Shown here: positions 1 to 64,000 of the stretch, in pieces
Layout of the letters: every line of letters begins with the position of its first letter
Position numbering within the stretch: position 1 is the first letter of the stretch
DNA from: an uncultured Clostridia bacterium
GTDB lineage: Bacteria > Bacillota > Clostridia > TANB77 > CAG-508
Length of the DNA stretch: 64,000 bases
Direction of reading: 5' to 3'
Assembly: GCA_944387555.1 (NCBI GenBank)
Contig: CALXFH010000008.1
Span: 357-64,356, forward strand
Program-made: the position numbers and the translations under genes
Notes under the pieces: generated by a model
The model's input: the letters and a program-made list of their open reading frames with translations, nothing else
What the model was told of the DNA's origin: nothing
The model's database searches: none

Positions 1-163
1 AATAGAAGCAATTTTTTAGATTAGGTAGTTCTGCGTAGGTGAAATTAAGGGGTAACAAAACACCGATAAGCGAAGCTTAAATCTAAAAAATTGGTTCAAT
101 CCCCTTAATTCTTAAATATACAATATGCTATTTTTTGACCCCGTCCTAAAAAACAGCATAAAA

Positions 164-187
164 ATAGGACTATTTTAATAGCCCTAT
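164..187 (-). terminator. probable intrinsic terminator of tuf
   Basis: Imperfect ~10-bp stem (ataggactat / atagccctat) 10 nt after the tuf stop. A U-rich tract follows on the minus strand. Confidence 0.55.
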
Positions 188-197
188 TTTCTATATA

Positions 198-1400
198 TTA
201 TTCGATTATATCAGATACAACTCCTGAACCAACTGTTCTACCACCTTCACGAATAGCGAATCTTAATCCTTTTTCGATAGCAATTGGTGTGATTAGTTCG
301 ATTGTCATTGATACGTTATCTCCTGGCATAACCATTTCTGTTCCAGCAGGTAATTCGATAACACCTGTAACGTCTGTTGTTCTGAAATAGAATTGTGGTC
401 TATATCCATTGAAGAATGGTGTATGACGTCCACCTTCTTCTTTAGTTAATACATAAACCTCTGCTGAGAATTTTGTATGTGGGTGAATTGTTCCTGGTTT
501 ACAAAGAACTTGTCCTCTTTCAACTTCTTTTCTATCAATACCTCTTAAAAGAACACCGATGTTGTCACCAGCTTCTGCTTGGTCTAATAGTTTTCTAAAC
601 ATTTCTACACCTGTAACAACAGTTTTCTTTCTTTCTGTTGTAAGACCGATAATTTCAACTTCGTCTTGAAGTTTAACTTCTCCTCTTTCTACTCTACCTG
701 TTGCAACTGTTCCACGTCCTGTAATTGTGAATACGTCTTCAACTGGCATTAAGAATGGTTGATCGATTGGTCTTTCTGGTGTTGGGATGTAGTTATCAAC
801 TGCATCTAATAATTCTTTAATTGGTTGATATACTGGATCATTAGGATCTGTTGATGTAGATTCTAGAACTTGTAATGAAGAACCTTTTATAATTGGAACT
901 TCGTCTCCTGGGAAACCATATTCTGTTAATAAGTCTCTAACTTCCATTTCAACTAATTCTAATAATTCTGGGTCGTCAACCATATCGCATTTATTTAAGT
1001 AAACAACGATATATTTAACACCAACTTGTCTAGCAAGTAAGATATGCTCTCTTGTTTGAGGCATTGGTCCATCAGCTGCTGAAACAACTAAGATAGCACC
1101 ATCCATTTGAGCAGCACCTGTGATCATGTTTTTAACATAGTCAGCATGTCCTGGGCAGTCAACGTGTGCATAGTGTCTTTTATCTGTTTCATATTCTACG
1201 TGAGCTGTGTTGATTGTGATTCCTCTTGCTTTTTCTTCTGGAGCACCATCGATTTGATCGTATGCTTCATATTTAGCTTTACCTAATAATGATAAGTATT
1301 TTGTAATAGCTGCTGTTGTTGTTGTTTTACCGTGGTCAACGTGACCGATTGTACCGATATTAACGTGTGGCTTTGTTCTTTCAAATTTTTCCTTTGCCAT
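198..1400 (-). CDS. tuf: elongation factor Tu
   Basis: 400-aa ORF with [14 protein letters not shown] and NKCD GTPase motifs. EF-Tu-like over its full length. Confidence 0.98.
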
Positions 1401-1467
1401 TTTAAATTCCTCCTTAAATTTATTTTATTTTTAAAAATTAAATAACAAAATTATATTTTGCATAAGC

Positions 1468-1496
1468 ATTTTATAACATTTCTGCTAAAAATGCAA
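1468..1496 (-). promoter_or_regulatory. candidate sigma-A promoter in the fusA-tuf spacer
   Basis: Minus strand reads TTGCAT, 17 nt, TAAAAT. Confidence 0.4.
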
Positions 1497-1502
1497 GCTT
1501 TT

Positions 1503-3584
1503 TTATTCTTTTTTAGCTCTTGAAGATACAATTGCTTCAGAAACTGATTTTGGAACTTCTTCATAATGAGATGGTTCCATAGAATATGTTCCTCTACCTT
1601 GTGTTCTAGAACGTAATTCTGTTGCATAACCAAACATTTCTGATAATGGGATAAATGCATGAATTTCTTGCATTCCATCATTACCTTCCATACCTTCTAG
1701 TCTACCACGTCTAGAGTTTACATCTCCTATAACGTCTCCCATGTATTCTTCTGGAACTGTTATTTCAACTTTCATAATTGGCTCTAAGATAACTGCATGA
1801 GCTTGTTTCATACCTTCTTTGAATGCCATAGCTGCTGCAATCTTGAAGGCCATTTCTGAAGAGTCAACTTCATGGTATGAACCATCAACTAAACTTACTT
1901 TGAAGTCTGTTACTGGATATCCTGCTAAGATACCTGTTTCTGCAGCTTCTCTCATACCTTGTTCAATTGGTTTAATATATTCTTTAGGAACAGCTCCTCC
2001 GACAATTTTACTTTCGAATTCAATTCCTTTACCTGGCTCTAATGGTTCCATTTCAAACCAAACGTCACCATATTGTCCTTTACCACCAGATTGACGAATA
2101 AATTTACCTTGAACTCTTACTTTGTCTCTAATTGTTTCTTTGTAAGCAACTTGTGGTTTACCTACATTACATTCTACTTTGAATTCTCTTTTTAATCTAT
2201 CAACGATGATGTCTAGGTGTAATTCACCCATACCAGCGATAATAGTTTGTCCAGTTTCTTGATTTGTATGAACTTTAAATGTTGGGTCTTCTTCTGCTAA
2301 TTTTCCTAAAGCTATAGCCATTTTTTCTTGTGCTACTTTATCTTTAGGTTCGATAGCTATATCAATAACTGGGTCAGGGAATTCCATAGATTCTAATATT
2401 ACTGGATGTTCTGGATCACATAATGTATCCCCTGTTGTAACATCTTTTAATCCAACTGCTGCTGCAATATCTCCAGCATATACTTTATCTATATCTTGTC
2501 TATGGTTTGAATGCATTTGAAGAATTCTTCCGATTCTCTCTTTTTTATCTTTATTTGAATTTAGTACAGTAGAACCTGATTCTAATGTTCCTGAATATAC
2601 CCTAATAAAGCATAATTTTCCAACAAATGGGTCTGTTGCAATTTTGAATGCTAATGCTGCAAATGGTTCATTGTCTGAAGTTTTTCTTTCTACTTCATTA
2701 CCATCTAAGTCAACACCTTTGATATGTGGTATATCTAATGGTGATGGCATATAATCTATAATTGCATTTAATAATTCTTGAACACCTTTGTTTTTATAAG
2801 AAGATCCACATGTTACTGGAACTACAGTATTTGCTATTGTTCCTTTACGAAGTCCTTTTTTGATTTCGTCCTCTGTTAAATCTCCTTCTTCTAGGTATTT
2901 CATCATTAAATCTTCATCTTGATCTGCTGCAGCTTCAATCATTTTTTCTCTATATTCTTTAGCTAAATCTACCATATCTTCTGGTATATCGCATTCTTCG
3001 ATTTCTTTTCCTAAATCATCTTTATGAATATATGCTTTCATTTTGATTAAATCTACTATACCTTTAAATTGATCTTCTGCTCCAATTGGTAATTGTACTG
3101 GAACAGCATTTGCTTTTAATCTATTTTTTAATTGGTCAACACATAGCATAAAGTTTGCTCCTGTGATGTCCATTTTGTTTACATATACCATTCTTGGTAC
3201 TTGATACTTATCAGCTTGTCTCCAAACTGTTTCTGTTTGTGGTTGAACTCCACCTTTGGCAGCTAAAACTGTAACAGCACCATCAAGAACTCTTAGAGAT
3301 CTTTGAACTTCTACTGTAAAGTCAACGTGTCCTGGTGTATCAATTATATTAATTCTATGATTTTTCCAGAAACATGTTGTGGCAGCAGATGTAATTGTTA
3401 TACCTCTTTCTTGCTCTTGCTCCATCCAGTCCATTGTTGCTTCACCTTCATGAACCTCACCTATTTTATGTGTTTTACCTGTATAGAATAAGATTCTTTC
3501 AGTTGTTGTTGTTTTTCCAGCATCAATGTGTGCCATTATTCCTATATTTCTTGTTCTTTCTAGTGGGTATTCTCTTCCTGCCAT
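1503..3584 (-). CDS. fusA: elongation factor G
   Basis: [17 protein letters not shown] and NKMD motifs. The start was moved to MAGREYPLE (ATG at 3584), which follows a GAGGGGG SD. The ORF-track start at 3611 would overlap rpsG. Confidence 0.97.
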
Positions 3585-3604
3585 TTTATATTTCCCCCTC
3601 TCTT

Positions 3605-4105
<501 letters not shown>

Positions 4106-4245
4106 TTAATGCTTTATATAGAAAGCATCTAGGTACTCTGAAAAGCTTAAGCTTTTCCGTATAGTGCTATATAATCTATTCTAAATTTAAGTACCTTAAG
4201 TTTAGTAAGAATTATAAGCACTAATTCATTTGCTAAACCTAAAGT

Positions 4246-4659
4246 CTATTTTTTAGGTTTTTTAGCACCGTATTTTGAACGTGCTTGCATTCTGTCTTTA
4301 ACACCTGCTGTATCTAATGTTCCTCTGATGATATGGTATCTAACACCTGGAAGGTCTTTTACCCTACCACCTCTAATTAATACAACACTGTGTTCTTGTA
4401 AGTTATGTCCTATACCTGGGATATAAGAAATAACTTCATAACCATTAGAAAGTCTAACTCTGGCAACTTTTCTTAATGCTGAGTTTGGCTTCTTAGGTGT
4501 AACTGTTTTTACAACTGTACAAACTCCTCTTTTTTGTGGAGATCTATTATTTGTTAATCTCTTATTTTTTGAGTTATAACCATAACGTAATGCTGGAGCT
4601 TTTGCTTTAGTTGTTTTTGTTTTTCTTCCTTTTCTTACTAATTGATTAATTGTTGGCAC
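4246..4659 (-). CDS. rpsL: 30S ribosomal protein S12
   Basis: 137 aa, [12 protein letters not shown]..., canonical S12. Confidence 0.97.
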
Positions 4660-4748
4660 TTAAATTTCACCTCCTGTTTTTTTATTTTACAATTTTATTA
4701 CTTCGTTACGGAAATGCATATTACATGCAATTTACTATAACGAATTAT

Positions 4749-4777
4749 ATTGTATCATGTAGTTACCAATAAGTCAA
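4749..4777 (-). promoter_or_regulatory. candidate sigma-A promoter of the rpsL-rpsG-fusA-tuf operon
   Basis: Minus strand reads TTGACT, 17 nt, TACAAT, directly downstream of the terminator at 4778-4807. Confidence 0.55.
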
Positions 4778-4807
4778 GAAAAACTTGGAATTTCTTCCAA
4801 GTTTTTT
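4778..4807 (-). terminator. intrinsic terminator after the K/E-rich ORF
   Basis: gaaaaacttggaa / ttccaagtttttc form a perfect 13-bp stem with a 4-nt loop. A- and T-runs flank it, so it could act in both directions. Confidence 0.7.
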
Positions 4808-4828
4808 CTTAAATATTTTTCTTTTTTA

Positions 4829-6010
4829 TTATCTAGTTTGATCATCGCTTTTATTTTTTGCTTCTTGTGCTTTTTTAGCTTCTTCCCTTTTTTGTGCTAT
4901 TCTTTCTTCTCTTACTTGCTCTACTCCTTTTTGAGCGACTTCTAATACATCATATTTTAAATAATCTCTAAATAATTCATTTTGCTTTTTCTTTTGATTA
5001 ACTTCTGTTGTTTCATTTTTAGAATCTTCTTGTTTAGAATCTTGTTGCTTTACTTCTTCACTATTATCTGTTCTAAAGAATTTCTTTGCTCTTAATAGTG
5101 TTTTTCCTATTAAATTGTCCTTCATGTTTGGAAATCTTTTTGCTAATCTAGGAAATTCTTTTTCGAAATCACTAACTTCAACTGGTAACTTAGTAGTAAT
5201 ATCTGAATCGCTTTTATCTCCTTCTGTTTTATTATTTTCTTTTTGTATTTCTTCTTTCAAAACGTTACTCTTTTCACTTTCTTGTTTTTTATCTTGTTTT
5301 GCTTTTAATTTTTCAGCTCTTGTTAAAGGTAATGGATCTTTAGCTGTAAATTTTTTATCTTTCCAACCTTCTAGTTTCACTTGTATGCTGTCTATACTTA
5401 AACCTTTCATTAAATTAGTTGCTACCATATCACATTTACTTTTCATACTAGAAATTTGAAAACATTTTGTTCTTAGCTCCTCATTAGAATATCTAGACAA
5501 TTTATTGTTACTTTGTTGTGATTGAGGTTTTTCATTTTTTATTTTAGCAAATTCTTGATTGTTTTTATCCGCTTGAAATCTTAGTTTAGATAATTCTTGA
5601 TCAATATCTTCTTTTTGCATTTGCAATGCTGCTATTTCTTCTTTATCTGTAGAAGCTGCAATTTTTTTATTGATTTCTTTTCTTTTTGCTATAAATTCAT
5701 CTTGCTTTTGTATATTTAAATTCATTTCTTTTTCAAGATCTTCTAAACTTATACTATTTGCTTTATTCTCTCTAGTTATATATTCGCCTTTATAAACTTC
5801 TAATTCTTCTTCTAATCTATCTATAAATTCAATTAAATTGTCAACTTTTGGTAAATTATTCATTACTTTTTGCATATTTTGATATTCAGCATATTCTTCC
5901 CTTGAAATAGTTTTATTTTGAACCTTTACTTTTAATTCTTCAAATCTTTCTTGTATATCAGGGCTTTTAAAATTTTCATACCATACTCTCCATCTCTTTT
6001 TATCTTTCAT
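4829..6010 (-). CDS. hypothetical lysine/glutamate-rich, probably coiled-coil protein
   Basis: Long ORF. ATG 6010 (MKDKKRWRVWYENFK) follows AAAGGAGG by 7 nt. It has its own promoter-like element and terminator. I recognised no family. Confidence 0.7.
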   Translation of the reverse strand: MKDKKRWRVWYENFKSPDIQERFEELKVKVQNKTISREEYAEYQNMQKVMNNLPKVDNLIEFIDRLEEELEVYKGEYITRENKANSISLEDLEKEMNLNIQKQDEFIAKRKEINKKIAASTDKEEIAALQMQKEDIDQELSKLRFQADKNNQEFAKIKNEKPQSQQSNNKLSRYSNEELRTKCFQISSMKSKCDMVATNLMKGLSIDSIQVKLEGWKDKKFTAKDPLPLTRAEKLKAKQDKKQESEKSNVLKEEIQKENNKTEGDKSDSDITTKLPVEVSDFEKEFPRLAKRFPNMKDNLIGKTLLRAKKFFRTDNSEEVKQQDSKQEDSKNETTEVNQKKKQNELFRDYLKYDVLEVAQKGVEQVREERIAQKREEAKKAQEAKNKSDDQTR

Positions 6011-6056
6011 AAAAATACCTCCTTTGTACCATTCGTACAATTTAACCTCTTTTATA

Positions 6057-6085
6057 ATTATACCATTTTTTAGTAGCATTATCAA
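6057..6085 (-). promoter_or_regulatory. candidate sigma-A promoter of the K/E-rich ORF
   Basis: Minus strand reads TTGATA, 17 nt, TATAAT, with an extended -10 (TGgTATAAT). Confidence 0.55.
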
Positions 6086-6169
6086 TCGTTTTATGTAAAT
6101 TTATTGTATTTTTAATAAAAATGTAATATTTTAGTAATATTTGTAATATAAAAAGGCCTTAGTATTACA

Positions 6170-7540
6170 CTAAAGTCTTTCTTCTAAATCTTTTAAACTT
6201 CTATTAGCTAATTCTTGATATCTCAACTTTTTATCTTTAATTTTCTTTCCTTCTAGTTCAGGTAATATTCCAAAATTAGCATTCATAGGCTGGAACTTTT
6301 CATTTGGTGTTGATATATATTTAGCTAAAGCTCCTATTACCGTAGTTTCTGGAAATGTTATTTTACTTCCTTTATTTTCAAATGCTTCTATTGCATTTAA
6401 AGCTGCAACTAATCCAGATGATATTGATTCAACATATCCTTCTACGCCTGTTATCTGTCCTGCAAAATATATATTAGAATTTGTTTTTAAACAATATGTT
6501 TCATCTAATAATTTACTAGAATTAATGTATGTATTTCTATGCATAACTCCATATTTTACAAACTCTGCATTTTGTAGTCCTGGTATCATACTAAATATCC
6601 TTTTTTGTTCTCCATATTTCAAATTTGTTTGAAATCCTACCATATTATAAATACTTGCTTGTTTATCATCTTGTCTTAATTGAACAACAGCATAAGGTCT
6701 TCTTACAGTTCTTGGGTCATCAAAACCAACTGGTTTTAAGGGTCCAAACCTTAAAGTATCAATTCCTCTTTTTGCCATAATTTCTATTGGCATACAACCT
6801 TCAAATATTTCTCTTTTTTCGAAATCATGTAATGTTACAACTTCTGCATTTACAAGTTCATTCCAGAAGTTTTCATATTCTTCTTTATTCATTGGGAGAT
6901 TTATATAACTTTGTTCTTTTCCCTCTTGTTTTTTTAATCTTTTCCTCCATTCTTCTTCTGTTTCGTCTTTTTTCTTTTCCTGGCTATATCTATCTCCATA
7001 AAAAGCTATATTAAAATCAATACTATCTTTACTTATAATTGGTGCTGCTGCATCATAAAAATATAATTTATCTTCACCAGTCATTTTAGAAATTTGTTTT
7101 GCTAAACTATCAGAAGTAAGTGGTCCAGTTGCAATAATTACAATTCCATCTTTAGCCATTCTTGATACATCTGTTACCTCTTCATGAACAATTTCTATTA
7201 GTGGATTATTTTCAATGGCTTCAGTTACTTTTTTAGAAAATATATCTCTATCAACCGCTAAAGCTTGTCCTGCTGCAACACTTGTTTCATCCGCTGTTTT
7301 AATTAATAAAGATCCTAACCTTCTTAATTCTTCTTTTAACAACCCACATGCATTTGTTAATAAATTAGATTTAAAGGAATTGCTACAAACTATTTCTGCT
7401 AAATCTTTATTAGAATGTGCAGGTGAAAACTTTATAGGTTTCATTTCATATAATTTCACTTTAATGTTTCTTTTAGCAATTTGGTAAGCCGCTTCGCATC
7501 CTGCTAAGCCACCACCAATTACTGTAATATAATCATTCAT
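6170..7540 (-). CDS. trmFO: methylenetetrahydrofolate--tRNA-(uracil-5-)-methyltransferase TrmFO
   Basis: 456 aa, N-terminal FAD fold [14 protein letters not shown], Gid/TrmFO-like throughout. Confidence 0.93.
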
Positions 7541-7558
7541 CTAATTACTCCTTAAAAT

Positions 7559-7656
7559 GGGGACGTTTCCATTTGCTCATTTTTGAACATTTTGGGACAG
7601 ACCCTTACTAAGATGTATCCCAAATTGCACATTTTTGCGCAAATGGAAACGTTCCC
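7559..7656. repeat. palindromic intergenic repeat, full copy A
   Basis: Two ~45-nt arms in inverted orientation (GGGGACGTTTCCATTTGC...GGGACAGACC / GATGTATCCC...GCAAATGGAAACGTTCCC). Roughly 80% identical by eye to the reverse complement of copy B. Confidence 0.8.
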
Positions 7657-7661
7657 AATTA

Positions 7662-10600
7662 TTATTCAAACAATCTCATTATTTCTTCTCTTGAGAATTT
7701 GTTTATAAATGTTGTCTTTGTATCTAGCAAGTTATCTGCTAGTTTTGCTTTCTTTTCTTGTAATTCATATATTTTTTCTTCTATTGAATTTTTTGTTATT
7801 AATTTATATACTTGTACATTATTCTTTTGTCCTATTCTATATGCTCTATCTGTTGCTTGATTTTCTGTGGATATATTCCACCAAGGGTCGTAGTGAATTA
7901 CCATATCTGCTCCTGTTAAGTTTAGTCCTGTTCCTCCTGCTTTTAATGATATTAAGAATAGTTTTATTTCTGGATTTTCATTAAACTCATCTACCATTCT
8001 CATTCTTTCATCTACTTTTGTTGCTCCTGTTAGTTTGAAATAATTTATATTACGCTTCTTTAGTTCTTTTTCTATTATTTCAAACATTGATGTATATCCT
8101 GAAAATAGTAATATCTTATGTCCTCCATTTATTGCTTCTTCTATTATTTCTATACACTGGTCTAATTTACTACTTCCTCCATTATAGTTATCTATAAATA
8201 AACTTGGATGGCAACATATTTGTCTTAATCTTGTTAATGCTGCTAAAATTTGCATTTGTGAGTTTTCAAATCCACTTATTTCTATCTTATCTGCTATTTC
8301 TTGTTTTGCCTGAGCTAAATATGTTAAATACAAGTTTCTTTGTTCTTCATTCATTTCATTATTTAATACTGTTACTGTTTTTTCTGGTAATTCTGTTAAT
8401 ACTTCTTTTTTATTTCTTCTTAGAACAAATGGTTCTATTAACATTTTTAATTTTTTCATTGCATTTTCATCTTGTTCTTTTACTATTGGTGTTTCATACA
8501 TATTTTTAAATTTTCTATATGTAAATAAATATCCTGGCATTATAAAATCAAATATTGACCATAGTTCTGCTAAAGAGTTTTCTATTGGCGTTCCTGTTAA
8601 AGCATATCTAGTTTCTGCTTTTATTTGTTTTATTGCCTTTGCATTTTTTGTATTACTATTTTTTAAATATTGTGCTTCATCTGCAATTACATATTTAAAC
8701 ATATAGTTTTTCTCTTTATAGAGTTCAATATCTCTTTTTAGTAAATCGTATGATGTTATGACTAAATCATAATTATCTATTTCATTTATTAATCTTTTTC
8801 TTTCTGACAATGTTCCTCTTATAACGGCTGTTTTTAGCTCATTTGTGAATTTTGCCGCTTCGTTTTGCCAGTTTAATGTTAGAGAACTTGGTGATACTAC
8901 TAAACTTGTTTTTCTATCTTCTTTTTCTGCATAATCTACTATTACTGATAACATTTGAATTGTTTTTCCAAGTCCCATATCATCTGCAAGGATTCCTCCA
9001 AAGTGATATTTATCTAATGTTTTTAGCCATCTATATCCTGTTTTTTGGTAATATCTTAGAACATTGTTTAGTTTAGATGGTATTTCTATTTCTTCTTCCA
9101 ATTGTTCTTTATTTAATCCATTTACTATTTTCTTATATTCTGAATTTTTTAATATTTCTGTTCCCTTTATTCCTTTTAGTAACTGATTTAAATATAATGT
9201 TCTATTTACTGGAAGGCGCAATTCTCCATCTTCTAATTCTTTATAGTCTACTCCCATTCCTGTTTTTAATTTGTCTAAAAATTCTATTTCTTTATTATCC
9301 TCTAAGTTTATAAAGCTTCCATCTTTTAATCTATAATATTTCTTTTTTAGGGAATATTTTTCCATTATATCTTGTAATTCACTTGAGTCTATATCTATTT
9401 TACTTAAATCTATTGTTAGTAAATCATTTTCCACTTTTACGCCAAGCCCTGTCATTTTAGGACTTCTTATTTGTTTCTTTTTAAAATTTTCTGTTACCAT
9501 TACAGCAAATTTTTGCATATAGTAGTTTATGTCTTCTGTTAAGAATTCATATATTTTATCATCATTTGGTAGTATAAATCTTGTATTCTTTACATCTAAC
9601 ATAAAGCCTGTTTTTCTAAATACGTTTAGTGCTTTTGTTTCCTTAATCATATTTCTTGGGAAGTTTATTTTTTCATTTTCATTTAGTGGATTAAATTCAT
9701 TTTCTTCATAGCAAAATCTAACATCTGCTACTAAATAATCATTTTTATCAAAGTCTAGAAATACTTTTACAACTAATTCTTTTGGTTTATATTTTTCTAT
9801 TTCTTCTTCTGTTAATCCTTCTATTTTTATTGCATCTTTTACTTTTGGTAATACTACTGAAAAGAATTCTGTTAATTCTTCTTCTCCGAATTCTATTTCT
9901 GTTACGTAGTTTTGTCTAAATAATTCTAATAATTTTAAGCTTGTTCTTTCAAATTCTTTACTACATCTATATAATTTTTTATCTGTTATTATATATTTAT
10001 ATAATTTTCCTCTTAATATTGTAATTTCATATATTTCCTTATCTGGATATATTACAAAATTTTCTTCTTTATTTTTCTTTAATATAAAATCTAGTTTTGG
10101 CTCTTCTTCTGTAAATTCTATTTTGTCTACTGAATAGTCTTTATTAAATTCTACTTCTTTTCCTTTTAAGACTTCAAACAAATCATCTATTCCAGTATTT
10201 CCTACTAATATATTTGTTTCGTTTAATGCTTTTCCATAATATCTAAAGTTACTATTAGAATTTGAGTTTGCATATTTTATTATTTCTGCATATTTTAGTA
10301 TAAAATCAAGTAAAGGCTTACTTTCTTCTGCAAATGCATCCCTTGTATGTACAAATTCTAATTTTTGCCCATATTTATAATTTTCTTTATTTAACATTCT
10401 TGTATAAAAATCTGCCAAGTTTTTGATTTTATACATTTTTTTGTTTCCTATTTTAAATTCTACTTTTATATCTCCCGAAAATTTCTCATAATAAATAATA
10501 GGCTCTATTTTTATAGTTCCTTTTTGTTTTATTTCATCTTCTTCGTCTGCTATTCCTTCTACTTCTTCTTGGTAAAAACTGTTTACTATTTGTTTAAAGT

Positions 10601-11003
10601 TTCTATAAGCTTGTGGCTCTAATTTGGTTGTATTAAATATATTATGATTATTATCCAATTTTTCTTCATTCTTAGAGTCTTTTTCCACATATTGTTCTAT
10701 ATATTGTGGATTATTTATAAATTCTAATACTGTAGCTAGTGTATGTTTGCAAATTCCATAATGATTATAGTAATCTTCACACGTACAAGTTACATCTTCT
10801 ACCATTCCATTTTTTATACTTATATATGTTTTATAAATTTCATTTCCTATTACATTTGCACTTAAAGAAAAGTTCATACTATCTTCATAGTCTACATTCT
10901 TTATTCTTACTCTTTCTTGCTTTTGGTATTCTATTGCTCTTTTCTTTCTTCCTTCTCCTGCATCTTTATATAAATCTTCTAATATTTCATGATTTACAAG
11001 CAT
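7662..11003 (-). CDS. SNF2-family helicase with N-terminal SWIM zinc finger
   Basis: SWIM motif CTCEDYYNHYGICKH. SNF2 motifs GILADDMGLGKT, DEAQYLKN and LTGTPIEN, plus a helicase C domain. ATG 11003 follows a GGAGGAG SD. Confidence 0.9.
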   Translation of the reverse strand: MLVNHEILEDLYKDAGEGRKKRAIEYQKQERVRIKNVDYEDSMNFSLSANVIGNEIYKTYISIKNGMVEDVTCTCEDYYNHYGICKHTLATVLEFINNPQYIEQYVEKDSKNEEKLDNNHNIFNTTKLEPQAYRNFKQIVNSFYQEEVEGIADEEDEIKQKGTIKIEPIIYYEKFSGDIKVEFKIGNKKMYKIKNLADFYTRMLNKENYKYGQKLEFVHTRDAFAEESKPLLDFILKYAEIIKYANSNSNSNFRYYGKALNETNILVGNTGIDDLFEVLKGKEVEFNKDYSVDKIEFTEEEPKLDFILKKNKEENFVIYPDKEIYEITILRGKLYKYIITDKKLYRCSKEFERTSLKLLELFRQNYVTEIEFGEEELTEFFSVVLPKVKDAIKIEGLTEEEIEKYKPKELVVKVFLDFDKNDYLVADVRFCYEENEFNPLNENEKINFPRNMIKETKALNVFRKTGFMLDVKNTRFILPNDDKIYEFLTEDINYYMQKFAVMVTENFKKKQIRSPKMTGLGVKVENDLLTIDLSKIDIDSSELQDIMEKYSLKKKYYRLKDGSFINLEDNKEIEFLDKLKTGMGVDYKELEDGELRLPVNRTLYLNQLLKGIKGTEILKNSEYKKIVNGLNKEQLEEEIEIPSKLNNVLRYYQKTGYRWLKTLDKYHFGGILADDMGLGKTIQMLSVIVDYAEKEDRKTSLVVSPSSLTLNWQNEAAKFTNELKTAVIRGTLSERKRLINEIDNYDLVITSYDLLKRDIELYKEKNYMFKYVIADEAQYLKNSNTKNAKAIKQIKAETRYALTGTPIENSLAELWSIFDFIMPGYLFTYRKFKNMYETPIVKEQDENAMKKLKMLIEPFVLRRNKKEVLTELPEKTVTVLNNEMNEEQRNLYLTYLAQAKQEIADKIEISGFENSQMQILAALTRLRQICCHPSLFIDNYNGGSSKLDQCIEIIEEAINGGHKILLFSGYTSMFEIIEKELKKRNINYFKLTGATKVDERMRMVDEFNENPEIKLFLISLKAGGTGLNLTGADMVIHYDPWWNISTENQATDRAYRIGQKNNVQVYKLITKNSIEEKIYELQEKKAKLADNLLDTKTTFINKFSREEIMRLFE

Positions 11004-11105
11004 AGTTTTCTCCTCCACCTGGCAAACTATTATATTACAAAAAGCAAAAAAAATCAAGTTTTATTTTTTGTTAAAAACAAAACCTTTAAATAAACATTTT
11101 TCTAT

Positions 11106-11134
11106 TTGTAAATTTAATTAAAATATGCTATACT
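11106..11134 (+). promoter_or_regulatory. candidate sigma-A promoter of the 25-codon ORF
   Basis: TTGTAA, 17 nt, TATACT, with an extended -10 TG. Confidence 0.5.
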
Positions 11135-11177
11135 TATTCTGTTCATTTATAATTTACCTCCAGAAAGGAGCTAAATT

Positions 11178-11255
11178 ATGGACTCTAACCAATTAATTGT
11201 TTTCTTAGTGACATTAGTAATAGTGTTAGCATTTGGAAACAAAGACAAATCTTAG
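11178..11255 (+). CDS. 25-aa hydrophobic peptide MDSNQLIVFLVTLVIVLAFGNKDKS (candidate type I toxin-like or small membrane protein)
   Basis: AAAGGAG SD lies 7 nt before the ATG. One predicted TM helix with a polar C-terminal tail. Below the ORF-track size cut-off. A promoter lies upstream and two hairpins downstream. Confidence 0.45.
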   Translation: MDSNQLIVFLVTLVIVLAFGNKDKS

Positions 11256-11308
11256 TACTTATGCGTACATAAGTAAAAGACTAGGTGGTGAAGACCTAGT
11301 CTTTTTTG
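11256..11308 (+). terminator. two tandem hairpins after the small ORF, the second a bidirectional intrinsic terminator
   Basis: tacttatg-cgta-cataagta at 11256-11275. agactaggt-ggtgaag-acctagtct at 11278-11302, followed by T6 and preceded by an A-run. Confidence 0.65.
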
Positions 11309-11378
11309 TTCATTTTTACGAACTCAAACCAATTTTATGTTGAATAGAAAGTAGATTTTAAATCTATATCTTATTCAT
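11272..11378 (-). ncRNA. candidate ~100-nt convergent small RNA (putative antitoxin RNA)
   Basis: Inferred from the minus-strand promoter at 11385-11413 and the shared terminator. Contains the internal palindrome tagattttaaatcta. No ORF longer than 4 codons. Confidence 0.3.
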
Positions 11379-11384
11379 ACATAT

Positions 11385-11413
11385 ATATTACTACAAATTT
11401 CCTATTATGTCAA
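11385..11413 (-). promoter_or_regulatory. near-consensus minus-strand sigma-A promoter facing the small ORF
   Basis: Minus strand reads TTGACA, 17 nt, TAATAT. Confidence 0.5.
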
Positions 11414-11545
11414 ATATTTTCAATATGCTTTAAAACTATTTTTTTAATAATGGTTTATTTTTCTAAGCTTTTGTAGTAAAATATTATAGAAGAAAATTTT
11501 AATTAAAATTTCTTTATTAAATTTATACCTTTAGGAGGTATCACT

Positions 11546-12541
11546 ATGAAAAAATATAAAGTTGCCATTGTCGGCGCAACAGGACTTGTTGGTAGGTCCT
11601 TTATAAAAGTTTTAGAAGAAAAAAATTTACCAATTGAAAGCTATTCTTTATTTGCAAGCAAAAGATCAGCAGGGACAAAACTTTCTCTTTTAGGTAAAGA
11701 GTATGAGGTCCAAGAATTAACTGAGCATTCTTTTGATTCTGGATTTGACTATGCACTATTTTCAGCAGGTGGAGATGTTTCTAAAAAATATGCTCCAATT
11801 GCAGCATCAAAAGGCTGTATTGTTATTGATAACAGTAGTTATTTTAGAATGCATGAAGATGTACCTTTAGTAGTTCCAGAAGTAAATTTTGAAGATACTT
11901 ATAACAATAAAGGTATTATCGCTAACCCAAACTGTTCTACTATTCAAGCAATGCTTCCACTTAAAGCTTTAGATGACAAATATGGAATTAAAAGAGTAGT
12001 TTATTCTACTTATCAAGCAGTTTCTGGTGCTGGTAAAAGTGCTTTAGATGATTTAGCAAATATGGATAACAGTAAACCATTAAAGAAATTTCCTCATCCA
12101 ATATTTAATAACTGCTTACCTCATATTGACTCATTTTTAGATAACGGATACACAAAAGAGGAAATGAAAATGATAAATGAAACAAGAAAGATTTTACATC
12201 ATCCAGATTTAAGAGTTACAGCAACTACAGTTAGGGTTCCTGTTTCAAACTCTCATTCTGAATCTATTAATGTAGAATTAGAAAAAGATTTTGAGATGGA
12301 TGATTTAGTAAATACTTTAAGAAACTTTCCAAATATAATTATTGTAGACAATCCTGAAAAGAACGAATACCCTATGCCAATAAATGCAACAGGTCATGAT
12401 GAAGTTTTTGTTGGAAGAATTCGTCGTGACGATAGTGTAAAATCTGGCGTAAACTTATGGGTTGTTGCAGACAACATTAGAAAAGGGGCTGCTAGCAATG
12501 CAGTTCAAATACTTGAAAGATTAATACAAGAACAAATATAA
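11546..12541 (+). CDS. asd: aspartate-semialdehyde dehydrogenase
   Basis: 331 aa, VGATGLVG NAD fold, active-site NPNCSTI. Confidence 0.95.
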   Translation: MKKYKVAIVGATGLVGRSFIKVLEEKNLPIESYSLFASKRSAGTKLSLLGKEYEVQELTEHSFDSGFDYALFSAGGDVSKKYAPIAASKGCIVIDNSSYFRMHEDVPLVVPEVNFEDTYNNKGIIANPNCSTIQAMLPLKALDDKYGIKRVVYSTYQAVSGAGKSALDDLANMDNSKPLKKFPHPIFNNCLPHIDSFLDNGYTKEEMKMINETRKILHHPDLRVTATTVRVPVSNSHSESINVELEKDFEMDDLVNTLRNFPNIIIVDNPEKNEYPMPINATGHDEVFVGRIRRDDSVKSGVNLWVVADNIRKGAASNAVQILERLIQEQI

Positions 12542-12545
12542 ACAT

Positions 12546-12575
12546 AAATGACTAGGAATTTAATCCTAGTCATTT
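12546..12575. terminator. bidirectional terminator between convergent asd and dapB
   Basis: aaatgactagga / tcctagtcattt form a perfect 12-bp stem with a 6-nt loop. Confidence 0.8.
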
Positions 12576-12580
12576 ATATT

Positions 12581-13327
12581 TTATTTAACAATATCATTCA
12601 TGTCATATAAACCTTTATCTTGCTTTACAATAAATTCTGCAGCTTTTAAAGCTCCTTCTGCAAAAACTTGTCTTGAATAAGCTTTATGTGTTATTTCTAA
12701 TTCTTCATTATCGCCAAAGAACTTAACGCTATGTTCTCCTACAATATTTCCACCTCTAATAGATGAAAACCCAATTTCATTTTTCTTTCTTGCCTCTCTT
12801 TTTTGCATTCTATCAAATGTATAAGTTTTCTTTTCTTTTAATACATCATTGATAGCATTAGCTAAAAGAATTGCTGTTCCACTTGGTGCATCTATTTTTC
12901 TATTATGATGTGTTTCTACTATTTCTATATCTGTATTTGTTAAAACCTTAGCAACCTCTTGTACGATTTTTGCCATTAAGTTTATATCTAAAGACATATT
13001 AGAACTTCTAAATATAGGAATTTCTTTTGAAAATTCTTCTATTTGTTCTATTTCATCTTTAGTAAATCCAGTTGTTGCAATTACAATTGGAACTTTATTA
13101 TTTACTGCATATTTTAAGATCTTAAAAGTTGCAACTGGTACTGAAAAGTCTATTATAACATCTACTTTTTCTTTAATATCTTCTATATCAGAATAAATAG
13201 GAAATCCTTTATCGTTGTTTTGGACTCTATCAACTCCGCAAACAACATTAAAATCTTCCATAGTATTTATAAGACTCAAAAGCTCATTTCCCATTTTTCC
13301 ATCTGCACCATTTATTAATACATTCAT
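12581..13327 (-). CDS. dapB: 4-hydroxy-tetrahydrodipicolinate reductase
   Basis: 248 aa, DapB-like (INGADGKMG..., EIVETHHNRKIDAPSGTA). Confidence 0.95.
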   Translation of the reverse strand: MNVLINGADGKMGNELLSLINTMEDFNVVCGVDRVQNNDKGFPIYSDIEDIKEKVDVIIDFSVPVATFKILKYAVNNKVPIVIATTGFTKDEIEQIEEFSKEIPIFRSSNMSLDINLMAKIVQEVAKVLTNTDIEIVETHHNRKIDAPSGTAILLANAINDVLKEKKTYTFDRMQKREARKKNEIGFSSIRGGNIVGEHSVKFFGDNEELEITHKAYSRQVFAEGALKAAEFIVKQDKGLYDMNDIVK

Positions 13328-13361
13328 CTTTTTCTCCTTATTCTATTTTTGTTTTAACTTT

Positions 13362-14246
13362 TTATATCAAATTATGTTTTTTCATAACTTCTTTCATTTT
13401 TTCTTTATTGCTATCAGATAACTCAATTAATGGTAATCTTGGCTTTCCAAAATTATATCCCATTAAGTTTAATGCATATTTAACTGGTATTGGATTTACT
13501 TCTGCAAATAATGCATCTATTAAATCAATTACATCTAATTGCATTTTAGTTGCTTCTTCAATTTCACCATTAAAATATTTATAAGTCATTCTATGTGTAT
13601 ATTCTGGCATAACATTTGCTAAAACTGATATAACGCCTTTTCCTCCTAATGATAAAACTGGAATAATTTGGTCATCATTTCCTGAATATATATCCAAATT
13701 GTCTCCACATAAAGAAGCTATTTTTGCTACTTGTGATATATTTCCACTAGCTTCCTTAATTGCTACTATATTATCTATTTTAGATAATTCTAAGCAAGTT
13801 TCAGGTAAAATATTTACACCTGTTCTACTAGCTACGCTATACATTATAATAGGTAAGCTTACAGAACTTGCAATTGCTTTGTAATGTTCAACTAAACCTT
13901 TTTGTGTTGTTTTATTATAATAAGGTGTTACAACAAGTAGCGCATCTGCACCTACTTCTTCTGCATATTTTGACATCTCAATTGCTGATTTTGTATTATT
14001 ACTTCCAGTTCCTACAACTACTTTAGTTCTTTTTGCAATCTTATCAATTGCAAATTTTATTGTATCTTTCTTTTCTTTCTCAGACATTGTAGCTGACTCT
14101 CCAGTAGTACCACAAACAATAATTGCATCTACTCCGGCTTTAATTTGGTCCTCTAATAATTTTCCAAACTCCTCAAAATTTACTCCATCTTCTGTAAATG
14201 GTGTTGCAATAGCTGTTCCACATCCTTTAAAAATAGTCTCTTTCAT
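13362..14246 (-). CDS. dapA: 4-hydroxy-tetrahydrodipicolinate synthase
   Basis: 294 aa, GTTGESATMS motif, DapA-like throughout. Confidence 0.95.
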   Translation of the reverse strand: MKETIFKGCGTAIATPFTEDGVNFEEFGKLLEDQIKAGVDAIIVCGTTGESATMSEKEKKDTIKFAIDKIAKRTKVVVGTGSNNTKSAIEMSKYAEEVGADALLVVTPYYNKTTQKGLVEHYKAIASSVSLPIIMYSVASRTGVNILPETCLELSKIDNIVAIKEASGNISQVAKIASLCGDNLDIYSGNDDQIIPVLSLGGKGVISVLANVMPEYTHRMTYKYFNGEIEEATKMQLDVIDLIDALFAEVNPIPVKYALNLMGYNFGKPRLPLIELSDSNKEKMKEVMKKHNLI

Positions 14247-14249
14247 AAG

Positions 14250-15440
14250 CTATCTCTCCTTCCTAATTAATTTTTTATGTAATGCATCCATTGTTTCTAA
14301 GTCAATATCATCTACTACAATCTCTATCTTTGATTGTGTTAGACTAATTTTTATTACTTCTACATTATATTCTTTAAGTATGTCCATTGTTTGATTTAAT
14401 ATCACATTATCTTGTGTTATAGCATATCCAACAATAGTTAATTTAACAAAATCCTCTAATTCTATTTCATATTGTGTAAATTTACTATCTAATAATTTTT
14501 GTACTTTATTTAGTTCCGCTTTCTTTATCCTAAATTTAAACGAGTCACTATCTCTTTCAAACCACTCAACTATTATATTTTGTTGTAATAAAGCATTGTA
14601 AATAATATAACCTTCAGCATTTGTTACACCTGATTTTTTATTCATTATAACTGTAATTAATCCATCATTTTTAACAATACTTTTTACATCTCTAGTTTCT
14701 ATTCCTTTGCAAACTCTGGTTCCACCTTCGTCCGTAAAAGTAGATTTTGCAATTATATCATTTCCAAATTTCTTTCCAATTTGTATACATCTATTATGTA
14801 ATACTTTAGCTCCTGCATCTGCAATTTCTTGCATTTCATCAAAAGAGATTTCATCTAGTCTTTTTGCCATAGTTACCATATTAGGGTCTGCTGAATATAT
14901 TCCATCTACATCTGAAAAGATATAACATTTATCTGCTTTTAATGCTGCTTGCAAAGCTACTGCTGTTGTATCTGAGCCACCCCTTCCAAGTGTTGTAATA
15001 TCATTTCTACTATTTAGTCCTTGGAATCCTGCAACTATTACAATTTTTCCTCTTTTTAATTCTTCTTCTATTCTACTTATATAAATTTCTTTAATCTTAG
15101 CACTTCCATAAACTAGGTTTGTTTTTATTCCTGCTTGCCATCCAGTTAAAGATATCGCTGGATGCCCCATTCTATTTAATAAAATACTAAGTTTAGAAAT
15201 AGTTACTTGTTCTCCTGTAGATAAGAGCATATCCAATTCTCTTTCATTTGGCACAGCTGATAATTCTTGTGCTTCTTTTATTAATCTGTCTGTTGTCTTT
15301 CCTTGTGCTGATACTACTACTACTATGTTTTTTGCTTCTTTTTTTAAGCTAATGATTTTTTGTGCAACAACATTTAATTTTATGTTATCTGCAACTGAAC
15401 TTCCTCCAAATTTTACTACTATTGTGTTCATTTTTGTCAC
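14250..15440 (-). CDS. lysC: aspartate kinase
   Basis: VVKFGGSSV kinase N-terminus with a C-terminal ACT-like region. The start could be GTG 15440 or ATG 15431. Confidence 0.92.
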   Translation of the reverse strand: MTKMNTIVVKFGGSSVADNIKLNVVAQKIISLKKEAKNIVVVVSAQGKTTDRLIKEAQELSAVPNERELDMLLSTGEQVTISKLSILLNRMGHPAISLTGWQAGIKTNLVYGSAKIKEIYISRIEEELKRGKIVIVAGFQGLNSRNDITTLGRGGSDTTAVALQAALKADKCYIFSDVDGIYSADPNMVTMAKRLDEISFDEMQEIADAGAKVLHNRCIQIGKKFGNDIIAKSTFTDEGGTRVCKGIETRDVKSIVKNDGLITVIMNKKSGVTNAEGYIIYNALLQQNIIVEWFERDSDSFKFRIKKAELNKVQKLLDSKFTQYEIELEDFVKLTIVGYAITQDNVILNQTMDILKEYNVEVIKISLTQSKIEIVVDDIDLETMDALHKKLIRKER

Positions 15441-15601
15441 AACCTTTATTAATTTACCAAGCTCTATCTAAGTCTAGATACTGCTTTCTTCACGTCGTTA
15501 TTATATTACATATTTACTAATTTTACAAGTAATAGCACAATTAAAATTCACAAACACACAACAAAAGCCCCTAAAAACATTTAAGGACTTCTATTTTTCT
15601 T

Positions 15602-15766
15602 TTATATCCAAACCAGTTTTTTTTTACCTGATTTTAGTTCCTTATAATACTCAGCAATAAGCTCATCCAATTCAATACTTAGTTTATAAGTCACACTATA
15701 ATCATCACCTTGTTCAATACTTTTATTTAATTTATCTCTTAATTTACAAATTTCATCATTTAACAT
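15602..15766 (-). CDS. Spo0E-family sporulation regulatory phosphatase-like small protein (54 aa)
   Basis: MLNDEICKLRDKLNK...LSIELDELIAEYY matches the Spo0E signature (S-x-E-L-D-x-L-I). An AAGGAG SD precedes the ATG. Below the ORF-track cut-off. Confidence 0.6.
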   Translation of the reverse strand: MLNDEICKLRDKLNKSIEQGDDYSVTYKLSIELDELIAEYYKELKSGKKKLVWI

Positions 15767-15904
15767 ATATATCTCTCCTTTTTCATTTATTATCTTTTGT
15801 ATATTTATAAATTACCACATAAAATTTCTCAAGTCAAGTATTTTCAACGCTTTTTAGCAACTTTCGTACGTCAAAAAAATACATATTTCGACAAATAAAA
15901 ACAT

Positions 15905-15949
15905 AAAAAAACGGTATTATAATTTTTGTTTTACAAATACCGTTTTTTA
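15905..15949 (-). terminator. intrinsic terminator after the M16 peptidase pair
   Basis: acggtatt / aataccgt stem flanked by A6 and T6. Confidence 0.65.
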
Positions 15950-15972
15950 AACAATTTTTTATTTGACTTTTT

Positions 15973-17256
15973 TTATCCATTTTCCACAATAGAAAGCACC
16001 ATTTTATCTTCTTTAAATACATCTTTTAACACTTGATTTAAATATTCTACATTTATTCCTTCAATTTCTTCTAAATAGTCAAAACTACAAATTCCTTTAA
16101 AATAATCTGATAAAAACATTCTAGCAATATCTTGTACATCATTATATTCTTTTACATAGCTTCCATATATCATTTTCTTAAGTCTTTCAAAATCTTCTTT
16201 GTTAATACCATTATTCTTTAATTCTTCTACTCTTTCTTTAAATGCCTTATATACTTCTCTTGGGTTGCTTGACATACCAGTAATTAAAACATGTGCATAA
16301 TTTTTACCAAACTCATAATCTAGACTTGGTTCTCCATATATAATTCCGTCCTTGTATAGTGCTTGATATAGTTTTGAACTTCTACCAAATATAAGATTTA
16401 ATAATATTTCCATACTAAGCGCTTTTTTAACTGTTTCGCTCTTACTTTGGTTTTCTTTTCTTACATCTTTTATGCCTATTGTATAGATTGGGTTACTTAC
16501 CTCTAATTTTTGAACTATTTCTGGTTTTACAATGCTCTCTTCCTCATCTGGATAAATTCTTTTTATTTCTCCACTTGGTTTGTTCTCAACCAATCTCTTT
16601 TTTACTTCTTCTAAAATATCTTCTGGTTTAAAATCTCCTGATATTACAATTGCCATATTAGATGGATGATAAAATGTATTGTAACATTTATATAATATAT
16701 CTTTATCAATCTTACTTATTGTTTCTATAGTTCCTGTTATATCTATTTTTATAGGATTTTCGTGGTACATTGCGGTTAATGTATTGAAATATACTCTCCA
16801 ATCTGGATAATCATCATACATTCTTATTTCTTGTCCAATAATACCTTTTTCCTTTTCTACATTTTCATCTGTAAAATATGGATGTTGTACATAATCCATT
16901 AATTCATCCATAGCCTCATAAAAATTATCTGTACATTCAAATAAATAAGCCGTATGGTCATTTGTTGTATATGCATTTGCATTTACTCCTAATGCGGTTA
17001 AAGTATCTAGACTATTTGTCCCATCTTCTTGTTCAAATAATTTATGCTCTAAAAAGTGTGCAACTCCATTTGGTACTTCTGTAACCTCCTGTTCGCCTGG
17101 TACTATAAATTTATTGTCATTTGAGCCATAATTTGTTCCCCAAATCATATATTTCTTTTTCATACCTGGTTTTGGAATTATCATTACAGTTAAACCATTG
17201 GCAAATTTTTCTATATACAATTTTTCCTTAACTTTTAAGTTTTCTATTATTTGCAT
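15973..17256 (-). CDS. M16-family zinc peptidase (catalytic subunit)
   Basis: 427 aa with the inverted zinc motif HFLEH. Confidence 0.9.
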   Translation of the reverse strand: MQIIENLKVKEKLYIEKFANGLTVMIIPKPGMKKKYMIWGTNYGSNDNKFIVPGEQEVTEVPNGVAHFLEHKLFEQEDGTNSLDTLTALGVNANAYTTNDHTAYLFECTDNFYEAMDELMDYVQHPYFTDENVEKEKGIIGQEIRMYDDYPDWRVYFNTLTAMYHENPIKIDITGTIETISKIDKDILYKCYNTFYHPSNMAIVISGDFKPEDILEEVKKRLVENKPSGEIKRIYPDEEESIVKPEIVQKLEVSNPIYTIGIKDVRKENQSKSETVKKALSMEILLNLIFGRSSKLYQALYKDGIIYGEPSLDYEFGKNYAHVLITGMSSNPREVYKAFKERVEELKNNGINKEDFERLKKMIYGSYVKEYNDVQDIARMFLSDYFKGICSFDYLEEIEGINVEYLNQVLKDVFKEDKMVLSIVENG

Positions 17257-17279
17257 TAAATTTTTTCTCCTTTCTTTAA

Positions 17280-18548
17280 TTAATCTTTTAAAAAGTAAAT
17301 AGTATTTATCTGTACTTTATTTGCAATATCTACAATATTTTCTTTCGTTATATTTTCTATTTTCTTAATATAATCTTCTTCAGAAACATTTGAGCCTGAT
17401 AGCTCTTGTCCAAAATAATATGTTATTCCTGTATCTTGTTCATCATCTATTGTATTTATTGCTGCTATTATTCCTTTTTTGCTATTTTCTATATCTTCTT
17501 CGCTAAAATTACCTTTTTTCATGTCTTCAATTTGCTGTTTTATTACCTCTAATGCTTTATCATAATTTGATATTTCTATACCACTATTAATAAATATAAT
17601 ACTTTTAAATCTATAATAACTAGAAGATGCAACATATGCTAAATGTGCTTTTTCTCTTACATTTTGGAATAGTTTAGAATTTGCTGAGCCTCCTAAAATG
17701 CTGTTATACATTAAGGTTGTATATTTTTCCTCATCATTATCTATATTTACATTTAAGCCTATTACTAACTTTCCTTGTGATACATCCATTGACTTTGTAA
17801 CCACATTTTCTTTTACTTCCTTCTTTTCTGGAATTTTAGGCATTTCAAAATTAGGTTCTCTTTCCTGTAACTTCTTTATATTCTCATTTTCTTCTATAAT
17901 TTTTTCTACATCGTCACTTAAATTGCCTGATAAGAAAATATCTATTTTACAAGAATTTATTAATTCATTATAGTATTTATATAAATCTTTTTCATTTATA
18001 CTTTCTAAATCTTCCTCATACCCAAATTTATATAATCCATAAGGCTCATTTTTAAACATTTCCTCAATAGCTCTTTCTAATGAATATCTTGCTTTATTAT
18101 CTATTTTTCCTTCAATACGTTGTTTTATATTATTTTTTTCTTGTTCTAAATACTCCTTTTTAAAACCTTCATTCTCTACATAAGGATTAAATACTATGTC
18201 TAATAAACTTTCTATTACTGTTTTTAATATATTCTCATTATGTTCAGGTATATATTTATCATTTATTCCTTCTATATAAAATTTTAACACTTGATTATCT
18301 CCTGTTTTATCAAGACCACAATCAAAACTTGCACCATATAATTCTTCCATTTTCTTACTTATTTCTTCTTGAGTTTTCATAGTTTTGCTTCCTCTTCTTA
18401 GAAGCATTGATATTAATGCGTTTTTAGTTACATTCTCTCTATTCAATTTTGTTGTCAAAAATATAGCAAATAAATTTGTTTTAAATTTATCAGTATTTAG
18501 AGTATGGAATTTTATCCCCTTTTTTATTTCTTTTATTTCATGTTCCAT
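17280..18548 (-). CDS. M16-family peptidase-like protein lacking HxxEH (non-catalytic partner)
   Basis: 422 aa, M16 fold-like, no HxxEH motif. Adjacent to and co-oriented with the catalytic paralog. Confidence 0.8.
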   Translation of the reverse strand: MEHEIKEIKKGIKFHTLNTDKFKTNLFAIFLTTKLNRENVTKNALISMLLRRGSKTMKTQEEISKKMEELYGASFDCGLDKTGDNQVLKFYIEGINDKYIPEHNENILKTVIESLLDIVFNPYVENEGFKKEYLEQEKNNIKQRIEGKIDNKARYSLERAIEEMFKNEPYGLYKFGYEEDLESINEKDLYKYYNELINSCKIDIFLSGNLSDDVEKIIEENENIKKLQEREPNFEMPKIPEKKEVKENVVTKSMDVSQGKLVIGLNVNIDNDEEKYTTLMYNSILGGSANSKLFQNVREKAHLAYVASSSYYRFKSIIFINSGIEISNYDKALEVIKQQIEDMKKGNFSEEDIENSKKGIIAAINTIDDEQDTGITYYFGQELSGSNVSEEDYIKKIENITKENIVDIANKVQINTIYFLKD

Positions 18549-18628
18549 TAAAATTCCTCCTTTTCGTATTTATTATATACAAAATACTTACTTTTTAATT
18601 ATTTTTATCAATTTTTTCGAAAAAAATT

Positions 18629-18658
18629 AGAAGTAAAGCTCAACTTTTCCTTACTTCC
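18629..18658 (-). terminator. probable terminator of rpsU
   Basis: ggaagtaagg...ctttacttct imperfect stem, followed by a T-run on the minus strand. Confidence 0.45.
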
Positions 18659-18678
18659 AATCTATGTATTATTATATA

Positions 18679-18852
18679 CTAATTAAATCTTCTTTTTCTA
18701 GCTGCTTCTGATTTTTTCTTTCTTCTTACACTAGGTTTTTCATAATGTTCTCTTTTACGTACTTCTTGAAGTACTCCATTTCTAGCACATTGTCTTTTAA
18801 ACCTTTTTAAAGCATCTTCTATATTACCATTATTAACTTTTATCTCTGACAT
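18679..18852 (-). CDS. rpsU: 30S ribosomal protein S21
   Basis: 57 aa, [57 protein letters not shown], with a GGAGGGG SD. Below the ORF-track cut-off. Confidence 0.9.
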
Positions 18853-18916
18853 TTATATTTCCCCTCCTTCCGGTCCATACAAAAAAGTATGTGGGATAAC
18901 CCTTATAACGTTATCT

Positions 18917-18946
18917 ATTATACCTTAAATTAGCATATTTTGTCAA
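18917..18946 (-). promoter_or_regulatory. consensus sigma-A promoter of rpsU
   Basis: Minus strand reads TTGACA, 18 nt, TATAAT. Confidence 0.6.
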
Positions 18947-18949
18947 TAG

Positions 18950-19471
18950 TTATAGGTCAAAAAGAACAGTCTTATTTTCTTTTAGTGATTTTTTTACGTC
19001 TATAATCCTTTGATTGCTTGAGCCTCTAAACCTTAATTTAATATCCTTTTTATCTTCCTCAAACTTTCCATCTACTAAAACATCTATATAAGATAAAATT
19101 TCTGGTGTTTCTTCCCATTCTTTACACATTTTTTCTAAAATATCTTTTTCAAATGTATATCCAGAATAGCACCAAATATTTTTATCAGGGAATTTTTCTT
19201 TAACTTTTCTAAGGAGAGGTAATATTCCTTGTTGATTTACATGTTCTAATGGCTCACCACCAAGTAATGTTAATCCTGATATATATGGATGATCCATTAA
19301 ATCTATTATTTTATCTATTTCTTTATTAGTAAATTCATTTCCATAGTGAAAATCCCAAGCTTCTTCATTAAAACAGTTTTTACAATGATGTGTACAACCA
19401 CTTACAAATAAAGATATTCTAACCCCCAATCCATTTGCTACATCTGCTTTTTTTATATCTGCATAATACAT
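18950..19471 (-). CDS. nrdG: anaerobic ribonucleoside-triphosphate reductase activating protein
   Basis: 173 aa with radical-SAM cluster CTHHCKNC and an NrdG-like N-terminus. Confidence 0.88.
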   Translation of the reverse strand: MYYADIKKADVANGLGVRISLFVSGCTHHCKNCFNEEAWDFHYGNEFTNKEIDKIIDLMDHPYISGLTLLGGEPLEHVNQQGILPLLRKVKEKFPDKNIWCYSGYTFEKDILEKMCKEWEETPEILSYIDVLVDGKFEEDKKDIKLRFRGSSNQRIIDVKKSLKENKTVLFDL

Positions 19472-19490
19472 TTATTTCTCCTCTTTTCTT

Positions 19491-20033
19491 TTAGAATGGT
19501 ATTAAATCTCTTATAAAACTATGTGTAAATGGGATAAACCATAAAGCAACTCCAATTACAATAACTATTATAAAAGTTAACAAAGCTGCCAATTTATCTT
19601 CCTTTTGTAACTTTCTTGGAGCCCCATTTCTATCTCTCTTTCTAAAAATTTCTTTTATTAAATCAACCATTGACATAATAGTCCCAACTTTATGTGGCTT
19701 TTCTTCTTTTTCTTGATTTTTATTCTTACCTCTTCTTGGTTCTTTTTGATTAATATGATTATTGTTTTGCTCACTATAGTCATCATTTACAGTGTTTTCA
19801 CTATTAAATTGTTTTTCCTTTTCTAATTCCAAATCATATTGTTCTCTTAAAAAATCACTTGAAAGTATACGATATGCCTCATTTAATTCTCTTGTCTTAT
19901 TTTCTGCATATATTCTTTCTTCTCCATTATATAAATCTGGATGATATTTTTTTATTAATACTCTATATGCTTTTTCTATTATTTCTTTCGAAGCTTTTGG
20001 TGTTACTTCTAATAAATCATAATAATTTTTCAT
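19491..20033 (-). CDS. J-domain protein with C-terminal transmembrane segment
   Basis: YYDLLEV...KKYHPD J-domain, followed by a basic linker and a hydrophobic C-terminus. Confidence 0.8.
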   Translation of the reverse strand: MKNYYDLLEVTPKASKEIIEKAYRVLIKKYHPDLYNGEERIYAENKTRELNEAYRILSSDFLREQYDLELEKEKQFNSENTVNDDYSEQNNNHINQKEPRRGKNKNQEKEEKPHKVGTIMSMVDLIKEIFRKRDRNGAPRKLQKEDKLAALLTFIIVIVIGVALWFIPFTHSFIRDLIPF

Positions 20034-20117
20034 TTTAAACTTCTTTTCCTTCCTAATTTATTATAAAATTATTTTATAATAAATACAATAAAATATCAAT
20101 AGTAAATTAACAATTAA

Positions 20118-20233
20118 GGACGTTTCCTTTTGCACAAAAACACACAATTTGGGACACATCACATTCAAAGGTCTGTCCCAAAATGCGCAAAAATGTGCAA
20201 AAAGAAACGTCCCCGATTGTCGGAAACGTTCCC
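20118..20233. repeat. palindromic intergenic repeat, full copy B, with an extra terminal 12-mer
   Basis: GGACGTTTCCTTTTGCAC...GGGACACATC / GGTCTGTCCC...AGAAACGTCCCC, then gattgtc and GGAAACGTTCCC. It abuts the ftsH stop codon. Confidence 0.8.
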
Positions 20234-20236
20234 AAA

Positions 20237-22048
20237 TTATTGCTCATTAAATATTGCTTCAAATTCATCTGCTTCAATTTTTTCTTTTTCTAGTAATACT
20301 CCAGCAACTTTGTGTAATTTGTCTACATTTTCAGATAAAATTTTCTTTGCTCTTTCATATCCTTTGTCTACTATTTTCTTTGTTTCTTCGTCAATTATAG
20401 CTGCTGTTTTTTCTGAATATTCTTTTGTATGACCAAAATCTCTACCTAAAAATACTTCTTCTTGCCCTTGTCCTAATGTCAATGTTCCTATTCTTTCACT
20501 CATACCATATTTTGTAACCATACTTCTTGCAATTTTAGTTGCTCTTTCTATATCATTACTTGCTCCTGTTGATATATCATTTAGTATCAAAGCCTCTGCT
20601 ACTCTACCACCAAGTAATGATACTATATTTTCTTCCATTTCTGTTTTTGACATGAATGACTTGTCTTCTGTTGGTCTATACATTGTATATCCACCAGCCA
20701 TTCCTCTTGGTACTATTGATATTTGATGTACAGGATCTTGTGTTGGTAAGAAATGACTTACTACTGCATGACCTGCTTCATGATATGCAACCAATTTATT
20801 TTCTTTTTCGCTTCTTACTTTTGTCTTCTTTTCTGGTCCCATTGTTACCTTAACCATTGCATCTTCTATTTCTTGCATTCCTATTTCATTTAAGTTTCTT
20901 CTTGCTGCAAGTAATGCTGCTTCATTTAATACATTTTCCAAATCTGCTCCTGCAAATCCTGATGTGTTTTTAGCAATTACCTTTAAGTCAACATCATCTG
21001 CAAGTCTTTTCTTTCTACTATGAACTTCTAATATTTGTTCTCTTGCTTTTACATCTGGCATTCCTACTACTATTTGTCTATCAAATCTTCCTGCTCTTAA
21101 TAGCGCTTTATCTAATACGTCTGGTCTGTTTGTTGCAGCTAAAACTATTACACCTTCGTTTTCAGCAAATCCATCCATTTCTACTAATAATTGGTTTAAT
21201 GTTTGTTCTCTTTCATCATGTCCACCGCCAAGTCCTGCACCTCTTTGACGTCCTACTGCATCTATTTCATCTATAAATATAATACATGGTGCGTTTTTCT
21301 TCGCTTGGTCAAATAAGTCTCTAACACGTGATGCACCAACACCAACAAACATTTCAACAAAGTCTGAACCACTTATTATAAAGAATGGTACTCCTGCTTC
21401 TCCGGCTACTGCTTTAGCAAGTAATGTTTTACCAGTTCCTGGTTGTCCAACAAGCAATACTCCTTTTGGTATTCTTGCGCCCATATCTGTATATTTTTTA
21501 GGATTTTTCAAAAATTCTACTATTTCTTCTAATTCTTCTTTTTCTTCATCTACACCTGCTACATCATCAAATGTTATTCTATTTTTATCTGCTGGTGTCA
21601 TCATTCTAGCTTTACTTTTACCAAATGTCATTGTTTTTCCACCTGGGTTTCCTTGTCCTGCTCCACCCATCATCAAGAACCAGAATATAAAGAATATTAT
21701 TAATAATCCAAATGGTGTAAGTAAGCTAAGTACTGTTACAAATATTGATTGTGATTTTTCTTCTAGTGTAAATGCTCCTTCTTTTAAATACTCTTCAGCA
21801 TAATTCATGAAATTATCCATGCTTGGAATATTTACTTCTTTTCTTGCTCTATCATCTTTTAAAGTTACTGTTGCTGATGTTCCATCTGCTTCTATCTCTA
21901 TGTCCTCAACATTTCCATTGTTAATATTAGTGATTAACTCTGAATATTGAAGCTTTGAGTCGCTATTTTCTACTATTGATGATAGTACAACAATAAAAAT
22001 TACCCCTATTATTAACCACATTGCTAATGTTTTAATTCCGTTTTTCAA
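20237..22048 (-). CDS. ftsH: ATP-dependent zinc metalloprotease FtsH
   Basis: Walker [12 protein letters not shown] region and HEAGH zinc motif. Likely TTG start at 22048, 7 nt after AGGAGG. The ORF-track ATG at 22123 has no SD. Confidence 0.95.
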
Positions 22049-22181
22049 AATAATTCCTCCTCTTGTTTTACTTTTGCATTTTTCATACTTTCTTATACCA
22101 TATATTTTTTTCTTTGTAAACAATTTTTTTATGACTTTTTTGTTACAAACAAGCTAGTTTTCCAAGATTTATTACGGCTAC

Positions 22182-23168
22182 TTAATTTTCCTTTATGAAA
22201 TAAATTTTATGATTTTTTACCAATACTTTTATATTTTTATTTGGTGTTAGATATTTATTACCTACATTATTGCTACAAAGTTTTATTATATCTTCTATAT
22301 GTACTTTAGCAATTTCCTTACTTGTTCCAAACAGTCTTGTTATAGTATATAAAATAATCCTTGATTTTATTACTTTTTCTTGCTTATTGAAAGCTTTTAA
22401 ATCAACAACTATTTCTTTTTCATCTTCATCAATCACTATTTCCTTATATATTTTTTCTACTTGTTCTTCTATATAATCCTCTTCATCTGTTACTAAGCTA
22501 GATAATCTATTTAATGTTTCTATTATATTAGGATTAAATTCCTTCTTTATATACGGAATAAGGATGTTCCTAATTTTATTCCTTGTATATGTGTTTTCAA
22601 AATTAGTTTTATCTATTCTTGGATTTAATTTTTCTTTTTCGCAATAATCTTCAATTTCAGCTCTTTCACACTCTATTAATGGTCTTATATATTTTCCTCT
22701 TTTTGCTTCTATTCCTTTCAAACCTGTTATTCCGCTACCTCTTATCATATTCATTATTATTGTTTCTGCTTTATCGTTTTTATTATGTGCAACACCTATT
22801 TTATTAGAGCCTGTTTTTTCTAAAACTTCATCAAAAAATTTATATCTTACCATTCTTCCTGCTTCTTCAGTTCCTACTTTATTATTATTGGCAAGTTTTT
22901 TAACATCTATACTTTTTGAATAAAATTCTATTTTATTTTCATTACAATATTTTTTTACATATTCTTCGTCTTCTTTTGCTTCTTTTCTTATCATATGATT
23001 TACATGTGCAACTACAAATTCAAAACTAATAATACCATCTTTTTTTATTTCATTTAAGATATTTAACATTGATATAGAGTCTGGTCCTCCAGACACTGCT
23101 AATACCAATTTATCTCCATTTTCTATTAAATTATATTTTTTTATTGTTTCTAATACTTTTTCTTCCAT
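22182..23168 (-). CDS. tilS: tRNA(Ile)-lysidine synthase
   Basis: SGGPDS PP-loop. Start taken at MEEKVLETIKKY. Confidence 0.9.
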   Translation of the reverse strand: MEEKVLETIKKYNLIENGDKLVLAVSGGPDSISMLNILNEIKKDGIISFEFVVAHVNHMIRKEAKEDEEYVKKYCNENKIEFYSKSIDVKKLANNNKVGTEEAGRMVRYKFFDEVLEKTGSNKIGVAHNKNDKAETIIMNMIRGSGITGLKGIEAKRGKYIRPLIECERAEIEDYCEKEKLNPRIDKTNFENTYTRNKIRNILIPYIKKEFNPNIIETLNRLSSLVTDEEDYIEEQVEKIYKEIVIDEDEKEIVVDLKAFNKQEKVIKSRIILYTITRLFGTSKEIAKVHIEDIIKLCSNNVGNKYLTPNKNIKVLVKNHKIYFIKEN

Positions 23169-23273
23169 TTCTATCTTCCTTCTTTGCAAAAAATAAAATA
23201 AGTAACATCTTAAATATTACTTATTTTACTATATTTTCATCTATTTTTCAAGTGCCTTAATTTTATATATCTT

Positions 23274-24258
23274 TCATTTAATTTCCATCTTTGTTTTTAA
23301 TTTTTCTACTTCTTTTTCACTAAGTTCTGTTATTTCTTCTACTTGACTTACACTATATCCCATAGTTAACAAATTTTTAGCTACACTTATTTTTCCCTCT
23401 TTTCTGCCTTCTTTTATGCCTTCCCTTCTACCTTCTCTTCTACCTCTCCTTCTTTCGCCTTCTATTTCGTTTCTTATTGTTCTCTTGTTATTGCTAATTC
23501 CATATCTTCTCCACTTCCTTTCCCATTTATTATTCTTCTATATAATTCTAAAATTTCTTCTCTTGTTTCTTCACTTAAGTCATTCACCATAATGTTCTTT
23601 ATTAGGTTTTCTATATATTTTAAGCCATTTTCGTCTAAATGTTTTATCATCTTTTTTAATATTTCACCTAATTTTTCTGTTTTCTTTACCTTTTCTATTA
23701 ACATTACTTTAGTAATTAGACTATTATCTTTTAACAATTCTTCTTCTGTACATTTATTTACATCTAATATTGAGTAATTTCCTAAAGTTTTATTATCTCC
23801 AATAACTACTCTTGCTCCATCTTCTAATTTATATTGTATATTTCTAATATACAATTCAGCATCCCATTCTTTTCTTCCTGTATAAATACAATTCCAATAA
23901 CTAAAGCTTCTTTATTATCCTTTGTATTTTTATAACTTTCCCAGCTTCTCATAACTTCTATTTGGTAATTTGACATCCTATATGGCATTCTATAATCAAT
24001 TACACTTTGATGTTCTAAAACAAAATATATATTTTCCCCTTTTATCTTATATACGCAATCTGCTTCTTTATATTTGTAATTACTAGTTATAAAGCTATTA
24101 GTTACTCTTTCTATTTCCCAGAACATTAAACTTATTCCTAAAACCCAATTGATAATATGCACAGCCTCTTTTACATTATAGAATAAGTTTTTAAATACTT
24201 TATCTTGTTTATTTCTAATTTTATTTTTAGTAGTATTTTTTGTTTTCTGTTTTCTCAA
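23274..24258 (-). pseudogene. Rpn-family (YhgA-like, PD-(D/E)XK) recombination-promoting nuclease or putative transposase, disrupted by two frameshifts
   Basis: Three consecutive frames together give a complete Rpn-like protein. Piece 1 has the N-terminal nuclease core (EADCVYKI...VLEHQS). Piece 2 starts YTGRKEWDAEL after a shift at a T-run near 23880. Piece 3 is the EGRREGIKEGRKEG repeat tail, after a second shift near 23474. Confidence 0.6.
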
Positions 24259-24588
24259 ATATCTTCCTCCTTATTATAATATCCTATTATTTATAAATCA
24301 AATTTAATTTTGTGGTAAAAGTAAGAGTTTAAGTATTAATACTCATTTTTTCTTTGTTTTTCTAATTTTTCCTTTGAATTTTCCCGATTTAAAAATTTTG
24401 AATAAATTCCATATTTAATGTAAAAATCTTAAATATGAGAAAAAATATTAGTTAACTAAATTTTAATAAGACTATAACATATTTATATCATTTTTACAAG
24501 CAATTTTTAAAGAAACTTAAAATTTTCATCGCAAAATTCGACAAAAAACTACATATAAATTTTAAGAGGAGAATAAAATCTCCTCTTA

Positions 24589-25923
24589 TTAGTTATCAAA
24601 TCCTTTTGCAATATTAACAAATTTTGTATAATTTCCAAGCCATAGAAGTTCTACTGTACCAGTTGATCCTCCTCTATGTTTTGCAATTATTACTTCTGCT
24701 ATATTTTTCTTTTCACTATCTTCATTATAATAATCATCTCTATATAAGAACATTACAATATCAGCATCCTGTTCTATAGCTCCAGACTCTCTTAAGTCAG
24801 ATAACATTGGTCTATGGTCTGGTCTTTGTTCTGCCGCTCTTGATAACTGTGATAATGCAATTACTGGAACATCTAATTCTTTTGCTAAAATCTTTAAAGA
24901 ACGACTTATTTCTGATATTTCTTGCTCACGGCTTCCATTTCTTTTATTAGTTCCTTGTATTAACTGTAAATAATCTATTACAACTAGACCTATATTTTTT
25001 TCAATTTTTAACTTTCTACATTTAGCTCTTATTTCCATTATATTTATACCTGGTGTATCATCTATATACATTTCTGCTTCTGATAAAGGACCAATTGTTT
25101 CTGCAAGCTTAGTCCAGTCTTCTTCATCTAGTTTACCTGTTCTTACTTTATTACTATCTACCATAGACTCTGAACATAAAATTCTGTTTACTAATTGTTC
25201 TTTTGACATTTCCAAACTAAATACTGCTACTGGTACATTTGCCCTTAATGCTGCATTTGTTGCAATATTTAATGCAAATGCTGTTTTTCCCATAGCAGGT
25301 CTTGCAGCAATTAATATTAATTCAGAACCATGAAAACCTGCTGTTCTATAGTCTAAATCTGTAAAACCTGAAGGTACACCTGTTATATGTTGTTTTCTGT
25401 TATATAATTCTTCTAACTTTGTAAAACTTTCTACTAATACATCTTTTAATGGACTATAACCTTTTTGGTCCTTATCTTGCATAATATTAAAGATTTTCTT
25501 TTCTGCACCTTCCATTATGTCATCAACATCTTCAGTTGGATTATATCCAAGTTCTATTATTTCATTAGCTGTTTTTATTAAATTTCTAAGTGTTGCTTTT
25601 TCTTCTACTATTTTTATATATTTCATAGCATTTGCAGTTGTTGGTACTTTTTCTGGTAATTCTGCTAAATATTCTAAGCCACCTACATTATCAAGTCTTC
25701 CCATTGACTCTAATTCTGCTCTTACTGTTATAATATCAATTGGCTCAGAACGATTATATAAGTTTAGTATTGCTTCATATATTGTTTTATTATCTTCTCT
25801 ATAAAAATCATCTGGTTTTAATACCTCAATTGCAGAAATTACAGCATCTCTATCTGTTAACATACTACCAATAATTGCTTGTTCTGCTTCTATATCATTT
25901 GGTGGTACTTTACCTAGTTCCAT
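24589..25923 (-). CDS. dnaB: replicative DNA helicase
   Basis: 444 aa, DnaB N-terminal domain, Walker A ARPAMGKT. Confidence 0.96.
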   Translation of the reverse strand: MELGKVPPNDIEAEQAIIGSMLTDRDAVISAIEVLKPDDFYREDNKTIYEAILNLYNRSEPIDIITVRAELESMGRLDNVGGLEYLAELPEKVPTTANAMKYIKIVEEKATLRNLIKTANEIIELGYNPTEDVDDIMEGAEKKIFNIMQDKDQKGYSPLKDVLVESFTKLEELYNRKQHITGVPSGFTDLDYRTAGFHGSELILIAARPAMGKTAFALNIATNAALRANVPVAVFSLEMSKEQLVNRILCSESMVDSNKVRTGKLDEEDWTKLAETIGPLSEAEMYIDDTPGINIMEIRAKCRKLKIEKNIGLVVIDYLQLIQGTNKRNGSREQEISEISRSLKILAKELDVPVIALSQLSRAAEQRPDHRPMLSDLRESGAIEQDADIVMFLYRDDYYNEDSEKKNIAEVIIAKHRGGSTGTVELLWLGNYTKFVNIAKGFDN

Positions 25924-25934
25924 TGTCTCAACTC

Positions 25935-26381
25935 CTATTTACTTATTACATCTACTTTTAAGTTTCCAATAACTCCATCATATAGTTTTATTGTTACTGT
26001 TCTTAGTCCTAATGTTTTTATTGTTTCTTTTAAATCTATTTTCTTTTTATCTACTTCTATATTATAATTTTTCTTTAATAAGTCTGCTATTTCTTTTGCT
26101 GATACTCCACCAAAGATTTTTCCATTTTCTCCTGCTTGTACTGGTACTTTTAATTGAATACCAGCAAGCTTCTCAGCAACCTTTTTAGCTTCTTCTCTTT
26201 CCTGTTCTTTCTTATATGCTTTAGAGTCATTTTTAGCTTTTAATTTACTCATATTTTCACTATTTGCTTCTACTGCTAATCCTTTTGGTAATAAGAAGTT
26301 TCTTGCATATCCATCAGCTGCATTTATTACTTCATCTTTTTTACCTACACCTTTTATATCTGCTTTTAATATTACTTTCAT
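25935..26381 (-). CDS. rplI: 50S ribosomal protein L9
   Basis: 148 aa, MKVILKADIKGVGKKDEV... Confidence 0.95.
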   Translation of the reverse strand: MKVILKADIKGVGKKDEVINAADGYARNFLLPKGLAVEANSENMSKLKAKNDSKAYKKEQEREEAKKVAEKLAGIQLKVPVQAGENGKIFGGVSAKEIADLLKKNYNIEVDKKKIDLKETIKTLGLRTVTIKLYDGVIGNLKVDVISK

Positions 26382-26405
26382 ACTATCACGCCTTTCTAAG
26401 ACAAT

Positions 26406-26434
26406 ATTTTACTCTATTTTTACATTTTTTTCAA
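26406..26434 (-). promoter_or_regulatory. candidate sigma-A promoter of rplI-dnaB
   Basis: Minus strand reads TTGAAA, 17 nt, TAAAAT. Confidence 0.4.
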
Positions 26435-26622
26435 GGTTATTTTAATTAAAAAGAAAAATCAGGTAGCCTATCCAAGTTTCACTTGAACTCGTTCCCTGAT
26501 TTACATCACTCTTTTTTACAAAATAAAGAAGAATTCACAAGGTTTTAATAACATTTACACAGTTAACTTGACAATCTCTCAATTTTCTACTATTTCTAAT
26601 ATTCACAACTCAGGAGTCAGTG

Positions 26623-27831
26623 CTACTTTATATATAAAGTAAGACGCGCTGAATAGTAGTTAGGGGTATTGTACGGATAGTAGTTGTCACGATCGCTAGG
26701 AGCGTAGCCACTGCTAGAGTGACCTCCACGACTAACACGAAGTTCTATGTCGTAGGCCTCTAATGTCCACTCTCTATGACAACCATAAAGGTCATATACA
26801 TTTTTCATAAAATCTTTTTCTTGCTTTCCTGTTGTTGTAGAACTATTTCTTATTGTTTCAGTGCCATCAGCTAATGCTGACACATTTAATCCGTTTGCCT
26901 GCATCCAATTAAGCATTGCATCATATTGACTTCCCCATATCATTGTGCTTACTACTGATTTATTACTATCTTCTGGTGCAAATTCTTTACATTTACTATA
27001 TAAGCCATACCATCTATAAGTATTTGAATTACTTGCATCTGCTGTTGTTACTGATGTATTTGTACTAGCATTTTTTACTACAGGTAGTGTTCCTTCTAAA
27101 CCTAATTCATATCTTCCTACATAAAAACCATGATATTCACTTACACTTTCTATCATCTTATTATATTCTTGTTGTAAACTATCTTCTGTTACTATTTTAT
27201 TTCCATCTTCATCTTGATTATATGAAGAATTATCTGCATGAGTCGAATCTGTTAAATAAGCTGGCTCTCTATAACTAGTTGTAGTTGTCGTACATCCGCT
27301 TTGTACATTTGAACCACTACTTGTAAAGTTATAAAGAAGTCCTCTATAATTATTTCCACTCTTTATTGCCATTGCTTTATTATTTGTTCCATCTGCTTCT
27401 TTTTCTGCTACTGCTGTTTCTACTGGTACCCATACAAATTCATTTCTATTTTCATCTCTTATTACTAACCCCTCTGACACATCATTTAGACCTGGTACTA
27501 TTTCAAAGCCAGATGGTATCCACGCTTTATCTCCATCATCATCTTCGTATTCTTCATTTTTATCTGCTATCATTCCTGGCCCAAATGTTAAATTTTCGTT
27601 ATTTTCATTATAAGCCTGTTCCATCATACTATCAGTCTGGTTATATTCTTCTTGTATTTTATTTAGTTGTGCTTGCTGTGAACTACTCTTGTTCATCATA
27701 GAAAAATAAGCAATAAAGATAACTCCTACAACTACTAACATTGTTGAAAGTACAAATACTGTTATAGAACCTTTTTCACTCTTTTTAAAATTTTTTAAAA
27801 TTTCCTTTTTTTCTCTTTTTTCTTTTTTCAT
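26623..27831 (-). CDS. membrane-anchored FGE-sulfatase / C-type-lectin-fold protein (candidate DGR variable protein)
   Basis: 402 aa with an N-terminal signal anchor. The C-terminal half has FGE/CLec-like landmarks GFYVGRYELG, WGSQYDAMLNWM, YDLYGCHREWT, RVSRGG and ARLTL. An AAAGGAG SD lies ~13 nt before the ATG, and the gene starts 20 nt after the gdpP stop. Confidence 0.75.
   Translation of the reverse strand: MKKEKREKKEILKNFKKSEKGSITVFVLSTMLVVVGVIFIAYFSMMNKSSSQQAQLNKIQEEYNQTDSMMEQAYNENNENLTFGPGMIADKNEEYEDDDGDKAWIPSGFEIVPGLNDVSEGLVIRDENRNEFVWVPVETAVAEKEADGTNNKAMAIKSGNNYRGLLYNFTSSGSNVQSGCTTTTTSYREPAYLTDSTHADNSSYNQDEDGNKIVTEDSLQQEYNKMIESVSEYHGFYVGRYELGLEGTLPVVKNASTNTSVTTADASNSNTYRWYGLYSKCKEFAPEDSNKSVVSTMIWGSQYDAMLNWMQANGLNVSALADGTETIRNSSTTTGKQEKDFMKNVYDLYGCHREWTLEAYDIELRVSRGGHSSSGYAPSDRDNYYPYNTPNYYSARLTLYIK
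26638..26739 (-). other. variable-region-like patch (adenine-depleted scaffold with NNY codons) at the 3' end of the FGE/CLec gene
   Basis: Read from the codons. 17 of 23 consecutive codons are NNY codons reachable from AAY. The 6 scaffold codons contain no A. Every Arg codon in this segment that I translated is CGT. Confidence 0.5.
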
Positions 27832-27851
27832 ATTTGTTGTTTTCTCCTTTG

Positions 27852-29873
27852 TTAACTTTCTATTTCTGTAAAATATTCATGTATTCTGTTTATTAATTCT
27901 TGTTTTGCTTCTTCCATAGTCATATTATCAACTTGAGCACCAGCCAAAGTAATATGACCTCCTCCACCTAACTTTTCTAATATTACTTGTACATTAATAT
28001 CTCCAATAGAACGTCCGCTAATACAAATTTTATCACCAGTATTTCCAAGTACAAATGACGCTGTAATATCACTTATTGTAAGTAACTCGTCTGCTGCTTT
28101 AGCACAAATAAGGTTTGCTTCAGGTGATACTTCATCATATGTCGATATTGCAATTTCATCTTCTAATATTTCTGCTTTCTTTACTATGTCTGCTATTAGG
28201 TTAAAACTCTTTAAATCACTTTGGAACCATTTTTTAACTCTTATTATATCAATACCACATCTACGTAAATATGCCGCTGCCTCAAATGTTCTTACACCTG
28301 TTTTAAATGTAAAGTTTTTAGTATCCATCATAATTCCCGCGTATAAACTTTCTGCTTCTATTGTTTTTAAATTTATTTTCGCTTCTGCATATTGTAGAAG
28401 TTCTGTAACTAGTTCTGCAGCTGATGATGCATAAACTTCTTGGAACATTAAAGTTGCATCTTCAATAAAATCTGTACTTCTTCTGTGATGGTCAACTACA
28501 ACTATCTTTTTAGCTTTATCCAATAATTCTGGACTATCTACATAATTTACTTTATGAGTATCTACTACAACTAATAAAGTATCTTCATCTATATTTTCTA
28601 ATGCCACTTCTTTATTAATGATAACATCTTCATATTCTGGATCCTTTTTAACTTCTTCCATAAAGTTTTCTAAAGCTGGAGTATTATCACTGCAAATTAT
28701 ATATGCATTTGTATTTAAAGTTTTAGCCAAACGATAAATTCCCATACAAGAACCTATACTATCCATATCAGGATTTGTATGTCCCATTACCATTACTTTA
28801 CTTGCATCTTTCATTAAATTCTCTAATGCATGAGCTACTACTCTTGCTTTTACTTTAGTTCTTTTTTCTACTTCTTCTACTCTACCACCAAAGAATTTAT
28901 ATATTTCATTTTCACGAATTACTGCTTGGTCTCCACCACGTCCTAAAACAACATCCATTGCACTTTGAGCTGATTTATATTTTTCTTTATCAGTATTTCC
29001 TTCATTAGATATTGCAATACTTAAAGTAAACTGTACTTTTTCCTTAGTATCTATTTCTTTTATTTTATCTAAGATACTAAATTTATCTTCTTTAACATCA
29101 TCTAAATATCTTTGTTCAAATAAATATACATATCTATCTCTATCTGATTTTATTAAAACGCCATTTGTTTTATTAGCCCAGTCATACATTTGCTTATCAA
29201 TTTCAGCTGTAATTAGTGGTTTTTCTCCTGCATCTAGTCTTTGCATTGTTTCTTCATAATTATCTACCATTATAATTCCAATACAAGATTTAGAATCTCT
29301 ATATTCCTTTTGTAATTTTTTATTTTCTGTATCATCAATAAAGTATAAAATAACCATATATTCCTTTTTGTTTCTTTTGTCTCTATTTCTAAAGTTAACA
29401 TACTTTCCCATTACTTTATACATATTGTTTCCAATTTTCATTTCTGTTAAAATATCACTATTTCCAGTTCCACCACTTGCTATTTCATCTTTAATATCAA
29501 CTATTAAATCATTTAAATATGTATTAATATCTATATTTGCAAACTCAGTATTAAACTTAGTACTTCTCCATATTATATTTCCATCTGTTTCTAAAATAAT
29601 TAATGGAAAAGGTGAATTTATTAAACTTGTTTTAGCTGCTGTATCTACTGTTAAAGTTAAATCTTGCAAAGTTTCTGATATTTCACTTTTTCTTTTTTTA
29701 TTTGCATAATAAGTATATCCTACTATAACTCCGTATAATAGAATTGAAGGTATTATCATATTAATGTTTTCTATACTAATTACTACTAATAAAATTAATA
29801 TTATCGCTAAATATATCTTTGTTCTAGATACAAGCGAGTCAAAGACTTTTCTATTATTATTTTGCATACGCAT
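27852..29873 (-). CDS. gdpP: cyclic-di-AMP phosphodiesterase GdpP
   Basis: 673 aa. Two N-terminal TM helices, PAS-like and degenerate GGDEF regions, DHH (VVVDHHRRS) and DHHA1 (GGGGH) motifs. Confidence 0.88.
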   Translation of the reverse strand: MRMQNNNRKVFDSLVSRTKIYLAIILILLVVISIENINMIIPSILLYGVIVGYTYYANKKRKSEISETLQDLTLTVDTAAKTSLINSPFPLIILETDGNIIWRSTKFNTEFANIDINTYLNDLIVDIKDEIASGGTGNSDILTEMKIGNNMYKVMGKYVNFRNRDKRNKKEYMVILYFIDDTENKKLQKEYRDSKSCIGIIMVDNYEETMQRLDAGEKPLITAEIDKQMYDWANKTNGVLIKSDRDRYVYLFEQRYLDDVKEDKFSILDKIKEIDTKEKVQFTLSIAISNEGNTDKEKYKSAQSAMDVVLGRGGDQAVIRENEIYKFFGGRVEEVEKRTKVKARVVAHALENLMKDASKVMVMGHTNPDMDSIGSCMGIYRLAKTLNTNAYIICSDNTPALENFMEEVKKDPEYEDVIINKEVALENIDEDTLLVVVDTHKVNYVDSPELLDKAKKIVVVDHHRRSTDFIEDATLMFQEVYASSAAELVTELLQYAEAKINLKTIEAESLYAGIMMDTKNFTFKTGVRTFEAAAYLRRCGIDIIRVKKWFQSDLKSFNLIADIVKKAEILEDEIAISTYDEVSPEANLICAKAADELLTISDITASFVLGNTGDKICISGRSIGDINVQVILEKLGGGGHITLAGAQVDNMTMEEAKQELINRIHEYFTEIES

Positions 29874-29895
29874 CTCCTTACATTAATTCTATTTT

Positions 29896-29924
29896 ATTTT
29901 ACTAGCAAATAGTAATTTTGTCAA
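29896..29924 (-). promoter_or_regulatory. candidate sigma-A promoter of gdpP
   Basis: Minus strand reads TTGACA, 17 nt, TAAAAT. Confidence 0.5.
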
Positions 29925-29951
29925 GGTAGTTTACTCCTTCATATCAAAAGA

Positions 29952-29988
29952 AAAGATGTCATATAGGAAATTCCTATATGACATCTTT
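29952..29988 (-). terminator. intrinsic terminator of rpoC
   Basis: aaagatgtcatataggaa / ttcctatatgacatcttt form an 18-bp near-perfect palindrome 3 nt after the rpoC stop, followed by a U-rich tract. Confidence 0.8.
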
Positions 29989-29991
29989 ATA

Positions 29992-32900
29992 TTATTGCTC
30001 TACATCTGCAACTTTTTCTAATTCTTTTTCTGTATTAATATGAATATTTTGATATTTCTTCATACCAGTTCCTGCTGGGATTAATTTACCAATGATAACA
30101 TTTTCTTTTAATCCTACTAAGTCATCTACTTTACCTTTTACAGCTGCATCTGTTAATACTCTTGTTGTCTCTTGGAATGATGCTGCTGATAAGAAGCTGT
30201 CTGTTGCAAGAGAAGCTTTAGTAATACCAAGTAATACTCTCTTACCTGTAGCAGGACGTTTTCCTTGAGCAATTATTTCTTTGTTCTTATCTTCAAATTC
30301 ATACATATCAATTAATTCACCAGGGAACATGTCTGTATCTGCGTTATCTTCAACTCTAACTTTCTTAAGCATTTGTCTTCCGATAACTTCGATATGTTTA
30401 TCATTTATATCAACACCTTGGTTTCTATAAACTTTTTGTACTTCTGAGATTAAGTATTCATATACTCCTTCTGGTCCTTTTATTTCTAGTATATCTGATG
30501 GATTCTTTGAACCTTCAATAAATGCATCTCCAGCTTCAACCATATCTCCATCTTTTACTTTCATCTTAGAACCAAATGGTATTGTATAAGTTCTTGAATC
30601 ATCTTTTGAAGTAACAATAACTTCTTTTTTCTTCTTAGTTTCTTTAATCTTAACTTTACCATCTATTTCAGAAATTATTGCAACTCCTTTTGGTTTTCTT
30701 GCTTCAAATAATTCTTCAACTCTAGGAAGACCTTGAGTAATATCTGCAACACCTGCAACACCTCCTGAGTGGATAGTTCTCATTGTAAGCTGTGTACCAG
30801 GCTCGCCAATTGATTGAGCTGCGATAATACCAACAGATTCACCAATTGATACTAAATCTCTTCTAGCTAATCCCATTCCATAACATTTTTGACATACACC
30901 ACGTTTAGAATGACATCCAAGAACTGAACGTACTTTTAATTTATCTATTCCAGCAGCTACTATATCTTCAGCAATTTTCTCAGTAATCATAGTATCTGTA
31001 TCTACTATTAATTCCTTAGTTTCTGGATTATAAACATTTTCTAATGGATATCTTCCTATTAATCTTTCTTCCATTTTCTCGATTATTTGATTTCCATCTT
31101 TAATATCATAAACTGTAATTCCTTCAGTAGTTCCACAATCATGTTCTCTAACTATAATATCTTGTGAAACATCAACTAATCTTCTTGTTAAGTATCCAGA
31201 GTCAGCTGTTCTTAAAGCTGTATCTGAAAGTCCTTTACGAGCACCATGGGCTGAAATGAAGTACTCTAATGCGTCTAGACCTTCTGCAAATGATGATTTA
31301 ATTGGAATTTCAACCGCTTTACCTGTAGTACTTGCCATAAGTCCACGCATACCTGCAATTTGACGTAATTGGTTCATATTACCACGGGCTCCAGATTTAA
31401 CCATCATATATATTGGGTTTAACTCATCAAAGTTTTCTTCCATTGCATTACTTACTTTATTAGTTGTATCTTCCCAAATATTAATAACAGCATTATATCT
31501 TTCATCATCTGTTATTAAACCACGTACATATTGTTTTCTTATATTCTCAACTTTTTCATCAGCTTCTTTTAATAGAGCTTCTTTAGCTTCTGGTACCTTA
31601 ACATCATCCATTGAGAATGTAATACCTGCTAAAGTTGAATATTTAAATCCTAAAGCTTTAATATAATCTATTACTTCTGCTGATTCAATTAGTCCATGTA
31701 CTCTAATAACTTTTTCTATAATTGTTCCCATTGATTTTTTCATAACAGGGAAACTAATTTCATATTGGAATGGATCTTCTTTTCTATCAATAAATCCTAA
31801 ATCTTGAGGTATTCCTTGGTTAAAGATAATTCTTCCAACACTTGTTTCTACTCTCTTAGATTTTACTTCTCCATCTATTTCCTTTGTTATTCTAACATTT
31901 ATTTTAGCATGAATCCCAACTTCATGGTTTTCATAGGCCATAATAGCTTCTTCTGGATCTTTAAAGTATTTTCCTTCACCTTTTTCACCATCTAGTACCA
32001 TTGTTAAATAATAAGATCCTAAAATCATATCTAGTCTAGGTACAGCAACTGGTTTACCATCTTGTGGTTTTAGTAAGTTGTTTGTTGAAAGCATTAAATA
32101 TCTTGACTCTGCTTGTGCTTCTGGTGATAATGGTAAATGAACTGCCATTTGGTCACCGTCGAAGTCAGCATTGAACGCTTCACAAACTAATGGGTGAAGT
32201 TTTATTGCTCTTCCTTCTACCAATACTGGCTCAAAACTTTGAATACCAAGTCTATGTAGTGTAGGAGCACGGTTTAACATTACAGGATGGTCTTTAATAA
32301 CTTCTTCTAATATTCCCCATACTTCTGGTCTTAATCTTTCTACCATTCTTTTTGCATTTTTAATATTTTGAGCAATTCCACGACCTACTAATTCTTTCAT
32401 TACGAAAGGCTTAAATAATTCAACTGCCATTTCTTTTGGAAGTCCACATTGATAAATCTTAAGTTCTGGTCCTACAACTATAACAGAACGTCCAGAATAG
32501 TCAACACGTTTTCCAAGTAAGTTTTGACGGAAACGTCCTTGTTTTCCTTTTAATAAATCTGATAAAGATTTTAAAGGTCTATTTCCAGCTCCTGTAACTG
32601 GTCTTCCACGTCTTCCATTATCAATTAGGGCATCTACTGACTCTTGAAGCATTCTTTTTTCATTACGTACAATTATTTCAGGTGCTCCTAATTCTAATAA
32701 TCTTTTTAAACGGTTATTTCTGTTTATAACTCTTCTATATAAATCATTTAAGTCTGATGTTGCAAATCTACCACCATCTAATTGCACCATTGGTCTTAAT
32801 TCTGGTGGAATTACTGGTACAACATTCATTACCATCCATTCAGGCTTATTTCCTGAGATTCTAAATGATTCTACTGTGTCTAATCTTTTTACTAATTTTC

Positions 32901-33513
32901 CTCTTCTTTGTTCACTTGCTGTCTCTAATTCTTTTTTAATTTCTTCTGATAATTTTTCAACATCAACTTGTTCTAATAATTCTCTTATTGCTTCTGCTCC
33001 CATTTTAGCTTTAAAAGAACCTTTACCATATTTCTCCTCTGCTTCATGGTATTCTTTTTCATTTAATATTTGGCATTTTTCTAAATTTGTTGAACCTTTA
33101 TCAATAACTACATATGAAGCAAAATATATAACTCTTTCTAGATTTCTTGGTGAAATATCTAGAACTAAAGAAATTCTACTTGGAATTCCTTTAAAATACC
33201 AAATATGTGCAACAGGTGCTGCAAGCTCAATATGTCCCATTCTTTCACGTCTAACTTTTGATTTTGTAACTTCTACACCACATCTGTCACAAACAATACC
33301 TTTATATCTTACCCTTTTATATTTACCACAATGACATTCCCAGTCTTTAACTGGTCCAAATATTCTCTCACAAAATAGACCATCTTTTTCTGGTTTTAAT
33401 GTTCTATAGTTAATAGTCTCTGGTTTTTTTACTTCACCTTTTGACCATTCTCTTATTTTTTCATCTGATGCTATTCCAATTTTTAACTTATTAAAAGTAT
33501 TTAATTCGTCCAC
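29992..33513 (-). CDS. rpoC: DNA-directed RNA polymerase subunit beta'
   Basis: 1173 aa with a GTG start, NADFDGD catalytic motif and zinc-binding cysteines. Confidence 0.98.
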
Positions 33514-33683
33514 TCTTCTCTTTTTCCCCCTTCTTTGTCTTTAAAGACTTTATTTTTATTTGGGTAATTCTAAAACAGGTAAAGAAGACTATCCCCCGCT
33601 CTTGCAAACTAAAATGTCGCTTCTTTCCTTTTTAGAATTTATTCAGTTATTGTGGCTGTTAAGCTTTAGCTATTACAGCCTCA

Positions 33684-33718
33684 GTATACAAATTTAAGTT
33701 TATCTTAAATTTGTATAC
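33684..33718 (-). promoter_or_regulatory. perfect 15-bp hairpin immediately downstream of rpoB, in the rpoB-rpoC spacer
   Basis: gtatacaaatttaag-(5-nt loop)-cttaaatttgtatac, with no U-run after it. Confidence 0.45.
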
Positions 33719-33730
33719 CTTATATTGCTA

Positions 33731-36700
33731 TTATTCGATATTATCATCATCATTATCTAGATTATCATTTGCTAAGTCATTTCCGTATAGTAACTCTTCA
33801 CCATCGTCGCCTAAATCTTCAAATAGTTCATCCCTATCATCGTCTTCATCCATATTTTCTTCTTCATCATTTGGTAAATCATCATCATCTGTTTCTTCAG
33901 AATATCCGTCTTTTAAATCTCCCTCAGTAACAACTTCATCTTCTGAAAGTATTTTTCCATCTCTACTTGGATCATATTCTATACCATCATCTACATCTTC
34001 TTTTAATTCTAATTCTTTATTATCTTCAGAATATAGACGAACATCTAATCCTAAAGATTGAAGCTCTTTTACTAAAACTTTGAAGCTTTCTGGAACTCCT
34101 GGTTCAGGAATATTTTCACCTTTAACAATAGCTTCATATGTATTAACACGTCCTACAACATCATCTGATTTTACTGTTAACATTTCTTGTAATGTGTATG
34201 CTGCACCATATGCCTCTAATGCCCAAACTTCCATTTCTCCAAAACGTTGTCCACCAAATTGTGCTTTTCCTCCAAGAGGTTGTTGAGTTACTAATGAGTA
34301 TGGTCCAGTTGAACGAGCATGTATTTTATCATCTACTAAGTGATGTAGTTTTAGCATATACATAACACCAACTGTAATTGGCTTATCAAATGGTTCTCCT
34401 GTTCTTCCATCATAAAGAATTGTTTTTCCATCTTCACTCATTCCGGCTTTTTTTAGTAATTCTTTTACATCGTCTTCATTTGCCCCATCAAATACTGGTG
34501 TTGAAACTTTCCATCCTAAAGCTTTTGCAGCTCCTCCCAAGTGTACTTCTAGAACTTGACCCAAGTTCATACGAGAAGGAACACCTAGTGGGTTTAGTAA
34601 AATATCTATTGGTGTACCATCTGGCATAAATGGCATATCTTCCTCTGGTAGTACTCTTGAAATAACACCTTTGTTACCATGACGTCCTGCCATTTTATCT
34701 CCAACTGATATTTTTCTTTTTGTTGCTATATAACATCTAATTATTTGATTTACTCCAGGTCCTAATTCATCTGAATTATCTCTTGTAAATATTTTAACAT
34801 CTACAACTGTTCCTTGTTCTCCATGTGGTACTCTTAAAGAAGTATCTCTTACTTCTCTTGCTTTTTCACCAAAAATAGCACGAAGTAATCTCTCTTCTGC
34901 TGTTAGTTCTGTTTCTCCTTTTGGAGTAACTTTTCCAACTAATATATCTCCTGGTCTTACTTCTGCACCAATTCTTATAATTCCGTTTTCATCTAAGTCT
35001 TTTAATGAATCATCACCAATGTTTGGAATATCACGTGTAATTTCTTCTGCTCCAAGTTTAGTATCACGGCATTCACAATCATATTCTTCTATATGAATTG
35101 ATGTAAATACATCATCTTTAACTAATCTCTCATTTATAAGAATAGCATCCTCGTAGTTATAACCTTCCCAAGTAGAAAATGCTACTAATACGTTTTTACC
35201 AAGTGACATTTCTCCATTAGATGTTGCTGATCCATCTGCTATGCTATCTCCTTTTTTAACTTTTTCACCTTTTTTAACAATTGGTTTTTGATTAATACAA
35301 GTTCCACCGTTAGTTCTTTTGAACTTACGCAATTTATGAACTACAGTTTTTCCATTTTTATATTTTACAGTAATACTACTTCCTGTTACTTTTTCAACAA
35401 CTCCATCATCTTCTGCTAATACTAATATTCCTGAATCTTTTGCTGCTCTATATTCAATTCCTGTTCCAACTATTGGACTTTCTGTTGTCATAAGAGGCAC
35501 TGCTTGACGTTGCATGTTAGCCCCCATAAGAGCTCTTTTTGCATCATCATGCTCTAAGAATGGAATCATAGCAGCTGCAACTGATACTAATTGTTTTGGT
35601 GATACATCTACATATTGTACTTTATCACTATCAACTTCTATTATTTCATTTCTTCTTCTTACTCTTACTCTCTTATTTACAAAATGTCCATCTTTGTCAA
35701 CTGGCTCTGATGCTTGAGCTATTATATAATTATCTTCTACATCTGCACTCATATATTCTACTTCATCTGTTAATTTATGAGTTTCAGGATCTACTTTTCT
35801 ATAAGGTGTTTCAATAAATCCATATTCATTAATTTGTGCAAAACATGAAAGTGCTGATATAAGTCCGATGTTTGGTCCTTCTGGAGACTCAATTGGACAT
35901 AATCTTCCATAGTGTGTATAGTGAACATCACGTACTTCGAATCCTGCTCTTTCCCTTGTTAATCCTCCTGGTCCTAATGCTGAAATTCTTCTTTTATGTG
36001 TTAATTCTGATAATGGGTTTGTTTGATCCATGAATTGTGACAATTGTGAACTTCCAAAGAATTCTCTTATTGCTGATGTAATAGGTTTTGTATTAATTAA
36101 TGTTTGTGGTGTCACTACATCTAAATCTTGTATTGTCATTCTTTCACGAACAACTCTTTCTAATCTTGCTAAACCAATTCTAAATTGATTTTGTAATAAT
36201 TCTCCAACACAACGAATTCTACGGTTTGCTAAATGGTCTATATCATCAGCTGTTCCTAATCCATGAGAAAGGTTAAATAAGAAGTTTACAGATGATAACA
36301 TATCTTCTGTTGTAATATGTTTTGGTACTAATTCATCCATTCTTTCTTCTATTGTTTTAACTAAATCTTTCTCATCTGTATTCTCTATAATATTTTGTAA
36401 AACATTATAATTAACATTTTCCTTAATATGTAATTTACTTAAATCTACTGTTGGTAATACTTTATGGATATCTACTGTACCATTTCCTATAATTCTTATT
36501 TTCTTATCCATAAACATTATATCTACTGTATTTATACCAGAGTTTTGGATGTTTTCTGCAACTTCATCGCTTATTGTTTCTCCAGCTTGAACAAAAACTT
36601 CTCCTGTTTCGCTGTCTACTACATCTGCCCCCGCTACTTTTCCTTTTATTCTTGTTGCTAAAGATAATTTTTGATTAAATTTATATCTACCAACTTTTGC

Positions 36701-37504
36701 TAGATCATATCTCTTATTATCAAAGAATAATCCATTAAACAAGTTTCTTGCAGCATCAACAGTTGGAAGTTCTCCTGGTCTTAATTTCTTATAGATTTCT
36801 ATTAATGCTTCATCTTGGTCTTTTATTGTGTCTTTACTAAGTGTTGTTTTTAACATTTCTTCGTCACCAAAGAAATCTAGCATTTGGCTATCTGTTGCTA
36901 ATCCTATTGCTCTTAATAATGTAGTAATAGGAACTTTTCTTGTTCTATCAACACGTACCCAGAAAATATCATTTCCATCTGTTTCATATTCAAGCCATGC
37001 ACCTCTTAAAGGCATAACTGTAGATGTATATGTTTTCTTTCCTGTTTTTGTATCAAATTCTTCTCCATAGTAACATCCTGGTGAACGTACTAACTGACTT
37101 ACTACAACTCTTTCTGCCCCATTTATTATAAATGTTCCACTATCTGTCATAAGTGGGAAATCACCTAAATAAATTTCTTGCTCTTTAATTTCACCTGTTT
37201 CACGGTTAATTAGTCTTACTTTTACATGTAATCTTGCAGAATATGTTGCATCTCTTTCTTTTGCTTCTTCTACTGAATATTTTGTTTTGTCTTCCATGTA
37301 GTAATCGAAAAATTCAAGAACTAAATTTCCAGAATAGTCTTCAATTGGTGAAATATCTCTTAATACTTCTCCAAGTCCTTCTTTTATAAAATGATCATAT
37401 GAATCTTTTTGGACTTTGATAAGATTAGGCATTTCAATGAAATCACCAACTTTTGCGAAATCCTTACGAGAAGATTTCTCGTGCTTAATTTCTCTTATTT
37501 TCAA
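33731..37504 (-). CDS. rpoB: DNA-directed RNA polymerase subunit beta, with a long acidic C-terminal tail
   Basis: RpoB-like over its full length. Likely TTG start at 37504, 5 nt after the GAGGTGA SD. The last ~90 aa are D/E/N-rich. Confidence 0.98.
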
Positions 37505-37586
37505 AAAAATCACCTCATAAAATAATTTTAAGCAGAAAAAATATATTTGATTAAAAGAAGTCCTTCTCAGAATTCAAATTGCTTGT

Positions 37587-37629
37587 CTAAGTTTTAAGCC
37601 TGCCTGCTCTTTCAGTCTTAAAAGCTTAG
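37587..37629 (-). promoter_or_regulatory. strong hairpin in the rpoB 5' leader
   Basis: ctaagcttttaagactg-aaagag-caggcttaaaacttag on the minus strand. About 15 bp, with one bulge and one mismatch. Confidence 0.4.
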
Positions 37630-37871
37630 GGCTCTTTGAATTTGATTCCTCTTCCTTTAATTTTAAACTTTAGAATAAAAATTTTGAATGGATTTTTGAA
37701 GTTATGTTTCCTTTAAAAATAGCAACAAAAAAGCAATCGAAAAAATCTTGTTTTTTCAACTCCTTTTGCCTTATTTTATTAGGTTTTAACTAATACTTTC
37801 TCTTTCTATTTTAACCACCCTATCTAATAATTTTGGGTATAAAAATCCATTTTTAGTAAATTCTCCTAAAT

Positions 37872-37900
37872 AGTTTACCACAAATAAAAGCACAAGTCAA
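37872..37900 (-). promoter_or_regulatory. candidate sigma-A promoter of rpoBC
   Basis: Minus strand reads TTGACT, 17 nt, TAAACT, with an extended -10 TG. Implies a ~360-nt leader. Confidence 0.45.
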
Positions 37901-38100
37901 CTGTTTCCGTAAGTTTTTTTAGTTTTTGAGCATAAAAATGTTTCTGTTCAGACTTGAAGTATTTTTCTTATGAAAATCTAATTTAAGGTTCTTTAATAAA
38001 ATTTTAGAGATTAACCACGCTGACTAAATTAATAAATTTTATATAGTCTGAACAGTAACATAAAAATAGTTCTGAAAAATTTATATATAAAAAACTACTA

Positions 38101-38139
38101 AAATTTAAAAATATTTTTAGTAGTTTTTACATGTAATTT
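38101..38139 (-). terminator. intrinsic terminator after the AAA ATPase gene
   Basis: aaaaactactaaaa / ttttagtagttttt form a 14-bp stem with an 11-nt loop. Confidence 0.7.
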
Positions 38140-38151
38140 AAATTAAAATTT

Positions 38152-39339
38152 TTAACTAATTAACCAATTAGCAATATCTATTATTTTTACTCCTTCATAT
38201 TGATATGTGTCATGTTTTGTTCTGGCAATTAGAATTTTAGGATATGCATCCCTTATTTTTAATAAAGCATCCACTTCCCTTTTGAAAGTTTCTTCATTAC
38301 TAATATCATCTGATACTTGAATATATATTTTTTCATTTTGTTTTATTGCAACAAAATCTATTTCTTTTTTATATAATACACCTACATATACTTCATATCC
38401 TCTTCTTAATAATTCCATTGCAATTATATTTTCGTAAACTCTGCCATAATTTATATTTTTAGTTCCCAATTTTGCATATTTAAATCCTTGGTCAACTAAA
38501 TAATATTTATCTTGTGAAGATAAATACCTTTTTCCTTGTATATCATATCTTCTGACATTATAATATAGAAAAGCATTACACAAATATTTAATATAACTAG
38601 CAATTGTTTTATGACTTATGATGTTACCATTTGCTCTAAATTCTTTTTCTATATTCCTTGTAGTAGTAATATTCGATATATTATCCATTAGAAAATCATT
38701 TAAATTTTCTAGTAAATCTCTATTTTTTATTTTATATCTACTCACAATATCTCTAACTATCAAAGTATTATATACTTCTGATATGTAATTATATTTATCT
38801 TCATTTTCCTTATATAAATATGAACCTGCCATTCCTCCTTCTAATACATATTTATCAAATGCTTCATCTATATCAGTATACTCATAATATTTTAAGAATT
38901 CCTTAAAAGAAAATGGATATATTTTTACTTCAAAGGTTCTACCTGTAAACAATGTTGCTAAATCACTACTTAATAAGAAAGCATTTGAGCCAGTTATATA
39001 AATATCATATTTTTCTAACGCGTGTAAATTATTTATTGTTTTTTCAAAATCTTCACATAATTGTATTTCATCTATACAAACAAAATTGTTTTTTCCTTTA
39101 ATATAATGGTCTTCCACGTAATTATTTAAAGCTTTATAGTTTCTTAAATTTTCAAACTCTAACAAATTAAAATTTACACTTATTATATTAGAATTTTCTA
39201 TATTTTCTCTGACATAATCTTTGAATGCTTCCAAAAGTTTGGATTTACCACAACGTCTAACTCCAGTTATTACTTTTATATCAGGTGTTCCCATTACATT
39301 TATTAACTTCTGTAAATACTCTCTTTCTATAAGTTTCAT
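38152..39339 (-). CDS. AAA-family ATPase with DUF4143-like C-terminal region (COG1373-type)
   Basis: P-loop GVRRCGKS and Walker B VCIDEIQ. ATG 39339 lies 5 nt after GAGGTGA. Confidence 0.85.
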   Translation of the reverse strand: MKLIEREYLQKLINVMGTPDIKVITGVRRCGKSKLLEAFKDYVRENIENSNIISVNFNLLEFENLRNYKALNNYVEDHYIKGKNNFVCIDEIQLCEDFEKTINNLHALEKYDIYITGSNAFLLSSDLATLFTGRTFEVKIYPFSFKEFLKYYEYTDIDEAFDKYVLEGGMAGSYLYKENEDKYNYISEVYNTLIVRDIVSRYKIKNRDLLENLNDFLMDNISNITTTRNIEKEFRANGNIISHKTIASYIKYLCNAFLYYNVRRYDIQGKRYLSSQDKYYLVDQGFKYAKLGTKNINYGRVYENIIAMELLRRGYEVYVGVLYKKEIDFVAIKQNEKIYIQVSDDISNEETFKREVDALLKIRDAYPKILIARTKHDTYQYEGVKIIDIANWLIS

Positions 39340-39371
39340 TTTTATCACCTCTAGTTATTTATAGTATTTAA

Positions 39372-39400
39372 ATTATATCACATTTATTACCCAAAATCAA
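39372..39400 (-). promoter_or_regulatory. candidate sigma-A promoter of the AAA ATPase gene
   Basis: Minus strand reads TTGATT, 17 nt, TATAAT (extended TGtgaTATAAT). The -35 overlaps hairpin repeat 1. Confidence 0.5.
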
Positions 39401-39472
39401 TATTTTTTCATTTTTGGGTAATAAAAACGCAAAACCAGTACCCAAAATTGAATATTTTTTATTTTTAGGTAC
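39387..39472. repeat. two tandem 35-nt hairpin repeats
   Basis: ttacccaaaatcaatattttttcatttttgggtaa at 39387-39421 and gtacccaaaattgaatattttttatttttaggtac at 39438-39472. Each unit is an inverted repeat around a 14-nt loop. Confidence 0.7.
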
Positions 39473-39511
39473 TGATTATCTTTAAATTCTATTATTTTAT
39501 AATTTTATTTA

Positions 39512-40675
39512 TTATTCTTGAATTGTCTTTTTCTCTTCACTTGCTTTTTTCATTTTTTTAACTGCTAATCTATAATCCACAAAATCTTCTATAAGTATTT
39601 TTATAATAGCAATAACAGGAACAGCTAAAAACATACCAAGAATTCCAAAATAAGCTCCGCCTATTGTTACTGCTAAAATTACTAATATTGGACTTATCTT
39701 TAATGATTTTCCAACAATTTTTGGATTAATGATATTTGCATCGATTTGTTGTAAAATAATTACTACAATAAGCATCCAAATAGCTTGTGAAAGTCCACCT
39801 GTAATTAAAGTAATAATAGCTGAAATACCTACGGCAATAATAGCTCCGACAAATGGTATCATATTAAATAATCCAATAAAGAAACCAAGAAGTGGCGCAT
39901 ATTTGATTCCCATAATGCTCATTGCAATTGTAACTAAAATTCCCACAACTACTGCATCTAAAAACTGACTTGCAATAAATTTAAAGAATATTTCATTAGA
40001 ATGTTTATAATATTTATCAATATTTTTATATGTTCTTTCTTTAAATATAGCTTCTGCTAACCTCTTTACAAAAGTTAAAATCTTTCCTCTTTCTGCTAAA
40101 ACATAAACAGAAACGATTACAGCAACAAAGACATCTACAATTCCAGTAACAGCGCTTATTGCACTTGATATGTATTCCATTACCCTATCAAAGTTAAAAT
40201 ATTCTCTTAAATCAACATGCTGAATACTATCTATAAAATCATTTACTTGTTCACTTTTTAAAATAGAATCTTGTGGCAAACTATTATACCTATCTATTGC
40301 CATTTCATAATAACTTTGTATGTTACTTACAAAATCTGTTACACTATCCCACACTACAGGGAAAATAAAACTAACCAAAATAACTATAATTGCTACAATT
40401 ATTAAATAAACTGTAATAATACTAAAAGTTCTTGCTTTTCTTTTAATAAATTTTATCTTACTTTTTCTGTAGAAAGTTTCAAACTTTCTACAAGGCATAT
40501 ACAATATGTATGCAATAAAAATACCAACAAAAAATGGTGCAATAACACTTAAAAAGTTACCAATAACACCTGTTACAGCTGTAAAATTATCTAAGCATTT
40601 ATAAATAATAATAAGTGCTAATCCAAGTAAAAACCAATAACTACATTTTCTTATTTTTTCTTTTTTATTTTCCAT
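39512..40675 (-). CDS. AI-2E family transporter (PerM/UPF0118)
   Basis: 387-aa polytopic membrane protein with AI-2E-like helix layout. Confidence 0.85.
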   Translation of the reverse strand: MENKKEKIRKCSYWFLLGLALIIIYKCLDNFTAVTGVIGNFLSVIAPFFVGIFIAYILYMPCRKFETFYRKSKIKFIKRKARTFSIITVYLIIVAIIVILVSFIFPVVWDSVTDFVSNIQSYYEMAIDRYNSLPQDSILKSEQVNDFIDSIQHVDLREYFNFDRVMEYISSAISAVTGIVDVFVAVIVSVYVLAERGKILTFVKRLAEAIFKERTYKNIDKYYKHSNEIFFKFIASQFLDAVVVGILVTIAMSIMGIKYAPLLGFFIGLFNMIPFVGAIIAVGISAIITLITGGLSQAIWMLIVVIILQQIDANIINPKIVGKSLKISPILVILAVTIGGAYFGILGMFLAVPVIAIIKILIEDFVDYRLAVKKMKKASEEKKTIQE

Positions 40676-40718
40676 TCCTTTCTCCTTTAACTTAAATTTG
40701 TCATTTATTATATTTTAT

Positions 40719-41474
40719 TTATAAATCTATTTCTAATCCAACTGGACAATGGTCGCTTCCCATTACTTCTGAATATATGCTTGCTTCTTTTATTTTATCT
40801 TTTATACTTTCAGAAACTATAAAATAATCTATTCTCCATCCTACATTTTTCTCTCTTGCTTTTCTCATATAAGACCACCAACTGTATGCATTCTCTTTAT
40901 CTGGATATAAATATCTAAAAGAATCTACAAATCCTGCATTTAATAATTCTGTCATCTTATTTCTTTCTTCAATTGTAAAACCCGCATTATGTGTATTTGT
41001 TTTGGGATTTTTCAAGTCTATTTCTTTATGTGCCACATTTAAGTCTCCACACATTATAACTGGTTTTGTTTCATTTAACTTTAATAAGTATTTTCTAATT
41101 TCATCTTCCCATATTTGTCTATAATCAAGTCTTTCCAATTCTCTTTTAGAATTAGGTGTATATATATCTACTAAATAAAACTTATCAAACTCTAATGTTA
41201 TTACTCTTCCTTCTTTGTCATGTTCTTCTATTCCTATTCCATAGCTAACAGATAATGGTTTTATTTTTGTAAAAACTGCTGTTCCTGAATATCCTTTTTT
41301 CTCTGCACTATTCCAATAGCTTTCATAACCATCGTATTCTAAATCAACTTGTCCTTCTTGGCATTTTGTTTCTTGTAAACAAAATATATCTGCATTTACA
41401 CTTTTAAAAAAATCATCAAAACCTTTATTTAAACAAGCTCTTATTCCATTTACATTCCATGATACTAGTTTCAT
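40719..41474 (-). CDS. xth: exodeoxyribonuclease III
   Basis: 251 aa, MKLVSWNVNGIRA..., C-terminal SDHCPV. Confidence 0.95.
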   Translation of the reverse strand: MKLVSWNVNGIRACLNKGFDDFFKSVNADIFCLQETKCQEGQVDLEYDGYESYWNSAEKKGYSGTAVFTKIKPLSVSYGIGIEEHDKEGRVITLEFDKFYLVDIYTPNSKRELERLDYRQIWEDEIRKYLLKLNETKPVIMCGDLNVAHKEIDLKNPKTNTHNAGFTIEERNKMTELLNAGFVDSFRYLYPDKENAYSWWSYMRKAREKNVGWRIDYFIVSESIKDKIKEASIYSEVMGSDHCPVGLEIDL

Positions 41475-41489
41475 ATTATCCTCCTATTT

Positions 41490-41993
41490 TTATTTACTAA
41501 AGTTTTCTAACATATACATAAGCATTTTAAAATATATATTTACAGTTCCTGCAACTTCATCATTTTTTATCATTTTTTCTAATTCTTCTTTAGTTACCCA
41601 TTTTACATCTGCAACTTCTTCTTTTTGTAATACAACATCTTTTAAATCAACATTTTGTTTTACAAGCCATATATCAACAAAACCGTGTGTTCTTTTAAAA
41701 GAAAGCATAAACTCCATTTTTTCTTTATCAATATCTATTCCTATTTCTTCTTTTACTTCTCTTAAAGCTCCCTCTAAAGAAGTCTCTCCTGCATCTACGG
41801 CTCCACCAGTTATAGACCATTTATTAGGATATATTTTTTTACTTGGACTTCTTTTTTGAATTAGAAACTCTTTTTTATCATTCATAATCCAAACATGTAC
41901 ATACTGGCAAAATTCTCCATTTATTCTTTCATATCTTTCTGTAGTTTTATTTAAAGACTCTCTTCTTTTGTTAAATTTATCAACTAACTCCAT
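41490..41993 (-). CDS. NUDIX hydrolase
   Basis: Nudix box GGAVDAGETSLEGALREVKEEIG. Confidence 0.85.
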   Translation of the reverse strand: MELVDKFNKRRESLNKTTERYERINGEFCQYVHVWIMNDKKEFLIQKRSPSKKIYPNKWSITGGAVDAGETSLEGALREVKEEIGIDIDKEKMEFMLSFKRTHGFVDIWLVKQNVDLKDVVLQKEEVADVKWVTKEELEKMIKNDEVAGTVNIYFKMLMYMLENFSK

Positions 41994-42015
41994 ATAAGCA
42001 ACTCCTATCCCTTGT

Positions 42016-42426
42016 TTATATAATATTATTCACTCTATCTTTTACATTAGTCCATATTTCTTTTAAATTATCATAGGTAAGTAAATCATTTACTTCATCT
42101 GTATTTTTCCAAACAAGTACTTCTCTATCTTTTAATGGTATATCTTTAGAAGTCTCTCCATCATCTGCTGCTAAATAATAATAAACCTCTACATCTTTTT
42201 CTTCTGGTGAATTATATTTTATAATTCCTATTTCTTTATTATCTATTAAATGATTTTTCCTCAATGTCTCTTCTTCAGTTTCTCTTACAGCACATTCTAA
42301 AAGTGTTTCTCCTTCTTCTAAATGTCCTTTTGGAAATGTATAATCTTTTTGCTTTTCTCTATAAACTAATCCTATTTTTTTGTTTTCCAAATTAATTAAT
42401 ATCGTCCCTGCTTTTTTAATACTCAT
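42016..42426 (-). CDS. NUDIX hydrolase
   Basis: Nudix box GHLEEGETLLECAVRETEEET. Confidence 0.85.
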   Translation of the reverse strand: MSIKKAGTILINLENKKIGLVYREKQKDYTFPKGHLEEGETLLECAVRETEEETLRKNHLIDNKEIGIIKYNSPEEKDVEVYYYLAADDGETSKDIPLKDREVLVWKNTDEVNDLLTYDNLKEIWTNVKDRVNNII

Positions 42427-42492
42427 ATTTCCTCCTTGATTTTCTATATTGTACTATAGATTACTTAAAATATCAATTATAATTTATGATAA

Positions 42493-42517
42493 AAGGCAGT
42501 CTAAATTTGACTGCCTT
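42493..42517 (-). terminator. intrinsic terminator of the YabE-like gene
   Basis: aaggcagtc-taaattt-gactgcctt, followed by a T-run on the minus strand. Confidence 0.7.
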
Positions 42518-42537
42518 ACAAATTCCATATTCAATTA

Positions 42538-43476
42538 TTATTGCACTACTGAAACAGTTAAATATCTAACTCCCCATTGTAATGCTTCTGCGTGTGTGTT
42601 AACAAATATATCTATTTTGTTACCATTTACTGCTCCGCCTCTATCTTCTACTGTATAAATATGTCCACCAATGTTTAATTTAGTACCAAAAGCAAATTTT
42701 GAAGATGCTGCCACTGTTCTTCCTGCTGTTGCTTTTGTTCCTGATGCAGTCATTCCTGATGCTTTACCACAACATTTGCTACATGGGCAATATGCTGTAA
42801 CTTTATAAGTAGTTCCGCCACTAGTTGATGCTGTTCCTGTTGGTAAAGCTGCTCTTGTTGTTGCACTTCTTGATGTTGCTTTCTTTTGAACTTGAACAAT
42901 TTTATCAACTGGTTCTGTAATTACTTTTTCAGAAATAACTGTTTTTTCTATTTCAACATCGTTTTGATATTTTACTTTATACGTTACCTCTTTTAAACCA
43001 TCTTTTCCTTGTTGTAAAACTTTTTTTTTTTTTTTTCCAGTAGTTTAACTATTTTTAGTTACGGTTTTATTAGGTGTTGTAACTTGTTCTACAACTATTT
43101 TTTCAGTAATTGGTGCATAGTTCTCTAATAATTGGTCTAGAGATGTTTTAGCACCTTCTTCTGAAATCTTAGCTATTTGAACTTCATTATATGATTTATC
43201 AGTTATTTGAATACTTTGACCTGAAGCTATTTCTTCATTTAGGTCTGGTATTGTCTTTTGATTATCTTCTAATACAATGTTATTTTCTTCTAAAACTTCT
43301 GAAACTGTAGCTTTACTTGTTAAAGCTGTCATTTCATATCCATTTTGAAGAACAATTTTTACGTCTTTTAAGTCAGTATTTACTGCCATTACTCCTATTC
43401 CTGATATTAGAATAAGAATAATTGTTACACAGATAATTTTCATGATAGAAATCGAAGCGTTTTCTTCTTTTTTCAT
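42538..43476 (-). pseudogene. YabE/RpfB-like cell-wall protein (DUF348 - G5 - 3D domains) interrupted by one in-frame TAA
   Basis: Signal anchor and DUF348-like region lie upstream of the TAA at 43045-43047. The G5-like (VLQQGKDGLKEVTYKV) and 3D (YKVTAYCPCSKCCGK...VEDRGGAV) domains continue in the same frame. 43503 minus 42753 is 750, a multiple of 3. Confidence 0.7.
43021..43036 (-). repeat. A16 homopolymer (coding strand) inside the YabE-like gene
   Basis: 16 consecutive T on the plus strand, counted directly. Encodes the K5 run. Confidence 0.95.
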
Positions 43477-43771
43477 CAATTTAATTCCTCCTTTTGGCAA
43501 CAACTTAATTATACTCTATTTTTTAATATTTGTCAAATTTTGCCTAATTCTTACTCGCAGAAGAGCTTTCTAAAATTAGAAATTTATACAATTTGTCCTT
43601 TTTCTTTAAAATTAAGCTTTTATAATATGCATAATATATTATATGTAATTTTTTTAAAATTATTCCTAAATTTTCCATATTAATTTCACAATTTTACCAC
43701 ATTATTATTGTATAAAAATGTATAATATGTTATCATATTTGTATATTATATAGAATAGGAGGAATTTATAA

Positions 43772-44335
43772 ATGGTAGGTTTAATCATTCTAGCTATCGT
43801 AGTAATTCTTATTATTGCCGTTATCGCTATATATAATGGATTAGTAAAAGCAAGAATTAAAGTTGATAACGCTTGGAGTCAAATAGATGTACAACTTCAA
43901 AGAAGATTTGACTTAATCCCAAACTTCGTTGAAACTGTAAAAGGTTATATGACTCATGAAAGTCAAACTTTTGAAAAAATTGCTGACCTTAGAAGTTCTT
44001 GGGCAAATGCAGGAACAGTTTCTGAAAAAGCAAAACTTGATAATGAATTATCAGATACATTAAAAACAATTATGGCTATTTCTGAAAATTATCCTGATTT
44101 AAAAGCAAACCAAAACTTCTCAGAATTATCAGAAGAATTAAGAAATACAGAAAATAAAATTTCTTTTGCTAGACAATTTTATAATGATTCTGTAACTATC
44201 TACAACACAAAATTAGAAGTATTCCCTTCTAACATTATCGCAAGTATATTCAATTTTAAAGCTCGTGACTTATTTAATACAGAAAGCGATGAAGCAAGAA
44301 AAAATGTTAAAGTAGATTTTGGAAGTAACAAATAA
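43772..44335 (+). CDS. lemA: LemA family protein
   Basis: 187 aa with an N-terminal TM helix and LemA-like YNGLVKARIKVDNAWSQIDVQLQRR. Confidence 0.9.
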   Translation: MVGLIILAIVVILIIAVIAIYNGLVKARIKVDNAWSQIDVQLQRRFDLIPNFVETVKGYMTHESQTFEKIADLRSSWANAGTVSEKAKLDNELSDTLKTIMAISENYPDLKANQNFSELSEELRNTENKISFARQFYNDSVTIYNTKLEVFPSNIIASIFNFKARDLFNTESDEARKNVKVDFGSNK

Positions 44336-44400
44336 AAAATCAAATGGGGATTGGAGATATTCTCCAATCCTTTTTTCAAAAGGAAAGGTGTAAATAAGAA

Positions 44401-45309
44401 ATGTTTCAAAGTATAAAGAAAAATAAAATAGAGTCAGGTGTAATAATTGGTATATTTATTGTAGTAATTACATTAATTGTTTATTTTATTTGTAATGCAT
44501 TAAATTTAGGCAGTATTTCTATTGTAATAGCATTAATTTTCTCAATTGCATCTGCATGGGGTTCTTACTATTATAGTGATAAAATAGTCTTATCTGTAAA
44601 TAGAGCAAGACCAGCAACTAAAGAAGAAGACCAGAAATTAGTAAATATTTTAGATAGTTTAATGGTAGCATCAGGCTTACCTTGTAAACCTAGATTATAT
44701 ATTGTAGATGACGCACAGCCAAATGCTTTTGCAACAGGTAGAAACCCAGAAAATGCAGTTATATGTGTAACAACAGGTCTTCTAGAAAAATTAGATTACT
44801 ATGAGTTAGAAGGAGTAATCGCACATGAAATGAGCCATATTAAAAACTATGACATTCGTTTATCTTGTGTTGTTTCTGTTATGGTAGGTTTTATTGTAAT
44901 GCTTGCTGATTTATTCTCTAGAACATTATTCTGGGGCGGATTAAGAGGTAGAGACAATGATAGCGAAAGTAATGCAAATGGTATTTTAATGATTATTGGT
45001 TTAATCTTTTTAATATTATCTCCAATATTCGGTTCTTTAATGCAACTTGCATTATCTAGGAAAAGAGAATTTTTAGCAGACGCAACCGCAGTAGAATTTA
45101 CCAGAAACCCTGATGGGTTGATTTCTGCATTAGAAAAATTAGAAAATGATCCTAACCAACTAGAAACAGCAAACAGTGCTACTGCCAACATGTATATAGT
45201 AAATCCATTTAAGAAAGATACTAAAGAAGGAAAAAGAAGAACAACAAGTATTTGGTCTACACACCCAAGTACAGAAGATCGTATAGCAGCATTAAGAAGT
45301 TTAAAATAG
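44401..45309 (+). CDS. htpX: M48-family zinc protease HtpX-like
   Basis: HEMSHI zinc motif and four TM segments. Confidence 0.9.
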   Translation: MFQSIKKNKIESGVIIGIFIVVITLIVYFICNALNLGSISIVIALIFSIASAWGSYYYSDKIVLSVNRARPATKEEDQKLVNILDSLMVASGLPCKPRLYIVDDAQPNAFATGRNPENAVICVTTGLLEKLDYYELEGVIAHEMSHIKNYDIRLSCVVSVMVGFIVMLADLFSRTLFWGGLRGRDNDSESNANGILMIIGLIFLILSPIFGSLMQLALSRKREFLADATAVEFTRNPDGLISALEKLENDPNQLETANSATANMYIVNPFKKDTKEGKRRTTSIWSTHPSTEDRIAALRSLK

Positions 45310-45352
45310 GGACGTTTCCTTTTGCACAAAAATGCGCAATTGGGGACACATC
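45309..45352. repeat. palindromic-repeat half copy C
   Basis: GGGACGTTTCCTTTTGCACAAAAATGCGCAATTGGGGACACATC matches arm 1 of copy B. Confidence 0.75.
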
Positions 45353-45375
45353 TTAATTAAATAAAGTCAAAGTAA

Positions 45376-45403
45376 AAGATGAAGAAATTATTTTCCTCAT
45401 CTT
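45376..45403. terminator. bidirectional hairpin between convergent htpX and the LamG gene
   Basis: aagatgaagaaa / tttcctcatctt form a 12-bp stem with one mismatch and T-runs on both sides. Confidence 0.55.
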
Positions 45404-46592
45404 AATTTTTGCTTTGAACTAATACATTATGATATGCAACTGTTTTATCATAGTTTGCTTTTACCTCATCTGCTGTTAATACTTTATTATATAATCTACA
45501 AGCATAAATATCTACATTTGAATAATACTCTGTATAAGAAGCTCCTCCTACACGAAATCCTATTGTAAAAGGCACCTGATTATCAGCAAGACTTCCTCCT
45601 AGCATCCATTCCTTGCCACAAGTAGTTCGATCTATAAACTCTCCATTCCAGTATAGGGATATTTCACTATTTTCTATATCTACTACCATTGTTAAATACC
45701 CACCATTTTCTAAATTGAATGTTCCTACATTTTCTTTTCTTACCCAATGTCTCATACTTTCTCCTGGGCTCCAGACTGATTCACTTGGTAAATTAGACAT
45801 ACAACAATAAAAACTTTGATATACAAAATATGTTCTAAATTTATTTGTATATGTAGAACTTTCTGTATCCCCCTTTATTGTCTTACTTAATAAAGATTTA
45901 TCATTATTATCACCTTTCGCATAAAACTCAAATGTTAAACCATTTTCTATATTTACATTAGCTTGAGGATATACTTCTATATAATCATCTACACCATCTA
46001 ATTTAAACTCTGTTTCATTCCAACCGTATCCATCTCCTTCTTGTACTCCATATACAGTTACTCCTTCTCCCCAGGAATTGCTATCTCCCATATTTATTGG
46101 GTCAGCATTTAAAATTATTCCATCTGTCACAGCTAAATTTTCTCCATAAGCTAATTTTACAAATCCTTCTTCTGGTAATTCTATTACTTCTCCTGTTTCA
46201 TAATCTATTACCCATTCATATTTTGTTTCTCCATAATTTTCTAAATTAGTTCCTTTTCCTACAAAGTAACAATTATCTCCATATACAATACCTGTATCAT
46301 TTACTGAAACTATTTTCCAATTGTCTCCGTTAGCTAAAGTTCTATCTCTTAATTCTTCTCCTATATTATATTTTTCATCATTTGTCATTTCTTTATTTAT
46401 CATTGTTAGCTGTATAGCTTCTCTTTCTGATGCTATTTCTGTTTCTTCTTTTGCATTTTGTGCTTGAGTAAGAATCCCATTTTGTCCTGTTAGCATTGCT
46501 ATTGAAACGCCAGCTAAAATTAGTAAAACTATTATAGTGATAACTAAAGCAATAAGTGTAATACCTTCTATTTTTCTTGTCTTTTCTTTCAT
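45402..46592 (-). CDS. prepilin-like N-terminus fused to a LamG / concanavalin-A-like lectin domain
   Basis: N-terminus KIEG-ITLIALVITIIVLLILAGV resembles the type IV pilin methylation motif. The C-terminal LamG-type signature is DIYACRLYNKVLTADEVKANY. Confidence 0.75.
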   Translation of the reverse strand: MKEKTRKIEGITLIALVITIIVLLILAGVSIAMLTGQNGILTQAQNAKEETEIASEREAIQLTMINKEMTNDEKYNIGEELRDRTLANGDNWKIVSVNDTGIVYGDNCYFVGKGTNLENYGETKYEWVIDYETGEVIELPEEGFVKLAYGENLAVTDGIILNADPINMGDSNSWGEGVTVYGVQEGDGYGWNETEFKLDGVDDYIEVYPQANVNIENGLTFEFYAKGDNNDKSLLSKTIKGDTESSTYTNKFRTYFVYQSFYCCMSNLPSESVWSPGESMRHWVRKENVGTFNLENGGYLTMVVDIENSEISLYWNGEFIDRTTCGKEWMLGGSLADNQVPFTIGFRVGGASYTEYYSNVDIYACRLYNKVLTADEVKANYDKTVAYHNVLVQSKN

Positions 46593-46628
46593 TTCTTCCT
46601 TCCTCCTCTTATGTATTTAAAATAATAA

Positions 46629-46645
46629 TATCTTAAATTAAGATA
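46629..46645. promoter_or_regulatory. perfect 8-1-8 palindrome in the divergent LamG/XRE promoter region (candidate operator)
   Basis: TATCTTAA-a-TTAAGATA. A third half-site, tcaagata, lies at 46663-46670. Confidence 0.4.
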
Positions 46646-46695
46646 AAAGTCAATATCGTAATTCAAGATATTATAAAATTTTATTGGTGATTATA

Positions 46696-46917
46696 ATGTA
46701 TAAAAGGATAAAAGATTTAAGAGAAGATAAAGATTTAACACAAAAAACTATTGCTGAATACTTACATATGTCACAAAATGGATACTCTCAATATGAAACA
46801 GACACAAATAAAATTCCTGTTGAAGTCTTAAAAAAACTTGCAATCTATTATGATACAAGTATAGATTATTTAGTTGAATTAACAGATGAAAAGAAACCCT
46901 ATAAAAGAAAAAGATAA
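46696..46917 (+). CDS. XRE-family helix-turn-helix transcriptional regulator
   Basis: LTQKTIAEYLHMSQNGYSQYETD HTH motif. ATG 46696 follows a GGTGA SD. Confidence 0.85.
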   Translation: MYKRIKDLREDKDLTQKTIAEYLHMSQNGYSQYETDTNKIPVEVLKKLAIYYDTSIDYLVELTDEKKPYKRKR

Positions 46918-46929
46918 AAAAAGTAGCTT

Positions 46930-46976
46930 TTCCCGACCACTTTTGGCATATATATATATCAAAAAATGGTCGGGAA
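46930..46976. terminator. hairpin between convergent XRE and tsaC
   Basis: ttcccgacca / tggtcgggaa form a 10-bp GC-containing stem with a 27-nt AT-rich loop. Confidence 0.5.
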
Positions 46977-47009
46977 GTAACGTTTTTAAGTTTTATTTTA
47001 TATATATTT

Positions 47010-47657
47010 TTATTGTTTGGTCTTATATTTTTTTACTACATCTTCTATTTCTTTTTTAGTAATAGAACCTTCTCTTAAAATGTGTGGAATATTATCAACT
47101 ACTTTAACAATGGTAGATGCAATACCTAATTTACTTTCTCCGCTATCTATAATACAATCTACTTTTCCATCAAAATCCTTTATTATATCATTTACATTAG
47201 TTCCACTAGGTTTTCCTGAAATATTTGCACTAGGAGTAGCAATTGGAACACCTGCATATTCAATTAATTTTTTAGCAATTTCACCACTTGGCATACGAAC
47301 ACCAACAGTATCACCATTTGCTGTAAGAATATCTGGTACATCTTTTTTCTTTTTTAATATAATTGTAAATGGTCCTGGCCAGAATTTTTCCATTAAAGCA
47401 TATTCTAAATCCGAAACATCTTTAGCTACCATTTTAACCATTTCCATATTACTTACAAGCAAACTAATTGGCTTACTAAAATCTCTTTTCTTTAATTCAT
47501 AAATTCTTCTAATTCCATCTTCATTAAAACCATTTGTACCTATTCCATAAACGGTTTCAGTTGGGAAAATAACAATTCCACCATTTTTAATAATCTTTGC
47601 TGTTTCTTTTAATTTTTCAAAATCAACATTCTTTCTAAAATCAATATATTTTTGCAT
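47010..47657 (-). CDS. tsaC: L-threonylcarbamoyladenylate synthase (Sua5/YwlC/TsaC family)
   Basis: 215 aa, IFPTETVYGIG motif. Confidence 0.9.
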   Translation of the reverse strand: MQKYIDFRKNVDFEKLKETAKIIKNGGIVIFPTETVYGIGTNGFNEDGIRRIYELKKRDFSKPISLLVSNMEMVKMVAKDVSDLEYALMEKFWPGPFTIILKKKKDVPDILTANGDTVGVRMPSGEIAKKLIEYAGVPIATPSANISGKPSGTNVNDIIKDFDGKVDCIIDSGESKLGIASTIVKVVDNIPHILREGSITKKEIEDVVKKYKTKQ

Positions 47658-47693
47658 AATTTACTTCCTTTATCTCAATAAACACTTTATATA

Positions 47694-47738
47694 GATGTGT
47701 CCCCAAATGCTCAAAAATGTGCAATTGGAAACGTCCCC
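47694..47738. repeat. palindromic-repeat half copy D, inverted relative to C
   Basis: GATGTGTCCCCAAATGCTCAAAAATGTGCAATTGGAAACGTCCCC. The inner 11 nt are the exact complement of the inner end of copy C. Confidence 0.75.
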
Positions 47739-47791
47739 AATTTACCCAATTTAAAAACTAGTAGTACTAACTACTAGCTTTCATATAAAAA

Positions 47792-48214
47792 TTATTTATT
47801 GTCATCTGATTTTTGTGTTTTCTTTGTATTTTTAGCAATTTCTGTTGTATTTCTACAGATTACTAAAAGAATTAGAGAAAATTCATAAATAACTCTTACA
47901 ACTATATTTCCTACTACTAACATTAATAAGAAGCTTAAGAAACTTGTTCCTATTAAAGCAAATGATCCTAATGTTACATAGATTGCAAGAATTAAATATG
48001 TTACTTTTAGTAAAACTTCTAAGAACATTTTCTTAAATGATAAAAAGTCATATAGCCATCCAAGAAATCCTGTGAATTTTCCTTCGTTTTTCTTACTTAA
48101 AAATAAGCAATAAACTAAAATTCCACCTACTATTGCAAGTATTAATGATACTATAAGCCATACTGTACTTCCTACAGCGCTAGATAATGCATATGATGAT
48201 CTTGTTCCGAACAT
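47792..48214 (-). CDS. small integral membrane protein (possibly DUF4282-like)
   Basis: 140 aa with 3-4 hydrophobic segments and a basic C-terminal tail. Confidence 0.65.
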   Translation of the reverse strand: MFGTRSSYALSSAVGSTVWLIVSLILAIVGGILVYCLFLSKKNEGKFTGFLGWLYDFLSFKKMFLEVLLKVTYLILAIYVTLGSFALIGTSFLSFLLMLVVGNIVVRVIYEFSLILLVICRNTTEIAKNTKKTQKSDDNK

Positions 48215-48372
48215 AGTTAATTCCCCCCTTTATTTTTTCCATATTTTATCACAAAATTTAAGTTTCGTCAAATTTTACAAAAAATCGACAAAACTTAATT
48301 TATCCTTATTTAATTATATTTACAAAATTTTATTAATATTCTAATTATATAAAATTTGCTAAGTTTTCAAAA

Positions 48373-49155
48373 TCACTTAATTTTAAATATTTTCTTAGCA
48401 TTTTCGTAAGTAATTTTTCCAACTTCTTCGCTTGACATTCCTTTTACTTCTGCTATTTTATTTGCTATATATTTAACATTTCTAGGGTCATTTCTTCTTC
48501 CTCTTAAAGGTTCTGGTGATAAATAAGGGCTATCTGTTTCAATTAGCATTTTATCATTTGGCACCATTTCTATTATTTCATTTGCATTTTTAGAATTTTT
48601 AAATGTTACAGGTCCTGCAAATGATATATAAAATCCAAGTTTTAATCCTTCTTTTACAAGTTCTCTATTTAGAGGACAACAATGAAATACTCCTTTATTT
48701 TCAACTTTATTTTCTTTTAAAATCTTTAAAGTATCCATTACAGCTTCTCTTGTATGTATTACTATTGGTAAATCCAATTTATTTGCCATATTGATTTGTT
48801 CTATAAAAGCCTTTCTTTGGATTTCTCTCATTTTTTCATCTTTTTCCCAATAATAATCTAATCCGATTTCTCCGATTGCTAAAACTTTTGAATTTTCTTT
48901 AGCTAATCTTTCAATTTCTTCTAGCATTTTCCACAATTCATCTTCAGTTTGTGGAATATCATTAGGAGAAATGCCTACTGTTGCATATATAAAATCATAT
49001 TTTTTAGATAGGTCTATTGCTTTTTTTGAACCTTCTAAACTATATCCTGCTGAAATAAAACCTATATTCTCTCTATGGATTTTTTCTATTACCTCTTCTC
49101 TATCTAAATCAAATTTTTCATCATCTAAATGTGCATGATTATCAAAAAACTTCAT
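48373..49155 (-). CDS. tatD: TatD-family metal-dependent hydrolase
   Basis: 260 aa, FDNHAHL N-terminus, TatD-like throughout. Confidence 0.92.
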   Translation of the reverse strand: MKFFDNHAHLDDEKFDLDREEVIEKIHRENIGFISAGYSLEGSKKAIDLSKKYDFIYATVGISPNDIPQTEDELWKMLEEIERLAKENSKVLAIGEIGLDYYWEKDEKMREIQRKAFIEQINMANKLDLPIVIHTREAVMDTLKILKENKVENKGVFHCCPLNRELVKEGLKLGFYISFAGPVTFKNSKNANEIIEMVPNDKMLIETDSPYLSPEPLRGRRNDPRNVKYIANKIAEVKGMSSEEVGKITYENAKKIFKIK

Positions 49156-49177
49156 ATTTATATCATTTCATCCTTTC

Positions 49178-49552
49178 CTATTTTGATAAAACTGTTACAT
49201 TTGCTACTGCATATTCCTTACAATGTGAAATACTAATATCAATATCTTCTATATCTTTTAAGTCAACGCCAATTATTTTTAAAGTAGGTCTTCCTTGCTC
49301 TGTATTTATTACTTCAAAATCTTTCCAACAAACAGAATACTTATCACCTATCTTCCAAGAAAGCGCCTTAAAAGCCGCCTCTTTTGCCGCAAACCTTGCT
49401 GCATAGTGTTGGTATTTTTGTTTTTTCTTACTTTCACAATATTCAATTTCATTTTCAGTAAATACTCTTTCTAAAAAAGCTTTACCGTTTTTTTCTATAC
49501 TTTCTTTAATTCTACTAATTTCAATAATATCAGTTCCACAAGTTACTTTCAT
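49178..49552 (-). CDS. acpS: holo-[acyl-carrier-protein] synthase
   Basis: 124 aa, GTDIIEISRI and ISISHCKEYA. Confidence 0.92.
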   Translation of the reverse strand: MKVTCGTDIIEISRIKESIEKNGKAFLERVFTENEIEYCESKKKQKYQHYAARFAAKEAAFKALSWKIGDKYSVCWKDFEVINTEQGRPTLKIIGVDLKDIEDIDISISHCKEYAVANVTVLSK

Positions 49553-49591
49553 TTCTTTCTCCTTAAAAAATGAGACAAAAAGGCCCGTCCC

Positions 49592-50809
49592 CTACTGTCT
49601 CATTAAAAATATAAAATTTAATATATTAAATATTAATGATGCCACAAGTACTAGTCCAATTACAATCGTTGATATTTTATTTTTTTCTATATTTAAATCT
49701 TTATATAATATATCATATTTATTTTTTACTTGGTTATATAAACTTTCTAATTCTAATGTTTCCCCAATTCTATGGTTTAACATTGTTCCTGTTTCATCAT
49801 CTGTTATTTCCCTTATCCACAAGTTTTTAGTAAACTCTATAAATTCTTTCCTTGCTTTTTTTACTTGCTTTGGATTTTTTAATTGCAATTCTATTTTCTT
49901 TAGATATATTTTCTTATATAAATTAATTATATATGTATATAAGAATTGATTTTCAAATTCATCTGGAAGTATTGTATAATTATTCATGTCTTCACTTGAT
50001 GAAAATAACATCACTCCCAATTTACTTAATGCTAATTTTGCATATTTCCAAGTTGATATAGTTGTTATTTTTTCTTCTTCTAATTTTCTGCTATTATCTG
50101 CTGGTAATACATTTGCAAATCTTATATAATGATGTATTATTTTTTCAAAATCAGAATTACTATTCCATGCTTCCTGGTCTATACATATATATGAATATGT
50201 TAAAAATCTTTCTGTATCTATATCAAGTTTTACTGCATCTAAATTAGCCCCTGTTATTTTTCTTATAAAACTCTTAAATGTTTCTGCGTTCTCAAAGCTA
50301 TTTGTTTGAAGACGTATATTATCATAATCATCTAGCCCTACATCACTATTTATATCTCTAAATTTATAATTAAAATTTAATATATTTGAAAAGTTATTAT
50401 CATCCTCCACATTTGTCTTCATGACTAGAAAACATATTCCACTTTCAAAACATACAATTTCTAACTTAGATATTGTAAAAAATATTCCTTTTCTATCATC
50501 TATCTTTCCTTGTATATCCTTATTTATTCTATATTCAAATATATTACAAGGATATTTAGAAAGAATAGCTGCTCTTGTTTCATCTGGCAATTCTTCTAAT
50601 TTCTTTATCTTACTACTTCCAAAACTAAAACTTGAAAACAAGAAATCTCTTGTTTTAGGCAAAAAGTATTGATACATTTTAAAGTCTTTTTCTTTTTGGA
50701 ATGTTTTTAACCTAAAATCTTTATCCCTTAACATTTTTAATATGTATTTTTGATATTTTCCTTCTTTTATCACAAATGGATAAATAAAATATGTGTATTG
50801 ATAATTCAT
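49592..50809 (-). CDS. hypothetical tail-anchored protein
   Basis: About 405 aa with a single C-terminal TM helix (ISTIVIGLVLVASLIFNILNFIFL). No family recognised. Start taken at MNYQYTYFIYPF. Confidence 0.65.
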   Translation of the reverse strand: MNYQYTYFIYPFVIKEGKYQKYILKMLRDKDFRLKTFQKEKDFKMYQYFLPKTRDFLFSSFSFGSSKIKKLEELPDETRAAILSKYPCNIFEYRINKDIQGKIDDRKGIFFTISKLEIVCFESGICFLVMKTNVEDDNNFSNILNFNYKFRDINSDVGLDDYDNIRLQTNSFENAETFKSFIRKITGANLDAVKLDIDTERFLTYSYICIDQEAWNSNSDFEKIIHHYIRFANVLPADNSRKLEEEKITTISTWKYAKLALSKLGVMLFSSSEDMNNYTILPDEFENQFLYTYIINLYKKIYLKKIELQLKNPKQVKKARKEFIEFTKNLWIREITDDETGTMLNHRIGETLELESLYNQVKNKYDILYKDLNIEKNKISTIVIGLVLVASLIFNILNFIFLMRQ

Positions 50810-50838
50810 CTTTAGTTCCATATAATCTCTCCTCTTAT

Positions 50839-52356
50839 CTATTTCCTATAATAGTTCATATTAAGGTCTTTTCCTAAGTACCAGCTTCCAATAAAGTCTA
50901 CTTGTAAATAATCTTCTAGGTCATATGTTGGCTCTTGTACAACTTTTCCAGTTCTATCTATAGAGCCCCATTTTCCATCTTTTTTTATTCCTGCATATCC
51001 AAAAGCGTTTTGCGAAGTTACATCATCATAAATATAATCTACTACTACTTTTCCATCTTTATCCACAAATCCATATTTTCCATCTTTTTTACTTACAAAT
51101 AATGTATTAGATGTAAATATATCTGATTCTTTTTCTTCTTCAAATTTAAAGTTATAATACTTATACTCTCCATCTTGTCTTATTTCTATATAACCCTTTT
51201 CATCATCTAAATCTGTTACCATTCCTGTTTGTTTTACTTCGTAATTGCCATCTAATACTTCATTATTATAGTTTTCATCTTCTGTTATATATAAATCTGC
51301 TTTTTCATTATATGTTATATTTCTATATTTAAATTCTACTAATGTATTTCCTTCTAAATCTATTATTCCATAGTTGTCTCCTGTTTTTGCAATAAATACT
51401 CCTGTTTTTGCTTCTTTTAAATCATCATAAGTTGCTTTAATTGTACTTTCACCAGATAAGTTCATAACTCCATATTTATTGTTCTTTTTAAATATAACTC
51501 CATTTTCTGAATTTTTTAAAATAGCTACTATCTCATCATAACTTCCATTTAAGCTTTCAGTTCCATCTTTTTTTACAACTTTTTGCTTTCCTCCATCAGT
51601 TACTACGTAATAATCTCCTTCATGAATTTTAGATACTCCATCATATTTAGTTTCTAATACTTGTCCATTTGATGTATCTACTACTCCATATTTTCCATTT
51701 GCATTTTTTACAATAAAGCCATCTGTTGTTTTGTCTCCTAATCCTTGTATTTCTGCATACTCTGTTGGAAGTAAAGTTTTTCCTTCATCATTTACTATTC
51801 CATAATTTCCATCTTTTGAAACAAGTAAAGCATTTTCTACTCCTTGAAGCGCCGTTATTTCGTCATATTCACAAGGAAGAATTTCAGCTCCTTCCATATT
51901 TATTAAGCCATATTTTCCACCATTTTGTACCTTTATTGCACTTCCATCATATGATAACTTTTCATTCTCATCTACACTTGAAATCGCCTCTACTTGTTCA
52001 TAATTAGTAAAGATTTCCTCATTTTTACTATTTAATGCTTTTGTGCTATATGTTCCATCATCATAATTCACATCAAATGTGCATAAGAATACATCTTTCT
52101 TACTGTTTGGAACTATTATCATTTCTGCATATGATGGGTCTATTACAACATTTCCATTAGAGTCTATTACTCCCCATTTGTTATTTTGATATGCTGCAAA
52201 ATAATCTATACTTGTTATATTTTCTTGAGAGTCATCATCATTTAGTATCCCAACTAACATAACAATACACATAATTATTACAACAAATAAGATTATTACT
52301 GCAAATACTTTTTTCATATTTAATTTTGGCTCATCATATCTTTTTCCTCTACTCAA
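50839..52356 (-). CDS. membrane-anchored WG-repeat (KWG-type) protein
   Basis: At least 8 repeats of the (K/N)(W/Y)G(V/I/F)(I/V)(D/N) motif and an N-terminal TM helix. Probable TTG start at 52356 after AGGAGG. The ORF-track ATG is at 52380. Confidence 0.8.
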   Translation of the reverse strand: MSRGKRYDEPKLNMKKVFAVIILFVVIIMCIVMLVGILNDDDSQENITSIDYFAAYQNNKWGVIDSNGNVVIDPSYAEMIIVPNSKKDVFLCTFDVNYDDGTYSTKALNSKNEEIFTNYEQVEAISSVDENEKLSYDGSAIKVQNGGKYGLINMEGAEILPCEYDEITALQGVENALLVSKDGNYGIVNDEGKTLLPTEYAEIQGLGDKTTDGFIVKNANGKYGVVDTSNGQVLETKYDGVSKIHEGDYYVVTDGGKQKVVKKDGTESLNGSYDEIVAILKNSENGVIFKKNNKYGVMNLSGESTIKATYDDLKEAKTGVFIAKTGDNYGIIDLEGNTLVEFKYRNITYNEKADLYITEDENYNNEVLDGNYEVKQTGMVTDLDDEKGYIEIRQDGEYKYYNFKFEEEKESDIFTSNTLFVSKKDGKYGFVDKDGKVVVDYIYDDVTSQNAFGYAGIKKDGKWGSIDRTGKVVQEPTYDLEDYLQVDFIGSWYLGKDLNMNYYRK

Positions 52357-52417
52357 AAGTTTCTTCCTCCTTTTGCACATTTATAATATCATAAATCACT
52401 TAATTTATCAATTAATC

Positions 52418-54808
52418 TTAAGCTTCTTTTTTTCTAAATTTACAAACTAAAACACTCATATCATCTTTTGCTACTCCATAATTATTATCTACTGCTTCTT
52501 CTAATATTAAATTAGCTATTTTTTGAGTATTTGTTGTTTCTATATCTTCTAATAGATATTTAATCCATAATTCTTTATTTTTATATTCTACATTTGAGTC
52601 TAATATACCATCTGAACAAAGTACCATTATTTCCCCAGATTCTATGTCTTTATCGAATGTTTGTATTTTGCTTCCTTCTATTATTCCTGTAGGTAATGAA
52701 TTTGATTTTACCATTTTAACATTTTTTCCATGTTTTATGTATGTTGGACATGCTGCACTTTTGATAAATTCAACATTACCTAAATACAAATCTACTATTG
52801 CAATGTCTAATGTTGCAAAGCTTTCTTTATTCTGATTTATTAAGGCATTGTTTATCAAGTCTAATGATATATCTTTATCAAATCCTGATAATAACAAGTT
52901 TTCTAATAGTCTCAAAGCATTTGAACTACTGTCCTTTGCCTCTTTTCCGCTTCCCATTCCATCACTTATTGCTACTAAATATTTTCCATCTTTTAGTCTA
53001 ATTGTTAAAGTACTATCTCCAGAAAGCTCACTTTTTGTTTTTGTCATAGCAGCTGTTCCCATAGCCATTACAAATTTATCATCTGATAAAAAGCTTAACT
53101 TTTTGCCTACAACAGCATCTTCATTTAATACTATTTTTTCTCCCATTATTTTAGTTAGTATTTTTTCTATGGTTTCTATTTTTGCTGTTTCTAAATTCTC
53201 ATTTAAATAAATTTCTATTATAAATCTATTTTCTTTTTTAATAGCTATATCTTGGATTTCTATTCCTTTTTGTTCTAATAATTCAATTATCTCTTGTTTT
53301 TCTCTTACATATTTTTCTTCATTTTCTATATCATTTTCTAATCCTTTTGCCATACTTTCTATTGCTTTTGATACGCCTTTTAGCTGTTTTTCTACATTCT
53401 TTTTGTTTTGCACTATTTTCTTTTTCCAGATAAAATCTGATTTAGCTACTTTATAAGAAACATTTATTGTTCTTACTATTTGCATTATATTTTCTTCTAG
53501 ACGCTTACTTATATCCTTATCATCAAAGCCTATTATATAGCTATTACATTCTGCAAATATTTTTAATAAGTCTTCTCTTGTTATTTCTTGTTTATCAAGC
53601 AATAAATTAAATATCTTATTTATAATCTCTCCATTTACGTCTGCTATATCTTCATATAACATATTATCTTTATAAGGTTCTAAATTGTTTAACAATTCTG
53701 ATATAAATATTCTTTTATTTTCATCTTGCTCTTTATTTACCTCTTCATTATCTACAGGTTCCTCTTTATATGTTGTTGCCATCTGGTTTATTGCTTCTGA
53801 TACGTTGTTTAGACTTTCTGCAACTTCTTTAGACTTATTTAACGCTCTTCCTCCTGTAGAAGGTAGAAATTTTGAATTTCCTATAAATTCTTCTAAGTCT
53901 ATTTGTAAGTTCTTAGGCACTAACAATAATCCAATTGACGCTACTAATATTTCTTTAAAATGGATTAATTCTACTGTATATCCATTTGATACATAAGCTA
54001 AAACTATATTTCCTAATGTAAAGCCAACTACTACACCTATTTTTCCAAATCTATTTAATATTCCTGCTATCATTCCTGATATCGCATATGCTGCTATCAT
54101 TATTGGCTCATTATTACTAATAACTCCTAAAGTTACGCCTATTGTTACTCCTGATGTTGTTCCAACAAGTATTCCATTTTTCCAACCTAAAATCATTACA
54201 ATTAATATGCTAAATACATTTCTTATACTAAAGCCATATATACTTGAGTCTCCAAATGCTGCTACCGCTATTGCAAAGAGCAAGCTTGCTCCTATTACTT
54301 CTTCTATTGAAAAAGCTCTTTTAGTATAAAATTCTTGAACTACCGGAATAGAATTTACAAATATTTTGTAAAATACTAATGCTATTATTGAAAGTGTTAT
54401 TGTACTTAGTACATCATATAATGTAAATACTGACATAAATATTTTTACCAAGCCTATAAGCAAAGTAGCAATAAATACATTTTTTCCAACTTTTATTTTT
54501 TCGTTTCTTTCTTCTTCATTATAACGTGGCTTTACTATAAATAGCGTTGCTATCATAACTAGAGCTGTTAATAAATATTCTAGCCCTCCACCAACGCCAA
54601 ATTTTATTAAATTACCAAGTAGCGAAACTACCACTACCCCTAAGGCTGGAATGGAAAATGCTAAACAAGCTCCTAGTAAACTCACACTAAATATTGAAAA
54701 TTCTCCACCCAAACTTACAAATGATAACATAAATGCCACAATATATATTACTATATTTTCTTTCGCAAATACATTCCCGTAATATATTAAATTTGCTTTT
54801 TTCTTCAC
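52418..54808 (-). CDS. spoIIE: stage II sporulation protein E (PP2C phosphatase)
   Basis: About 10 N-terminal TM helices and a C-terminal PP2C domain (ISDGMGSG...LCSDGI). The 5' end is uncertain; see the finding at 54797-54872. Confidence 0.9.
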   Translation of the reverse strand: MKKKANLIYYGNVFAKENIVIYIVAFMLSFVSLGGEFSIFSVSLLGACLAFSIPALGVVVVSLLGNLIKFGVGGGLEYLLTALVMIATLFIVKPRYNEEERNEKIKVGKNVFIATLLIGLVKIFMSVFTLYDVLSTITLSIIALVFYKIFVNSIPVVQEFYTKRAFSIEEVIGASLLFAIAVAAFGDSSIYGFSIRNVFSILIVMILGWKNGILVGTTSGVTIGVTLGVISNNEPIMIAAYAISGMIAGILNRFGKIGVVVGFTLGNIVLAYVSNGYTVELIHFKEILVASIGLLLVPKNLQIDLEEFIGNSKFLPSTGGRALNKSKEVAESLNNVSEAINQMATTYKEEPVDNEEVNKEQDENKRIFISELLNNLEPYKDNMLYEDIADVNGEIINKIFNLLLDKQEITREDLLKIFAECNSYIIGFDDKDISKRLEENIMQIVRTINVSYKVAKSDFIWKKKIVQNKKNVEKQLKGVSKAIESMAKGLENDIENEEKYVREKQEIIELLEQKGIEIQDIAIKKENRFIIEIYLNENLETAKIETIEKILTKIMGEKIVLNEDAVVGKKLSFLSDDKFVMAMGTAAMTKTKSELSGDSTLTIRLKDGKYLVAISDGMGSGKEAKDSSSNALRLLENLLLSGFDKDISLDLINNALINQNKESFATLDIAIVDLYLGNVEFIKSAACPTYIKHGKNVKMVKSNSLPTGIIEGSKIQTFDKDIESGEIMVLCSDGILDSNVEYKNKELWIKYLLEDIETTNTQKIANLILEEAVDNNYGVAKDDMSVLVCKFRKKEA

Positions 54809-55113
54809 CTACAGTATTTTTACTATTTAAGTCTATTGTATCTTCATTTAAATTTTGAAACATCCTTACCACCTCTTTAAATTTGATAAGCTTATTTTAC
54901 TACTTGTCCTTCGTGGTTTTTGTCTTTTCTAGTCTACTAAACTAAAAAAGTTTTTTACAAATTTTTATATATATTTTTTATTTTTTTCATAATAATTTAA
55001 TATACGATTTTTATTTTATTACAGAATATCGAAAAAAGCAATATTTAGGGAAAATATTAAAAATAATTTTTTTAATTTTTAAACAAAAAAACTATTCCAA
55101 ATTATCTCATTAA

Positions 55114-55150
55114 AAAAATCAGGCTAAGATTTCTCTTAAACCTGATTTTT
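55114..55150 (-). terminator. intrinsic terminator of the giant surface-protein gene
   Basis: aaaaatcagg / cctgattttt stem with a 17-nt partly paired loop and a T7 run on the minus strand. Confidence 0.7.
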
Positions 55151-55210
55151 ATATTTTATTTAATTTTTTTATCTTTTGTTCTATTTATTTAATCTTTTAG
55201 TATTTGATAA

Positions 55211-58200
55211 TTATCCTAATACTTTCTTTTTAATGAAGATAATTCCTGCTCCTAAGATTATGAATGAACTTATTCCTAAAATGATATATGGTATATAGTT
55301 TTGATTTTCACCAGTAGGTCCTGTTACTGTTAAATATACATAATCATCATCTCCGCCTGGTACTCTTCCTGTTTCACTTGGCACATAATCACCTGGTGTT
55401 GTATAATCCCCATCATGTTCCATTTTTCTGTTTTTTACTTCATTTACTTCCATATCATTTTCGAATATAAAGTCATCTGAGTTGTTACTTAATACTCTTG
55501 ATACTTCTAATGGTACCCTTAATTCTTGATTTGGTTCCATATTACTAAATGCTGTTGTTTGTAATATTTGGTTATATTGTTTAACTGCATTAAATGCATC
55601 TTCTGACAATAATCCTTGATCAACCATTTCTTCTTTTGTTATGTCAGTAATTTGCGTCCAATTGTTCTGATTATCCACATTATTTTCATTATATACTAAT
55701 CCATTTGACAAGTAATCAAATATGCTAGATATAGTTGCTAATTTCCAATTTGCATTATTTTGTGGAACTATTCCATATATGTAATAATCATTATCATTAT
55801 AGTCTATTTCTGCATTTCTATTATCTACTATTATTTCATATCTAATAGTTAATGTAGCACCTTGTAATAACTCACTATCCAATTCAATATGAATGTTTCC
55901 ATCTGGCAAGAATCTTAAGTGATTAATATTTCCTTCTCTTGGGTCTCCTTCAATTACTACTTGACCATTTGCTAGTTTTACTTGTACATAAGCTATTTCT
56001 TTTCTAACATCAAGATTTTGAATTGGTCTTCTTATAATTCCTAAATCCATATTGTCAAATACAAATTTAAGTTGTTCACCATATTGACTTATATTATCTA
56101 AGTTAATATCATAATCTAGCTTGATATCAAATAATCTTGTATTTGCTTCAATGCTTTCTAGAGCTGGACTATTTTCTTTTTGTATTGTTCCATAATTATA
56201 TGTTTGTTCTTCTCTAGTTCTGTATTCTACTATATCATCTATTGTTGTTCCATCTGTTCTTATTCCAGATATATCTCTTGCATCTGATAATCTTGTAGTT
56301 CCTTCACCAGTTTCTGCTCTATACCAGTAATCATTCATTGCATCTGCTTGTTCTTTATTTCCGCCTCTATAAATAGTTGATTTGTATTTTTCAGCTTCTA
56401 AATTTTCTGTTGTTCCATCTGGTTTTACTATTACACTTGAATTTCCGTATGTAAATCTTATTACATATTTTCCTGGTATTATTCCGCTAAACTCATAGTT
56501 ACCACTTTGATCTGTATTTGTAGTTGCAGATTCTGGTTCTTCTACAACATTACCTGCTTGTACTTGATCTTTCTTATACAATGATGCAACATTTGTTGGA
56601 TTTCCACTTTCATCGCAAGCAAGTAATTCTACTTTTACTTGTTCTACAACATTTTCACCATTTACGTAGATACCATCACCTTTTCTTTCTTTTTCATAAC
56701 CAGTATTATTTAATAATTCCTCAATAGCATTATCTTCCCATACTGTTCCTCTTATTACTCTACCTTCACTTTCACTTATTTGTAATATAAATGATGGTGC
56801 TTTATCTGTATCATCTTCATATGTTTCTTTGTTAGTATCATCATTTTCGTTATTTCTATTTTCAGGTATTGCTGAACCTGGTCTAGAATCTTTATCTACT
56901 CCGGCATAATGTATACTAAAGTTTTCATCTGAATATGTTGAATATGATGTTATTTCTGATACAGAATCTAGTGTTAAGTTTCCATTTAGCACTGCATTTA
57001 CTGCATCATTTTGTAACTTATATGTAATATAAATTGCTCTTTGATTTTCATGTACTATATTTTGATTTGCTTGTATTGTCATTTTTCTAAATCCATTATT
57101 ATCATAATTTGGATCTACCGCATAACTTAAAACATTACCATCTTCATCTGTAACCATAATATTATTAGTATCATATCTGTTATCAAAGTAGTTTACAACC
57201 TCATTTACTCTTGTATAAAGGTTTGTTGCTTCATTTCTTAGAGCAACTTTATATGTTACATATACTCCAAGAACTCCATTTTCTCCTCCAGTTTGTTCAT
57301 TATAAACAACATCTGATGAGTAAATAGTTTGTGTATAGTTTGCACTTCCATATTCGTTTCCAAATTTTACTCCAACATCAAATCCTTCTGGTACTTCTTG
57401 ATTAGCAAATCTTTGATTATAGTAATATGTGTGTTCATATCCATTTAAAGTTACTTTTGCGTTGTCTATGTCTTGTACTAATGCTAAATCTGGTTGTTCT
57501 CTTTCTCTTAATCCTAAATTAATGTCAGTTATCTCTGTAATATTTTCTTCTCTTATTTGCTCAGCTGATTTTATGTCTGACAAATATCCTGAATAATTAT
57601 TATTACCATCTGCTACAGAAAGGAATGCATCTCTTGTCGTTGATGTTATCACATATTGTTCATCTATCTTATTAGGATTTACTGGGAAGTTTTGTCCTTC
57701 ATAACCATATGCATCACTATCTTTTGAATTTGGTCCATAATTTAATGTACTATTATAATTTCCTTGAGTACGATCTCCCTCATCATAGTTCAAATCATAT
57801 GTTTTACTTCCTGTATCATCATTAGATTGTCCTATAGGGTCTGTTACTCCTTGATGAGTTATTTCTGAATACTTTCTATTAAATTCTGCCCTTACATCAG
57901 TATTTTCTATTGCTTTTGTTCCGTTTCCAAGTAAAATATCTACTATTGGAACTGATGTATAACTCATTCCATTATATGAGAATTCTATATAGTAATTTTG
58001 TAGTTCGTCTATTAAAACATCTACCATTTGGTATGTTCCATAGTTTTCTTCATTTGAACTTGTTAGTACTTCTGATACTAATTCTCCGCCTTCTTCTGTT
58101 CTAAATTGAATATAATTTTCATTTCTATCTTTCAATCTTACAGTTACATTGGCTACTAATCTATCAGGATTTGATTCATCATCTTCCGCTGCATTATATA

Positions 58201-61200
58201 GACTATCTCTTTCTGACGTTTTACCACTTATCATGTCTTCCCATACTTTTCCTGATAATTTAATCCATTTTCTTCTATTATTAAATGTAAGTATATCATA
58301 TGCATTATTAGAACTATTTGAAGTATTATCAGATGTCTGCCTTGATACTGTCATTGTTGCACTTGCCCCTGTTCCATCTGCTTGTCCATTATTCCAAGAT
58401 ATATAATTGTCATCTACTTCATAACCGTAATTATTATCTCCTACAGATATTTCTCTTACTGTATATGTTCCAGTTCTTATATTATATATCTTAATTTCTC
58501 CATTGCTATCTGTTATAAATTCTGTTGCTTGACTTTCGTCATCAGTAGTTTGCATGTTACTTAGGTAGATAGTTCCTTTTGCACTAGTTAAACTTTCTCC
58601 ATTTTCATCTATAGCTATTATATATTTTCCTGACGAATCCATTATCTTGAAGCTTACATCTTCTAAAACAGTATTTGAATCTTGATCTTTTTTAACTATT
58701 CTTAAGTTTCCTGTTTGTTTTTGATTTGTTATTGATAGTTCTTGTACAGTACCTCCAGTCACTGTAACTTGTACTTGTTTGTTTACTTCATGCTCATATC
58801 CATAATTATTATTAACTGTTTCTGTTAATGTATATGCACCTGGAGTTAAGTTATCAAAATGATATGTACCGTCTGTTGTAGTAAAGTTTTGACTAAACGT
58901 TCCATCATTTTTAGCTAAAGTTCCCTGAATATCTAGTTTTACATTTGGATCGTCATCATCTACCTTAATAATATCTAATGTAGCATTAAAGTTTGTCCAT
59001 TCAATTGTAGCTGTTGTAACTTCACTTCCATAATCATATCCTTCATCAAATTTATATTCTGTTGTATATACTCCTTGATGAGGCTTTGGTCCTTGTGCCC
59101 AATGCCATTGATTATAACTGTCATAACAAGGATTTTGTCCTGAATAGTAAAAATATTTTCTTCCATATGTATATCTATATGTTCTATATGTTTTTGTTTT
59201 ATTTTGAGTTACAGTTACACGACTTACTCCTCTTCCATATAGACTAGGTGATAGGCTTAAATAGAATGTGCTATTTCCTGGGACAGAACTCCAAGCATTT
59301 CCATTTGCATCACATGCCACCCATCCATCTATTACTGTCCCCGCTTTATCATATACTGCTACACTATAATTTTCAGAACTATTAGAACTTGTACCAAATG
59401 GTCCTAACACATAGTTGTTCCCTATTTTTCTTACTCCTATCTCGTTATTTGTTTTACTTAGTTGTATTCCTGGCGAAGTTATCTCTGTTGAACCATATGT
59501 TGTACTTCCAGAATTATAATCAAAAGTATATGCACTTTCCGAATCATAACAATGACTGCTTAACCTTGCAGGATAATCTACTACATCATGATGCCATCCT
59601 GCGGCTGTTCCATCATGGTTTGAACAATAAGCTGTTCCCGTTGGTCCCCCCTGAAATTTATGTTGATAATAACTTATATAATGGAAATTATATCCAAAAA
59701 CATCATTGCTAGAAACTATTCCAATAACAGCAAACATTATTAAGAACATTCCTATTTTTGAGATTTTTCTTATTTTTACTCTAAATTTAATTGCTAAAGC
59801 TAAAAGTGCAACTAGTATTAATACTATGGTCACAATTGATATATACATTACAAGACCTGTACTTACAGAAATAATTAATTGTGCTTCTGAATAATCATCT
59901 TCAGATGAATTTCTGTTTCCTGGTGTTGAATCATTATCTTGGATTCCTAATGTATTATCTACACTTCCTATTTCTGCGGCATTTGTAAATGTTCCTGTAT
60001 CTTCTTCTCCCATAGTTTTTGTTAGTGTTAAGTATATTTCTTTGCTTTCTCCTGCTGCTATTTCTTGATTCATTAAGCTTCTATTTATTAAGACTCCACT
60101 TTGGTTTGTCCAATTTGCATTACCATTTGAAGAAAAACTTAATCCATCTGGTAAATAGTCATATATTTCTCTAACAGTTGCTGGTGTTTTTCCTTCATTT
60201 GTAACAACAATTCTATATGTTACAGAAACTTGAGCTCCATTTATTTCTTTTGCCCTAATCTCTACTCTACCAAGCTTAGTATTGTCATATGAATATTGTT
60301 TTGTACCACTTTTGGTTGTTACAGAAATGTCTGTTATATATTTATCTAATTTCAAGTCACAAGCATCATTTTGTATTAAACCAATATCTATATTTGTTTG
60401 TTCTCGATTTAAATTTATCACATCTGTAACTCCAGCGTTTACTTCTCGTCCATCTAACGTTATTTTTTGTGAAGCCGCATCTGAGTTTACTGACTCTGCT
60501 ACTCCGCTTTTTCTATATTCTGTTAATCTATATATTGATGTATTATATGTAAATACTACAATATAATTTCCTTGTGCTAGATTAGAGAATGTATATCTTC
60601 CATTATTAGTTGTTGTTTCTGCTGCAACATTACTTGAATCATTTAAATTTACTAATAATACTTCTATTCCACTTATTAAACTCTCACTATCTTGTCTTGC
60701 TCCATCTCCATTTTCATCATTCCATGCTAAACCAGAAATATTATATCTTGCGTTTGGATCACCTGGATTTTCTGGATTATTTGGATCTTCTGGATTATTT
60801 GGATTATCTGGATTTTCTGGATCTGTTGGTTCTTCTGGAGTATCTGAACCTCCGCCTTCATCTATGTTACCTGGTAAAATTATATGTTTTACAATATTTG
60901 AAGTTTTTGTAAGACTAACTGTTTGTCTATCACTATCTATACTATACTTAACAATTGCACTATTTTGTATTTCTGTTCTTTCGTATACATATCCTGCCGT
61001 TGTTTTTATTGTCACGTTTACCGTTTCATTATACGGAACATATGTATATATATCTACTTCTGGTAATCTATTTCCATTTTCGTCACTTCTTAAAGTTATA
61101 TCCTCAGTTTTTTCTTGTTTTTCTGAAAGACCTGTAATTTGTTCAACCGGTCCATCTTCACCAACTACTTCTGAAAAAACAGGTTCATAGTAATCATAAG

Positions 61201-64000
61201 TTACACTTTCTGGAATAACATTTTCTGGTAAATAGTCTGACAAGTTTACATATATACCATTTACTTCTCCTGGTTCATTTACCTTTCTTCCAAAAGCAGA
61301 AATAGAAATGTTATAATTTATTTCTTCGCCGTATCTAACCTCTTGACCTTCGTTATCTGAAGCCATTGTTATATATATATCATCTAAAGCATAATCTAAT
61401 CTATTTTCATTTGATTTATATGTAACATCATTCACAGTAACGCTTGCAACCGCTTTTAATTCAACTTTTCCATCAACTACTCTATCAATTAGTTGTGTTT
61501 TATCACCTTCTTGTACTCCTAAAAAATATGTTCCACTTTTATTTGTATTTATTACAACTTCTGTTCCATTAAATTCCCATGTAAAATCAGATATGCTTTC
61601 TCCTTCACTATCAGAAGCATTTATATATACATTTTGATTATCTACATATTCTTGTTTTATAGAGAAAAATTCATCTAAATTTAATCTTATTGTTGATTCT
61701 ACTCCATCTGGAATATTTACATTCATTGTGTAAGACCATTCTCCTGCTACACCCTCTACTTGCGAAGTAAGGTAAACGCTTGCTTCTGCTTGTTGTATAA
61801 TATTATTTAAGTCATAATTATAGCTTTGCGTATCGCCAATATATGCCTTTATATTAGTTGATATTGTTTTTTCTTCTTCATTATCTTGTAAATTATTTAC
61901 TCGTACTTCATAATATTGTTCTACAGTTTGGCCTACTCTTACCGTTCCTATATTAATTTCTTTTTCTCTTAATGAGTCATCAAAATTATATCTATATACT
62001 CTATCATCCAAAGAATCAAATTTTGTTTCTAATTCTCCATATGTAGTACCTTCTGGTATTGTTCCTACTACTTTTACATTATCTATATTACTACTTGTTG
62101 TATTTGTAACTTTTATATTATATTTTATAAATTCTCCTTCATACACAGTATCTCCATCTTTTAGCTCTGTATCTCCTTTTACTGGAGTAACTGTTACTTG
62201 TAATCCATCTATTTCATCTTGTGTTGCTGCTAATACTTCTGCTTTTGCTTTTTCTTCTACTGCTTCTGTTACTGTTGATATTATGTCATTTGTATTTTCT
62301 TTAGAATTTTGTGTATCTTGAGATGTAGTTGCTTGGTTTTCTTGGAAGTTCTCCATAGAAATTGCTTTTTCTATATTTCCTTGCTCACTACCTCCATCTA
62401 CAGTATAGTTGTTTGTATAATCTATAGTAACCTTACCTAATTTTGTCTCAATATCATTCTTTAAAATTATTGAGGCTGATAATTTTATATTAGTTATTAA
62501 ACCTAAATTGTTTTCACTATAAGTTGTTTGTGTTCCATCTAATTTTATTACTATGTTTGTACTTCCATCTTCTGCTGTTTCTAAGTATGGTTCTTGCATA
62601 CTTAAACCATTCGCATACATAATAGAACTATTATTTAATATTACCTTCTCTACCTCACTTGGTAATTTTATTCTTATTGTTGGATTACTAAAAAGATTAT
62701 TACTTATAGATGAAGAATTTAATGAGATATCAAATGTTACATCATTTTGTTTTTCATTTGTCCAGTTTGTATTATCTACATTTACCCCTACATTTGTCGT
62801 AGAATCTTTTACTTCAATTGTGTTTTCTTTGTCATTTCTATAGCTCTCTTCTTCTACAATTTCTGTAGTTATTTTTCCATCTTCATCTTCTTTTTCTACT
62901 TCTTTATCATTTATTCCTATTATGCTTAATTTTGTAACAATATCTTTATCATCAATATTTAATACATCACTTTTTATTTTCTTTACATTTTCTACATGCA
63001 ATATTCCTTCATTTATAATGTCACTTGTTTTTATTGTAATCTTATTTACATTTTCAGGATAAACAATTAAAGCTTCTCCATTTTCATTAAATCCTGTATT
63101 ATTATCAATAGTAGAAATAAGATTATTATCACCATCAAATATTTCGATCTTACCATTTTCACCTAAAACATTTAAGAAATCCTCTTTTAAAATTTTAGTA
63201 CTTTTATAATATATATCATTAGGATTTACAAATGTATTTTCTTCTGTAATATTAATTTTTTGATGTGCTTCTTTTTTACTTATCATTATTTCATTATTTT
63301 CAGTATATTCAGTATCATATGTTGTTCCATTTATAATATTAGATTTAATATATCCATTATATATATCATCTCTTGTAGTATCAACAGAAGTTAAATCTCC
63401 AACATCCTCTGTTACTTTTTGATCTAAGACACCTTGTCCTATTACTTCTCTATTATCTTCTGTAAATAATATTGCTTTATATGTAGCATTACAAGATAAA
63501 TCTCTTTCTGGTTCTTCCTTTGTATATGTATCATAATAAGCAATAACTACAAATTCATCTCTATCATTTTCTTCTGGTCTAGTATTATATATAGGTTCTC
63601 CATTTTCATTTTCATTACTTGTCCTTATTGTTACTAAACCAGTATTAGAATCATAATTATAATCTTCTTCTATAGAGCTTGTCTTTCCATTTGTCGCCTT
63701 GGTACTCTTGCCGATTACTCTTACATCATATGGATACTTACCATCTATTTGATTTAAAGAAACATTTAATTCAGAATTTTTAATTGCAAAAAATTCTTCT
63801 CCATATTTAATTCCCGTTCTAAAGCTATATTGTACTAATGTGCCAGTAGTTCCATCCCTTAGCTCATAATTCACATACTTATCTAATGCCCCTTCAAGAA
63901 TAGCTTTTTCATCATTGTCTACACCATAACTTACTTTTGAAAACAATTTGCTCATGGCTATTGCAAAAACTAGCATGGCGATTAATACACATATTTTTAT
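55211..64000 (-). CDS. giant cell-surface protein (>2,929 aa, 5' end outside the window) with DUF11-type, SdrD-B-like and SpaA/Cna-B-like repeats, an internal TM hairpin and a C-terminal TM anchor
   Basis: Single stop-free frame. The frame stays open upstream of the first ATG to the window edge (IKICVLIAMLVFAIAMS looks like a signal peptide). Domain signatures: GLAWNDENGDG...GRYTFSNLAQGNYIV, VTYRIVVTNEGKTPA..LPDGLSF, GNLRIVKKDQDSN...GTYTVREI. Confidence 0.9.
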   Translation of the reverse strand: MKICVLIAMLVFAIAMSKLFSKVSYGVDNDEKAILEGALDKYVNYELRDGTTGTLVQYSFRTGIKYGEEFFAIKNSELNVSLNQIDGKYPYDVRVIGKSTKATNGKTSSIEEDYNYDSNTGLVTIRTSNENENGEPIYNTRPEENDRDEFVVIAYYDTYTKEEPERDLSCNATYKAILFTEDNREVIGQGVLDQKVTEDVGDLTSVDTTRDDIYNGYIKSNIINGTTYDTEYTENNEIMISKKEAHQKINITEENTFVNPNDIYYKSTKILKEDFLNVLGENGKIEIFDGDNNLISTIDNNTGFNENGEALIVYPENVNKITIKTSDIINEGILHVENVKKIKSDVLNIDDKDIVTKLSIIGINDKEVEKEDEDGKITTEIVEEESYRNDKENTIEVKDSTTNVGVNVDNTNWTNEKQNDVTFDISLNSSSISNNLFSNPTIRIKLPSEVEKVILNNSSIMYANGLSMQEPYLETAEDGSTNIVIKLDGTQTTYSENNLGLITNIKLSASIILKNDIETKLGKVTIDYTNNYTVDGGSEQGNIEKAISMENFQENQATTSQDTQNSKENTNDIISTVTEAVEEKAKAEVLAATQDEIDGLQVTVTPVKGDTELKDGDTVYEGEFIKYNIKVTNTTSSNIDNVKVVGTIPEGTTYGELETKFDSLDDRVYRYNFDDSLREKEINIGTVRVGQTVEQYYEVRVNNLQDNEEEKTISTNIKAYIGDTQSYNYDLNNIIQQAEASVYLTSQVEGVAGEWSYTMNVNIPDGVESTIRLNLDEFFSIKQEYVDNQNVYINASDSEGESISDFTWEFNGTEVVINTNKSGTYFLGVQEGDKTQLIDRVVDGKVELKAVASVTVNDVTYKSNENRLDYALDDIYITMASDNEGQEVRYGEEINYNISISAFGRKVNEPGEVNGIYVNLSDYLPENVIPESVTYDYYEPVFSEVVGEDGPVEQITGLSEKQEKTEDITLRSDENGNRLPEVDIYTYVPYNETVNVTIKTTAGYVYERTEIQNSAIVKYSIDSDRQTVSLTKTSNIVKHIILPGNIDEGGGSDTPEEPTDPENPDNPNNPEDPNNPENPGDPNARYNISGLAWNDENGDGARQDSESLISGIEVLLVNLNDSSNVAAETTTNNGRYTFSNLAQGNYIVVFTYNTSIYRLTEYRKSGVAESVNSDAASQKITLDGREVNAGVTDVINLNREQTNIDIGLIQNDACDLKLDKYITDISVTTKSGTKQYSYDNTKLGRVEIRAKEINGAQVSVTYRIVVTNEGKTPATVREIYDYLPDGLSFSSNGNANWTNQSGVLINRSLMNQEIAAGESKEIYLTLTKTMGEEDTGTFTNAAEIGSVDNTLGIQDNDSTPGNRNSSEDDYSEAQLIISVSTGLVMYISIVTIVLILVALLALAIKFRVKIRKISKIGMFLIMFAVIGIVSSNDVFGYNFHYISYYQHKFQGGPTGTAYCSNHDGTAAGWHHDVVDYPARLSSHCYDSESAYTFDYNSGSTTYGSTEITSPGIQLSKTNNEIGVRKIGNNYVLGPFGTSSNSSENYSVAVYDKAGTVIDGWVACDANGNAWSSVPGNSTFYLSLSPSLYGRGVSRVTVTQNKTKTYRTYRYTYGRKYFYYSGQNPCYDSYNQWHWAQGPKPHQGVYTTEYKFDEGYDYGSEVTTATIEWTNFNATLDIIKVDDDDPNVKLDIQGTLAKNDGTFSQNFTTTDGTYHFDNLTPGAYTLTETVNNNYGYEHEVNKQVQVTVTGGTVQELSITNQKQTGNLRIVKKDQDSNTVLEDVSFKIMDSSGKYIIAIDENGESLTSAKGTIYLSNMQTTDDESQATEFITDSNGEIKIYNIRTGTYTVREISVGDNNYGYEVDDNYISWNNGQADGTGASATMTVSRQTSDNTSNSSNNAYDILTFNNRRKWIKLSGKVWEDMISGKTSERDSLYNAAEDDESNPDRLVANVTVRLKDRNENYIQFRTEEGGELVSEVLTSSNEENYGTYQMVDVLIDELQNYYIEFSYNGMSYTSVPIVDILLGNGTKAIENTDVRAEFNRKYSEITHQGVTDPIGQSNDDTGSKTYDLNYDEGDRTQGNYNSTLNYGPNSKDSDAYGYEGQNFPVNPNKIDEQYVITSTTRDAFLSVADGNNNYSGYLSDIKSAEQIREENITEITDINLGLREREQPDLALVQDIDNAKVTLNGYEHTYYYNQRFANQEVPEGFDVGVKFGNEYGSANYTQTIYSSDVVYNEQTGGENGVLGVYVTYKVALRNEATNLYTRVNEVVNYFDNRYDTNNIMVTDEDGNVLSYAVDPNYDNNGFRKMTIQANQNIVHENQRAIYITYKLQNDAVNAVLNGNLTLDSVSEITSYSTYSDENFSIHYAGVDKDSRPGSAIPENRNNENDDTNKETYEDDTDKAPSFILQISESEGRVIRGTVWEDNAIEELLNNTGYEKERKGDGIYVNGENVVEQVKVELLACDESGNPTNVASLYKKDQVQAGNVVEEPESATTNTDQSGNYEFSGIIPGKYVIRFTYGNSSVIVKPDGTTENLEAEKYKSTIYRGGNKEQADAMNDYWYRAETGEGTTRLSDARDISGIRTDGTTIDDIVEYRTREEQTYNYGTIQKENSPALESIEANTRLFDIKLDYDINLDNISQYGEQLKFVFDNMDLGIIRRPIQNLDVRKEIAYVQVKLANGQVVIEGDPREGNINHLRFLPDGNIHIELDSELLQGATLTIRYEIIVDNRNAEIDYNDNDYYIYGIVPQNNANWKLATISSIFDYLSNGLVYNENNVDNQNNWTQITDITKEEMVDQGLLSEDAFNAVKQYNQILQTTAFSNMEPNQELRVPLEVSRVLSNNSDDFIFENDMEVNEVKNRKMEHDGDYTTPGDYVPSETGRVPGGDDDYVYLTVTGPTGENQNYIPYIILGISSFIILGAGIIFIKKKVLG
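60752..60850 (-). repeat. 9-nt periodic coding repeat (about 10-11 units) encoding a Pro/Asn/Asp/Glu linker
   Basis: The plus strand reads NNCTGGATT-like units. The protein reads PEEPTDPENPDNPNNPEDPNNPENPGDPN. Confidence 0.7.

Follow-up and report, generated by a model that had tools for sequence, protein, structure and literature searches.

A probable remote variable region of a diversity-generating retroelement in a gene between gdpP and rplI

The 3' end of a protein-coding gene located between gdpP and rplI is, in our assessment, probably a genuine variable region (VR) of a diversity-generating retroelement (DGR). The region spans positions 26638-26758 on the minus strand of the window (the whole 64,000-nucleotide stretch of DNA that we analysed), and the gene that carries it encodes a predicted membrane-anchored protein with a C-type-lectin/FGE-like fold. 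On this reading, the cognate DGR lies elsewhere on the chromosome, and the VR has undergone adenine mutagenesis in the past, with no detectable turnover. An earlier note on this DNA had described the gene as a remote target embedded in a housekeeping operon, and the description of the surroundings is correct:

27852..29873, minus strand: gdpP (c-di-AMP phosphodiesterase; Pfam GGDEF_GdpP, DHH, DHHA1), which ends 20 nt upstream of the target gene
26623..27831, minus strand: the variable-protein gene, 402 aa (ORF call and translation)
27700..27768, minus strand: hydrophobic N-terminal segment SITVFVLSTMLVVVGVIFIAYFS of the protein, a signal anchor or pseudopilin-like helix (translation; helix in the model)
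25935..26381, minus strand: rplI (ribosomal protein L9; Pfam Ribosomal_L9_N/C), 241 nt downstream of the target gene and followed by dnaB (Pfam DnaB)

The order gdpP, target gene, rplI recurs in several related lineages. No terminator-like site was found between the target gene and rplI, and an Rfam search of the window gave no match.

The target protein and the codon signature of its 3' end

The protein has a membrane anchor at its N-terminus, a long helix, a beta-rich domain and, at its C-terminus, an FGE/C-type-lectin-like domain, the end of which is the variable region. We collected 2,150 homologues. Many of these, as well as the targets adjacent to the DGR described below (cis targets), start with ...GITLIALVITIIVLLILAG..., for which a type IV pilin-like class III signal was considered; the window protein's own N-terminus (GSITVFVLSTML...) diverges more than this start. 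The similarity of the family to type IV pilin profiles is weak and non-significant (E = 0.11-0.21).

In the AlphaFold2 model of the protein (mean pLDDT 79), pLDDT values are 85-97 over much of residues 81-320. The top PDB match found with Foldseek is TvpA (2Y3C), followed only by FGE-fold proteins, and the top 36 matches are all TvpA or FGE-fold structures, with probabilities up to 0.99 and a best E-value of only 5e-3. No Pfam family, including FGE-sulfatase (PF03781), is matched at E <= 0.01, and none is precomputed for 120 homologues. Searches for FGE or C-type-lectin entries in Pfam, NCBIfam and PDB sequences gave no match for either the protein or the family profile. The C-type-lectin/FGE fold claimed in the earlier note is thus backed by a predicted structure that matches TvpA and FGE folds, although the Foldseek E-values are weak and a Pfam FGE-sulfatase match is absent. 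Going by the model, we assign the C-terminal domain to the C-type-lectin/FGE-like folds, with the VR placed on the last strands and loops. The predicted domain resembles the folds of FGE, pFGE, PvdO, PorK, CarF and EgtB; the likeness comes without a sequence-profile match here, and no enzymatic role is implied.

The codons of the VR stand out from those of the rest of the window. Between the residues RGG and SAR, the codon string given in the earlier note is exact, with 17 of 23 codons of the NNY type and six that are free of adenine (TCT, GCT, CCT, CGT, CCG, CCT). Arg is always encoded by CGT in the patch, also as reported there, in a window whose 40 ORFs use AGA 608 times versus CGT 77 times. 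We scored 17,528 stretches of 30 codons in these ORFs and compared the patch with the maxima of the 39 others. The last ~35 codons of the target gene contain the most extreme stretch among the 40 ORFs, both for codons ending in C or T and for adenine confined to NNY codons. Codons ending in a pyrimidine number 28 of 30 in the patch (maximum elsewhere 23), those that either end in a pyrimidine or lack adenine 29 of 30 (maximum elsewhere 23), and those ending in C 12 (maximum elsewhere 9). The GC content of the patch, 0.52, is the highest of all stretches scored, as the earlier note would have it, but the margin over the maximum elsewhere (0.50) is slight; the window-wide mean is 0.29. The codon-position pattern of the patch is therefore clearly an outlier, whereas its GC content by itself is marginally unusual. 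The only A-ending codons within the core VR are GGA and TCA, and both are present in the template repeat (TR) as well.

The gyrA-linked cassette and its template repeat

Neither a TR nor a reverse transcriptase (RT) had been noticed in the window before, and our searches bear this out. An adenine-tolerant scan of both strands of the window found no TR (best non-self match 41 of 123 bases), and tblastn of the window found no RT, Avd or MutS-like protein (best E = 0.18). A scan of the GTDB genome collection with a degenerate VR/TR pattern returned only a chance match, in Streptomyces, and a broader pattern had no match in IMG/VR viral contigs or JGI metagenome contigs. The cassette was reached via P0004, the closest of the homologues that differ in their N-terminus.

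The cassette adjoins gyrA on other contigs from the same metagenome samples. It comprises, in this order, an HTH regulator on the opposite strand, the cis target (459 aa), a MutS-like gene (MSL, 143 aa), Avd (131 aa), RT (338 aa) and the TR, with Pfam matches to MutS_I, bAvd and RVT_1. The RT contains the motifs PIGNYTSQ (IGxxxSQ) and YMDD. Avd matches NCBIfam DivGenRetAVD with E = 1e-19 and 70.7 bits, which is under the curated cut-off of 80. The TR is located directly 3' of the RT gene (L013:10297-10407), starting 60 nt past the RT stop, and Avd lies just upstream of the RT, so that the template predicted to sit beside a DGR-type RT and Avd does exist. The dN/dS values of RT, Avd and MSL are 0.09-0.30, versus 0.06-0.18 for gdpP and rplI; judged by these ratios, the RT, Avd and MutS-like genes are under purifying selection. 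The dS of RT (0.45) is near that of gdpP (0.50), which fits vertical inheritance.

Alignment with the TR and with the cis targets divides the 3' end of the target gene into the following parts:

26734..26758, minus strand: 5' extension of the VR, GGCC TAC GAC ATA GAA CTT CGT GTT, homologous to the 5' part of the TR
26638..26733, minus strand: core VR, 96 nt, codons 367-398 (in-register alignment with the off-window TR, L013:10313-10407)
26625..26640, minus strand: perfect 16-nt palindrome ACTTTATATATAAAGT, across the TLYIK codons and the first base of the stop (sequence check)
26573..26622, minus strand: 3' flank common to the cis targets of the DGR, ~90% identical to L016 (blastn, alignments)

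The only significant match of the TR in the window is at 26665-26731 (E = 8.6e-8). Compared with the TR over 94 nt, the window VR is different at 15 of 37 adenines versus 6 of 57 other bases (Fisher p = 9e-4), and the cis VR at 15 of 37 versus 2 of 57 (p = 7e-6). The two VRs differ from each other at 28 positions, 20 of which are TR adenines. The expectation of a template with adenine-only mismatches is therefore borne out in the concentration of mismatches at TR adenines, but not in their exclusivity, since 6-7 of the mismatches between the window VR and any TR variant seen fall at other bases, two of them in the GC-rich 3' boundary segment. Through the RT variants P0243 and P0122 we looked for TR variants from which the window VR would differ at adenines only, and none was of this kind. 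The TR of this species has a frame-breaking deletion of 10 nt in its 5' part, and the 5' extension of the VR is consequently out of register with it. Since a sibling species (L026) has a full-length TR, the deletion can be assigned to the TR. The cis VRs of L024 and L016 exceed the TR by one codon.

The window gene and the DGR occur in the same samples. The contig from which the window was taken is itself represented in our set of loci (L001, 100% identical). Sample ERZ24773297 has a coverage of 8.0 for the window gene and 7.4 for the DGR, and sample ERZ28615349 also contains both. The window protein was found on 47 contigs, the RT on 46 and the cis target on 41+2. A REP-like palindromic repeat is common to the DGR contigs and the window. 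On the basis of co-occurrence in samples, rather than of a closed assembly, we infer that the window gene and the DGR belong to one chromosome.

If established DGR biology applies, RNA of the TR would be reverse-transcribed by the RT with Avd, with errors arising in the copying of adenines. The resulting cDNA would replace the homologous VR sequence in the adjacent cis target and, in trans, the VR of the paralogous gene between gdpP and rplI. The 3' boundary of the replacement would be set at the end of the TR-VR homology, where the GC-rich sequence GC(C/G)CGTCT(C/T)AC is followed by the palindrome, present in the VR only, and the conserved 3' flank.

The palindrome consists of A and T only and is positioned where the homology between TR and VR stops. 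A 14- or 16-nt form is kept at the nucleotide level in the window, in the cis targets L013 and L016 and in the distant family members L008 and L009. From this conservation and position, the palindrome is a candidate target-recognition element, which may act as a cruciform. Homology between the window and L012 in blastn extends 50 nt beyond the stop codon and then ends; the flank covered by it is absent from the decayed syntenic orthologues. The outer stem of the cis targets (GTCTCA/TGAGAC) is broken in the window copy, and the GC-rich 3' boundary of the window VR has two substitutions relative to the cis targets (GCC to GCG and CTC to CTT). The boundary elements named in the earlier note did not hold up: 'gcgcgtc', thought to follow the stop codon, is still coding sequence, at the patch's 3' end, and the hairpin proposed at 26604-26622 is not significant relative to shuffled sequence (DNA fold z = -0.95).

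Variation in the family, present activity and origin of the variable region

As had been predicted, members of the family have a hypervariable C-terminus that is built on a conserved scaffold, RVxRGG...P.S.R....P.......S.RLTLYIK. Paralogues in L008 differ almost exclusively at NNY codons. No RT was found within 10 kb of the distant members L008 and L009/L010, despite their crisp NNY variable regions. At the syntenic site between gdpP and rplI, the orthologue in L021 has a crisp VR with another set of adenine-site outcomes, those in L022 and L007 are decayed, and those in L014/L015 are truncated. Four large clusters of orthologous proteins at 90% identity (P0008, P0010, P0036 and P0072) were considered as instances of VR hypervariation and rejected, as their C-termini are essentially invariant.

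In this species the VR does not vary. It is identical at the DNA level in six of six contigs, and at the protein level on all 47 contigs, which are consensus assemblies from many samples and two studies. All differences in the one near-identical variant, P0001, fall outside the VR. The cis VR shows no variation either. No VR polymorphism within or between populations is visible in the consensus assemblies, which hide minority variants. Because they do so, and because, recombination tracts aside, the strains sampled are near-clonal, the invariance of the VR is a weak test. Identity across strains had been named in the earlier note as a result that would speak against the whole proposal; the 47 identical contigs do speak against current activity, but not against the identification of the patch as a DGR VR. 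Zero SNPs in the target gene were also considered as a sign of unusual conservation, an idea that we rejected, as the SNPs of these strains are concentrated in recombination tracts and the majority of 1-kb bins contain none.

Current activity of the DGR at this VR is not evident. The identical consensus and the invariant cis VR, the non-adenine mismatches to all TRs seen together with the 10-nt deletion in the TR, and the substitutions in the 3' boundary segment and stem all make it unlikely, to our mind, that the VR is being diversified now, by a DGR that works at low frequency or in certain conditions and produces minority alleles that are invisible in consensus metagenome assemblies. Yet such a DGR would be in keeping with the intact ORFs of RT, Avd and MSL and the purifying selection on them, with the conservation of the palindrome and the 3' flank, and with the scaffold of the VR, which is undecayed at a genome GC content of ~28% and has decayed in the related L007 and L022. 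Little time has elapsed between the almost clonal strains, and DGR activity is under-detected in low-coverage data (PMC8144416). On an evolutionary time scale the element looks functional; in the sampled populations it seems to be active rarely, if ever.

The target gene is a mosaic. Its 5' 290 nt resemble the syntenic orthologues (~85% identity to L014) and the cis targets only at ~40-45%, while nucleotides 640-1061 are 95-100% identical to the L016-type cis target and far less similar to the orthologues. The VR could thus be a fossil from a cis target that was brought into the gdpP-rplI gene by homologous recombination or gene conversion, and would never have been a retrohoming substrate here; the cis-target homology that runs past the stop codon and then ends, and the frequent recombination tracts in the strains, are compatible with this origin. 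We nevertheless find it rather improbable, because the window VR and the L016 VR differ at many positions despite near-identity just upstream, and because homing accounts for the crisp VR of L021, with different adenine-site outcomes at the same syntenic site, more simply than repeated imports do. Under either reading the patch is DGR-made. That it is unrelated to any DGR, being a horizontally transferred compositional island or a selected Tyr/Ser/Asn-rich binding loop that uses NNY codons by chance, we discount almost entirely: the GC content that barely exceeds the maximum elsewhere and the missing Pfam FGE-sulfatase match would suit it, but it is already contradicted by a TR with adenine-biased mismatches that adjoins a DGR RT and Avd in the same samples, by a codon-position pattern far beyond the range of the window, and by family hypervariability restricted to the same scaffold.

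A genuine VR that was diversified by homing at this locus thus appears to us the best account of the patch. We consider only tentatively, and with more doubt than belief, a broader version in which the gdpP-rplI gene is a remote DGR target that has been inherited vertically and retained at a single housekeeping site across a spore-forming clade of Firmicutes. The machinery would remain under purifying selection and each species would have one fixed VR, with lineages passing through crisp, decayed and deleted states. If this were true, DGR activity might be confined to rare occasions, for example host switches, germination or stress, or VRs might be 'frozen' after a useful specificity has been reached. 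The AT-only palindrome across the stop codon might then be a trans-targeting signal, and co-transcription with the gene of a c-di-AMP phosphodiesterase might link variable lectin display to that signalling.

Relation to known retroelements

Remote DGR targets and MSL-type cassettes have been documented before (PMC5758913). The DGR of Treponema denticola has TvpA and seven further remote targets (PDB 2Y3C; PMC4891356; PMC5758913). Like the element described here, it is chromosomal and not phage-borne, and it has paralogous targets distant from the RT. The VR is located at the extreme C-terminus of an FGE/C-type-lectin-like fold in both systems (predicted in our case), and TvpA is the top structural match of the window protein. 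The Treponema denticola DGR uses an HRDC accessory gene (PMC5758913), whereas the cassette here has MSL and Avd. The window protein further differs from TvpA by its N-terminal membrane-anchor or pilin-like helix, and in the present system one remote target has been seen so far, with no turnover detected. MSL-containing DGRs have been classified as 'Architecture D' (Wu et al., 2018), and the Legionella DGR has an MSL gene (PMC5758913). The gyrA-linked cassette is like these in gene content, with a small MutS_I-like gene of 143 aa accompanying avd, RT and TR, but its host, a low-GC Firmicute that encodes SpoIIE, is known from metagenomes only.

The known working of DGRs is unchanged by this case. 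In large metagenome surveys of DGRs, remote targets are described as undetectable because RT and VR fall on different contigs (PMC8144416). As in this case, a remote target can be recognised from its codon signature alone, and can then be linked to a cassette through a closely related target gene next to the latter and through agreement in samples, coverage and repeats. The related lineages form a small natural series at one syntenic site, with crisp, decayed and deleted VRs and conserved RT, Avd and MutS-like genes; such a series could help in studying how DGR targets arise, become frozen and disappear.

The prototype DGR of Bordetella phage BPP-1 (Mtd, Avd, TR, bRT) shares with the present element the concentration of differences between TR and VR at adenines, the presence of Avd, the IGxxxSQ and YMDD motifs, and a C-terminal VR on a C-type-lectin fold, which is predicted in our case. 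The BPP-1 element is phage-borne and has a single adjacent target, unlike the one described here. Its TR is placed between avd and the RT gene, and it has a GC-rich IMH and a GC hairpin. In contrast to these, the element that follows the VR here is an AT-only palindrome of 16 nt with a conserved flank.

Codon pattern and predicted fold of the variable-protein gene

26623-27831 (-), variable-protein gene, 402 aa
26638-26758 (-), patch at its 3' end, probable variable region (VR)

Over the final ~45 codons of the variable-protein gene, GC rises abruptly from ~0.3 to 0.5, CGT replaces AGA as the Arg codon, and codons end in C or T. The codon list of the earlier note, with 17 NNY and 6 adenine-free codons, is exact. 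Scored in sliding 30-codon windows (n = 17,528) across the 40 ORFs of the window, the patch ranks first on every measure, which confirms the codon observation. Its GC is only marginally unusual, because 0.50 is reached elsewhere in the window ORFs; its codon-position pattern is a clear outlier.

Codon measures of the patch and maxima in the other 39 ORFs
GC: patch 0.52 versus mean 0.29; maximum 0.50
C-ending codons: patch 12; maximum 9
Y-ending codons: patch 28/30; maximum 23
Y-ending or adenine-free codons: patch 29/30; maximum 23

None of the 2,150 homologues of the window protein carries a Pfam domain. An alignment of 42 homologues is well conserved over most of its length and ends in a hypervariable C-terminus set on the fixed scaffold EWTLEA....RVxRGG....P.S.R....P.......S.RLTLYIK. 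The scaffold codons are kept at the DNA level even in distant family members, the variable codons are NNY, and two paralogues on one contig of a distant relative (L008) differ almost only at these codons. Such NNY-confined variation is the pattern that adenine mutagenesis of AAY codons leaves.

With the 42-sequence alignment as input, AlphaFold2 gave a model of mean pLDDT 79, with values >90 over much of residues 91-180. Its best Foldseek match in the PDB is 2Y3C, the Treponema denticola variable protein TvpA, a target of a diversity-generating retroelement (DGR), and matches 2-36 (35 in all) have the FGE fold (PvdO, PorK, FGE, pFGE, CarF, EgtB and SenA). Probability rises to 0.99 for these matches; no E-value, however, is better than 5e-3, and TM-scores are low, an effect due in part to the long N-terminal helices that the full-length query includes. 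Searched against viral models, the structure comes closest to phage tail-collar fibre proteins. The CLec/FGE fold proposed earlier is thus moderately supported by structure prediction, but not as Pfam FGE-sulfatase membership, for which the protein has no sequence match.

A second window protein (45402-46592 (-)) has a pilin-like N-terminus, GITLIALVITIIVLLILAGVSIAMLTG, common to DGR cis targets, and a C-terminal Laminin_G_3/ConA-like lectin domain (Pfam E = 1.3e-6), which suggests that one N-terminal module may underlie a family of surface lectins. Its end is not VR-like; REP-like repeats lie nearby (45302-45364 and 47685-47744).

Template repeat and DGR cassette

As the earlier note stated, the window contains neither a second copy of the patch (best adenine-tolerant non-self match, 41/123 bases) nor a reverse transcriptase (RT); tblastn with RT, Avd and MutS-like (MSL) proteins found none of these genes in the 64 kb (best E = 0.18). 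For 26.6 kb to one side of the patch and 37 kb to the other, the window has no DGR. Among homologues whose N-terminus differs, the closest (P0004, 77% identical to the window protein) sits within a complete DGR cassette on other contigs (L012, L013, L017-L020), which is followed by gyrA and is therefore chromosomal.

DGR cassette
Gene 1: HTH regulator, opposite strand
Gene 2: cis target, 459 aa
Gene 3: MutS_I-like ORF, 143 aa
Gene 4: bAvd, 131 aa (NCBIfam DivGenRetAVD, E = 1e-19)
Gene 5: RT, 338 aa, PIGNYTSQ and YMDD motifs
L013:10297-10407: template repeat (TR), 111 nt, directly downstream of the RT

Within the window, the TR matches significantly at the patch alone (26665-26731, E = 8.6e-8). 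The earlier note had expected a TR next to an RT and an Avd-like gene, with mismatches only at adenines. The location and the adenine bias were found, but 6/57 non-adenine bases also differ. The window VR and the VR of the cis target (cis VR) differ at 28 positions, 20/28 of them at TR adenines.

Mismatches to the TR over 94 aligned nt (Fisher test, TR adenines versus other bases)
cis VR: adenines 15/37; other bases 2/57; p = 7e-6
window VR: adenines 15/37; other bases 6/57; p = 9e-4

Several observations link the two loci. Contig L001, 100% identical to the window, is evidently its source (ERZ24773358 NODE_470). Samples with both the window gene and the DGR include ERZ24773297 (coverage 8.0 versus 7.4, respectively) and ERZ28615349; in the whole protein collection the window protein, RT and cis target are found on 47, 46 and 41+2 contigs. 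In a sibling lineage, an RT 90% identical (P0122) and the gdpP-rplI orthologue (L014) share a sample at coverages of 4.3 and 4.4. We also used as a marker of shared origin a REP-like palindromic repeat, intergenic, ~50-110 nt long and of the form GGGGACGTTTCC...TTTGGGACA plus its inverse.

REP-like repeat copies
Window (four): 7553-7664, 20104-20220, 45302-45364, 47685-47744
DGR contig L012, flanking the cassette: 8288-8348, 13698-13742

Location of the window gene and the DGR on the same chromosome is well supported, although inferred. Together with the TR match and the gdpP and rplI neighbours, this supports the earlier reading of the patch as a remote (trans) DGR VR in a housekeeping operon, its cassette lying off the window in the same genome.

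On L012, from a low-coverage sample (3.9x), two ORFs of 123 and 212 aa take the place of an intact RT gene (11474-12490), owing either to a frameshift allele or to a misassembly. On L017, ~3.8 kb (844-4620) lying a few kb upstream of the cassette are nearly pure A/T (GC 7-9%), with no gene called and many degenerate short-period repeats (e.g. TAAA, AAAATAAAT); the same tract is present on L012 (about 1000-6000) and L013 (1-3800). The distant members on L008, L009 and L010 have no RT within 10 kb. The two L008 paralogues (10001-14052), both with crisp NNY VRs, lie on either side of an ORF6N-domain gene in the groEL-rplU interval and are a possible further example of remote DGR targets among housekeeping genes.

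Locus history and proposed mechanism

Upstream of the window gene are rpoB-rpoC and, at a distance of 20 nt, gdpP; rplI-dnaB follow 241 nt downstream, and no terminator-like site was found 3' of the gene. The host (GC about 28%) is a spore-forming Firmicute, as SpoIIE is encoded at 52418-54808. The gdpP-X-rplI order recurs in related lineages with differing VR states.

VR states at gdpP-X-rplI loci
L021: crisp, GC-rich VR; different adenine-site outcomes
L022, L007: decayed VR, AT-rich codons (GC 0.34)
L014/L015: gene truncated ahead of the VR

The window gene is mosaic in structure. Over the first ~290 nt it resembles the syntenic orthologues (about 85% identity to L014), and over nt 640-1061 it is 95-100% identical to the cis target of a related DGR locus (L016), with cis-target homology ceasing 50 nt beyond the stop. 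Recombination with a cis-target gene therefore shaped the window copy.

By analogy with studied DGRs, the RT with Avd would copy TR RNA, misincorporating opposite adenines, and the cDNA would then replace the VR sequence (PMC5758913, PMC12875486). TR-VR homology ends in ...GCCCGTCTCACT; beyond it the VR runs into the sequence ACTTTATATATAAAGT, which is perfectly palindromic, and then into a conserved flank. All crisp-VR members examined, distant ones included, have kept the nucleotide sequence of this palindrome in a 14- or 16-nt form, with TAGNACTGA after it. We propose that the palindrome may act as a target-recognition or cruciform element, putatively equivalent to the phage BPP-1 IMH and hairpin.

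The system fits the known DGR scheme throughout. Of the 372 DGRs of Wu et al., 45 were assigned non-adjacent targets; in ten of them targets lie >100 kb away, and all but one of these ten lacked evidence of phage association. The same study described MSL genes co-occurring with avd as 'Architecture D' (PMC5758913). The DGR of Treponema denticola, which has TvpA as well as seven remote targets, is the closest analogue; as Roux et al. note, surveys of metagenomes are by design blind to remote targets (PMC8144416). What sets this case apart is a conserved housekeeping location, a natural series of VR states and a palindrome made only of A and T.

Between dnaB and tilS, a YhgA-like (Transposase_31) gene (23474-24258 (-)) spans two overlapping ORFs (144 and 126 aa) and is possibly frameshifted; it is probably a lineage-specific insertion, since L014 and L021 lack it at this site. 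A 2,921-aa ORF (55211-63976 (-)) contains a 9-nt periodic repeat array (60753-60860).

Activity of the DGR

Current activity at the VRs was not detected. The earlier note had named a comparison of the patch between strains as a check, and the window VR is identical across the contigs compared: the gene plus 242 nt downstream is the same in six contigs from different samples, and the exact protein occurs on 47 contigs, a single near-identical variant differing only outside the VR. The cis VR is likewise invariant, as are C-termini in within-species orthologue clusters; these are consensus assemblies, which conceal minority alleles. Against current activity also stand 6-7 non-adenine mismatches of the window VR to each of the three TR variants seen, two of them in the GC-rich 3' boundary, and a GTCTCA/TGAGAC outer stem that spans the stop codon in cis targets and is broken in the window copy. 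Moreover, the TR of the window species is missing a 10-nt stretch found in the sibling TR (L026) and in every VR, and at two related loci (L016, L024) the cis VR exceeds the TR by one codon.

Other features argue for a system that is still functional. The RT, Avd and MSL ORFs are intact and evolve at a dN/dS of 0.09-0.30, in a range similar to that of gdpP and rplI (0.06-0.18); the RT dS of 0.45 is close to that of gdpP (0.50) and thus fits vertical inheritance; and the VR scaffold is undecayed despite the very AT-rich genome. The sampled time is short, because strains are nearly clonal outside recombination tracts. In our reading, the DGR has been maintained and is functional over evolutionary time, neither VR having been rewritten recently in the sampled populations.

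Across samples, most 1-kb bins of L001-L006 are identical to the window, yet dense SNP patches occur, and the first ~4.2 kb of L002, mostly rpoB, are 94% identical. SNP patches on an identical background thus indicate frequent homologous recombination among near-clonal strains.
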